A program made the position numbers and the translations under genes. From the NCBI RefSeq assembly GCF_038025025.1, contig NW_027117342.1, positions 2,418,001 through 2,469,777 on the forward strand: 51,777 nt of DNA, in the 5' to 3' direction. This stretch comes from Phyllosticta citribraziliensis (taxonomy: Eukaryota). The notes beneath the pieces are model-generated. The model made no database searches. It saw only the letters and a list, made by a program, of their open reading frames with translations, and was not told the DNA's origin. This document shows positions 1 to 51,777 of this stretch, piece after piece (position 1 is the first letter of the stretch; the number at the start of each line of letters is the position of its first letter).

Positions 1-612
1 ACCCATTGGTGCCGTCCTGCCCTGTGATCTGAATCGCACAACAGCGCGTGAGGAAAGCATAGGGTTGGCTTTTGGTATATATTCGTTTTGGAATTTTCTA
101 TTTCGCATTTTGCCAAGGGGCAGCCGAGGGTCAGTCGGGCGCTAGAGCCCCGTAGAGTGCGGTAGTGGTGGTCGAGTCGGGCTGCTACGTGTATCGGCTT
201 CCATCGTCCTGGGCAGGGGGCTGGTCACGCAGACGGGCCATGCGAAGGTTTCTGGAGGGTCCGATTGGATTTGATGGCATTCCTCAGGGCCAATATAAGA
301 GACTCTGCAGGCAACGACGCCCATTGTGGCTTGTGAGGGTGGCTGTGCGCTGCATTGATCCACTGGACCCTTGGGACTTGCGCGTTGCATCATGGGCAAT
401 CAATCGACTTCCTTCTTACAAGCACAGCCGGTCAAAGTATATGAGGGCCCGACATCCCTGACCACCTCCTCCGACTCCTCTCCTTAGGTTGTCGCTCCGC
501 CATCACGTCCGTCGACCGGATCCCTTCATCTGTCGTCTCCCCCCGACACCCTCTCGCCGCTCGCCGCCTCGCCCGCGTCCGGTCCGCCCACCACCAGCCC
601 GTCGTGATCGCC

Positions 613-2082
613 ATGGCCGAGTCAAAGCCAGCAGCGCCTTTGTCGCCAGATTCTGGGCCTACTGATCCGCATCTTCCCAAGCTGCCCTCCGGCTGGATAG
701 CCCAGTGGGATAGCTCGTACGTTGTCCGCCCTCGTTCCACCGCCGCTCCCTCGTCCGGATCGCTTTGTTCGGCTTACACGCATCTCGGCGCTGACCCTCT
801 GCCTTTCCAGCTCGCGCAAGTACTACTACGTCCAGATCAGCACCGGAGTCTCGCAATGGGAGCTACCCACCAGCGAGGCGCCCGCCGGCCCCTCCAAGCG
901 CCCCGAACAGATCCCGCCGCTCGAAAGTGAGGCCGGCCAAGAGCTCACAAGAGGCGCAAACGGAAGCGCAGCGGATTACTCTGGAGACCGCGGCTTGGGT
1001 GTAAGCCCCCTTCCGTGGGCGGCCGGTCTCAAATGAGACTTGCGAGAGGAGGTACTGACGCCGACTCTAGAGCACAGCATTGCACCTGCTCGCCGGCCAA
1101 CAGCATGGGAAGCAATCGTCTGGAATCGGCGGCCTCGCGTCATCCTTTCTCGGTGGTGGCTCACACGGATCCTCGCACGCACAATCGTCGAGTAGTCACA
1201 ACAGCGGCACTGGAGGTCTCGTCGGACAGCTCGCGAGCGGCCTTCTCGGAGGGTCCAAGCCGCATGCGCAGCAGCAGAGTCACGGAAACTCTACTAGCTC
1301 GCATCAGAGCGGGCTGAGTGGAGTCCTGGGTGGAATTTTGGGAAGCAGTCACAGCTCGGTTTGTTTTACCTTTGGCAAGCAAGTGCTTCGGTCTGATATT
1401 CTTTCGACAGAGCCAACAGCAGCAACAACAAAGTTACAGGTATTCCTCATCAGGCGCACCTTCGGGCGGCTACTCTGGCACGGCACCACCTGTGCAGTAC
1501 ACTCCTGGAAGCTCAGCTGGTCACACTCCCTCAGCAACCGGGGCTTACACTCCGAGCGGACCTCAGTATCCGGGCCAGCCGGGATATAACAACCACTACC
1601 CAGCGGCGTCTCCCCAACCAGGCCATGCACAATACCAAGCGGCGCCACAGTCTTCCTCGTTTGGACCAGGACAACCTGCTCAGGCATATGTTCCTCAGGG
1701 ACACAATTCGTTTCCGCCTCCGCCTCCCCAACACCAGACCTATGTGGCCTCATCGGCGAACATTTCTGCTCCTACACAGACCCAATTCGGACAAACAACT
1801 CAACATGACCACAGTCAAGGTGGCTACTTCAACCAACCGAGTTATGGGCAAGCAGCCTATGGGAACGGACAGTTCCAGCATCAACCGGCCCCTGTCGCTC
1901 CCGAAAGCTACGGCACAAGCACTACGCACGCGGCTCCGCCGTCATACGTGCAGAATGCGTCCCAAAGCGGCTTCACACAACAAGCGCCCCAACAAGCAGC
2001 TTACAACCCGCAAACCTACGGTCAGCCGCAGCAACACAACCAGTACCACGCAACGGGAGCGCCACCACAGCCAGGCTGGTGA
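613..2082 (+). CDS. WW-domain protein with Gly-rich repeats and Q/P/Y-rich low-complexity C-terminus (4 exons)
   Basis: Spliced LPSGWIAQWDSSSRKYYYVQISTGVSQWELP is a WW domain. Introns ~717-810, 1001-1070, 1359-1410 (GT..AG). Confidence 0.85.
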
Positions 2083-2311
2083 GCCCACGATCGAAGAAGT
2101 GTAAGATGTCGAGATATATTATCAAGTTCGGCTGTTTGTTGGATGTAAAGTAACAACGGACGGGTCGGTAAATTGCCTTATACCATGCACAGGAGAGAGA
2201 GAGAGAGAGCGCAGAAGAAGGGTCGCACGAGTGTCCCCCAGAAGCCAGGATAGCAAATACGAAGAGAGCCACACGGTGACTTGAAGTTGGATATCTTGGG
2301 CGGTTAATATT

Positions 2312-3831
2312 TCAATCATCGTCCTCCATCAATTCCGCAAGCTCGCGTTCCTCATCCTCGTCTAGTTCGATTTCCTTCTTCTCGTCTTCAATCTCCTTGG
2401 ACTCGCCCTGCTTTAGCCGCTCAGCCTCTTCTATCGCGCTCTTCAAGTCCTGCGCCTTGAGGCTCCACTGACGAATCGTCCCGTCGATGGAGACGCTAAC
2501 CAGGCGCTGGCCCGACAGCAGCAGCAGGCCCGTCACCTCCTCGTAGTGCCCGGCGAAGGTGTGGTGCAGCTTGCCCGAGCCCCTGTCCCAGATGCGCACC
2601 TCCTCGTCCCTGCACGCCGTGACGACCCAGCCGCCGGCCTCGTCGACGACCACGTCGCGCACAAAGTCCGGGTGCGCCAGGGTCGTGTCGGGCTCCCAGT
2701 CGCGCGCGCGGCTCAGGCACTTGGCCGAGCGGTCCGCCGACGCCGTCCACAGGTCATCGTCAGCGTCGAAGTACAGCGCGTCAACGCTCGTCTCGTGCCG
2801 CACCAGCGGCTCGACGTCCTGCGGCGCCGCCGCGCCTTCATTGCTCTCAACTTCTTCCTCGTTCACCGCCGCCGCGCCTCCTCTGATGGGCACCTCGCGC
2901 CCTTGGCCCCGCTCCAGCCGCCACGCGCGGATCTCGCGGTCGCTGCCTGCACTCAGCACAGTGACGGCGGGCGCCTGCTTGGCCAGCCGCGTCGTGTGGG
3001 CCGCCGGGTCCAGCGCGAGCGCCAGCACGCCGCGCGCGTGGCCCTGGAGCTTGTACAGCGGCGCGCGCTGCGCAACGTCCCACACGACGATGGCGGCGTC
3101 GGCGCCGCCCGACACCAGCACGTCGAGCCCGCCCAGCGAGCAGGCGAGCAGCGTCTTGACGAAGTCGGTGTGTGCGCCGGCGAGGCGGCCGCTGGAGGCG
3201 ACGGTTGTGGGCTTCTTCTTGGGTGTTGGCGTGTTTGTCGGGGCGGTTGCGGTTGCGGTAGCGGAGGTAGAAGTAGTGGTAGAGGAGGTAGAGGAGGGCA
3301 GCGGCCAGAGCCACACGCTCTTATCCCAGCAGCCGGCGGCGACGAGGCGCGCCTTTGGCAGCAGCGCGAGCGACGTGAGGGGCGCGGCGGGCCCGTCGAA
3401 GCGGTGCGTCACTTCACCCGTCTAGGTAATCAAAACCCAGTCAGTCCAGTTCAGTTCAACTCGGTCCATTCGTCCGTCTCCATGTGCAAGCGAACGGGGT
3501 CTCAGTGTCGGGGCCATACACACTTCTAGCACAACTCTCTTGACGCAGCCCGCCGCCTCGGCGACGTACACGGCGCTCTTATTGTCGTCCAACGGGTCGG
3601 TGGCGACGGCGAGCAGCTTCGACGGCAGCTTGATGGGCGCGCCGAGCTCGTTCTTGGCCTTTTGCGCCTTGCGCGCGGATTCGGAGAGGGCGGTGCTGGG
3701 GGTGCGATTTAGTGTGTTGTTGTTGATGATGCTGCTTGCTGCGCGCAGAGAAGAAAGACGGTGGTGGGAGTGAGGGGGGCACAAGCTCACGAGGTTTGGA
3801 AAAAGTGGCCGGGGTCTGCGGAGCGTGACAT
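2312..3831 (-). CDS. WD40-repeat protein (3 exons)
   Basis: MSRSADPGHFFQT start; introns ~3790-3696 and 3522-3422; several GH..WD repeats (AHTDFVK..SGGADAAIVVWD; GHYEEVTGL..SVSIDGTIRQW). Confidence 0.88.
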
Positions 3832-4419
3832 GTTGGGCGGCGGCGTGGTTGGTGTCTTCCTTGGTTGTTGGAAGAGGAGGAGAGAGAATGGCGGAGAGAG
3901 AATGGCGGAGAGAGTTGGGTTTGGTGGGGCACCCACCAGGGGTGTCGTCGTCGCTGTGGGGTGGGGTCTTCTGGAAAACGCGTCTGCGGTGCGTCTGAGC
4001 GTGGTCACAGGACCGCCTGCTGTCCAAGCTGCCGGTGCTGTATAGCCCCAATATTCCCTTTCCCATCTTGCCTTTGAATAGCATGTATCATTTTCCTTTA
4101 GTTTGCTATGTATGTAGTCCTGCCCATGCCAGACTTCGGGCTGTCTGCCCCTCCTCCATTATCGATTTCTCCCGACTGATATTTCATCCAGCCGCCCACG
4201 CAAAAGCATTCCGTGGCAGCAGGCCAACAATCCGCTATTGGCAACCTGATCCGTTCCATAAGATGACCACACCGTGCAATGAACCAACCAAACGCCATCC
4301 CTTGTCAAATGGGTATAACAAAGAAGCCTCGTCCCGGGCCATTGAACGCGCCAAGAAGAAGAGACAGAAGCTAGCCGAAAAAGAAGGGCCTCAATTGCAC
4401 GCTCTCGCTCTGACCACCA

Positions 4420-6910
4420 TCACCACGCATAATTGTCATCGTCTTCGGGGAGGATGTTGTCATCGCCGTTCCAATCCTCGTCGCCGCTGGCCTCGGAGTC
4501 GAGAAAGTCGTTTTCGTTGAACTGCTCCTCGCGGGGCCGCAGGTTGTCGATGCGGATGTCGACCACCTCGCACATTCCCTGGATGAACTTTTCCTCGACG
4601 ATGTTCTTCTTCGCCGGTGGTTGGGGGCTCGGGGTGGCAGCCATCATGAAGACATCGCCATCGTCGTCTGGATTCTCCTCGGAATCGCTCTCCATGAAGG
4701 AGCCTGCTGCCGCACGGTGCGGACGCAAGAGCCGCCTGCGACTTGGTTCCTGATCGTCTTTGGGCGTGACTTGCATGTGGTTGAACGTCATGGCCTTTTC
4801 TAGCTTCTGAGGACTGTCGTCTGGGGTGAGAGTAGGCGGAAGCTCCTTCAACATCCTGAATCTCTTGCTTGACATGAGGTGCGGATTTGGGGGCGGGGAT
4901 ATTCTTTGAAACACCTTTTGCAGCCTTCCAATCCATAGATCTCGGAATCCGGCACGATCCCGCCATCCAATATCCAACGTTGCCTTGAGCACCAGTCTGC
5001 GGAGGTCGGGCAGTTGCTCTGCAGAATCGATGAGCGATGAGAAAAACGTCTCGGCGGCGCCGGAACCCCACTTCCTCAGATGCACCATCTCAATCGTTTG
5101 GAGCGTCGATGGCCAGCTGGGTATTTCTTCTTCCTTGAGCAATTCATCATACTTGGGGTCGGAGTCACGGAAAGTCGCATGAGAGTCGAAGTAGTTCAAG
5201 TCCATTTTGAGGACCTGAAGCCTTGGGCAAGCTCTCTTGAGATCGGGCAAAAAGGAAATGTCCAGGGCTTGGTTATGGTTGAGGACCAGGCTAAGCAGCT
5301 GGCCACCGCGGGAGACTAAAAAGTCACGGAGAATCTCGGAAGTGATGTTATGACAATTCACAGTGGTCAGATGTTGAAGGCTGTCCTTCAAAAGCGGTAG
5401 TAATTCCCCGTCGATGACCGGACAAGACTCAAAGGCCAGACTCTTCAATCCCGGGACAAGTGCAAGGTTGTCTGCCAGGACTTGCTTGCCGCTGCGTTGG
5501 TTCGCGGCGTCATTCCCATCCTCCACATTCTCTTTATCAAATTGCTGGAGAGAAATGTGCTCCAAGCGTTGAAAGGATTCCATCTGATGAATCTGTCCCA
5601 TCCAGAATAGCGTCTGGTCCCGGGTCCGAAAAGTTGAATTCCAGGTCCATGATTTCAGTCGCAGTGCACTCTCGCCAAGTGCCTTGAACAATTCGGCGCT
5701 GTAGTGCCAACGACCCGAGTTTGGCATGGGGCGGAAAGGAGGACGAGCTTGCGGGTGGACGATTGCAAGTTCAGTCAACTTGGGGACGTGTGGAATCAAG
5801 TCGCCCAACTCAAATTGACCCCTCCCTGTCCAGCTATAGGCCAGTATCTCGGGGGCGTCAAATTCCAGACGACGTATTTTCACGTTGTAGTTGATGAACT
5901 TGGAAGTCGAAGGGTCAGAGAGGAGACTGAGCAGCCGGTGAGGCTTGTCGACCCTGATCAATGGCGGGCACCGATAGAGCGCCGTCAAAGCCGGCTCGGC
6001 AAAGTCCTTGCACACTCGAGCCACGCCAATGAGCCAGGAAATGTTGGAGGTAGGGTTGAAGTCGTCGTCATGAAGAGGGGTCGAGGCGAAAGAGAATATG
6101 TCCAGTAGGATCTGGTACGGAAGCGTGGCCCACGGCGGCACAAAACCATCGGTTTCCAGCACAGCCGCTTGATTTGGCGGGGTGGATTGCTTCGCTGCGT
6201 CGCATGGTAAGCAATGGAGCTCGTCGTACATGGATTTCAAAAAACTCACTGGACCCTGCATTTGAGCGACTGCGGCTCGCCATCTTCTTCGCAAACGACC
6301 GTGTGTTTCGCCGTGGGCCCTGGCGACGTCTGGCTCTTCGCTTTCGAGGCCTCGAGCCGTCAGAGTTGCCATCGTCGCTGTCGTCATCCGATGGAGTCTC
6401 GGTGACGAGGGGGGCAGATTCGCGGCGCAGCTCTGCGGAGGCTTGAAGACTCCGAGTCCTCCTCAACCTGCCTGTGCGCCTTGGCCTAGGGCCTGACTCG
6501 TTGTGCGCCGAGTCTCCATGGCGCTCAGCGTCGGAGCTGGGAAGCTGGTAGGATTTGGAAGGTAGACGGCGTAGCTTTGTGGTGATCTCGGGGCTGGCAG
6601 ACAGCAGTCCGTGGTTGCGGTTGCGACGGGGAGGAGACTCGAGGGGCGGCGACTGGTGGGGTTCGTCGTCTAGGGAGTCGTCGTCGCTAGGGTCTTTGTA
6701 GGAGACAGCATTTCGGGAGCGCGCTGGGCGTTGCGACTGTTGGGAATGGGAATGGTGGGTGCGCCTGCGCTTGCGCACATGGGTGTGGTCGTCGTCATGA
6801 TGGGCAGAAGCTTGGTCGACCGGATCGGGATGAAGGTCGTCGTCAGAGGTGCTGGGCTCGCGGTAGGAAATGTGTCTTGTCAAGCGGCCGGCTCGGGAGA
6901 GAGCAGGCAT
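4420..6910 (-). CDS. F-box-like/leucine-rich-repeat (RNI-like) protein with disordered N-terminus
   Basis: ORFs 6068-6910 and 4420-6387 are joined in frame by intron 6249-6195 (GTGAGT..CAG). WATLPYQILLDIF is F-box-like; LxxLxL..C repeats follow. Confidence 0.75.
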
Positions 6911-8079
6911 CGCTGGACGAGGGGGATGCAGAGAGGAGACGATGAGGGCAAAGGTAGCACAGAAAAGCGCGAACCGAAGTCAGAGTCGAGACTGGGATGT
7001 TGTGTAAGAGTGTGGGGGGGAGCGAAGCGCCACGGACGGATCGACGCCGCTGCGGTGTGCGGGCCGCTGCTCACCTGAGGCATCTCTGGTCTGTGCACCT
7101 TAGTAAGCACGGCCATCGGACATCCCATCCATCTTCTCCCCATGATGAAGTGGGCACAAATGAATGCTGCAACGTTCGACGAGCTATAACTCTGAATTGG
7201 TGTGGCACGAATTGATGCTCTGTGCCTTTTAAGAGGCTTTGACATGTGCTTCGGCCAACACTGCAGCTCCGTGCCATCAATCAAACTCGCACCATTTTTT
7301 GATGAAATTTCATACACGCACATGTAGCATTCTTTTAAGCAATTCCTACATGTCCACAAACAAGTTATAAAGGCCAATGTCGGCGTGATGGCGTGAGTCG
7401 CCGTCTGCCAGGAGCCGCTTTGGGCCTGACATGGGCAGGTCGTTATGTAAGCACATCTAACGTAGTCTCTTCTTACAGACTGCTCCAAAGTCTATTTCTG
7501 CGTCCTAGACACCATGGCCCCTGGTATTCTTAGTCCATGACCAAGCTAGAAAGGAAAGGCACGCTTTGAACTTGTTCAGCCCACCTTGACATTGGATGTC
7601 CCCCTTCGTCTTGAAAAGCACGTACCCGGCACGTGATCCGCCGACGGCACTTCCTTGGTTCCTTCCCCAACGCGTCGCGTCGGCAATCTGCAGTGCAGTT
7701 GCGCTGCCAGGTCGGTGAGCAAACTCTCCACTCCGGCCTCTCAGCGGCTCGTCTTCCTGTCTTCTTCGCCTTCTTCCCAAGGCCCCTCAACAATCTACCA
7801 TCACCAAACTCCCATCGCCCTATGTACCTCACCGCTGGCTAATCATCCTTTCCTTAGATGACCTCCGCGGCTTCCGAGTTTAATTACATTCACAAACCTT
7901 TCTTTTTTTGGTCTTTCCCCAGGCTTAAAAGTCCTACTCGCCAGTCCCAAAAATTCAGATCACACCTACCCTATGCCTCAACAAGCCGTCCCTTAACTCG
8001 AGGTTGGTGATTCAGAAAGCCACTTGCTCGACAAGCTGGTCTGCTATCTTCACTATTATAGCAGTGGGGTAGTAGGGTC

Positions 8080-10378
8080 ATGCCTACCCAACCCGGACTT
8101 GAGAAGCAGATCAACAGCACAAGGTTCCTGTATTCGAATATAAACCAAGATCGACGAACGCCGTTTCTACAGAGGAACCTCACACAGGCTCTAAATCAAC
8201 ATCAATCATCGAAAGCTCAGACCCTGTTGAGCAATGAGGCGTCAACTCGTGCGCCTAGTCGGCGATCATGGGCGCCTCCCAATGCCCATCTTGCCTCGGT
8301 CATCGGTTCAAGGCATTCATCTTACGAGCTTCGATTGCACTCAGGACTCGCCATAAAACCGCCCGCTCATTCAAACAACACAACTGCACATGATAGCCTG
8401 GTTTTTACCGCAAGATCCTTCTTGACCTTTTCGCTTTACAGAAAAGAGGAAGGAGGCCCATGGACGACCAGATACAAAATCGGGAGTGAGGCAACACTCA
8501 AGGCACATCGCGACGGAACTGCCACTTTATCCCTATTGCAGCCTCCAACATTTCCTGCTCAAGTATTTCAAGGCCTGGAGAAGGAGTACAACGGTGGAAA
8601 CCTGGGTACACATGTTGGTCCCAAATACGTCCTCAAGATTGCGCTCCAGTGTGCGTACCCGTCGGACAATAACGAAGTCTTTAAATTTCTGGGCATAGAC
8701 CAGCAGCGGGGTTCTGATGGGCAATACCTGCGCTCCTATGTGCATCACCTTCCACGATGCCCGGCCACAGACAGGGGCTTTGAAATCAAACTCGCCAACA
8801 GCAACGAGAAGATGTTGTGTAAATCTGAACACACACTACACGTCGATATGGATTGGGTTGTGCCAAACATGAGCATCATGGAGGAGTATAACCGAACAAT
8901 CCGTCTTGAACGTGGACAGGGTTCATCTGTGCCAATGCAGCCCATGGAGCCAGTGCGCATCACGTACAGATGCGACCAAGCGGGTATGCAAAAGCCGCTC
9001 GTGGTCCAGGGCTCTCTGTGTCCAATATGCTGGATGCGCGATTTCAGGACTGTGGAGCGTCTTCAGCTGCACATGAAGCTGCAGCATGATCGCTTCCATT
9101 TTGCTTTCAAAGAATTCAAACCGCCCGAATGTCCATCTTCCAAAGGGGTACACGTTAGGCTCACGTTTAAGGAACGTACGGAGAAACCACATTCGACTGG
9201 AAGAAAATTCCAGGAAATCCGGTGGATCGCCCCTACCCGACCTTTTGACCTCGATGCTTTTCTGGCGGGGGACGAATCGTGGGTTGAAGGGAAGAGACGC
9301 AGAGCCCCTCTTGCCGCCATCGCCGCACTTGATGCCAAAATACAAAGAAGGCCAGAAGATGTCGAAGATCTACCAAAGCCGGCGCGGAAGCGATACAAGG
9401 TCCCTCGCATCATCCAGGAGGCCGAGAAAGAAATCGTCCTATTCGCCATGCACTCCCGACGGCCGCTCGTAGAGGGCGAGGAAATCAGCGAGGATGACAA
9501 TTCAACAATCCCAGCCTATGCCGTCTCAAAGATCAGGCGCAGGAGCCCGAATATGCCTCGCACTGCAGTAGAGTTCGAGGACAAATGGGACGCCTATATG
9601 CTGGACGAGCGCTTGAACAGTGATTTCGTGGGCGAGGCTGTCGTTCGCTTCCTTCGACACAACGAGACGTGGATCAAAAACATTCCTGGCATGCTAAATG
9701 AGTGGCTCAACAAGCTCGGCGAACTGAAGGAGGATGGCCTGCTTAGCGCTGCTTTCTACAAGTACCTGACTAGCGATACTAGCACCGATTTCTCCGATTT
9801 CTCCAAAGCTCAAGAAACTCGAGTAGAAACAAGCATTGATAAAGCCAAGGACGCAGAAGCTGGCAAGAAGAGAAAGCGGGCCGATGCGAGCGACAATACG
9901 GACCCATTCTGCCGTCCTAGCTCTCCCAAGAAAACGAAGCTGAATGGCGAACAAGTCGAGCAGCCAAGTGGCAAGGAAAACACATCGCCAAAAGAAGCGA
10001 GTCTGCCCAGCCAAGGCCCGGCGAGCAATCCGCTGTCGAAGAACTCCATTGTTCAGACCCAACCTGGCCGCCGCGACAAGCCCAGCGGGACAACAAAAAG
10101 CACGACTGGCAAAGGCGGGACTCTCCCGAAAGCTTCTCTGCCCGACGTATGTTCCTGCGTCTGCGGGAAGCCCGTTGCGACCACTGATACTCCCGCAGCC
10201 ATCACCTGCGCCAACATCGTAAGTACCCCACGAGCTCCGACGGGACCAGCAGTACAACCAGCTAACACCGCCGCTCCAGGAGTGCCTCCGCGAAGAATTC
10301 CACTTGTTCTGCGTGGGCCTCGACAAGCGCGTTGCTGGGTGGCGATGCGACGACTGTGCTGCGCCGAATGCACGGTAA
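8080..10378 (+). CDS. suz12: SUZ12-like Polycomb PRC2 subunit (C2H2 zinc finger + VEFS-like box) with C-terminal PHD finger
   Basis: N-terminal RRTPFLQRNL; zinc finger CPIC..LQLHMKLQHDRFHF; VEFS-like RRPLVEGEEISEDD..FEDKWDAYM. Intron 10219-10279 adds ECLREEFHLFCVGL..WRCDDC. Confidence 0.75.
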
Positions 10379-11725
10379 ACCCATCTCACCCAAGGCATCC
10401 TTTTCTTCTCTTGCTCAACTAATCTTCCGTGTGCGATGACAGCGAGTTGGACATGCCGCCGCCTCTCCCTCCGCCTTTCCCTCATCCTTTGTCCCTCCTT
10501 TCTCGTTTCTTTGCTTGGTAGCACGCATAGCATGGCGTAGCATGGTCGATTGACTGATTGATTGCATCCGCTCCTCCACGGCGTTTCGAAAAGCCCCTCC
10601 TTGCTCTTTTTGCACCGTCGATAGCGGCATGATTGGCGTCCCCTCCCTGTTTTCTTCTGCGAGCGAGTGTGCTTGCATGGCGGATACCCTGAGTTCATCT
10701 CTATTTTGCTCTCTGCGTTTGTGCTTTTGCAGCATCGGCTGGAATTCCTTGCGGAAGTTGCTTTGCGGACACACTGTTTGCTTCCTCGCTACATACTGCG
10801 GTCTTGTGTATATCCTACACACGCCCAAGACTGTTGCTGCTATGCGTCTCTTGCTTTGAGGACTCGAGTGCGTGGGTTGATAGATTGCTTCGTCGCCTTC
10901 TGAGTGGGCCTTTTGGCTCGTCGACTTGCTGGCTTGCTATTTGTCGATGCCACACGTATATCCGTGTACAGACAGACAAATAGAAACCTTTCCTCTCACT
11001 CTACGACGCCGGCGGGAGCGGAAAGTCAAGATACGAGATTCCCATGCATGGATTTCAGCTTTCAAAAAGTCTGGACTACTTAAAGTTGAGCAGTCCTTTT
11101 TAAACTTTCGCGTCGTGAAGTTTATTATGATACCTGGTACGGCTCACCAGCTTTGGTTCGGTGCAGTGTGATAGAGTTTAGGCCCTGCACGGTCTGACTC
11201 GGTTCTGCGACTCTGAAGTCTGCTTGCGTTTTATCTTCGTGATTATTGTGTACTGCTTGTGGGCTGTGAGGCTTAAATGTACGACCAGGTAGATCTTTCG
11301 CTGTGGCGGTGGACCAGGACGACATGCTGGTGTAGTCGACCTATCTTGGGCATGGCGTTTGGGAGGAGATGCTGTCAAAGAGACGACGCTGCTCAGAGAC
11401 GATGGCTGGCATGTCACGGCCGCTGCTTCCTGGCTTTTGGGTCATGGCTGCATGTGAGTGATGCGAGGGATATGAGAGACGGAGAGAGGAGGTACATTCG
11501 ATCGAGGCAAAAAACGCGCAAGAGATCCACGCTGTCGAAAGCAGCCGATCCCACTCGATGGAGACTTCAATTCTTGAAATGCCGCCGTTGCCGCAGCAGC
11601 CATTGAAGCCGCAGTGGAGCTCCCTACGCTATCCCGACCTATCTCCAAACCATATCCAACCTTTATCAACCTGCACCAACAAAGAGCTGGCGTGGCCTTG
11701 CTCCGTCGTCCAAAGCAAGCAACGC

Positions 11726-12508
11726 TCAAGACGAAGCAGCGCCGGAGACGTCGCGCTCATCCGGCTTCAAATAGACACGCGCGCACTTCTCCGGGAGCTC
11801 GGCGTCGTTCAGGGCGCCCGGCACCGCGGCCGCGTTGTGCAGCCAGAAGAGCTGGAAGCTATAGTCCTGGAGCTGGCAGACTGTGGTTATCTATCATCAG
11901 CGGCAAGTCCGCGCGTTGGGCGGCGGAGGAGAAGGGAGAGAGAGAGAGAAAAACTTACCGACCCAGCCGAGGAAGTCGGTGGAGAGGGGGACGAGGCCGT
12001 CTTGCGCGGGCTTGTGGAAGAGCTCGGCGTGTATGGAGCTGGCGCGCTTGGATCGGACCGTGTACGCTTTGATGGTGACGGGGTCGAAGATGGAGATGTT
12101 GGAGGGCTCGAACGGCTGCACCAGGGGCTGCGTCATCGGGTGTCTGGGAGCAGTCAGTCTCAGTGCCATGAACGCGCAGTTTTGAGAGAGCTTGGGGCGT
12201 TCTTACGCGGCGTCGTCGACGGGGACGTCAAAAGAGAGGTAGTTGACGTCGAAGCTGAACGTCTGGTTCAAGAAGGCCATGGGACCGGGGTCCTTCTGGA
12301 CGAAGAGCTTGCCAGCGGTGCCGGACATGACAGGGACGACGGTCTTGCCATGGAAGCGAGCCTTGGTGACGAATTCGGTCGTGTTGACGAGCTCGGTCAG
12401 GATGTGGAATTTGGTCCGGCCACCGGGGGTGACGTTGGTGAGAGGGGTGGCGGCGGCAATCTGGAGCAGGACGGCCAAGAGCAGAGGGAGGATGGACTGG
12501 AAGAGCAT
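11726..12508 (-). CDS. Small secreted / cell-wall-type protein (3 exons)
   Basis: Signal peptide MLFQSILPLLLAVLLQIAAA. GTAAG donors at ~12207 and ~11957. Last exons give FLGW..CQ..FQLFW..CARVYL. Confidence 0.7.
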
Positions 12509-13055
12509 GGTGGTTGGTGGGTGGAAGAGGTTGCGGGTGTAGTGTTCAAGAAACACCCAAACTGTCTGCGTGAACGATTATATATGCCTTAAGCAAGATT
12601 CGGTGCGCCTGGTGGATGGTAATTGGAAGGCACACTGAGCCTTCACGAGAGAGCTGATTAAATGACCTGGGCGGACAGGACTAAGGAGTATTCTATTCCA
12701 TTGCTTGCATCCATGATATCGCTTGCCACCAAAACAAGCAGCAGAGCAGACCCGATTGCAGACCTTCTCTTAACACCAAACTTGATGTTGCTTTGATCTG
12801 TACAATCGAGCTCCTAAACCTCATCCACTGGACATTCCAGAACACCTGGCTGTCTTTGTGTTGAAAGTCAGCAAGGTTAGTAATGAAACCTCGCTCTGCA
12901 AGTTGAAAGTCATTAATGTATAGCGCTTCTACTAACCCCGTCTCATAGCTCAGAAATTTGACGCATGTTGTCCATGCTGCCATTCTGCTGTCGTCTACTC
13001 AGAGCCGTCCTGTCATGCCTCCATCGATTCAAACGGCATCATTAGACCTTCTGAC

Positions 13056-15740
13056 CTAGACCAACAACGCAAACATCAGATACGTCCGCCGCCAATACTC
13101 TACCGTGCCCTTCCTCAACCTCTCCTCCGCCGCCTTGTCCAGGCCTGGCAACGCATCCTGAATGCGCTTCTCAAGTGTGGCGAGCGTTGACTCCTCGGCC
13201 GTGGTAGCCGTGCCTGTTGATCGAGACAAGGCTCGCGAGAGGTACATGACGTCGAAGAGGAGATGAGTCAGTTTGTCTTTCTTGACAGCAGCAAAAGCCG
13301 CAGCGTCGACGACTGGTGCTTTGCTCGTCGATGTACCATTTGTTTCAGGTGGAGCAGAGGTAGGCGAGAGCGTTGGCTTGGTGGTATCCGGAGCGGTTTC
13401 GGAGCTTTCTTCCTCGTCGTCTTTGCTTTCTTCATGTCCTTGCTCGCCGTTTGCCTCTGCAGTTCCCTCATCAGCCTTGTTTTCGCCTTTACTGCTGTCA
13501 TCATTGTCCTTGTTCTCATCCTTGGTAGCATGTGAATCTTCTTCCTTCGCTTCGTCATCTTGAGTCGGCGGAGTAGCCGACTCAATAACGCTAACAGTCT
13601 CGTCGAGCAAATCTCCCACTGCACTTGCAATCTCCTTCTTTAGCACAGATACAGCGCCTGGTGACCAAAGATCGCCACCCCGAGACGTCATTTCTTTGCT
13701 CAGAGCACTCATGAATTTGAATGCTGGGACTGAGGGTTGGACAGGAAGCTGCGGCATGCCTTCCCACAGCGCTCGAGCGCGCGCCTTACGCGTAGAAGCA
13801 AACTTGTTCAGTGAGATTTTGTAGGTGGCCAGAGGCGTCGCAGCAACGGCTTTTGCGACTGAAAGATGGAGGGGTTGAGTGATGGCGACGGGGAAGGTCG
13901 TTGGGGAAGTAATGTTTCGCCTGGTCGAGTCGGACAGGGAAGCAAGACGTTGGCTGATTTCTCGCAAGGAGCGAAGAATAAGCATGGCTTTGAGTGGAGC
14001 GTCATGATCTGATGAGGTCAGAGCAGCCTGGGCCAGTCCTTCCACGTCTTTTTGCAACTTTGCGAGAGATTCGGAGAGTGCTTCGTTGAGCGAGTCCTCG
14101 AGAGTGCGCGGGTCGTCTTCGCTGAGAAGCGCCTGTCGCGAGTCCAGATCAAAATCGTCGTCGTCGTCGTCAACATTTAGGTCGTCATCCCATCTGGTAT
14201 CTTTCATTTCCTTGATCACGACAAAAACTTCTTCCAAAGACTGGGACCACGCGGCGTAGGTGCTGATGAGGCGTCGGAGGGAGGCGTTGATCCCATGACT
14301 CCTCTCAATGATTGCTTGCTTGAAAGCGGGCGCACCGTGGGAGATATCGATGGAGGTAGTGGAAGGATCCCACAGTGATGTGACTTGGTCAGATTGAACC
14401 TCATCCCAGTCATCAATGCTTTCCTTGAGCTCCGCCGTCACCTTCTGGAGCTGGGCCGCTCTGTTGCCGAAAAGCGTGCGCAGGCGATCAGTAAATGCAT
14501 CTCGCAAATCATCGAGAATGGAAGCTGGCTTGACACCAAGATAACGGTGGTTGGACGACAACCACGTCTCGAGCACGTCTCTCCGCACATTGCGGACAGT
14601 CTTCGGATCCTTGAGGTCTTCCAACACCTTTCGGACGGTATCAAGAAAGGACTTGATGGCCTGCTTCGACCACGCCTTGAGCAATCTCTCCGAGTCTTCT
14701 GTGGAAAGCTCGTCATGTCTCGGCCAGGGAGTGTAGTTCCTCACGTTGTCTGCAATCCAACGTTGATGGACATCCAAGTCAAGTTCGACAATGGCCTTGA
14801 TGTCATTGTCTTGCAACAAGGGTCTTGCCTTGAGCTTCACCAATGCTTCTGACAAGCGGTTCGGGAAGATTGTTTGGGAATCCTGCAGCGTTCGCACATA
14901 GAGCTTCAAGGCCTTTGGCAGGTGTTCCTGGTTAGCACGTCCCTCTTCGACCAGCCTGGTGATTGATTCAAGCCGAACGTGGTGGAAATGGCGCAACACG
15001 TCGCTCGGGGTAGAGCTTGTGGCGAGAGAAAAGGCAACCATGCTTTCAAGGACGTCGCTAATATCGGCACTTGGGCGGGAAAAGTGCTTGTCGACATTGT
15101 TTAGCAGCTTCCGCCGCAGCGAACCCAGCTGAAGCTTCAGACTCTCCAGAAAGGGTGGTGCATCTGGAGCTTTTGACAAATCGTTGTGGAGAAGACGGGA
15201 CACAACCAAGACTTTGGCAGCGAGGAAGATGGAACCCCTTTTCAAAAGCCGGCGCATAACTGTTGGACAACTCTGCAGCACGCGCAGCTGCGCTGTGAAT
15301 GAATAGCGCTCACCATCTGCAAACATCAGCCAAAGCTCAAGTGTTTGCAAAAGAATCTTACCCAGCTTGCGGGTATGTTCCAACAGGTCAGAGTAGTTTT
15401 TGGCAATCTTGTCTACTCTTCTCGAGTTGCATTTGCGCCCGATTACACCAAGAGTCGCATCAACGTCCTGAATCTGGTGGTCCATTTCAATGATGCGCTC
15501 TGCGGTCCCCAGCAGGTCGCGGTAGCTCGCGCTATGCAGGCCCAGTCAACAAGCTTTCCAAAGAGGGCTGGTCACAGCCAGACAGGATTAGACCTACCCG
15601 ACCAAGGAGCGGAGCTTCTCCCGATTCTCGCTGGCATTGCTGCGAAGTTGCTGCTCGAATTTTCGGACCACGGGCACGGGATACTTGAAAGCATCCTCCC
15701 AGGACTGAAAAGTCCGGGGATCTGGGGCATCGATTGCCAT
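13056..15740 (-). CDS. COG1: Conserved oligomeric Golgi complex subunit 1 (Vps51/Cog1 N-terminal domain)
   Basis: Exon 1 SWEDAFKYPVPVVRKFEQQLR..EKLRSLVG, intron ~15597-15532, then SYRDLLGTAERIIEM; C-terminal EYWRRTYLMFALL. Confidence 0.85.
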
Positions 15741-16405
15741 GGTTGGGGATGTGGAGTCAAAACACGTTGCCTGATTGGCGTGGCCGCCAGAGGAGACGTT
15801 GGAGCACGGCGCAGGATCGGACTATCGAATCTCCGGACTCACGCTGTCACGTGTGGTGAGAAAGTCAAGAACTAGATTTAACACTGGCACACTGGAATTG
15901 CCCATCTGTTTCTCCTTGGACACTCATCTCTTGGAATCTGAGAGGCTAAAGTCAACCAAAAGTCAAAGACAAAGACGAAAGTCGGGCCACTCATTCACCT
16001 CTGCCAAGCACCTGGTGGTCGCTTAACGTGATTGGGACTAGCGTCATTATTAGCGTGATCTCGACGCGTCTCCCACTGCTCTGCACATTTATTTCCTGGT
16101 GACCTCTGACTTCATCACCACCTCTCTCCACCCACCTCTCTATCAACGACCTGACCACCAGTGCCATCGTCCTCGGATTGCTGTTTTGACAAAAGCACGC
16201 TACCTGCACTCACAAATCACCCTTCTTTGCGCTTGAGAAAGCTCTCTGCTTCCAACAACCTCGCCAAACAATTCGCAGAAGCAAATCGCTTGTTTCCAGC
16301 GGGATTCTGCGATACAAAAAGGCATCACGACCGAGTGATCTCATTCCCTCCCCTGGTACAAATCCTCAGTATACGCCTTCTCCCAAATCAATATACAACG
16401 CCGCC

Positions 16406-17101
16406 ATGTCGCCCACCAAGCGCTCCTACATCCCCGCTCCCACGCCGCGCTCCCAACACGCCATCCCCGCAACGCCTGCTGTGCCGCATCCCAACACGGC
16501 CAGATTCCACGAGGCATGCCGCCGTATCATGGCCATCGCCGGCGAAAAGGAAGGCTCCGCAATCGTTTCGGAGATCCACGAGTGCATCGGGTTCTCGGCC
16601 CAAGTTGAAGCAGCCAACTTCTACGCGCTGCAGGCCGAATACGAGGAGCTTCACGGCAAATACAACAACCTGAAGCTCAGCTACCAGCAGCAGAAAGAGG
16701 AGCTGGCGGCAGCTCGAGAGCAGGCCGGCCTCGCTCCCAAGGCCCAGCCCAAAACCCCCGTCACGCCCTTGATGAAGACCCCGGACCGCTTTGACGGCAC
16801 CACGGTATCGGTACTCCTCAACTTCATCAAGTACCGCAGCGACATCGCGAGCGTCTTCCAGATCGATGCCCGCTTCTACCCGACCGACGAGGACAGGGCG
16901 GCATTCATGATCGACCGCCTCGAGGGCCACGCGCTGAAGACGCTGTACGGTGGCGCCAAGAGCATGGGCAAGGGCGTGGAGAGGCTCACGGTCGCCGAGA
17001 TCGTTGCCATCCTGGAGGAGCACTTTGGTCCAGAGAACTCTTCCGACCCGCACCGCGCTCTTGTTCTGGACGTCCGCAGGCAGCACCAGAAGAAGCGCTG
17101 A
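16406..17101 (+). CDS. Stand-alone Ty3/gypsy Gag-like protein (coiled coil + capsid N-terminal domain); candidate domesticated gene
   Basis: 231 aa; coiled coil then PDRFDG..F..YPTDEDRAAFMIDRLEGHA..LEEHFG..DP, the retrotransposon Gag CA-NTD pattern. Host-like GC3 codon use; no LTR, pol or RIP damage visible. Confidence 0.75.
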   Translation: MSPTKRSYIPAPTPRSQHAIPATPAVPHPNTARFHEACRRIMAIAGEKEGSAIVSEIHECIGFSAQVEAANFYALQAEYEELHGKYNNLKLSYQQQKEELAAAREQAGLAPKAQPKTPVTPLMKTPDRFDGTTVSVLLNFIKYRSDIASVFQIDARFYPTDEDRAAFMIDRLEGHALKTLYGGAKSMGKGVERLTVAEIVAILEEHFGPENSSDPHRALVLDVRRQHQKKR

Positions 17102-17681
17102 AAGAGCAGCTTGGGGCGTCCTCTGTGAGCGCAAGGGAAGGCACCAAGGAAGAATTTTGGCGCGAGCGTTTGGCGCATGGCATGGGGAGGATTAATGAAC
17201 GCCTACGAGGTAAGTCAAACCACAACGCCATCATTTGGACAATTACTTACAATGAAGAAGCATGATCAACGATTTCAACGAAGCAACGACGCACAGCACC
17301 ACCAATGATACCCCCACGAATGAACGAGGCCCACACCGTAATTCACATCACCCCCAAAGAACGAGGCCAACACCAGGAATGGATACCGAGCTGGAAGCAG
17401 TGGTTGACACGAGGCATGGCAAGGCATGTGGGCATCAGGAGTAAGTAGGAAAAAAGTTTCATTTTCTTTCGATCGTGCACAAAAGAACGCAGTAGGTATC
17501 TGGAAGAAAGAGGAAGGGGAAGGACAGCAAGATTCAGTAGGTGACTCTCTCCCACTAGCCAACCACCCATTCTAGACTCCATTCCTTTCAACGCCCACCA
17601 AGCCCATCAAAAACCCCAAGCTTTTCCCGTCAAACAAGTTAAGAACGACAATCACGTTTTCCTTTTGCTCCCATGCCCCCC

Positions 17682-18878
17682 TCACAGCCCGTTGTTCTTG
17701 AGGAAGTTGTTCATGTGCGCAAACACCCGCGAAGCACCGTAGTGCACATTGAGCGCATGGCCAGCGCCAGGCAAGATGAAGGTGTCGGAGTTGCCGCCTG
17801 CAGCCGGGAAGAGGGCGCCAGCGACCGGCGCCGTCTGGTCCGAGGGGCTCAGGCAATCGCCCTGGCAAAAGATGAAGTCGTTCTGGCCAATGACGACGTC
17901 GACGGGGCCCTTGAAGGCGGCGGCGGGCGCGACGACCTTGGCGAGGGTGAAGAACTCGCCAAACGTAAACGTCTGCTTGTTGTTGTCGGCCTGGGCAAAC
18001 AGGCCGGCGTCGTAGTTTGGGTTCTTGAAGAAGGTGAGCTGGTTGCTCTGCGGGCTGCCCGTGACCAGGTAGCCGTTGGACAGGGCGCCGAAGCGCGCGG
18101 GCTGGTTCTTGTTGGCGAGGGCCGCGTTGAAGCCGGCGAAGGTGAGGCCAAAGGCGCTCGCTGACAGGCCGAAGCCCGTTAGCATGACGGCGTCGATGTC
18201 GGCCGGGTACCGCGACGCGATGCCGATGCTCTGGATGCTGCCGAACGAGTGCCCGCCGATGGCCACCTTGCTGAACTTGGTGCCCAGCAGCGCGCCGCCG
18301 CGCAGCATCTGGATCAGCGCGTGCGCGATGTCCACCTCGAGCGGCGACTGCACCACCTGGATGGCGTCCGGGTGGTCCGACTGGCCCACGCCCAGCCGGT
18401 CGTACGTAAAGGTCGCGTAGCCGGCGGCCGCCGCGGCGTCGACCTGGCTGTAGCCCGGCGCAAAGTCCCAGTAGCTCTTGTCGAAGCCGATGCCGTGGAT
18501 GAGGAACTGCACCGTCGGCGGCGTGACGAGCGGCGGCAGCGACAGCAGCGGGAAGCACAGCTTGGCGTGGATGTTGAAGGTGCCCGAGACGGTGGCGTCG
18601 GGGCCCGTCAGCGACTGCACCAGCGTCGAAGTCGATGTCAGATACTGCGTGAAGATGTCCGTGACGGCCGACTGGTTGGCCGGCAGGTTGAAGTTGAGCT
18701 GCGTGTTGCCCGTCGTCGTGACTTGCACGGCAACGAGGCCGCTGTAGCACTGCGCCTTGCCGCCCTGGGACAGCGACAGGACCGGTATGGTTTGGAAGCC
18801 AGTCAGGCTGCTGAGGAGGGGGATCGTGAGTGCCGAAGCCCCGGAGGCAAGCACTGTGGCGAGGGCAAAGTTCCGCAT
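17682..18878 (-). CDS. Secreted alpha/beta hydrolase
   Basis: Signal peptide MRNFALATVLASGASA; HGIGFDKSYW, YDRLGVGQSD, nucleophile elbow GHSFG, C-terminal GHALNVH. Confidence 0.88.
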   Translation of the reverse strand: MRNFALATVLASGASALTIPLLSSLTGFQTIPVLSLSQGGKAQCYSGLVAVQVTTTGNTQLNFNLPANQSAVTDIFTQYLTSTSTLVQSLTGPDATVSGTFNIHAKLCFPLLSLPPLVTPPTVQFLIHGIGFDKSYWDFAPGYSQVDAAAAAGYATFTYDRLGVGQSDHPDAIQVVQSPLEVDIAHALIQMLRGGALLGTKFSKVAIGGHSFGSIQSIGIASRYPADIDAVMLTGFGLSASAFGLTFAGFNAALANKNQPARFGALSNGYLVTGSPQSNQLTFFKNPNYDAGLFAQADNNKQTFTFGEFFTLAKVVAPAAAFKGPVDVVIGQNDFIFCQGDCLSPSDQTAPVAGALFPAAGGNSDTFILPGAGHALNVHYGASRVFAHMNNFLKNNGL

Positions 18879-19841
18879 GGCTGCTGGTAGTTCGAGATGC
18901 CGGAGCAGAAAGAGATGATTGGAGTCGGCTTCTGTCGCGGTTCTTGCAAAGTGAAAGGCCTGGGATACAAAAGATGGGCAACTTGAGACTCCACAGTAGT
19001 TAAATGCAACTCGCTCCCGACCAAGACCACGAGGCAAACATGCTTCGCGGTGGCTGTGAAGTCCATGACAAACCGCCCAGCGAAGACCGAGAGACTGGCA
19101 CCAGGGCGGGCTGGATCCAGAGCATCCAGTTGTCTGGATTCGATAGTCAAAAAGGGCAGTCGCTAAGGCCTCTCGCGAGGCCGGCTAGTCCCAAAAGTCT
19201 CGTAGCGGGACTGCGGGGGAGCCCGAGCAATCGTCTCGCCAGTGGCTTTCTAGAAGGCAATTCGATAAACCGCAGCGCCTTTTCGCATCTGCGGTTCCTC
19301 GGGCTGTGCTTCTAGCCGACCGTTGCGCAGCAAGCGTGGACTTGCATCGTCGATTGGGACCATGCCGCTGTGCCACAGCCGCGGTTGAGGGTTGACAGAT
19401 TTTGGTTCTCGGTGACAGTTCTTCCCAGGGCGGCAGGGCATTTGCAATCGAAGCCATGCTGAGCTTAGTGCCCAGTCTGGATTCAGTATGGCACACCAAA
19501 TGGAGCTCTGCTGCTGGCCCTGCCGGTCCACTAGGATGAAAGTGGCAAGCTGACGGCCGTTTGCAGCGTCAGGCATGGTGAAAGTGGCATTTTACCGAGG
19601 AAATGCGGAGGATTCCAGAGACCCTGATATTGGAATTCTTGGGGGCGCTGTTCGGGTCGTTCCTGAGAATCCTCTGGTACGCAGGCGCTAGACCGAAGCC
19701 TTTCGTTCCTGATTTTTCTTTTTTTCAATGTCTTCAACACTGCTATTTGTCGCTTCGTATCCCGTACGAGACTGGGACCAGGCAAGCCTGCGCTCAGTCA
19801 TAGCGCTTTTGGTTTGTCGACTCAGCACGGAATCAATGGAC

Positions 19842-19879
19842 AAAAAAAAAAAAAAAAAAACAACAACAACAACAACAAC
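19842..19879 (+). repeat. poly(A) run followed by (CAA)n microsatellite
   Basis: A19 then CAA x6, read directly. Confidence 0.9.
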
Positions 19880-22800
19880 GCAGATTGCTGAGTCGGCATC
19901 TAGAACCCGCAGAAGACGTCGTTTCAAGATGACGGGCGTCTCGAACCTGGCAAATTGTTTTTTGCTTTTGAGATAGCCCAGAAATGAAAGAGACTATGGA
20001 GATTGAGAGAGAAATCCTTTTAGCTCTGAGGACACATGGTATGAGGTATGGCGCGCAGAAGTCTCAAGACTTGACGAGGCTCAAATGGCCAAACGGAAAG
20101 CGAAGACGAAATATGGCAACAAACTTTGAGGGAAACTAGGTGTTACTCATGTCGAGGACCATGAGATGAACTGCTAGCAGTACGCATACCTTGTCTCTAG
20201 AAGAATGACCTCTGTGAAAGCCATCTCGGTGGCTGGAGTTTTGCTTTGAATGCTTACCTGGTATTCAGGAGGGAGTATATGCGAACGCTTTTGCCCCTTC
20301 GAAGTCAGACTAAATTACCATGATAATTGGGCAAAGACAGAAATGTTATGGGTGCAATCGAGTTTTTGAGGAAACCTGCGGTTCTGCGAGTGGCGGATTG
20401 CACCTGGCACAGTCGATGCCGGCTGCAGACTGACCAACTCGATCTTGATGCTGCAATTCAGGCAACCCGCTGACGTGTAGGCGATGCAGTGCAGAATCAA
20501 TGAGATCGAATTGACATCAGGACGGTGCAGAGGCATCGGATTTCGATGCTTTGTCGGCCCTGACTAAGAGTGACGTTGATGCGAAATAATAATCAGATTG
20601 TAGAATCTGGAGAAGAAAAAGAAGCGGAGATAATGTGGCTAAGCCCGGTGCCAGTGACCGAGCATGACGTATGGCATGTGGCTGACTCGCGTGCTTCAAC
20701 CTGGAGGACCGTTCCGCAGAGCCTCAGGCGCGTGGTGTGCTCGAAGAACCTGGAACCCCGGCCGGCGACGTGTGTGTGATGTATTGAATGGAGAAGATTT
20801 GGTGAGGAGGAGAAATCTTGAAAAAGTTTGTTCAAAGGGTAAGTCGTAGGTTCTCAATGCACGGCACAACACCAGCCAGTCAACAACAACACGGCTGGTC
20901 TCCCATGAAGCGTTGCATGAAGACGCTGAGAAAAATAACCTTGAATTGTGGAGACAGAGTCTAGACGGCAAGGCATCGTTGGAGAGGGGGGAGGACTCGA
21001 AACACGTGCAAGAATGAGATGCGAGCCCAATCAGGAAGCAGGATCCCCTGACGCGAGGTTGATCGTTGATCTGAGAGCTTCCAGCGTCTTCGTGATGCGG
21101 CCCGGTCGGCAAAAACGTGCCGTCTTGGGAGCTTTCAGGGACAACCAAGATTGAGAGCGGTGTCTCTGATGTACATCCACGTGTCGTTTCAAGTCCCCAG
21201 TGTCGAGCGGCTGTGGCCTCCGAATGGCGGATGCGTTCCCGCAGCGAAAGCGGGAGTGCGGTAGGCGCACTGTGCAGCGCAGTCGCCCGTGGATCGAAAG
21301 AGAAGTCGAACGTGACAGCTAACACGCTGATTGTTTCCATTATCAAATGCAGGTGTCAAAGGTGGTGATCAGCAAGTCTTGATCGTCGAGTGTTTGGTGG
21401 CTTCGAGAAAAGCGCTGCTCCCATTGACATGCTTCTGGCGTCAGGCCGCTGTCAGACTGGGCTGGCTGGGGGTGCCATGTTGCCAGCCACGACAATGACC
21501 TGGAGGTTGCATCACCAAAGCACTCTTTGGGATTTTGGAGGGAGCCTGGACAATGGAAGAATGGAGCGGGCCGATCTACGCAGCAGCTGTGGCAGTGGCA
21601 CGATGGTCGAGGGGTGCCGTCATCCGGGGAGGCCAAACGGTGGGACTGCCGGCATCTCGCTCCCGACCGCTGCAGGGTCGTGGCGTCGAGGGCCAGTTTA
21701 TGCCTAAAGAGGACGTTGAAGCCAGGTCAGCGGAGTTGGTTCGAAGTTGGCTCGGACCACACTAATGTGGCCATCCCCAGTGCAACAGTACGAGATGGCC
21801 TGGAGGGAGTGGCACAGATGGGAGTAGTTGTAGTGGTGCGGGGCGGTAGTTGACGTCGGGATTGTTAGCCCAAAACGGCGAGCAGGCGGCCACGACTTGC
21901 GTGCGCCGTGTTGGCTCTGGGGAAACAGCACAATTGCTGGGCATTACGGATCAAGCTTTCTTTTCCGGCTTGGCAAGTCTTGACGCTGGACGCACGGGGT
22001 CTCCAAATTACCACTTGTGGATTTGGCAAGTCGACGACAGCCCCTGATGACCTCGAGCAGCAGGGGATGCGAGAGAAACCCCACGAAATGCGAGTGAGAT
22101 CAGGGACTTGGCCTCAAGGCGGTGGTCAGCTAAGCACTTGGCCTCGACCGCTGCAGACTCCAGCAATGACATGCGTCGGGAGAGCGGCAGCGGGCAGCGG
22201 GCAGCTTGGCAATGCAACAACAACCTTATGGGCTGCCAGAGCAGAGCAGAGCAAGCAGCGACAGATGTCCGAAAGCATCAGGGTGCCGCGTATCCGTCCA
22301 GGCAGTCCTGTTGTTGTGGTGCCGTGCCGTGTTGCGTCTGGCTGGTGGCTATAGCTCCTCGAGCTTGGGCGGCCGGCAGGGAGGGAGCTCCTGCGTCACA
22401 GCTTCCGGTTCCACCCACTCACCACACGATACCTGACCTTACCCCGCCAACCACCCATTACGGATACGCCCAATTCCCTTCGTCCAGCGGAGGACGCCAG
22501 CCAGAGGGTAGGGCTGCTGACGGGGGCAAGGATAGCCCGGCCTGCGAGCACGAGAAGCTGGTTCCGAAGACGAGGAGTGCGGTTGGCAAAGAGCTCCAGT
22601 TCCTCTCACGGCGCGTTTGCTAATGGGCCAGGAGACCCCGCATCTCAGCCAACGGATCCCGGAGACGAGGCCAATTTCGCCCTGGACCATGCCTGACCTG
22701 AAGCTTGAGCGCCATGAAGAAGTGGGGAAGCTTTGTGCGCCTGTCTCTGTGCTGTGCTGTGCTGTGCCCTCGAGATGCCACCTCTCAGGTCTCTCTGCCC

Positions 22801-23193
22801 GTCCGCGTCCCCGTCGCCGCCATCCCGGGTGTCGAGCTGTCGTCCATCATCCCTTTGCCGGTCTCGCCGCCTCTGTCATTACGGTGGGGAACTGCAACGC
22901 GAGTGTATATATAGTTGGCCTGCCGCGTCCCCAGTGCTCCATCATCTCACCAGACGCTCATCACCTGAATCGCATCCACCTGCTACCCCTTGAACCCCCA
23001 AGGTAATTACTCCCGCCGACGTCACTCCTGCTGCCGCATTGCCGATGTTCGCCATTCCCTGCTGCGTCCGAGCGAGCCATCCGGCACCCCTGGAACCTCG
23101 TAGCTGACGTGGATTGGTTTCCAGGCTCAGCGTTTAAAAGTCCCACGACTGCCTCTTCCAGACACACCTCTTTTCTCACACCAACTCTTCACC

Positions 23194-24738
23194 ATGGTAT
23201 TCCTCCGCTCCGCTTCTCGTCTTGCGCGTCCCGCATCTTCTGCGCTTTCTGCAGCTGCCGCCCCCCGCGTCACCTGCGGGTCTTCGCTGCTGCAGCAAAG
23301 ATACCCTGCTGGCATCAGAACGCTAACCGCAACCGCACGGCAACAGGGCAAGGTCCTTCTCTGTCTCTACGACGTAAGTCTTCTCCAATTGAGTGCCAAT
23401 GGCACTGTGCCGTCTGGCGTTGGTGGTCGCGTATGACTGACGTCACTCTCCTTGCAGGGCGGTATCCACGCCGAGCAGCAGCCCGAGCTCCTCGGAACCA
23501 CCGAGAACGAGCTTGGAATCCGCAAGTGGATTGAGTCTCAGGGCCACACTCTCGTCACCACCTCTGACAAGGAGGGCGAGAACTCTGTCTTCGAGAAGGA
23601 GCTCGTCGACGCCGAGGTCATCATCACCACTCCGTATGTCAACCCACTGGACCCTACCACCACGACCAACAACGCTTACACTTTTTCCCCAGCTTCCACC
23701 CTGGCTACCTGACCGCTGAGCGCCTGGCCAAGGCGAAGAACCTCAAGCTCGCCGTTACCGCTGGTATTGGCTCCGACCACGTCGACCTCGATGCCGCCAA
23801 CAAGACCAACGGCGGTGTCACCGTCGCCGAGGTCACCGGCTCCAACGTCGTCTCTGTCGCTGAGCACGTCATCATGACCATCCTGACTCTGGTCCGCAAC
23901 TTCGTGCCTGCCCACGAGCAGATTGAGCGCGGCGACTGGAACGTGGCCGAGGTGGCCAAGAACGAGTACGACCTGGAGGGCAAGGTCGTCGGCACCGTCG
24001 CCGTCGGCCGCATTGGCGAGCGCGTGCTGCGCCGCCTGCGGGCCTTTGACTGCAAGGAGCTGCTCTACTACGACTACCAGCCCCTGTCTCCTGAGAAGGA
24101 GAAGGAGATTGGCTGCCGCCGCGTCGACAACCTCGAGGAGATGCTCGCTCAGTGCGATGTTGTCACCATCAACTGCCCGCTGCACGAGAAGACGCGCGGC
24201 CTGTTCAACAAGGAGCTCATCTCCAAGATGAAGAAGGGTAGGTTAATTGCGCCCTCCCCTCAGCCTGCCCACCTCCCTCCCTAGCTACCCCACCTTCCCC
24301 TCCCGCTCGCTCCCGCCGGGCCCCACATGTAGCCACCGCCATCCAAACCATGACCACAACAACGCCACTAACAACACACCCCTCGCAGGCTCATGGCTCG
24401 TCAACACGGCGCGCGGCGCCATCGTGGTCAAGGAAGACGTGGCCGAGGCGCTCAAGAACGGCCAGCTGCGCGGCTACGGCGGCGACGTGTGGTTCCCGCA
24501 GCCGGCGCCCAAGGACCACCCGCTGCGCACGGCCAAGAACGCGTGGGGCGGCGGCAACGCCATGGTGCCGCACATGTCGGGCACGTCGATCGACGCGCAG
24601 AAGCGCTACGCCGCCGGCACCAAGGCCATCTTGGACTCGTACTTCTCCGGCCGCGAGGACTACCGCCCCGAGGATCTGATTGTGACCAAGGGCGATTACG
24701 CTACCAAGGCGTACGGCCAGAGGGATGGTAAGAAATAA
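23194..24738 (+). CDS. fdh: NAD-dependent formate dehydrogenase
   Basis: [65 protein letters not shown]. Introns 23374-23457, 23634-23692, 24238-24388; optional intron 23197-23346. Confidence 0.97.
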
Positions 24739-25191
24739 GGGGTTCGACAGAGAGAGAGAGAGAGAGCGCGAGGGGGAGAGAAGCGTGATGTTGGCGTGGT
24801 ATGATATCCAAAGTTGAGTGGAATGTGCAGGAGAGAGTGTTGGAGATTACTACGTATCTATCGTAGCTGAAAACAGCGAAATTTCAATTTGTTCTCAACT
24901 ACACGCTGGCATCTTATGCAGTTGTGATTCCCGTGACTTTTCTGTGGTATGACAATATTGGCGGATGACTGTGAACTGACTTGGTTCTTGGTCCGAGCGA
25001 GCTTGCTGGAGGCTCTCGAATGACGGAGTTGGTCAACTGAAAGATGAAGGTGATATGGTGTACACCCACCAACTGAGCATGTAATTAATTAACCGCCAGG
25101 GTATCTATGTCATCTATATCTTTGTCCGGCATCCATGCCGCCATGCAGCCATCAAATCTACACCAAATCTACACCGAGATACAGTCTCATC

Positions 25192-26289
25192 TCACCTCAC
25201 GCCGCCAACAACGCGCCCACCACTCGCTCGCGCGCGCCCGTCGGGCGCCTCGTCGCTGTCGCTGCTATCCCGAAACCCCTCCTCCAGCTCGCGGCTCAAC
25301 CGGCGCTCGCCGCGCTCGACCTCGCGCTCGTCGACGACGCCCACCATCATGGCGCCCCCCAGCCCGAGCCCCGTCCCCATGCGGCCCAAGCCCATGCCGG
25401 GCATGCGAGCAGCGGCAGCGGCCGCAGCATCGCTGTTGCGACTCGCCGCGTCGTCGCCATGGCCGTCGCCGTCCCAATTCTCGTGCCGCAGCCGCTCCAG
25501 CGCCTCGCGCCTGGCGGTGGTCTGCACGGGCGCGAAGCCAATCATGCCCTCGCCCTCGTCCGACGCAATGTCGATGTCGGCGTCGCGCTCGTCGTCATCG
25601 GCGTAGTCAAAGTCGTCCGACGACGAGGCGGACGAGTCGAGCAGCGTGCCGCCGCGTCCGGCAGTGCCTGCTTGGCGCCGGGTGCCGGCGCGCCGCCGTG
25701 CGGAGCGGTAGGAGGGCGGGTTGGAGGTGAAGGCGTGCGAGGAGGGCGCAAAGGGGCGCGTCAGGCGGGCGGAGAGGGCGGAGAGCAGGTGGGCGGCGCG
25801 CGCGCTCAGAGCGGCTGGGGAGAAGCGCGACGGCGACGACGACGTATGTTGGTGGTCGTAGGATGTCGAGGCGGCGTGGAGGGGGAGGTAGTGCTGGTAG
25901 CGGCGGATGTAGCGGCGGTGCAGCGGTAGGAGGACGTGCGTTGCCAGGGCGTAGAGGATGCCTGCGACCAGGAGGGGCACGAAGATGGTCTGTTGACGAT
26001 ATGGTTGCGGTTAGTCTTTGGTTGGTTTGCCAAGGGAGTGCTTGATGGGGGTGCAGGCATGGTTTGGCCCAAGTGGGGGTGGCAGAGACGACGTTAGGGC
26101 GGTGCCTTGGTGAAGCGTAGCGCAACGGCGTCGCATTTGCAAATAATGGGCCCGCTGGCTGGCTGTGGTTGGGGCTGGAACGCGGTGGGGAGGAATTGGA
26201 ATTGGGCATGGGGCATGAACAATGGGATTCGGGCAGTGAAGGGCTCAAAGAGGGTGAGGCACCTTTAGGATGGACGAAAAGGCCGTCAT
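25192..26289 (-). CDS. Fungal hypothetical single-pass membrane protein
   Basis: Exon 1 MTAFSSILK, intron ~26262-25990, then TM segment TIFVPLLVAGILYALA and C-terminal RRLSRELEEGFRDSSD. Confidence 0.7.
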
Positions 26290-27389
26290 GGTGTCTGACT
26301 GGCTGCGCGGCGGCGAGCGAGAGGTCGCGCGCAGAGGAACGATTGACGGGGCGCAGATGCGAAATGGAGGATGGAAATCTTGAGCAGAAAAGTAGAGTTG
26401 TGAGACGTCGGACGGATCTGCCTGATGGCACGTTGGGGCCAGATAAGGTCACCTCAGACGGGACGGCGGGCCCGACCTGAGCGGCCTGGAGGTGTTGCGT
26501 CGGGGACGGGCGGAGGTCGTGGGCAGGTCGTGGTCGGCGGCTTGGTCGGAGTTCGAGTTCGGGGGACAGACAGCCCAGTCCAATGAGGTGGTGGTGGTGA
26601 TGGGGCCAAGGCAAGCAACAATATGTACAAGTGCTTGCAGGCCGAAAGCGGCAAGGTGGAGGGTGGATTGTAGCAGCGCGCTGCCGTCTGAGACAGCCAC
26701 GGCCTCGCCGTGTAACGGACAACGGACAACGGACAACGGGCGGCAGCCTGCGGACGGGAGTGCGCCGAAGAAGAGAACGAACGAAGAACAAGTTGAATGA
26801 AGTCGTGGTTGACGGGTCTCGTGGCGCTGGCGTTGTTAGGTTGCCCGGGCCCTGGCTCTCTGAGTCTGAGGCCCTGGGCCCTGGTCGGACCTGAGCGTAG
26901 ACACAGACAGACAGACAGCACCTTGCCTTACTCCTGAAACGTGAAAGAGCAGCCGCACCTCACTTCTCGACATCCTGACCTGCCAAACCCTCTCTTCCCG
27001 ACCCATCTTGCTCTCCACCACACAGTCCCCCCCACCAGAGGGTTCGGCATGCTCATGCGCGCCATCACTCTCGTCGCCGCCCTCCCCTAGCTCTACCTTG
27101 CACCCGCCCACCGCTCCCTCCACCCTGCAAAACCTCGACCTCCGCACTCATCGCCCTCGCCTGGCCGCCCTCTCCACCGCCGCACACGACCAGACTCGAG
27201 CCCTGCACCGGGCACGGCTTTCCCGCCTCTGGCGGATCACGGTACATCCTCTTCACGGAGTCTACGCCTGTTTGTCCTCATTCGCCCTCACTACGCGCCT
27301 GCGCCTGCCATCCCTGCAGCCGTCGCTGCTCTCCGTCCTCGCCGTCCACCCACTCCACTCGTCGACGGCCCCGTCGACACCTGGGCACA

Positions 27390-30300
27390 ATGACGCAAGA
27401 TGCAAAGACGCGCCAGTCCTCGGGCGGCAAGTCCTTCTTTTCGCGCCGCAAGCACAAGGACAGCGAGCTCCCTGAGCCGCCTCCGCAAACCACTCTCTAC
27501 CCGGCGCCCACCAATTCTCCGGGCTCGCGCCACTCCCACCGCTCCTCTGTGGCCTCGATCGACCGCCCATTGTCCATGTTGCCCGACTCCGTGGCTGGCA
27601 TCAACCACGGCGCCGGTGTGCTGACGAGCATACCCTACGACAGCACAAACCAGGACGGGAGATCGCCCGTGCCTGTCGACTACCTACCTCGAGACAACAG
27701 TTCTGCCCGGAGGGAACCGCTGCCCCATCATCTTAATCAGGGTGGCGTAGACTTTCACCAGTACCCCGTCTTCAACGCGCCCCCCCAGTCTTCGAACGGA
27801 AACCCGGTTCCTCCACGGCCGCCCCCGCACACGTCTGCAATGAGCTCAAGTCAGCCGGGCGATAGAGGTGTCTCCATGCAACAATGGGCTCGACCAGGTA
27901 CCAGCAGCTCGAGACCCTATTCGCCAAGCAGCCACAACTACTCCTATGGCTACGCGCCCACCGAGTCTTCGTCCAACACGCGGGCGTCGTCAGATCAGGC
28001 GAGCGTTTACTCAAACCATTCAGGCCAACGAGACACGAAAGGAAGCTACATGTATTCGCCGACGCCCTCGCAACAAAACTTCCAAACGCTCAGTGTAGAC
28101 CAACACACGTTCCTCCCAGCGATCAATCCCAACTCGCGCTTCGCCGCCAGCGCCAACTCTTCAACCGCATCCTTCAACGACCCTGCTGGATTCAATATAC
28201 AAAGACCTGCCGATGACAGGCAAGTCGAGGCAGAATTCATGGCTCTCATGCAGAAGCGTGGTTGGAACAGCTTGCCCGAACAGGCCAGGAGACAAATGGA
28301 GGCGTACCCAGTGGCAAAAAAGTGGACATTGGTTCACCAAGACCGGCTCGCAGAATGGCAAGGAGAACAACGGAGAAGGAACCAAAGAAACACACAACAG
28401 TACTCCGACGGACAAAGCATACTCGGCCGTGCAGACGAGGAGGGCAGCCCGGAGTGGTATGTGAGAAAAGTGTTGGACAATTCAATCACGGCCAAGCAAC
28501 TCCAGTCGCTGAGTGTGAGCTTGCGAACGCAGCCCATCGGATGGGTCAAGGCATTTGTGGAGGCCCAAGGCCAAATTGCGCTCACAAACGTCTTGAACAA
28601 GATCAACCGCAGGCAAGGGCAGGGCCCCGCACCACCACCAGGCCCGCAATCCTCGCAAGACAAGGACCTCGACCGGGAATACGACATTGTAAAGTGTTTG
28701 AAAGCGCTCATGAACAACAAATATGGTGCCGACAATGCTTTGGCCTACCCTCAAATCGTCACTGCCCTCGCCGGGTCACTGATCTCACCAAGACTCAACA
28801 CGAGAAAACTTGTCAGCGAAGTCCTCACATTTTTATGCCACTGGGGCGCTGGAAAAGGCCATGAAAAGGTGCTGCAAGCATTGGACCACCTCAAGCAGCA
28901 GCAGGGCGAGAATGGCCGATTCGATGCTTGGATGCGCATTGTCGAAGTCACGGTCGACGGCAGAGGAAAGATGGGTAGTTTGGTTGGCGCAAGCGATGAA
29001 GCTCGAAGTGGCGGCATTGGATTTGAGAACCTGCTGATGGAATACGCCGTGGCATCCCTATTCCTCGTCAACATGATTGTGGACGCGCCAGAGCGAGATC
29101 TCCAGTTGCGCGTCCACTTGAGGGCGCAATTCACAGCATGCGGCATCAAGCGTATCCTGAACAAGATGGAGGGTTTCCAGTACGACGTAATCGACAAGCA
29201 GGTTGAAAATTACCGCACTAATGAGGCCATTGACTACGAAGAGCTGTTGGAGAGAGAGAACAACAGCATGGTCGACAGCGTCGAGGGCGAAGTCAAGGAC
29301 CTAAACGACCCCGCACAGATAGTCGAGGCTATTATGAACAGGATCCACGGAACCAGGGTCCAAGACTATTTCGTTTCGGCGCTGCAGCACCTGCTCCTGA
29401 TTAGAGACAACGAGGGAGAGGATCGCCTCAAGATGTTCCAACTCGTTGACTCGATGCTGTCGTACGTTGCCATGGACCGGCGGCTGCCGGACATGGACCT
29501 CAAACAGAGCCTCAATTTCACCGTTCAAAGTCTGCTGGACAAACTCTACACAGACTCGGAGGCCCGGCAAGCCAGGGATGAGGCAATCGAGGCACGGCAG
29601 ATTGCCGACGCAGCGATTGCTGAGCGTGATGAGATGCGCGCGCACCTCGAGCTCGGCGCAGATGGCATGGTTGGCAAGCTTCAAAAACAATTGGAAGAAC
29701 AAGCCGCTCTGCTGGACCTCCGAGGGCGTCAAATCAAGCAGCTCAAGGCCGAATTGGACAGCGTACAGTTGGTGCGTGCCAAGGAGATGCAACGCAATGA
29801 GCTCGAGACTCGAGAGCTGTACCTCATGCTTAGAGATGCACAAGATGTTGCTGCTTCTGCTGCAAACAAGAACAAAGCAGACGGCGGTAAAGACATGGGT
29901 CCCACCGACCCTGCGCTCATGGCTGGAATTTTGGACCGGGAGAAGCTCATGGGGAGACTCGAGATGCAGCTTGAGCGGGCCAAGACGCAGGCCAAGCTCG
30001 AGGGCAAGGTCTGGCAGGCCGTCGGACCCTCTGACAAGCTGCGAGAGTTGCGCGAGAAGATGGATGGCTATGACGATGATCGTATTGACAGCGACCATCA
30101 AGTCCCTCTGTCACGTAACGACCTTGCAAACAGCTTCCTCGGCACCGTCACACGCAAGCCCGTTCCCAGGGGCCAGAGAAGAGTGCAACAAGAGGACGAT
30201 GACACGGATGCCGAAAGCCCCGTATTCGAGAAGCCTCGCATCGTCGAGTTCAAGCGGCCCCAGATGGCTTCGCAGCAAAAGGGCGCATTCCTGGGCGAGA

Positions 30301-33090
30301 TTTCCGAGAAGGTCAAGAAGATTGATGGAAGTGATGAAGAGACCGAAGGCGAGGATGAAGAGGAGGCGCCGACCCCTGACACCACAGAACCCAGCGCCGA
30401 ACAGACGCCCAAAACGTCTACAGATGAAGAGAAGTCCTTTGATGGTCCTCCTCCGCCGCCGCCGCCGCCCATGCCAGGCACCGATGGCGCTGCTGCACCA
30501 AGCATGCCCGGTTTCAACAATGCTGCTCCTCCTCCGCCTCCTCCACCAATGCCCGGATTTGGCGGTGCTCCTCCTCCGCCTCCTCCGCCAATGCCGGGCG
30601 CGTCCGGTCCTCCTCCGCCGCCTCCGCCGCCATTGCCTGGATTCAATGGACCGCCGCCGCCTCCCCCGCCGCCTGGATTTGGCGGTCCTCCTCCACCTCC
30701 TCCCCCCGGCGCCCCACCTCTTCCTGGTGGAAGGCGTGGCCCTGGATTCCTGCCGCAGCCCAACTACGCCGGTTCGCAAAAGGTTGGGTTGGCATTTGCA
30801 CGTCCCAAGAAGAAGCTCAAGGCGCTGCATTGGGAGAAGGTCGACACGCCACAAGTCACCATGTGGGCAAACCACGCACCTTCGTACGAGGAGAAGGAAG
30901 AAAAGTATCGGGAGCTGTCCAAGAGGGGTGTGTTGGACGAAGTCGAAAAGCTCTTCATGGCAAAGGAAATCAAGCAGATTGGCAAGAAGAAGGAGGCCAA
31001 GAACGACAAGAAGCAGCTCATTTCGAACGAGTTGGTCAAGACCTACCATGTTGCCTTGGCCAAGTTCTCGCAATACGCTGTTGAGGACATTGTGAGAATG
31101 ATTATCCACTGCGACAAGCCAATCCTCGAGAACGACGTTGTCATGGAGTTTTTGCAAAGGCAGGAGCTCTGCGTCATTCCCGAAAACGTCGCCAAGCAGA
31201 TGGCTCCTTATGCCAAGGACTGGACAGGTCCCGACGCTGCAAATGCATCGCGCGAGCTGGACCCCTCGGAGCTCACCAGGGAGGACCAGATTTACCTCTT
31301 CACTGCGTACGAGCTGCACCACTACTGGAAGTCGCGTATGCGGGCTCTCGACTTGACCCGGGCGTACGAGCCCGAGTACGATGAAATCTTCAACAGGATC
31401 CAGAAGATTGTGCGCTCGTCTGACTCGTTGCGTGACTCCTTGGGCCTTATGAATGTCCTCGGTCTCATTCTCGACATTGGCAACTACATGAACGACGCCA
31501 ACAAGCAGGCCACTGGTTTTAAGCTCTCCTCGCTTGCCCGTCTCGGCATGGTCAAAGATGACAAGAACGAGTCTACTTTTGCAGACCTTGTCGAGCGCAT
31601 CGTGCGCAACCAGTATCCCGAATGGGAAGGCTTCGTCGATGACATTGACGATGTCATTGCTGCGCAAAAGATCAATGTCGATCAGCTAATTGTTGATGCC
31701 AAGAAGTACATTGACAACATCAACAATATTCAGGGCAGCTTGGACTCGGGTAACCTCAGCGACCCCAAGAAGTTCCACCCCGAAGATCGTGTGTCGATTG
31801 TTGTGCAGCGTGTCATGAAGGATGCACGACGCAAGGCCGAGGCCATGGGCGACTACCTGGAGAACATGAAGAAGACATATGATGATATTTTGACATTTTA
31901 TGGCGAAGACCCGTCGGACGAGAATGCCCGCAGAGATTTCTTTGCCAAGCTAGCAGTCTTCGTCATGGAGTGGAAGGTGAGCATCCCTCAACCTGTTTTG
32001 TTTGCTGTTCCCCAAATGCTAACCGCATGATGTGCAGAAATCTAGAGAAAAGAACGTCAGAGTGGAGGAGACGCGCCGCCGCAACGAGGAATCGATGCGC
32101 CGCAAGGCGGCTGCTGCTCCTCTCAGCCCTGGTCTCCGCGACGGGCCACCCCTTTCACCCGCCTCAACCGGCGCAATGGATACCCTCTTGGAGAAGCTGC
32201 GCGCTGCCGCTCCACAAACTCGCGATCAGCGCGATCGCCGCCGCCGTGCGCGCCTCAAGGACCGCCATCAAGTTCGCGTCGCTTCAGGCCAAAAGATGCC
32301 CGATATGCCAGACATGGAGGCAGAAGGCGAAGAATCTGGTGCTTCCGGCAATGCGGCCGCCCAACCAGGAGCGAATGGCCTCCTTTCGCCCAACAGCGTC
32401 TCCGGCAACGGTGACGGCGAAGGCACATCAGGCGACGACGGCGACAAGGACAAGGGTGGTACTAGCGAGGGCGAAGACATTGTCGACCGCGCAGCTGTGA
32501 TGCTGCAGGGTCTGCGTGGCGATGGGACGGGTGAGACTTCGGATATGCCTGGTGCTGTCGGCCGAACCGACGATGGCAGCATTCGCATGCGGCGTCGGAG
32601 AGAGGGCATGGGCGAGGAGCGCGAGAGAAGACGAAGACGCCGCGGTAAGCAGGGTAGCAGCGCAGGACTCGACGACGCAACCAAGGAGGAAGGCGCAGAA
32701 AATGATTCTCGCCCTGGAACCGCGCACTCTCGTCCAGGCACGGGCTACACGGAAGGGCGCGACTCGGTTGCCGAGAGCGAGTCCACGCAGCAGAGCCGCG
32801 AGAGCGATGGCAAGGATAGTGGCGACGGCGAGCGCACCGCACTACCGAGTCCACCGCCCGAGCGGAAAGGCAGCCGAGACGCAGATGCAGACGAAGCCGA
32901 TGAGGAAGGGGATGGCGATGTCACAATGACGGATGCAACGATGACTACGAATGGGGATGGCAGGAAACAAGGGAAGGAAGGGGATGGCGAGAGACCGCAG
33001 TCCCCGCTCCCAACCCCGGTCACAATAGTCAGTCCTCCCAGTCCAGGGGCTGTGGCAAAGGAGAACGGGCAAGGCCACGGGGAAGAGTAA
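27390..33090 (+). CDS. sepA: Formin (SepA/Bni1-like): GBD/FH3, poly-Pro FH1, FH2, DAD
   Basis: LSVSLRTQPIGWV, poly-proline tracts, KLKALHWEKV, GNYMN..GFKLSSL, DAD MDTLLEKL. Intron 31977-32037. Confidence 0.95.
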
Positions 33091-34790
33091 GAGAGGTGAT
33101 GAGAAGGCTCTTCCTGTCTTGCCCTATCCACTCGGGCGCCCCCAATCTTTGGATCCAGTACCTGGATACGCGGCCCACACCTCTCCCTCACTATCACTCT
33201 ACCTCTCCTATCCGGCACCATTTCCTCCTCGTACGGCCTGAAGAATCAATTTAATGGAAGAGCGCAACGTAAACGTACGCACACGCATGGGGAAGCTTCA
33301 GCTTGTCTTCTTTTTGATTTTATTTCTCTACGATACCCATCCCCCCCAACCCCCACCACAACAACTGACCTCTTTGTCTTCGGCTTTTGAGTCTGTCCGT
33401 TGATACGACTGTCATTCTAGCCGGCAAATCAGTTTTCAAAGTTCAACGTCATTTTGGCATCGGCGCTTCCTTGCGTTTGTCGTTCTTCACGGGCACTGCA
33501 CAGCGAATTCGACCACTCTCACCTTCTCCCTCTTCTCCCTCTTTATTTCCTCCCTCTTTTTCCCGTGGCCTTGTCTAGCGGCTCTTTGTCACTACAGATA
33601 ATGTGCAGCTGCCCTTGCGTCATCTTTCCTTCTTTCCTACATCTTCAATGTTCCTTCATGCCTGCTTCTTCTTCTCCCTCCTCTTCATTTGGCCGCTACC
33701 ATAGCTGTTGGGTCACCGACGCGCTACGGCAGGCTGGCTTGTTGTATCTGGCGATCGAGATTCGTTTGGCGATGATTCTTGACTGGGAGACGCGGCGTGC
33801 CGCGCGCCAAAGTTCATCAAGGGGAGAGTGCCCGCCGGCGACGGCAGAGGCGCTAATGTCTGCCGACCAGAGTCTATTATGAGCGTGTTCGGTTTGTGTG
33901 TAGACGGGCGAGTGGCGATTCATCTTCTCTCTGGTCGTTCCCGTTGCTGTCGTTGGGTTTCTGCAGGATGCGACGGGACGAGCGCGGCAGCGCTGCAATG
34001 ATGGAATGGGAAAACGGATTAGAGTTGTAGAGAGAGGGGGGATTGGCCTTGTGGCCAGCCAGCCAGTCAATCGATCAAATCAATGCCTTTTGTAGTCACT
34101 CCGGGCACGTTGACGCGTTCGACGTGCCTGTCTCTCATCGTCTCTTTCTGAAGTCTCTGGTCAATTCTGGCAGCTGCCTTTTGATTTCATTCCTTGTGTG
34201 TATCGGAGGTTGCTCCGTTGCTTAGTTTCCTTGTCTATGTGCAAGCTTCTGTGAATGCTTGAAGCCTTGTGGGAGGGTCATGCACGCAAGTATTGGCATG
34301 GGAGCATGGAGTCACAGCTGCGTGACTAGAAGAGCCGTGGCCGACGGACGGATACCGCGTCCCTCCACCACCCACCTTTGCAGCCTCATCCACGCACCAC
34401 CAACTCCTTTGCGCCAGCCTCTAAGTTGCCAACCTAACAGAGCAGGCACAGGCACGCTGCTCTGCCGGTCACGTGCGAAGCGCACCTTCCTGCCCGACCG
34501 ACCGCAGCCTCCACGCACCCCCCGACGCGCCTGCCTACTTATTGCGCGCCCCGGCAATATCGTGCGCACACTTCTTCATCTTCTTCTTCATCTTCCTCCT
34601 CTGCCACTCCACCACTCCAATACCTCTCCTACCTGGCCATCTGTGCGAGATCATCTCTACCATCCTACCTTACCTACGACATCTTGTGCGCTTCTGCATA
34701 CTCCCTGCGCTTCGGTAGGCTCGCGAGCCAAACGCGTGAGCTGGGTTTGGCGCACGGTCTGCCACGATTTCTCACTTTGCGCGCTCTCTT

Positions 34791-34965
34791 GAGGTGAGCG
34801 TGAGCGCTTTTGGGCGTCGAGAGGTGAGCGTCTCCGGCTGAGCGTCTCCACTCCAAGTGAGCGTCTCCGACTGAGCGTCTCGAGGTGAGCGTCTCCAGCG
34901 ACTCTCTATCTCCGGCTGAGCTTCTCCAGGTGAGCGTCTCGAGGTGAGCGTCTCCAGCGACTCTC
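34791..34965 (+). repeat. Irregular tandem array of TGAGCGTCTC motifs upstream of the DUF7918-like gene
   Basis: 7 exact TGAGCGTCTC copies plus variants, separated by short variable spacers. Confidence 0.85.
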
Positions 34966-35059
34966 CACAACACCACCTTGCCGCCCATCGACACCAACTT
35001 TAGCTGGCCGCAACGTCGACGACCTACCTCAGCATACCTAGCCTTGGACACTCACCACA

Positions 35060-36965
35060 ATGATAAAAGACGGCATTGAGGTTTACGTGCGTCGCACCGG
35101 TCGTGGCACCAGGTACCTTGAATATGAACGCGAGAAGCCCAAGTTCAATTCAAACACGTCGATTGCATACATCAAAGCTATCACCGGCGAACAATTCGAG
35201 GTGCGCATCAAGCTGCACCATGGCTTCCGATACTACACAGCGACCGGTCTTCAGGTCCGCCTGTGTCTCGACGCCAACGAGGCTCCGGACGTATACTGGC
35301 ACCCAAAGAGGTTCCTGCCGGCCGAAGGCTGGGAGACGGTGATTTCTGACTTTTGTGTCGAAGTCGGCGGCGAGTGGCTGGCCGGAAAACTGGCATTTGG
35401 AGAAGTAGGCGGTGGTAAGAACGAAACCACCGTGCAGTTCGAGAGATTCTACGGATTCAAGACTGACCCTGTGCCCGTCAACAAATTTGCAGACACGCCC
35501 AAGCCGACCGACGATCCAGATATCATCGCTGCCTGCCGCCGCAGACTCGGCACTATACGCGTTTCCGTCCAGCGCGGTCATGTCAACTCTGAAGACGCTC
35601 CCGCCCCTTCCATCGAGATCCCGCCTCCTCAGCCTGTCGACTACACCTCCAGCATCAGCGAATCCGATCGCGCTTCTGGCATTACACACAAGATCACGTA
35701 GGTTACTTGAAGTCTCTTCACTCTGTCATCTCTAACCTCTACAGGACTATTGACGGTCGCCCTGTCATTCAGCCCGAGTCCGACGCAGTCACAAGGTTCA
35801 AAGCGGTCGGTGGTCCGCACGGCGAACGCCTGGTCTTTGAGTTCCGTTACCGTTCACTTGGTGAGTCCTCTTCTCCGCCTACGCTTATATCTTCCTGATC
35901 CATTCTCCAGATGAACTTACTCGCCTGGGCCTGTGTGACGAGAACGGGCGCATCGTCGAGCCCGAAGAAGCGGAAGACGAAGAGGAAGAGGACGTCTCTC
36001 CCATACCACCTGTCAGCCGCCGCCGCTTTTCCCCACCGCCGAAGCCACCCATCAGCAAGCGATCGTCCCAATACCGCCCCCGCCGCCGGTCTCCTCCTCC
36101 CAAGCTCTCTCCGGTGAAAGCGAAGACGCCTGCACCTGAGCCTGAGCCTGTCGACCGGACTCTCAACAAGGACCCTGGTATCGCGGAGAAGAAGATCTCC
36201 AGTTTGGGGAAGCCACCCCGCCATGTGGAGAAAACTGTCCCCTTAACAGAGACCGACGAAGAGCGCCGCGCTAGGTACTATCGCCTCCTGGCCCCAATGG
36301 CCCATGTGATGGAACCGACGGCTAAATCTGGTGAACAAACCGTCTTGCGCCCTATCAAGAGAGGCCAGGGGTTTGAGAGTTCAGCCCCAGAATCAGTCAA
36401 GAAGCCGCGTTTGACTGAATCTCAGAGACCTGCTGGTCCCCCTTCTACCACCCGCGCCGCATCGGGGAAGCCTCTACCTGCTGCTTCTACCACTACTGCG
36501 CCGCGCGTGCAAGGTAGTGACATTGGCATTTTCAGTGCAGTAAGAGTGAAGAGAGAGCCCAGTGTTGAGATCACCAAAGTCAGCGTCTCCAGACCTGTGC
36601 CGTCGGCGCCGGCACCATCCATCTCCACCACCCGCAGCGTCCCCAACAAGCCTAGCGTCTCCAGTTCCCAGAGGGTCTCCAGTCACGTGCCTGCGCGCAC
36701 ACGCGCGAATGCTCCCACAGCGCAGACGCCAGTTCCCCAGCAGGACCCTCCCACGTCAACCTCGCCCAAGTCACGCGAGGAACTCGGCATTGAGTTTCGT
36801 GCTCTCGACGTTGAGCGCGAGCTTCTGGCAGTGAAAAGGAAACGGGCTGAGCTTGAACAGCGTCAGAATGAGTTGGAGTTCAATCTGCGCAGGCTCAGGG
36901 CGGAAATGCAGGTGGCGCGCATCCGCAAACAGGAGCGGCTGGCTGCCACTGGCAAAATTGACTAG
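35060..36965 (+). CDS. DUF7918-like fungal protein with disordered middle and C-terminal coiled coil
   Basis: YIKAITGEQFEV, LGTIRVSVQRG, FEFRYRS..L..LG. Introns 35698-35744 and 35861-35910 (probably also 35415-35492) join the ORFs in frame. Family name recalled from motif memory. Confidence 0.7.
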
Positions 36966-39953
36966 CCGCCGGAAGAAAGATGGTGAGCGCCCTATTTGGG
37001 CGGCTGGATGCGTTGCTGTTTACTGCTTGTCTCGAGGCATTTGATGCATGGAAGTTGCATTTGCACGGGCTTTTGGAGGAGTGATTTCTGTTCTGTCTGA
37101 TGGGGTCTTTTTTTCTCCCCCTTGCTTTATTTTCTTGCGAGAGCTGGCTTTCTCATGCTCTCTTTTCTGGGTCCCATTCCCATTCCGTCTGGAGATTGTG
37201 GTTTTTGCGCTGGTCGACTGCTGGAGAAAGGGTGAGAAGGTTCTCAGTTCTTCTGGCGATGCTGGCGGCGAGGCCACTTCGAGCATCTCCCCATTCCACA
37301 GCTTCAGTCAATTCGAGACATCCCATTTCGATCGAAACGTCGCCATGTCTTGCCTTTGTCTGCCGCTTTGTTCTCACTTTGACGCGGCAGGGTTTGCTTG
37401 ACTGCGCCCTGCAGCTGCTCTGTCACATTATTTGTGTTTAACTCTCAACTCTTCTATTGTTGGCGTTTCTTGGTTTACTTCGCATCCATCTACGCTGGAT
37501 TTCTGTCCGCGCTACATTGTTGAACACTTTGCTGCATCTAAGATTTTTTTTGCGGCGGAAGCGGCGGTGTTGTGCACTCTTCTGCTCCCTTTTTTCTCCG
37601 CGTAGGTGGAGAAAGGGACATGGCATGATTCTAAGAAGCGCGACGTCTGGCTGGTGGAACGTGAGGGGATGGGTTCTGAGATTTCTATTGCCTGCTTCCT
37701 GTCTAACTGTTGCAATTTTCCGCCGTTCTTCTGGACTAAACTTTGCCTTTGCCAACTCAGCAACGCATCTCCGGCCGCATCGACAAAAGTCCAGACTCTC
37801 TGCTTCCGGTCCACGCAGCGAGCGCACTTTCCGCCGCCAGATCCCTACAGGTATGTCGGCTCAGATGCGCACTGCAGAAGTACGCGACACTGCACCTAAG
37901 TGTTTAAGGGAAGGTGATGTGGAAGTCAGTCACGATCGGCCGCGAATACGCCACAGAATACCCCACGGAGGCGGCGCGAGCCGTCTACCGCGTGTATGCA
38001 TGGAATCGCAGCAAGTTTACTATCTTAGTCTGCGTCGCTATCCACGGACACTACCAGTTGCGCGGCGTCGACGCTCTGCGCGCGGGTTGAGGTTGTGGGT
38101 GACGGGGGCCGCCGCGGGAAGACGTGGCAGTTGGAGGACGACGAGGGCTGCTTCAAGAGGCGGGAGAAGGTGGATGGCGGCGCACACATCCTCACCCCGT
38201 CTCTTGCCAGCGCGTCGGCAGGGCGGGCGATGGGACGTCGTTTTCGCCGCTCAGTGATAAGGGACTTGGTTTGCCGGCATGTCTTTGAGGTTGGCGTCTG
38301 TGTTGAAGGTGAGTCTGTTTTCTCTGAGTAGAGTACTTGCTGATGTTGTGGATGCGGTGGAGAGGGTTCAAGCGACGGGCTTGGTCCCTGTGCCTCGTGG
38401 GATTGCAGCCAGGTCCCGTTGCAGAGAGAGATCGAGGTCTCCGCCGCCATTTCGGAGAGTGTTGTGACGGAAGGAACGCAAAAAGGCTGGAGACGGTAGA
38501 GACGAGGCTTCATTTGGCGGAACGGAAAGGTTGGAGAAAGACTGCAGGGAAGGAGATCACGGGAATGATGATAGGGGCGAAGACAAGGAAATTTGACAGC
38601 AAGGAGAACATGGGAGAAGACGCAAGCGAAGTCCCGGAGCATCAACATCTTTTTCAGGGCCGCAGCACTCACAGAGAGCTCATCTCGTCACCACCAATCG
38701 TGAGGTCCTACGCGCGAGCCCTCGCGTCGCTGAGTTCCGGCGTCCGCATATTTGCGCTAGACTCGCCAGGTGAAGGCGTCATCGTTCTCTGCGAGCGGAA
38801 GCTAGATGGCGATGGAACTTTGTTGTTTTGGGGAAAAGAGAAACTTTTGGCTGTAGTCCGTGCGATTGAGGGCAAGCAGAGAGTCGTCGAGCCGTAGGAG
38901 ACACATTTTATGTGGAAACTGCTGACCAGCGACGGAGCCACGCAGTACTCCAATCTTCGGGAAAGAAGAAATCCTCGACAGGTCAACCCGTTGGCTCAGA
39001 ATGCGCGGTACCACCGCTGCCACGTCCGCGCCTTTGCGAGCAGCCAGCGTGCCGATTCCACGTCTTGATGCTTTGCAGTGCCAGTAGCCTCGAAGCGATG
39101 CTGAATGATCCAGACGTGTCGCAAGAGCGGAAGGAGGAAGTGAACGAGCGCTTGGATGGTCAAAGTGTGTAAAGGTTGGTTGTTTATGTCAAGGCGGGAG
39201 TCGAATGTAATTGGCTAACTGTAACACAAAGAGGTGTTGCGAAGTGTTGGAGTCTTCCGTTTGCACTCCATTGGTTGCTACAGATAGGTAACCTCTCGCT
39301 TATGGCGACATGACGTTATTGGTCGGTCGTTTGCTTCCAGCAGAGTCGTCCGCCGTCGCTTCTCAACACACTCCTGATCCTCAAATTCTATCGACAAATT
39401 TGGCTTGATCGATCGATACGTCAAGAGTCATGCGACAAGAGCAGCTTCCCCCCGGACTGGCCCCCTTGTTCGCCCCTTTCCACCCCTTATTCCCTACCCC
39501 TATCGATGGATTCACTCGGCGCTCCGACAGGACATTTGACGAAAAGCGGACATGCAACATCATCCTCAGCGACTCAAAAATGAAAATAGGAACCAGGGGT
39601 GCGGGTCGTTCCATGTGGCTTTTGGACCCTTGCCATCCGTCCTCTGCCGGCTGATTAACAAGGTTTGTCACGGAGCTTGAGCGTCTCGGTCTGCAACGGT
39701 CTGCTCCAGTAGCAAGTGGTGTTATCGGCTTTTATGAGTCGTCTGACTTATGCGCGCGAATTTAAGCAGTGCACTAATAGCGCAGTCTAAATACTTTTAT
39801 CTCCTATTAAGTCTCCTGCTCCCTCAGCGTCTAACACTTATTAATAAGCAGCGTTTAGTCTATAGACATCGATCCTTATAGGATTATAGTAGTACTAATA
39901 GTTTTAAATAATATATAGTAGAAAGATACTAACTTAATAAAGGTATAGGAAAT

Positions 39954-40910
39954 ATATACTATCCTAATAGTATAGACGTGTTAATTATCTCTACTACTAC
40001 TAGTAGAATATAGCAGGAATACTATACTATTAATTTATTACTATAACCTAGGATAGAAGAACCTAGGAGAAAGGAATACTATATAAAGGGACGTCCTAGT
40101 AATAGATTTAAAGTAGTTATAGTAGTGTATTAAGGATTTAAATTCTAAAGCGCTACTATAATATAGTAGGAAATTAAAATTAATAGCGACTAGGGGTTTT
40201 TAGTACTAAGATATATTATTAAGGGGCAGTTAAAGATAGCAGAACAGGGCCGATATATTATAGAGTTTAAGGAGGATATAAGGCCTTTATTTCTAGTTAA
40301 GGGCTTACTTAATATAAAACTAAGATTTAGAAAACTAGGTAAGTATATAATTAGAACCTTAAGTATATTAAATATACTAAAAGATCTTAATAGTTTCTAA
40401 AGAGAATAAGGGGTAGATTATAGACTTAGTACTTAAAGAATACTACTTTAATAAGATTTAGATTACTTACTAAAAGAAGTCCTACTTAAAACGACCTTAC
40501 TTTTACGCCTATATAGGTTATAGGCTACTAAGTTTAAAGCTAGGATCGCGGTTTTAGAGTAATATTAGTATAGGTCTCTATACTAAGTAGGTATAATTAT
40601 ATAAGTATTAATAGCTCCTAATAATAGAGAAAACAGACTAAAATATAAGATAGTAGACTATAATAAACCTTAGATATATAACTCTAATAATAACAGCGTG
40701 GACCATCCTATATAGTTTATATAATAGGGTTTTAAAAGAGATCCTAAAGGAGGCTCTAAGGGAGAAAATATTAGAGATCTATATATCTTTATTTTCTAGT
40801 ATAGGTTAAAAGGTAAAGTTAAATATAGATGTATAACACCTAGGGTTATAAGTAATATAATATAATATAACCTTAACTCTAATTATATAGAGTTACCCTA
40901 TATAATAGGC
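39954..40910 (+). pseudogene. RIP-destroyed paralog of the DUF7918-like gene
   Basis: Reads EYYIKGRPSNRFKVVIVVY*GFKF*SAT, KLRFRKL and IFIF*YRLK, matching YIKAITGEQFEV..HHGFRYYTAT, KLAFGEV and VFEFRYRSL. GTAAGT/GTAAAG donors lie at equivalent positions. Confidence 0.65.
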
Positions 40911-41039
40911 TTTACTAATTATATTATATAATTAAGTAGTTTAATTATATAGAATTACTTTTATTACTCTTACTATTAAAAATTACTACCTAGTAGAAAT
41001 AATTTAATTTCTCCTTTATAATCTAAATATACTAAAAAC

Positions 41040-41273
41040 TACTACCTACTACTCTTACTACTAAGAGTACCCCTTATTTAGGGCTATCTCTCTTATATAT
41101 ATATATAAAATACTAAGACCTAGTTTTTTATAACTTTTAGGGTATATATAGTAGTACTACCTAGTATATACTCTAAAAGTTATAAAAAACTAGGTCTTAG
41201 TATTTTATATATATATATAAGAGAGATAGCCCTAAATAAAGGGTACTCTTAGTAATAAGAGTAGTAAATAGTA
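41040..41273. repeat. Near-perfect palindrome, ~110-bp arms around a self-complementary centre GTAGTACTAC
   Basis: 41040-41150 is the reverse complement of ~41164-41273; mismatches are mostly transitions. Confidence 0.9.
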
Positions 41274-41477
41274 TTTTATAGGGGTAATTTAGTAGTATAT
41301 ATATATATAATATAAGTATATTTTTAGTACTAAGACTTAGTATACTAAGATTTTAACTTAATTACCTAGTAATAATTAGTAAAATAGTAGGAGACTATAA
41401 GGAGAGAGGTAAATTTAAGTATATAAAATATATAATAATAAAGAGACTAGTTCTAAATAACTACTCTAGTATAGATC
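41161..41477 (-). mobile_element. 3' end of the hAT transposon, left of the gypsy insertion
   Basis: The transposase frame continues across the AGATC TSD (..S*IYTRVVI*, de-RIPped SWI.AGVVI stop). The left boundary is inferred from the palindrome arm. Confidence 0.55.
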
Positions 41478-41945
41478 TATTACGACTTGCAGATTTCTTA
41501 TTATATAGATAAGGGCTAAAGGCAAACTACTAGAAAATATATATATATCTTAATTAAATCTAATAAGTTAAAAGAATAAAATATAAAAGATACTTACTAC
41601 CTATATATTTTCTAGTCCTTTCTTTATACTATTCTACCTCTTATCCTTTATATAAGGGTCCTTAGTCATTATTAGGTAAGTTATAAAGGTAAGGTGTTAA
41701 TAGGCTGTTATATAGTATCTACCTAGGGCTATAGTAGCTAGTGCCAGCCTATAGTAGCTAGTACCAGCCTATAGGTTTTAGCCTAAGCTATAATAGGCTA
41801 CTACCTAAGGTAAGGCTCGTGCTTCCTATAACTATATAATGCTAGGTTTATCCGTGCTAGCCCTAGTACTTGCCTATTATATAATGCTAGGTTTGTCTAT
41901 ACTAGCCCTAGTACTTATATAGGTATATATATGCCTATTATAACA
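41478..41945 (-). repeat. 3' LTR
   Basis: TATTACGACTTGCAG...GCCTATTATAACA; matches 49347-49814 apart from transitions. Confidence 0.92.
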
Positions 41946-42317
41946 TGCCCCCTCTAAAGAGAAGCTAAAATTATAGGAATTAGTAGCTATAGGTGCTTAT
42001 ATAGGTACAGACTTATAATATATAATAGTAGTAATTTAGTAATTTAAGCATTCTATATAGTTATAAAGTATAATTATTAGTCTAGGTCTATTACTATACT
42101 ATCTCTTTCTATTACTATCTCTTTTACCGCGCGACCTATAGAAGGTTACTATCTTACTTAGCTATATCTAAAGCTCCCTATTAAAGTACGTTGTTATCCT
42201 AGTCTAATTTAGCTATAATCTAGTAAACTAACTATTATATATAAAGGTTCTAATAATTTAAATAATTTATATCCTACTAATAGTAAAGTAGATATTCCTA
42301 GCTACTATATGCTTAAT

Positions 42318-43700
42318 ATGTCTGCTGCTTATTATAGTCTAGTCTATTAGGACTTATTACTATTATATAAGAGTTATAGTATTAAGTTATTATTATATAG
42401 TATTATTTATAATCCATTATAGTCGCCACTTACTTAGAGAGCTGTTTTAGCTAGTAGTATCTATAAGGGCTATTATATAGAGTTCTAAGGTAAGTAAACT
42501 TTAATTCTATCTCTTTAGACTATTACTAATTATTATCTAGGCTGTTAAGTAGTATTATATATCTAGGTTCTACTACTTTATCATCCCGTCTTACTAACCG
42601 ATATAATTATAGAGGAGGACACTTATATAAATACTTAGTTAGGCTAGGCTTTACTTATTTAGCTAGGAACTGCTATAGGCTTATTACTTTACCTATAGCA
42701 TGCTATAGTATTAGGTTCTACTTAATTAGTATTATTAGTTATTACGCGAGATTTGTTATCTATAGCTATATAGCCTACTACTAACCAGCCTATTACGCCG
42801 TATTGCCGCCAGTTTACTATTATACAGCCTGTTTTAGAGGAAGAAGGTAAAGAGCCTACTTATATATACTATTATTATAATTCTATAGCTTATTAGGTTC
42901 TAGTAGCTAAGTACTTACTACCTGCTACTTTATATAATAGTAGTAATAGTAAGATTCGCGTTATAGCATTACTAGTTAGTTCTAATAAGGCACCTATTAA
43001 GTAGGACTTTAAGTTAATACTTTATATCTCTTATAAGAATATAGAGAGTGTCGCGTAAGTAAGTTTATCTTACTAATATAAGGGATTCTTATCTAACTAA
43101 TTATATAGGCACACCTTAGTAGTTCTAAAGTATAAGAGCGCGCTAAACGCATCTTAGCCTTAGATAATAGTATGCCTTACTTATATATTATAGTTTCTAC
43201 TTAGTAATTTAACTACTTATTAGTTAAAACTTAAGCCAGCTTGCGCGATGCTTTTCTTATCTAGTATACTAGAATTAATAACCCTATTAGCTATACTAAG
43301 TGTTATAATAATACTAATACTTGCGCGTTTATTAGTTATTACTACCTACCTAGTTTCTTATAGGGCCGTTGCGCTAACTGCCTTTAAGGTATAGGCAACT
43401 TAGACTACACTATTAGTAACTTAAAAGGTGCCAAGCCGCCTGCTTATTATAAGAGGCGTAAAGATAAAATTTATATAGAGGAGTTCTAGAACTTATACTA
43501 CTAAGCTAGAGTAGAGGATTAAACTAATTAGGCTTTAGCTAAGTAGGACATCCTACTTAATAAGCTAAAGGATCTAAAGAAGACTATCTTATATAATAAT
43601 AGTTATAATAAGAAGAAGGGAAAAGGATAGAAGTAAAGGGTAGAAAGTAAAGAAGAGGGAAGTAAAAGATAAGTAGTAAAAAGAAGAGACTAGAGAGTAG
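42318..43700 (+). pseudogene. Antisense intron-containing accessory gene (DUF3716-like Cys motif) inside the retrotransposon, RIP-inactivated
   Basis: 43245-43410 reads DAFLI*YTR..YTKC..CAFISY..GRCANCL, de-RIPped A.L.Q..G..CxxC..F..C..G.CANC. Intron-like GTAAGT..CTAA..TAG at 42490-42540 and ~43055-43108. Ends approximate. Confidence 0.6.
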
Positions 43701-43779
43701 AAGTTAAGGTTAATAGTATTTATATAAGAGTAGATAGTAAACTAATTAGTCTACTTTCTATATCTTTATAATATTTACT

Positions 43780-46700
43780 ATAGGCCTAAGTAACTTGTTT
43801 TATTATTACTTTCTATTTTAATCTATAGTTCTTCTTAGAGGAAGGCAGTCTTCTATTTTTCTAGATTTTTTAGTAGTCCTACTATAGTAGGGTATAATAA
43901 GTGGAATTCTTTAATTTTCTATAGTATACTACTAAAAGAACTTATATTATACTACTAGTTATCTTAGTTATATCTAGTCTATTTAACTTAGTATTAAAGC
44001 TTCCTATATAAGACTTAACTAGCTTAAATATAGTCTACTTCCTACTTAGGCTCGTCTTAAATAATCTTAGGTTTAGGTTTAGTATATTCCTAACTAGGAA
44101 GCTGTTCTATTTTAGCCTTATATAGCCTATTAGTATAGAAAAGGTTGACTATCTTTATATATAAGAGAAGATTAAGGATATAGGAGGATCCTTCTATTCC
44201 TATAATCTTAAAAGGTCTAGTATTAGGAAAGTCTAATTTAAGGTTTAGCTAATTAGTAGACCATTCTATTTTCTTAATATAGATATAATCTCTAACTATA
44301 AAGTCTAGCGCGCGACGGTATTTATTAGCTTATTAGTATATATACTCTTAGGATTTAAGAATAAGATTCTTTATAAATTTAAAAGCTTCTTATCTTCTCT
44401 TTTATAGCGTTTATACTACTATATAAGCTATCTTTTCTAGTTACTAGGGGGTCTCTATTCTTTATTACTAGTTATAGTATATTTAAGAGGAATATCCTAA
44501 CTTAATCTTAAAAGGTAAAAGTCTAGTAGCTTTATAGGGAAGTATTACTTATATAAGGTCTATTAATAGTAGAAGATCAGACTAATTATTCTAAAAGTAA
44601 TTAATAAAAGGTCTTAATCTTTATATAAGATGCTAATTAATAATCTCTATAATACTATTAGTTTAAGAGTAGTAGGATGAGTTAAAATACTACTCTATAC
44701 TAGTTAGCTTATATAGTTTATTTATAAATACTAAGATAAACTAAGGGCCTTAGTTAGATAGGATAGACTTAGGGTTTCTATAAATATAGTAGATATATTT
44801 ATAAAAGAGTCTAGAGACTCCTTTAGTATTAATCTTCTTTATATAAGGCAAGCTAAAGGTTCTTTAACTTAACTAGTCTATAATAACTAGAATTACATTA
44901 TAGCCCTTTTAGTCTTTAGGCATCTCTTTAAAATCTATAGCTAAGTATTACTAGGGTTAAGTAGGAATCTCTAGGGGTTATAGAAGGCCTAGGTCTTTAT
45001 TATAAAACTCTTTTATTTAGCGGCAAATATAGCATCCTTACCTATAAATATTAATTATACGATTTATAGCTAGCTAGTAGTAATATTACTTAAGGAGTTT
45101 TTACATCTTTATAATACTAGGATAGGTAGTTATATAGGTAGTATATAAAGTATTAAGTGTTCTTATATAGAGGTTATTGCGATCTAGTATAAAGAGGGTG
45201 CTATATTATAGTAAAAGACTATCTTTTAGTTCCTAACTATTTCTTTATTTAAGGTCTTTTAAGAGGGCTTTCTATCTCTAGAGTTCTAATTTAGAATCTT
45301 CCTAGTTTATATAGAGGAGTTTATCTAAAAATAATACTAGAGGAGGAAGTCCTTATTCTAAAATAGAAAGAGGGATAATAGTCTCTAGTAGGATAAGGCA
45401 TATCTCTTATATAGCCCTTACTTTTTCTTTTTAAGTCTTTAGGTCTTCTTATTTTTAAGTAAGGTAATTAGTAATAATATTTTCCTTTCCTAGTTAATAG
45501 GAGAATTATATATAGAATTCTATAAAAAACTTAGACCATCTAGCTTGTTATTAATTAAGTTGTTATTTAGTAGAGTAGTACTCTAATACCTAATAGTCTA
45601 TAATTATAAGAAAAGGTTTTTTAAGGCTAATAAGTATTAGTCTTTATTCTTCTAGTCTATTCTTAATAGCTAGTAGTTCTTTATCTAAAATTCTATAATA
45701 AAGTTCTACATCTACTATTGCCTTAGAGTAGAAGGCTACTAGTTTCTAATTATATAAAGGTTATTAGAGCTGCATTAAAACGCCTATAGTAACTCTATTA
45801 CTTATATTAGTCTCTATATAAGTGTTAGGAGTAGGGTTATAATTAGCTAGAAGTGTATTACTATATATTAGCTTCTTAAGTTATTAAATTGCCTCTTCTT
45901 CTAGGGGTCCTAGTTATTACTATTTTGCCTTAGAGTATAGTTTCTCTAATAGCTAGCTAATTTATCTATAGTTAGGGAGAAATTATTAGTAGAAATTATA
46001 GAAACCTAGGAAGGATTAAAGAGCCTTAAGGGTTTTAGATATTAGCTAGTTATATATAGGTTCTACCTTATCTAGGTCTATTTAAATGCCTTCTATAGAA
46101 ACGATATATCTAAGGAACTTTATATAAATAACTAAAAACTTACTCTTCTTTAAATCTACCTATAGTCCTGCCTTTTATAGTCTTACTAGTACTTTTTTTA
46201 CTTGTTCCTCGTGCTCTATAGGGTTTTTAGAGATAATAAGCATGTTGTCTATAAAAGCTATAATAAAATCGTCTAAATACTTAAAGAGAACCTAGTTAAT
46301 AAAATATTAAAAGGCTACTAGTCTATTACTTAATCTAAAAGGTAAGATATAGTATTTAAATAACCTATATCTTATATAGAAAGTGGTTTTATCTTTAGAA
46401 TCCTTAGTAAGATAGATGTAGTAGAAAGCTTATTAAATATTAAGCTTAGTATAAATCTTGCCCTTTCTAATGCGCTAAAGCAACTCTATAATAAGAGGGA
46501 GGGGGTATAAATCCTTAGTAGTTTATTTATTAAGCTATTAGTAGTCTATATAAAATCTCTATCCCCTACTAGGCTTTTTTACTACTAGAATAGGAGAAGT
46601 ATAGGCGGTAAAGCTTTTAGTAATAAAGCCTTTCTAAATATTCTTAATAATATACTCTTTTATAGCCTTAAGCTGTTCTAGAGATATTCTATAGAGAGGG

Positions 46701-47560
46701 CTAGGTAGAAGCTCTAGTAGACTATTATATATAAGAGATATTTTATAATCAACTCCTACGTAATATAGTAGTAGCTTATTAGACTCTATTTTAGAAAACA
46801 CATCTTAAAATTCCTTATAAGTAGCTAGTAGCTTAGAAGCTAGTAATTCCTTAGTTTCCTTATCTTTAAGAGCTACTTAAACTTATATAAGGTTAATAGT
46901 ATAGATCTCTATTAGCGCAACTTGTATTTTATAGATAGAAAGCTTAAAAGCATCTTAAGTTTAAAATTTAATTCCCTTAATAACCTATACTAAGGGAAGA
47001 AGGCGTTTATTAAAGTTTTTATCTCTATAGTCTATATCTACTTAATATTCTTTCTACGGTTTATTACTTCGCACAGAGATTTTTAGTAGGTATAAAAGAT
47101 ACTAAAAGGATTAGTTAACTAGTAGCTATCTCTAGACTAGTTTACGTCGTTTATAGTCTAGAAGAACATCGTACTAGTTAAAAAACTATTATCTAAGAAT
47201 CATGTTATTACGGCTAATATCGCAAATAAAAGTATAAGTAGAAACTATTTAATCCTAGAAGTAGAGTTAAAGATAAAAGTAAAAATTAACTTTTTTATTT
47301 ATATATTAGTTAAACCTAGTAATATTAAGCCCTTTACCTATTATTCTCTTTTTTATAGCACCTATAGACTGGAGAGTTAGTAGTAGCTTAGGGTAAATAA
47401 AACTTATACTACTAGTACTAGTATTAGCTAGGGCACGAATTTCTAAGGCGCGGCTATTAGATATAATTAAGGTTTATATAGTAAAGGGTACACCTCTAAT
47501 AAAGTAACTAAGATTTATATAAGAACCCTTAATATATATTACTCTAAGTTTAGACCTATA
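43780..47560 (-). pseudogene. RIPped pol (protease, RT, RNase H, integrase, chromodomain)
   Basis: ALANTS (ALADTG) ~47420; LFKYYILPFRLSN ~46345; YLDDFIIAFIDNML ~46260; SYYS*TNSIIE (HPQTDG) ~44665; Y*VK*TRY..IKEFH ~43950. Confidence 0.85.
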
Positions 47561-47569
47561 GTAGGAGAC

Positions 47570-49150
47570 TTTACCTAGGTCTTATTATTTTCTAATAAAG
47601 ACTAATCTCCTTTATTTATATAGATATCTTTAGTGCTTTCTTCTTTAACTAACTCTATTACCTTCGTCTTAGGTTATAGGCATTATCTCTATAAATGGCT
47701 AAACTAGCTATAGTAATTACACGGTCTAATCTCTATATAGACTTCTACTTTACCTTTATAGGTTATATTATGCAAGGGAGCCCTAGATATAGATCGCGCC
47801 TAGGTATAACTAGAAGATAAAGTACTTATACTACTTAAGGTAGTTATCTTTACTTATTCTTATTATCTCTTCTTTACTCGTTCCTTATATAACGTGAGTA
47901 TTAGTTTTCTATAGTTAAAATAGTAGTTACTAAGACTTTAAGCAATAGGGTAGGCTTATTAGAGGTACTTATAAAAGTTAATATCCCTATCTTACTCTAT
48001 AGTAACTATATAGGTTTAAAGGAGAGGATCTATTATATTATAAAAGTCCTCTTTTTACTATTCCTAGGGAAGATCTACATCTAAGGCTAATTATATAAAG
48101 TTTAATTAAAACTTCTAAAGGTCTATAGGGATGTAGTATATAAGAGAGTATAACTACTTCTTTATATCCTTATATTTATATAGACTCTAGAAGAGGTTAT
48201 CTAGGAATTTAAAGATATCCTTATCTAGAGTGACTTTATTAGCCTTTATATAAGAAGTAAGGAAAGGAGTTAGGTAATATAAGACTTCTTTACTAATATA
48301 GGAAATAATATAACCTGTAATATTCTATTTAGTCTCTTCTACTATATCTTTAGTAAAGTAATTATAGTTTTATTTAATTTTATTTTATATAAGAAGGGTC
48401 TAGTATTTATATAAGGGGTCTTCTCTATTAGTAAGAAGAGGAGGATTAGGAACCTTACTACTTTAGTATTTCTTACTACTTAAAGATAAAGTAGAGGTTT
48501 TAGTAGTAGTTTCCCTTATATAGTTAGGAGGAGGTCTAAGAGTCCTTATAACTCTACTAGTAGAAGGATCTTAAGAGAGGGTAATAGGTCTTAGGTGCTA
48601 AGCTAATAAAGAGGGCCTAATATATCCTTCCCTTAGAACTTCCTTAAGTCTATTAGTATAGTTTAAGAGTATTTACTTAAGAGCCTAGTTCTACCTTTAT
48701 ATATAGTTTAGTTGCTGCTATACTTAAGACTTATTTAAGGATGTAATCTTAGATTTAAATTAATTAATATCTAAGTATAGTACCTTTATAAACGCCTCTA
48801 TAACTAGAGCTTAAATAGTATAAGTTAACCCTAGGTCTTAGGTATGTTCTTTTACTTCTACTGCTAGGACTAAGTAGAAATTATATAGGAGAATAGGGGT
48901 AGGTCCTCTCTTATTATTATTTAATAAGTATCTAGTATTGCGCAAATCTTTAGTCTCTTTATATAAATCTTGTTAAGTTGATTAACTAGTACTAATACCT
49001 TTAGTAGTACTAGACGCGTCGGCTTTATTCTTAGCTATACTGTCTTTATAGTCTTCTACTTAGAATGTTCCTTAAGTAGGTTATAGATAGGACGCCTCCT
49101 AAATATTTATATACTGCCCTATAGCCTTAACTAAAGACTTCTATAGTTAA
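47570..49150 (-). pseudogene. RIPped gag
   Basis: KVPNPPLLTNREDP (KVPDPPLLTDGEDP) ~48440; zinc knuckle CNYYS*FSHL*R*C (CX2CX4HX4C) ~47700. Boundaries approximate. Confidence 0.75.
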
Positions 49151-49346
49151 TACGTGCTTAATACTCCTTAGTCCTTAGATGATACTAATGCGCCTAATAA
49201 AGATAACTTAGGTTTACTAGGGAAAAGTAACAAGTAGTCTTATATAAGACTATAGCTATACACGACGTCGCTTAGGTTAAATATTATAATACCTTTATAG
49301 GTAAAGAAGTAGGATAGAGCTAAAACTTAGAATAATCTTTTATATC

Positions 49347-49814
49347 TATTATAACTTATAGATTTCTCGTTATATAGGTAAGGGCTAAAGGTAAACTACT
49401 AGAAAATATATATATATCTTAATTAAATCTAATAAGTTAAAAGAATAAAATATAAAAGATACTTACTACCTATATATTTCCTAGTCCTTCCTTTATACTA
49501 TTCTACCTCTTATCCTTTATATAAGGGTCCTTAGTTATTATTAGGTAAGTTATAAAGGTAAGGTGTTAATAGGCTGTTATATAGTATCTACCTAGAGCTA
49601 TAGTGGCTGGTGCCAGCCTATAGTAGCTAGTACTAGCCTATAGGTTTTAGCCTAAGCTATAGTAGGCTGCTACCTAAGGTGAGGCTCGTACTTCCTATAA
49701 CTATATAATGCTAGGTTTATCTATACTAGCCCTAGTGCTCGCCTACTATATAATACTAGGTTCATCTGTGCTAGCCCTAGTACTTATATAGGCGCGTGTA
49801 TGCCTATTATAATA
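49347..49814 (-). repeat. 5' LTR
   Basis: Direct repeat of 41478-41945, followed by the TSD AGATC. Confidence 0.92.
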
Positions 49815-49819
49815 AGATC

Positions 49820-51777
49820 TAAGATTAAAATATCTAGATAATAGTAATAGTATTACCCTCTAAGTAGTTATATAAAGATATAATTATTTAACTAGTTATA
49901 CTAAATATATACTTAACCTCTAATAATATTATAGGAATAGATAGAATATTAAGTACTATTTAAGATAGGTATAGATACTACTATTAATAAAAATACTAAT
50001 ACTTAAGAGGATTACTATTTAACTACTCTACTTAAAATTAACTTAAGACCTAGTTATTATATTTATCTTAATCTAATAATATTATAGCTTACTTAAAATA
50101 TATAGCTATCTAGCTAGTAAAGTTTCTATTATCTTTATACCTTTATTTCTTTTAGACTAGCTTAATATCTTTATTTAGCTACTACTCCTTATAAAGCTCC
50201 TAAAGCTATCTTATATATTATTTAGTCTAAAATAGCTATATAAAGTAAGGACCCTCCTACTTCTTCTTAAACTAAATCTATTAAAGTTATAGATAAAGAA
50301 TAATTATAGCTATATAAATAGGACTATTTTCTATCTTATTATAGTAGTATTAAAGTTTTTCTATAATAATATCTAGGTTTACTTAAAAGATATTATTTTA
50401 AATTTATATAGTATAGTTCTTAGCCTTTTTAAGGTATAAAAGAAGATATTTAATTATAAGGAGAACCTTCTAAACTATACTATTTTATCTATTCTCTATA
50501 TTTCCTTCTAGTACTTTTATAATTTTAGTAAAGTATTTAAGAATCTTATAGTAGTATAAAAGTATATTTTAATTATTTAAATCTAGTATATTATTAAGGA
50601 CTATAGGTTAAGACTTTTAGTATAATAGAGGTACTTATTATAAGGTCTAAGTAGTCTATTAAAACTACTAGTAGTAGTATTAAAAAGTAGAGGTTTTACT
50701 ATACTTATACTTATAGTACTTATCTAATATAAGGGCTTTAATTAGACTAGTAATTTAAAGTATATAACTAATTATATACTTAGTTAAGTTCTACTAGGTA
50801 GTATTATTAAAAATAATATTATATATTAGATTACCCTTCTTAAAACCTACTTCTATCTTCTAGTATAAGTAGAGGTACTTTATAAGTAGTTAAGAGTAAT
50901 AAATCTAGTATATAATATTATAGAGCTTATTAATTACTCCTTTCTTATATTATTTAAAATACTAGGTTAAGGACTCCTTATCTTTAATTAAATTAATATT
51001 ATTATTAAAAAGAAGCTCTTAATAGACTAGATTAATAATATAGCCTATATACTAAAAGTAGTACTATATATTATTAAAGTTAAGCTTAAAAGAAAGGGCC
51101 TCTATATACTTATTATTATTATTTATATTATCTATAATAAAATACCTAACCTTTCTATATATATTTTATATATAGATAATATCTAATACCTTCTTTATAA
51201 GATAATTACTAGTATAATACTCTTTAAAGGTAGAGAGGCTAATAAGGAGATAGTAGAGCTTTATATCTTTATTAATAAAGTAGTAGATAATTCTAAGTAG
51301 TTAGGTATTATTATAGGTAGTCTATATATTAAAAGAGATATAGATTAGGCCTAGAGTACTTTAAAGAAGATTTATAACTATACCTATATACTAGTTAAAC
51401 TTATTAATAATATACTTATAGATAGTAGTATAGGAAAGGCTAATTAACTAAGCTTTAAGATAAATATAGTTAAGTAGAGTATAGAATATAGGTACTTTAA
51501 GCTTTAAAAAAGGAATATTCTTATATATTATCTAATTAATAACTAGCTACTTAAAGTACTCTAGATTAAAGTCTTAAATAATATAGTTTAAGATACTTTA
51601 CTCTACTAGATTATCTATATTTAATTAGAGTCTTTATATAATAGAAATAGTTATATACTTCTATAACCTTTTACTAATTAGATCCTTAATCTTATAAATA
51701 GTTATTAGGTAGTAAGTATAGTTAGTAGTACCTTTAGCTTAAAGAGTAGAGATTAAATAGGCCTTTATTATAACTTA
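49820..51777 (-). mobile_element. RIP-inactivated hAT-superfamily transposase (runs off the window end)
   Basis: GYFIIDNINNN (DNAxNND) ~51130; F*YIGYIINLV (RCIGHIINLV) ~51040; NTT**NLT (NATRWNST) ~50795; hATC-like LNILSIPIILLEVKYIFS (LDVLSIPAMSSEVERIFS) ~49920. Confidence 0.85.

What the first reader, a model, noticed from the sequence alone, without database searches (positions are those of the whole stretch)
16406..17101. Candidate domesticated retrotransposon Gag (capsid NTD) gene in a fungus
Seen: an intact, intronless, GC3-rich ORF between COG1 (divergent) and a hydrolase (convergent). It encodes a coiled coil followed by PDRFDG..YPTDEDRAAFMIDRLEGHA..LEEHFG..DP. No zinc knuckle, protease, pol or LTR is visible, and there is no RIP damage although real elements in this window are saturated with RIP. 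Known: this pattern is Ty3/gypsy Gag CA-NTD; mammalian PEG10/LDOC1/RTL8/ARC are co-opted Gags, and truncated Gags (Ty1 p22, Fv1) restrict retroelements. Inference: a single-copy host gene, possibly a dominant-negative capsid restriction factor or an RNA/protein-assembly factor. Its motif differs from the neighbouring element's Gag (PDPPLLTDG), so it is probably not a recent fragment of that element.
Basis: partly seen in the sequence, partly recalled or inferred. Interest (0 to 1): 0.85.

Follow-up and report, generated by a model that had tools for sequence, protein, structure and literature searches.

The report
Gag-like host gene in Phyllosticta
A small, expressed gene kept at the same chromosomal place in several Phyllosticta fungi looks like a shortened retrotransposon capsid (Gag) protein joined to a dimer-forming zipper, but the capsid likeness rests on weak matches only.

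Summary
The ORF is real: 16406-17101 (+), 231 aa, GC3 0.82, no RIP signature, and no LTR, pol or second copy in the window. It behaves as a host gene. Relatives occur only in Phyllosticta (93%, 77% and 40% identity). Accession numbers put it next to the same alpha/beta hydrolase in four named species. Contigs from two sequencing runs carry it with a spliced GT..AG intron in the 3'UTR, so it is transcribed. The C-terminal domain is its best-conserved part (90 of 101 residues against the citricarpa clade). The Gag reading is supported but not proven. All 6 of 6 family members hit Pfam DUF4939 (the RTL/LDOC1 Gag-like domain) in one register, but below threshold (15.5-20 bits against a cut-off of 29). 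Language-model neighbours of the C-terminal domain are DUF4939, Retrotrans_gag and Ty3_capsid clusters (0.93-0.88). Against this, no solved capsid matched by sequence, both AlphaFold models were poor (pLDDT 46-49), and no donor element was found. A parallel zipper homodimer is predicted (0.51 against 0.00 for controls). Verdict: probably (about 0.6) a genus-level co-opted Ty3/gypsy-type Gag with only the capsid N-terminal lobe. That would be a new member of a known kind. A restriction-factor role is untested.

The parts
16121..16405 (+). 5' untranslated region of the transcript
   Evidence: The RNA-type contig of run X1 begins at 16121, with a 19-letter loose end that looks like a sequencing adapter (recalled). 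There is no ATG in these 285 bases, so the ATG at 16406 is the first in the transcript.
16406..17101 (+). Coding sequence, 231 aa plus stop (protein P0001)
   Evidence: ORF and translation. GC3 is 0.823. Orthologues are 93%, 77% and 40% identical in Phyllosticta. Covered without a gap by an X1 contig with 0 differences.
16406..16486 (+). Residues 1-27: variable, proline-rich N-terminal tail
   Evidence: 13 of 26 residues identical to the citricarpa-clade orthologue and 4 of 20 to P. capitalensis. No secondary structure and pLDDT 33-39.
16487..16735 (+). Residues 28-110: helical region with a heptad leucine zipper (L75, L82, L89; Y79, Y86, Y93, L100), the predicted parallel homodimer interface
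   Evidence: Helices 29-45, 47-60 and 69-106. Interface residues 30-109, with in-register contacts 75:75, 79:79, 82:82, 86:86, 89:89 and 100:100. L75, L82, Y86, L89, Y93 and L100 are invariant in 6 of 6 sequences.
16736..16780 (+). Residues 111-125: variable proline/lysine-rich linker
   Evidence: 10 of 15 and 1 of 14 residues identical to the two more distant lineages. pLDDT 26-40.
16781..17083 (+). Residues 126-226: Gag capsid-NTD-like domain (PDRFDG ... LEGHAL ... EEHFGPEN ... DPHRALVLDV)
   Evidence: Pfam DUF4939 matches protein 109/114/122 to 169-179 against profile positions 17-25 to 76-78 of 112 in every lineage. Atlas neighbours of residues 118-231 are DUF4939, Retrotrans_gag and Ty3_capsid clusters. 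This is the best-conserved part: 90 of 101 and 42 of 101 residues identical, without gaps.
17102..17209 (+). 3' untranslated region, first part
   Evidence: Covered by the same X1 contig up to the splice.
17210..17260 (+). 51-nt intron in the 3'UTR (GTAAGT...AAG), 108 nt after the stop codon
   Evidence: The joint 17207>17259 reads 'skips 51, GT..AG (cut +2)' in X1 at depth 248.5. The same donor is spliced in organism C (X6), with 15 diverged letters that correspond to 17261-17275. Sequence read directly.
17682..18878 (-). Convergent neighbour: alpha/beta hydrolase (398 aa), used as synteny anchor and rate yardstick
   Evidence: Pfam Abhydrolase_6 and Abhydrolase_1. Its cluster members in 4 named species carry accession numbers adjacent to those of the Gag-like gene. 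374 of 398 residues identical to P. citricarpa.
13056..15485 (-). Divergent upstream neighbour (809-aa ORF, real gene with a 45-nt intron at 15317-15361); COG1 identity not confirmed
   Evidence: ORF. No COG1 family in Pfam. The loose end at 15362 in X1 and X6 matches window 15287-15316.

Best explanation
This is a genuine, expressed, single-locus host gene confined, as far as sequence searches can see, to the genus Phyllosticta.

Its product has three parts: a variable tail, a conserved helical leucine zipper predicted to form a parallel homodimer, and a C-terminal helical domain of about 100 residues. That domain is most likely derived from the N-terminal capsid lobe (CA-NTD) of a Ty3/gypsy-type retrotransposon Gag. 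The protein ends where a complete Gag would continue into the C-terminal capsid lobe and nucleocapsid. So it probably cannot build a closed shell or package RNA through a zinc knuckle.

Inferred mechanism: the zipper presents two CA-NTD-like lobes, which make capsid-type NTD:NTD or groove-peptide contacts with a partner. The mechanism I commit to is a decoy that joins the assembling Gag of Ty3/gypsy elements and poisons particle formation, as RTL8 does to PEG10.

Odds:
- Gag-derived host gene: about 0.6.
- Decoy or restriction role: about 0.25 absolute.
- Host adaptor role of the LDOC1 or Arc N-lobe type: about 0.25.

Shown here: the gene, its conservation, its position and its transcription. 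Predicted: the dimer. Inferred: Gag ancestry and everything about function.
For: Gene reality and host status
- Intact ORF.
- GC3 is 0.823, between formin (0.663) and the hydrolase (0.91); the flanks are 0.50-0.57.
- No RIP signature, beside an 11.8-kb RIPped block.
- No ATG in the 285-nt leader.
- An X1 contig (3706 nt, 0 differences) covers 16121-17207, skips a GT..AG 51-nt intron and runs on. X1 has zero depth over the intergenic stretch 15554-15934. The same splice is seen in organism C (X6).

Distribution
- 2 of 974 candidates reached E<=0.001.
- 2 proteins reached E<=0.001 among 1.84 billion representatives.
- 3 of 7999 candidates reached E<=10 with the six-sequence profile.
- All hits are Phyllosticta.

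Synteny
In 7 of 7 accession pairs available, the gene and the hydrolase have consecutive accession numbers:
- P. citrichinensis: KAK8161424/KAK8161423 and KAK8160471/KAK8160470.
- citricarpa/paracitricarpa group: KAK7533576/77, KAK7548533/32, KAK7555956/57 and KAK7606368/67.
- P. citriasiana: KAK7514852/53.
That consecutive numbers mean adjacent genes is my inference.

Constraint
- The frame stays open at 40% identity, and the C-domain aligns without gaps (42 of 101 identical).
- A random frame of this composition stays open over 231 codons with probability 1.8e-4.
- Identity to the citricarpa clade by region: C-domain 90/101, zipper 62/83, linker 10/15, tail 13/26.
- In the DNA-like run X4 the ORF aligns at 88-97.5%, while blocks just upstream (16275-16396) and downstream (17185-17278) are diverged beyond laying. 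The 12 shown indels (of 24; 12 more not shown) all lie outside the ORF.

Gag likeness
- DUF4939 is the only family hit by 6 of 6 members. E-values are 0.00067 (P0002), 0.0016 (P0004, the 40% orthologue), 0.0017 (P0003) and 0.017 (P0001), all in the same register.
- Atlas, whole protein: an RTL6/DUF4939 cluster scores 0.90, and 9 of the 10 best family-bearing hits fall in one family or clan.
- Atlas, residues 118-231: DUF4939 0.93; Retrotrans_gag 0.92 (13 hits in that set); a Retrotrans_gag+DUF4939 cluster 0.91; Ty3_capsid-bearing clusters 0.89 and 0.88. 10 of the 10 best family-bearing hits fall in one clan.
- The pattern P-x-x-F-x-G ... L-x-G-x-A ... F-G-P is the Gag CA-NTD signature as I recall it; it was read directly.

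Dimer
- The model supports binding; it does not show it. Score 0.51, best of 3 controls 0.00.
- The mark was reached by 21 of 30 proteins solved as pairs of one chain and 0 of 23 solved as single chains.
- On eukaryotes it was reached by 17 of 29, but by only 1 of the 7 with no older solved relative, and by 0 of 30 single chains.
- The runs agree in at least 58% of contacts, and the partner's pLDDT is at least 68.

Precedent
RTL8 is a 113-aa truncated capsid-NTD protein that binds the PEG10 NTD lobe and lowers particle abundance (PMC11684626, passages read).
Against: - Every Pfam DUF4939 score (15.5-20 bits) lies below the curated cut-off of 29.
- With the C-domain alone the hit weakens to E 0.027, and an unrelated family (RhiE_B, E 0.013) scores slightly better.
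- No hit to Retrotrans_gag or Ty3_capsid was listed at E<=10.
- The hits of the six members are not independent, because the members are homologous to one another.
- The atlas tool says shuffled proteins reach 0.9 in 4 to 10 of 100 cases, and that 'all ten in one clan' happens for a third of shuffled proteins.
- The profile search of 1.84 billion proteins found no retrotransposon Gag or Gag-Pol, so no donor element is identified.
- dN/dS was not measured.
- The protein changes about 3.7 times faster than its neighbour: 52 of 230 against 24 of 398 residues differ from the citricarpa clade. That fits an arms race, but equally fits weak constraint.
- A zipper dimer is a generic property and says nothing about capsid ancestry.
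- No experiment or computation here bears on any effect on retroelements.
Confidence: 0.55

Rival explanations
1. A genus-restricted or very fast-evolving coiled-coil protein with a small helical C-terminal domain that has nothing to do with Gag. On this reading the DUF4939 and language-model likeness reflects a common helical pattern and composition. It would act as some dimeric scaffold of unknown partner.
For: - No significant family match anywhere.
- No relative outside Phyllosticta among 1.84 billion representatives.
- RhiE_B outscores DUF4939 on the isolated domain.
- Other weak hits (Borealin E 0.016, DASH_Spc19 E 0.065, Slu7 E 0.051) show how easily the helical part attracts noise.
- The atlas calibration allows a few per cent of false first hits at 0.9.
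Against: - Two different methods, a profile HMM and language-model features, converge on the same small group of families out of 24,736.
- The match sits on the conserved C-domain, not on the coiled coil.
- It persists at a similar score in the 40%-identical orthologue, in the same register.
- The noise hits are each shared by only 1 or 2 of 6 members, against 6 of 6 for DUF4939.
Confidence: 0.3
2. Gag-derived, as in the best explanation, but working as a host adaptor rather than a defence. The CA-NTD-like lobe would bind short peptides of cellular proteins, as the Arc N-lobe does (recalled). Alternatively it would tether partners to the proteostasis or stress machinery, as RTL8 does with UBQLN2. 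The zipper would provide bivalency.
For: - Same structural evidence as the best explanation.
- RIP already disables repeats in this genome, so a capsid decoy may be redundant.
- The C-domain is the most conserved part (90 of 101), which suits a fixed cellular partner better than an arms race.
- RTL8 and PEG10 regulate UBQLN2 (PMC12273755, abstract start seen in the listing).
Against: - Overall the protein evolves fast for a housekeeping adaptor (52 of 230 residues changed, against 24 of 398 in the neighbour).
- It is confined to one genus.
- No partner is known or predictable from the locus.
Confidence: 0.25
3. A dead fragment of a retrotransposon (solo gag pseudogene) or an annotation artefact, transcribed only as read-through from neighbouring genes.
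For: - Long stop-free frames are common in this GC-rich DNA: 27 of 2036 segments reach 231 aa.
- The RNA contig is merged with the hydrolase transcript, so depth cannot be assigned to the ORF.
- An antisense 248-aa ORF overlaps it.
Against: - It holds the same position in four named species.
- The frame stays open at 40% identity, with a gap-free C-domain.
- Strong GC3 in the sense frame only. The antisense frame is explained by 0 TTA, CTA or TCA codons in the sense frame.
- No RIP, although RIP is active on repeats nearby.
- No LTR or pol.
- A plus-strand GT..AG intron lies in the same transcript, and the transcript starts 285 nt upstream with no upstream ATG.
Confidence: 0.04

Closest known systems
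RTL8 (FAM127/Cxx1), mammalian Mart-family gag-like gene
   Same: Both are small Gag-derived proteins reduced to the capsid N-terminal lobe, with no zinc finger, protease or pol. RTL8 binds the PEG10 NTD lobe and lowers particle abundance (PMC11684626, passages). The Pfam family that RTL genes carry, DUF4939, is the one weakly hit here.
   Different: RTL8 is 113 aa, has no long N-terminal zipper, and has a known, recognisably similar target (PEG10). The Phyllosticta protein has an 80-residue dimerising helical region, no identified target, and no detectable sequence relative among Gag proteins.
LDOC1 / PEG10 N-terminal region (leucine zipper followed by Gag-like domain)
   Same: The order of parts is the same: a leucine zipper or coiled coil, then a DUF4939-type Gag-like domain. 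The LDOC1 architecture is recalled and was not checked by a call.
   Different: These are mammalian genes of the sushi-ichi lineage. No significant similarity to this protein was measured here. PEG10 keeps the capsid C-lobe, zinc knuckle and protease.
Crtg12, Crtg13, Crtg14: co-opted gag genes of fungi (Wang and Han 2021, PMC8321522)
   Same: All are single-copy, syntenic, expressed gag-derived genes in fungi. Two of them are in Dothideomycetes orders (passages read).
   Different: Those derive from Ty1/Copia (Crtg12, 13) and Bel-Pao (Crtg14), and predate the split of at least two families. That study reports no Ty3/Gypsy-derived case in fungi and looked only above family level. This gene is of the Ty3/gypsy type by its weak matches and is seen in one genus only.
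Ty1 p22 / Fv1 / enJS56A1: capsid-derived restriction factors
   Same: Each is a truncated or altered Gag that uses its affinity for capsid to block the parent or related elements (summarised in PMC11684626, discussion passage).
   Different: p22 is the capsid C-terminal part and is made from the element itself, not from a host locus. Fv1 and enJS56A1 are full-length Gag-like proteins of vertebrates. Nothing here shows any action on an element.

Membership tests
Ty3/gypsy-type Gag capsid N-terminal lobe (Pfam DUF4939 PF16297 / Retrotrans_gag PF03732 / Ty3_capsid PF19259) | Profile match at or above the family's curated score | tested here: inconclusive
   DUF4939 is hit by 6 of 6 members in one register. 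E-values run from 0.00067 to 0.017, and the scores of 15.5-20 bits fall below the cut-off of 29. No row for PF03732 or PF19259 appeared at E<=10.
Ty3/gypsy-type Gag capsid N-terminal lobe (Pfam DUF4939 PF16297 / Retrotrans_gag PF03732 / Ty3_capsid PF19259) | Four-helix capsid N-lobe fold superposable on Ty3, Arc or PEG10 | tested here: inconclusive
   Two AlphaFold2 models had mean pLDDT 49.2 and 46.4, with residues 112-173 below 50. Foldseek against PDB and BFVD, and VIA-align against 48,161 chains, gave no usable match for the domain. The predicted helices at 132-142, 161-186, 196-207 and 215-230 are compatible in number only.
Ty3/gypsy-type Gag capsid N-terminal lobe (Pfam DUF4939 PF16297 / Retrotrans_gag PF03732 / Ty3_capsid PF19259) | Sequence signature P-x-x-F-x-G, then L-x-G-x-A-(x)-x-aromatic, then F-G-P (signature recalled from memory) | tested here: met
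   PDRFDG at 126-131, LEGHALKTLY at 172-181 and HFGPEN at 206-211. P126, F129, G131, L172, E173, G174, A176, Y181 and G208 are invariant in 6 of 6 sequences. A short pattern of this kind is weak evidence.
Ty3/gypsy-type Gag capsid N-terminal lobe (Pfam DUF4939 PF16297 / Retrotrans_gag PF03732 / Ty3_capsid PF19259) | Likeness to family members by an independent method | tested here: met
   Atlas features for residues 118-231: DUF4939 cluster 0.93, Retrotrans_gag 0.92 (13 hits in that set) and Ty3_capsid-bearing clusters 0.89 and 0.88. 10 of the 10 best family-bearing hits fall in one clan. The tool rates this as a lead, not proof.
Co-opted (domesticated) retrotransposon gag gene, criteria as in Wang and Han 2021 | Orthologues at the same genomic position in several species | tested here: met
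   Consecutive accession numbers with the alpha/beta hydrolase in 7 of 7 available pairs from P. citrichinensis, P. citricarpa/paracitricarpa and P. citriasiana, and the same neighbour in the window. P. capitalensis was not checked. Reading adjacency from accession order is an inference.
Co-opted (domesticated) retrotransposon gag gene, criteria as in Wang and Han 2021 | No remaining element parts (LTR, pol) at the locus | tested here: met
   No direct repeat of 25 nt or more apart from one 26-nt pair at 77%. No pol, protease or integrase family in the protein or its neighbours.
Co-opted (domesticated) retrotransposon gag gene, criteria as in Wang and Han 2021 | Purifying selection (dN/dS below 1) | not tested
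   No orthologous DNA could be obtained, and only 40 of 418 differences were printed. Indirect signs: an open frame at 40% identity, a gap-free C-domain, and the ORF better conserved than its flanks.
Co-opted (domesticated) retrotransposon gag gene, criteria as in Wang and Han 2021 | Expression | tested here: met
   Spliced contigs from two coded runs of two organisms carry the gene or its ends (X1 over the whole CDS; X6 over the 5'UTR and 3' end). That these runs are RNA is inferred from the GT..AG joints, not from their records.
Co-opted (domesticated) retrotransposon gag gene, criteria as in Wang and Han 2021 | Shared by at least two taxonomic families (their depth criterion) | tested here: not met
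   Relatives occur only in the genus Phyllosticta. This fails the depth criterion of that one survey, not the concept of co-option.
Capsid-derived retroelement restriction factor (RTL8, Fv1, Ty1 p22 type) | Binds a retroelement Gag and lowers particle formation or mobility | not testable with these tools
   No intact Phyllosticta Gag is at hand. The only element in the window is RIP-degraded and shows no likeness to the ORF.

The most novel reading that the evidence does not exclude
This is a fast-evolving, genus-specific host gene made from the N-terminal capsid lobe of a Ty3/gypsy Gag fused to a dimerising zipper. It acts as a bivalent capsid decoy that restricts retroelements in a fungus that also has RIP. 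If so, it would be the first Ty3/gypsy-type gag co-option in fungi and the first host-locus capsid-based restriction factor in fungi. Its conserved 3'UTR intron might place it under NMD control.
Probability: 0.2. Interest if true: 0.75.

Novelty: new member of a known kind. Interest (0 to 1): 0.5.

Why it matters
Co-opted gag genes are well studied in mammals (Arc, PEG10, RTL and PNMA genes). In fungi, the one systematic survey read here found only three, none of the Ty3/gypsy type and none younger than family level (PMC8321522).

A genus-level case with clear orthologues at 93%, 77% and 40% identity would show that such captures also happen on short time scales, where surveys do not look.

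It would also be a small, tractable test object: 231 aa, intronless coding sequence, dimer plus one capsid lobe. It could show what a lone capsid N-lobe does in a cell, and whether capsid decoys add to RIP as a second line against retroelements.

If the Gag reading fails, the gene remains an ordinary lineage-specific coiled-coil protein.

Tried and rejected
Structure
- Two AlphaFold2 jobs (3-row and 6-row alignments) gave pLDDT 49.2 and 46.4.
- Foldseek against PDB: 0 of 251 matches at E<=0.001; the top rows were myoglobins, histones and a designed protein.
- Foldseek against BFVD: 0 matches at E<=0.001 among at least 500.
- None of this tests the C-domain fold.

Sequence against solved structures
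- Three searches listed 2, 7 and 5 sequences at E<=10. None is a capsid or Gag.

Longer or fused forms
- 0 of 4035 candidates reached E<=0.1.

Other collections
- Metagenome contigs: 190 pattern matches, none confirmed.
- Viral contigs: 22 pattern matches, none confirmed.

Whole genome
- None is held, so genome-wide copy number was not tested.

Relation to the RIPped element in the window
- tblastn and blastn gave only noise (best E 0.76 and 0.26).
- Pfam found RT and RNase H but no Gag in the read-through frames.

- The motif PDPPLLTDG is absent from all six frames.
- COG1 identity of the upstream gene: no such family at E<=1.

Expression records
- No RNA holder is listed on record.
- Run X3 had no cover over the CDS, only 16156-16353 and 17446-19100.

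dN/dS
- Not possible: 378 of 418 differences were not printed, and no orthologous DNA was reachable.

Earlier findings of this scan
- Three look-ups returned nothing.

Literature
- 'DUF4939': 0 papers.
- 'PF16297': 3 papers, none on this topic by title.
- Phyllosticta + retrotransposon + gag: 3 papers, none about such a gene by title and abstract start.
- Supplements of PMC8321522, which hold the lists of Crtg genes and species, were not opened.

Considered and dropped
- Secreted effector: no hydrophobic N-terminus in the sequence.
- The antisense 248-aa ORF at 16388-17134 as the real gene: it is explained by codon bias.
Full report
**1. The observation**

The window carries an ATG-to-TGA frame at 16406-17101 on the plus strand.
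- GC at the three codon positions is 0.62/0.44/0.82. The flanking UTRs and spacers are 0.50-0.57. The neighbouring hydrolase and formin have GC3 of 0.91 and 0.66.
- RIP indices are normal in the ORF (TA/AT 0.42; (CA+TG)/(AC+GT) 1.375). The block 40001-51777 is heavily RIPped (GC 0.21-0.29, TA/AT 1.71-1.90, second index 0.00-0.22).
- That block holds a degraded reverse transcriptase and RNase H on the minus strand, at about 46112-46582 and 45515-45835.
- No LTR-like repeat flanks the ORF, and there is no second copy in the window.
- The downstream convergent gene is an alpha/beta hydrolase.

Two side statements failed. The upstream divergent gene gave no COG1 family. The motif PDPPLLTDG is in none of the six frames.

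Long open frames are common in this DNA (27 of 2036 segments reach 231 aa), and a 248-aa antisense frame overlaps the ORF. The antisense frame is a by-product of codon bias: the sense frame uses no TTA, CTA or TCA codon.

**2. It is a real, conserved host gene**

Three searches found relatives only in Phyllosticta:
- 2 of 974 candidates at E<=0.001.
- 2 proteins at E<=0.001 among 1.84 billion representatives read in full by HMMER.
- 3 of 7999 candidates at E<=10 with a six-sequence profile.

Source names are P. citrichinensis (93% identity), P. paracitricarpa/citricarpa and P. citriasiana (77%) and P. capitalensis (40%). No longer or fused form appeared among 4035 candidates.

The hydrolase next door belongs to a 90% cluster whose members carry accession numbers consecutive with those of the ORF's orthologues. 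This holds in 7 of 7 available pairs, from P. citrichinensis (2 pairs), the citricarpa/paracitricarpa group (4) and P. citriasiana (1). I read this as conserved adjacency, which is an inference. P. capitalensis could not be checked.

**3. It is transcribed**

One contig of coded run X1 (same organism, 0 differences, 3706 nt) starts at 16121 and runs collinear to 17207. It then skips 51 bases with GT..AG ends; the intron is 17210-17260, GTAAGT...AAG, read. After the skip it continues through the convergent hydrolase. X1 has no depth over the intergenic stretch 15554-15934.

Run X6, from another organism at about 90-95% identity, shows the same donor spliced. It has 15 diverged letters corresponding to 17261-17275, and it covers the 5'UTR and the last 80 bases of the CDS.

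A second splice, in the upstream gene (15317-15361), is supported by loose ends in both runs that match window 15287-15316.

The records do not say these runs are RNA; I infer it from the spliced joints.
- The plus-strand orientation of the intron ties the transcript to the ORF's strand.
- The leader of 285 bases has no ATG.
- Depth cannot be assigned to the ORF, because the contig merges two convergent transcripts.

**4. Constraint**

Differences from the citricarpa clade:

| Protein | Residues changed |
|---|---|
| Hydrolase | 24 of 398 |
| This protein | 52 of 230 |

The changes are uneven across the protein:

| Region | Identical to citricarpa clade | Identical to P. capitalensis |
|---|---|---|
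| Tail | 13/26 | 4/20 |
| Helical region | 62/83 | 39/80 |
| Linker | 10/15 | 1/14 |
| C-domain | 90/101 | 42/101 (no gap) |

- The frame is open in every lineage. A random frame of this composition stays open for 231 codons with probability 1.8e-4.
- In the DNA-like run X4 the ORF lays at 88-97.5% identity, while blocks immediately upstream and downstream are too diverged to lay. All 12 printed indels (of 24; 12 more not shown) fall outside the ORF.
- A proper dN/dS could not be computed.

**5. What the protein looks like**

The N-terminal half:
- Predicted helices cover 29-60 and 69-106.
- A heptad series F72, L75, Y79, L82, Y86, L89, Y93, Q96, L100, A103 is mostly invariant.
- A two-copy prediction gave a parallel, in-register interface over residues 30-109.
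- The model supports binding; it does not show it. Score 0.51, best of 3 controls 0.00. The mark was reached by 21 of 30 proteins solved as pairs of one chain and 0 of 23 solved as single chains. On eukaryotes it was reached by 17 of 29, but by only 1 of the 7 with no older solved relative, and by 0 of 30 single chains. The runs agree in at least 58% of contacts, and the partner's pLDDT is at least 68.

The C-terminal 100 residues: evidence for a Gag capsid N-lobe.
- DUF4939 is the only Pfam family hit by 6 of 6 members, always with protein ~109-179 on profile positions ~17-78 of 112. E-values run from 0.00067 to 0.017, and the 40%-identical orthologue scores E 0.0016.
- The atlas shows DUF4939 on RTL6 clusters, and together with Retrotrans_gag and Ty3_capsid on fungal clusters.
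- Language-model neighbours of residues 118-231 are a DUF4939 cluster (0.93), Retrotrans_gag clusters (0.92, 13 hits in that set; 0.91) and Ty3_capsid-bearing clusters (0.89, 0.88). 10 of the 10 best family-bearing hits fall in one clan.
- The pattern PDRFDG ... LEGHAL..LY ... HFGPEN fits the Gag N-lobe signature as I recall it.
- The protein stops shortly after, where a full Gag would continue into the C-lobe.

Evidence against it.
- All Pfam scores (15.5-20 bits) are under the cut-off of 29.
- On the isolated domain DUF4939 falls to E 0.027 and RhiE_B scores 0.013.
- No Retrotrans_gag or Ty3_capsid row was listed.
- The atlas's own calibration allows some false hits.
- No Gag or Gag-Pol was found by the profile in 1.84 billion proteins.

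Searches that gave nothing usable are listed under Tried and rejected. These are three sequence searches of solved structures, two low-confidence AlphaFold models and three fold searches.

My reading: two different methods converge on the same small clan, the match sits on the conserved domain, and it persists across 60% divergence. That makes Gag ancestry more likely than not (about 0.6), but it is not shown.

**6. How it most likely works**

- Shown: a conserved, transcribed, single-locus gene.
- Predicted: a parallel zipper dimer.
- Inferred: two capsid N-lobe-like domains, held in a dimer, make capsid-type contacts with a partner.

The closest worked example is RTL8. It is a 113-aa truncated capsid-NTD protein that cannot form particles alone. 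It enters PEG10 particles, binds the PEG10 NTD lobe and lowers particle abundance (PMC11684626, abstract and result passages).

I therefore commit to a decoy against Ty3/gypsy Gag assembly as the single most likely mechanism (about 0.25 absolute). A host adaptor role is about equally likely.

The rapid change outside the C-domain and the genus-level distribution fit a conflict gene. Strong conservation of the C-domain and the presence of RIP fit a cellular partner.

**7. Comparison with the known, and novelty**

Wang and Han (PMC8321522, passages read) state that no gag co-option had been documented in fungi before their study. They report three cases:
- Crtg12 and Crtg13, derived from Ty1/Copia.
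- Crtg14, derived from Bel-Pao.

All three are single-copy and predate family-level splits. They note that recent events would be missed. Their supplements were not opened.

My literature searches found nothing on such a gene in Phyllosticta (judged from listings). If the Gag reading holds, this is a new member of a known kind. It would be a Ty3/gypsy-type, N-lobe-only, zipper-bearing gag co-option at genus level in a fungus.

It fails the depth criterion of that survey, and it has not passed a significance threshold for any Gag family. I therefore file it as 'works like / probably derived from', not as an established member.

**8. Verdict**

- The host-gene inference is well supported.
- The Gag inference is plausible but sub-threshold.
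- The function is open.
- Interest is moderate (0.5).

Noticed in passing
window 17210-17260 (+): A 51-nt GT..AG intron lies in the 3'UTR, 108 nt after the stop codon. It is spliced in two organisms (runs X1 and X6). An intron that far behind a stop could make the mRNA a target of nonsense-mediated decay. Arc mRNA is regulated that way (recalled).
   Followed up: partly
window 16121-19100 and beyond: One RNA-type contig joins the Gag-like gene (+) and the convergent hydrolase (-). Their transcripts therefore overlap at the 3' ends somewhere in 17261-17681. This is possible natural antisense overlap.
   Followed up: no
window 40001-51777: An 11.8-kb AT-rich, RIP-saturated block runs to the end of the window. 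It holds remains of a Ty3/gypsy-like reverse transcriptase (about 46112-46582, minus strand) and RNase H (about 45515-45835, minus strand). No Gag was recognisable.
   Followed up: partly
window 16487-16585 (residues 28-60): H28, H35, C38 and C60 are invariant in all six family members, inside the conserved motif HPNT.RFH..C.RIM ... CI.FSAQ. This could be a metal site or only helix packing. It was not tested.
   Followed up: no
window 16806: The window has T here (Val134). All four contigs of run X4 read A, and every other family member shown has Glu or Gln at this position. This is a species-specific change in the first helix of the Gag-like domain.
   Followed up: no
It has a 45-nt intron at 15317-15361, supported by RNA-type contigs of two organisms.
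   Followed up: partly
window 16388-17134 (-): A 248-aa antisense ORF overlaps the whole gene. It exists because the sense frame uses no TTA, CTA or TCA codon. It is not a gene.
   Followed up: yes
window 20696-21340 (-): This 214-aa ORF is in the protein collection as a cluster of one member with no name and has no Pfam family. It is possibly a species-specific orphan. Its GC is flat across codon positions (0.55/0.55/0.55), which argues against real coding.
   Followed up: no
window 8080-10422 (+) and 27390-32030 (+): A protein with a SUZ12-like zinc domain (Polycomb PRC2 subunit type, E 3.5e-07) and a full formin (GBD, FH3 and FH2 domains) lie in the window. Both are ordinary host genes.
   Followed up: no
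protein P0007 (P. citriasiana, 305 aa, 'partial'): This orthologue's model carries a 75-residue N-terminal extension with no start codon. It appears to be translated 5'UTR, and so a gene-model artefact in that record.
   Followed up: no

Follow-up and report, generated by a model that had tools for sequence, protein, structure and literature searches.

The window, the whole 51,777-nt stretch of Phyllosticta citribraziliensis DNA analysed here, falls into two parts. Up to ~39.9 kb it consists of GC-rich host genes, one of them a formin, with an array of 14-nt repeat units at 34811-34979. Beyond ~39.9 kb the GC content drops to 21-30%, and RIP indices are strong. Inside this RIPped block, the minus strand carries an LTR element of 8.3 kb. 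The element's 3' LTR (41472-41945, minus strand; 474 nt, ends read directly) pairs with the 5' LTR (49341-49814, minus strand) at 92.4% identity, and transitions account for 36 of the 37 differences. The polypurine tract (41946-41953, minus strand) adjoins the 3' LTR as a minus-strand G run just before the LTR's TG. No clean target-site duplication was seen at the element's ends.

The pol region (43778-47500, minus strand) comprises a protease-like start, reverse transcriptase (RT), RNase H, an integrase region, and a chromodomain-like end. It contains 114 stops in 1237 codons; Pfam RVT_1 and RT_RNaseH match one minus-strand frame read through its stops. The best homologs of pol carry RT, RNase H, integrase (PF00665), and often a chromodomain (PF00385). 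Pfam Chromo had no match on the RIPped pol frame, the end of which aligns with homologs, many of them carrying PF00385. The gag region and leader (47501-49340, minus strand) are assigned from their position between the 5' LTR and pol, and this region has no Pfam match. With two LTRs, a polypurine tract, and the pol order PR-RT-RH-INT all present, the element is a RIP-mutated Ty3/Gypsy chromovirus, its pol on the minus strand.

An inverted repeat (41032-41281; 117-nt arms, 94% complementary; 16-nt loop) lies 190 nt left of the 3' LTR. Near the 5' LTR, positions 49815-51777 (minus strand) hold a relic on which RIP has acted more heavily and which weakly matches the hAT dimerisation domain (E 0.07); possibly a hAT transposase gene was the insertion site of the Gypsy element.

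The end of pol at ~43778 leaves a spacer of ~1.83 kb up to the 3' LTR edge at 41945, in agreement with the ~1.8 kb proposed in an earlier reading made from the letters of this DNA (the sequence-only reading). To follow this spacer into other copies, contigs of four public runs (of the 16 listed) were compared with window positions 41300-45300. Contigs lie across the LTR, spacer, and pol (389 in run X5 and 414 in run X6; 29 of 30 bins covered), and they differ from the window mostly by RIP-type changes: C>T, G>A, A>G, and T>C. Over 43554-43698, two X5 contigs depart from the window sequence at 19 and 10 letters, and therefore represent at least two further copies in one sample. The spacer tail and the pol end are bridged by contigs in X5, X8, and X9; the junction of LTR and spacer is bridged by none among the contigs listed. 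Summed contig depths for spacer and pol, which do not equate to copy number, are 37/66 in X5 and 50/50 in X6.

The spacer belongs to the element family: several diverged copies carry it in the run contigs, where the sequence-only reading had allowed that it might prove absent from other copies. An independent, one-off insertion is unlikely because of these diverged copies, the pol-spacer bridges, and the fact that no terminal inverted repeats or duplication were seen bracketing the spacer (RIP could hide them).

The antisense gene model

On the plus strand, the spacer can be read as three putative exons separated by two introns. Exon 1 (42318-42489, plus strand) is the weakest part of the model: its frame is set by the phase of intron 1, and its start codon is uncertain, the putative ATG at 42318 (373 nt inside the 3' LTR edge) having an alternative at 42309. 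Intron 1 (42490-42540, plus strand; 51 nt, phase 1) has the form GTAAGT..CTAAT..TAG. Exon 2 (42541-43058, plus strand) is without recognisable domain and takes its frame from the splice phases. Intron 2 (43059-43108, plus strand; 50 nt, phase 0) has the form GTAAGT..CTAAC..TAG, with an alternative donor at 43055. Exon 3 (43109-43770, plus strand) is a read-through whose right end is uncertain; it includes a Lys/Glu/Arg-rich tail from ~43610 and a purine-rich repeat at 43622-43680.

The two intron-like segments seen in the sequence-only reading hold up. A search of both strands of 39900-51777 (11.9 kb, or 23.8 kb of strand-sequence) for GTAAGT..CTAAY..YAG found just these two matches, both on the plus strand. 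Under Markov nulls of order 1-3, the chance of at least two such introns is P = 0.0095-0.0185. Among the run-contig indels listed (12 of 14), the two deepest in the spacer fall in the 51-nt intron 1: one of 4 nt in X6 (depth 21.4 of 32.7), and one of 2+1 nt in X5 (depth 16.7 of 40.1). Shallower indels lie upstream at 42105 and in exon 2 at 42903 and 42963-42967. Among the runs listed, none on record as RNA contains this stretch. Contigs of run X9, which is only presumed to be RNA, span both introns unspliced and show no splice joint at either, a result that speaks neither for nor against expression.

The introns also predict reading frames. Exon 3 is fixed by the motif G-R-C-A-N-C, described below; intron 2, in phase 0, joins the exon-2 frame to the frame of this motif, and the splice phases then give the frames of both exon 1 and exon 2. 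The predicted exon-2 frame has the fewest stops of six (11 in 172 codons, vs 16-27 in the others), and it also ranks top by a purine/pyrimidine frame model, a score that is unaffected by RIP. For exon 1, the predicted frame leads the six on the purine/pyrimidine score but does not have the fewest stops. The joined model contains 31 stops in 428 codons, vs 49.8 expected (p=0.001); the predicted product would be ~430-460 aa long.

These frame tests have a weak control: when pol was split into three pieces, its true frame came only 3rd, 4th, and 2nd among the six on the purine/pyrimidine score, and stop density placed it 2nd. For exon 3, the opposite frame in register with the predicted one does equally well. 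Strand assignment therefore rests on the introns and the motif. The gene model was moreover chosen after inspection of the sequence. The copy in the window is dead, with 34 stops in 457 codons. As for the antisense, spliced third gene that the sequence-only reading proposed, its position, intron phases, and six-cysteine pattern stand; the start at 42318, the stop, the splicing, and the promoter are putative.

The six-cysteine pattern

Exon 3 contains the six-Cys pattern C-x2-C-x11-C-x10-C-x2-C-x8-C (43292-43408, plus strand), in which three places are now Tyr. The motif G-R-C-A-N-C, noticed as a survivor in the sequence-only reading, is indeed read in the plus-strand frame at 43364-43381. Cys codons are kept at 43301, 43370, and 43379, and Tyr codons (TAT, TAT, and TAC) occupy the expected Cys places at 43292, 43337, and 43406; RIP would leave such codons at former Cys places. 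An extra Cys codon at 43322 permits a second register, C-x2-C-x6-C-x15-C-x2-C-x8-C. The A.L.Q..G portion of the motif, also claimed, is only partly there: A and L are kept, the Q place is TAG, and the G place is AGA. The DUF3716 pattern, which we take to be C-x2-C...F-x2-C...G-x-C-A-N-C...C, is matched by the window's motif in RIP-tolerant form. This RIP-tolerant six-Cys pattern, composed after inspection of the sequence and modelled on that motif, has one match in the six frames of the 11.9 kb and none in 500 Markov shuffles; the exact G.CANC likewise occurs in none of 500 shuffles.

Could the spacer instead be non-coding, its introns and motif the product of chance in AT-rich, RIPped DNA? 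The spacer is without a database match, the patterns were chosen post-inspection, and the frame-test control is weak. However, neither the intron probability (~0.01-0.02) nor the shuffle counts favour chance; the splice phases agree with the low-stop frame, the deepest indels lie in intron 1, and intact analogues exist (next section). Chance is a very improbable explanation. The reading that we prefer, with a probability of roughly 0.7, is that the spacer is what RIP has left of an accessory gene, which this chromovirus family carried in antisense orientation to gag-pol.

Antisense genes in the pol clade

The 50 best pol homologs form one group, which was used to scan metagenomes. Of 531 stretches confirmed, the best 80, ranked against P0001, were kept; 14 of these loci have no pol end and 9 no called polypurine tract, leaving 57 measurable. 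Ty3-type pol also appears in prokaryotic metagenome-assembled genomes (L081-L084, P0050, and P0094), probably as eukaryotic contamination. A spacer of at least 250 nt was called in 7 of the 57 measurable elements. Two of these calls (L011 and L058) are pol-end miscalls, and two others (L035 and L048) look like circularly permuted contigs that continue into gag. The genuine long spacers left are those of L034, L043, and L008. In L034, which branches beside the window's group, a sense ORF of 563 aa (L034:6825-8513, plus strand) lies between pol and the 3' LTR; it is of low complexity, rich in Lys and Glu, and matched by no Pfam family above the cut-off.

The other two, L043 and L008, carry antisense six-Cys genes in the spacer (2 of 57 measurable elements). 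The 80 loci contain 14 double-CxxC ORFs in all, and only those of L043 and L008 lie in spacers. The L043 gene (L043:4507-5319, minus strand), between pol and the polypurine tract of an un-RIPped chromovirus, is intact as modelled with three GT-AG introns: of the three possible acceptors, two leave the frame open, for a product of 221 or 226 aa, and the frame stops 109 nt from the pol stop. Its predicted protein combines a six-Cys cluster (C-x2-C-x10-C-x9-C-x2-C-x6-C), a coiled-coil-like exon, and basic KRP/KRPR motifs. The L008 ORF (L008:4295-4546, minus strand; 84 aa, unspliced as read) ends at the pol stop, contains a run of ~20 T near its end, and has the pattern C-x2-C-x11-C-x8-C-x2-C-x6-C. 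The two domains are 30% identical over 50 aa (E 2e-4). These intact clade members support the view that antisense six-Cys genes exist and, by their predicted splicing, yield open frames. The sequence-only reading had looked to intact relatives, and in part they are there: L043 and L008 carry such genes in the slot, and neither has detectable homology to the window's gene (for the window domain against the L043 protein, E=2.5).

An RT-RNase H tree places these elements (78 of 84 loci and 16 of 18 chosen proteins; 150 sites, the window being 68% masked). In it, the window clusters at 0.957 with elements that have spacers of 40-118 nt where measured (L001, L002, L041, L051, L053, and L066), at an identity of at most 69%. 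L043 and L008 form separate branches of a neighbouring group. The antisense slot is filled patchily across the clade, because the closest relatives are without the gene and L043 and L008 stand on separate branches.

Patchiness also bears on a second explanation: the spacer gene was captured in reverse, either from a DUF3716-type gene of the host or with part of another transposon that carried one, and is a passenger with no role in retrotransposition. The short spacers of the closest pol relatives indicate that the gene is dispensable for the clade; introns are kept only by antisense capture, which alone accounts for the orientation; and DUF3716 is known both as a host gene (PSC58, PMC10776026) and as DNA-transposon cargo (REP9, PMC8232023). 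Yet two other lineages have an intact six-Cys gene in the same slot, which random capture would rarely give, and no bracketing repeats are visible, although RIP could hide them. A passenger is thus fairly unlikely, and an accessory gene carried by the family remains the better account.

Homology searches bear on the identity of this gene. Pfam found no family on the spacer read-through at E<=1 or E<=10, a miss that is expected because half of the cysteines (three of six, now Tyr) are mutated; the Pfam cut-off for PF12511 is 22 bits. Zn_clus (PF00172) matched neither the window nor L043 nor L008. A word-index search with the exon-3 read-through left none of 147 candidates standing, and four phmmer matches among 1.84 billion representatives were unrelated repeat proteins. 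Comparison of the spacer with the 80 loci (tblastx and blastn) gave a best E of 0.009, attributable to the composition of AT-rich RIPped DNA. Viral contigs contained no pol relative, no exon-3 relative, and no motif match. A PF12511 search matched in none of the four genomes behind L081-L084, where its control likewise matched nowhere.

A profile of the window, L043, and L008 domains, built on alignments only partly in register, gave five candidates, of which a single one held up: L008's own protein. The same three-sequence approach in a PDB sequence search gave the IRF2BP2 RING (E 0.008), a Cys-driven match that was rejected. In the Atlas, L043 and L008 both score below 0.9, their nearest neighbours being unnamed ascomycete clusters; a cluster that is 28% DUF3716 lies at 0.78 and 0.79 to L043 and L008, and DUF8257/DUF8414 clusters lie at 0.77-0.80, values that are leads only. 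Folding the L008 ORF from its sequence alone gave a pLDDT of 57.5 and a model without any Foldseek match, and was uninformative.

The DUF3716 label for the spacer gene is plausible, and on the strength of the motif we consider it somewhat probable that the spacer protein belongs to this family. No report of DUF3716 in an LTR retrotransposon emerged from the literature searched, which took in few subscription journals. A third explanation accepts a real antisense gene and gives it a different product: one acting via RNA, as an antisense transcript or by dsRNA damping, or a six-Cys protein unrelated to DUF3716. Antisense RNA has been named as a possible role of such ORFs (PMC7264820). The modest Atlas scores of the DUF3716 clusters, matched by those of DUF8257/DUF8414, indicate that several six-Cys families exist, and the Cys codon at 43322 permits the alternative register. 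Nevertheless, the DUF3716 pattern given above accommodates both the G-x-C-A-N-C core and the F-x2-C place, and the retention of introns and Cys places suggests that a protein was made, which makes this explanation quite improbable.

Possible function and known systems

In its most likely interpretation, the spacer gene is a dead accessory gene for a DNA-binding protein of the nucleus. Introns antisense to an element are not spliced from its sense genomic RNA, and so survive reverse transcription; the spliceosome does not recognise them in that RNA, and they are copied with the element. The gene would need its own antisense transcript, begun in the 3' LTR or in the 370 nt behind it. The predicted product, with its six-Cys cluster and basic charged tail, would suit a nuclear zinc protein, presumably zinc-binding and probably DNA-binding, of DUF3716 or Zn-Cys6 type. 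Possibly this protein was a trans-acting factor for the transcription or chromatin of the element itself, and we propose this role tentatively.

For a VANC-like anti-silencing factor, the cognate element would be expected to contain many closely spaced copies of a short target motif. No dense motif or palindrome array stands out in L043, L008, or the window's element, in the last of which RIP blurs such signals. Two hexamers are over-represented across whole elements elsewhere in the clade: CCGTAA in L024, L026, L005, and L021 (34 in L026, vs 3.8 expected); and CGTACG in L017, L076, L011, and L013. These hexamer-rich members show no antisense six-Cys gene. The array pattern does not support an anti-silencing reading, because arrays occur in elements without the gene and none stands out in those with it.

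In the window's own element, the RIP-tolerant motif YAGSCTR occurs five times in each LTR (41701-41800 and 49570-49670), five times in intron 1 and exon 2 (42538-42831), and once in the 5.5 kb of gag-pol. The LTR copies are partly a 20-nt tandem repeat, and the motif was not significant in a systematic palindrome scan.

A broader proposal is that fungal chromoviruses repeatedly recruited different zinc-cluster proteins with six Cys, from DUF3716 and from sister families, to the antisense, intron-keeping slot, as sequence-specific DNA-binding factors that activate or unsilence their own family. We consider this unlikely as matters stand. If true, such repeated recruitment would be a fungal counterpart of plant VANC or retroviral Tat/HBZ, with L043 as an intact, testable example. 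What antisense extra genes do for LTR retrotransposons is still debated (PMC7264820), and the DUF3716 domain, one member of which binds DNA, likewise awaits a function. Should the slot in fungal Gypsy elements prove to encode DNA-binding proteins of the zinc-cluster kind, the two problems could be tackled jointly. The dead copy in the window cannot answer the question of function; its intact relative L043 could.

Several known systems invite comparison. The Zn(II)2Cys6 (Gal4 type) pattern has two C-x2-C pairs with a first loop of x6, its first half (C-x2-C-x6-C) including basic residues. The window's pattern resembles it in its six Cys, two C-x2-C pairs, closing Cys, and subsequent charged or coiled-coil-like sequence. 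In contrast, the first loop of the window is x11 in the preferred register, and the loops of L043 and L008 are 10-11.

Known DUF3716 (PF12511) proteins occupy other settings. In Zymoseptoria, REP9-1 and REP9-2 are cargo of the DNA transposon REP9, and REP9-1 lowers sporulation in planta (PMC8232023). Fusarium PSC58 is a DUF3716-type host gene (PMC10776026). Neurospora NCU05718 is orthologous to a DUF3716 protein and makes direct contact with double-stranded TTAGGG, an activity shown for the protein and not for a particular domain (PMC4650311, PMC10776026). The difference from the window's gene is plain: REP9 is a Class II element, whereas PSC58 and NCU05718 are host genes.

Plant elements offer a match in both position and orientation. 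Their antisense ORFs (aORF-3R) include maize Grande gene23 and those of rice RIRE2, Silene Retand, and bean PvRetro13; they are present family-wide and their function is unknown, although GENE23 is nuclear and a regulatory role has been proposed (PMC7264820). Maize Grande has a promoter upstream of its own antisense gene (PMC7264820). Unlike the window's gene, these belong to plant hosts and encode SMC-like and Transposase_28 domains, with no cysteine-cluster domain described in that account (PMC7264820).

In a fungus, the brtn gene of the Botrytis element Boty has the same slot and orientation as the gene in the window's element. The likeness observed is one of position and orientation, and the window's copy differs in being dead. 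The brtn gene is reportedly multi-exon. Boty is a Ty3/Gypsy element in which this extra antisense gene lies between pol and the 3' LTR (PMC8365987, PMC7264820). An antisense extra gene in this position has already been published, including in a fungus, and the window holds a further example.
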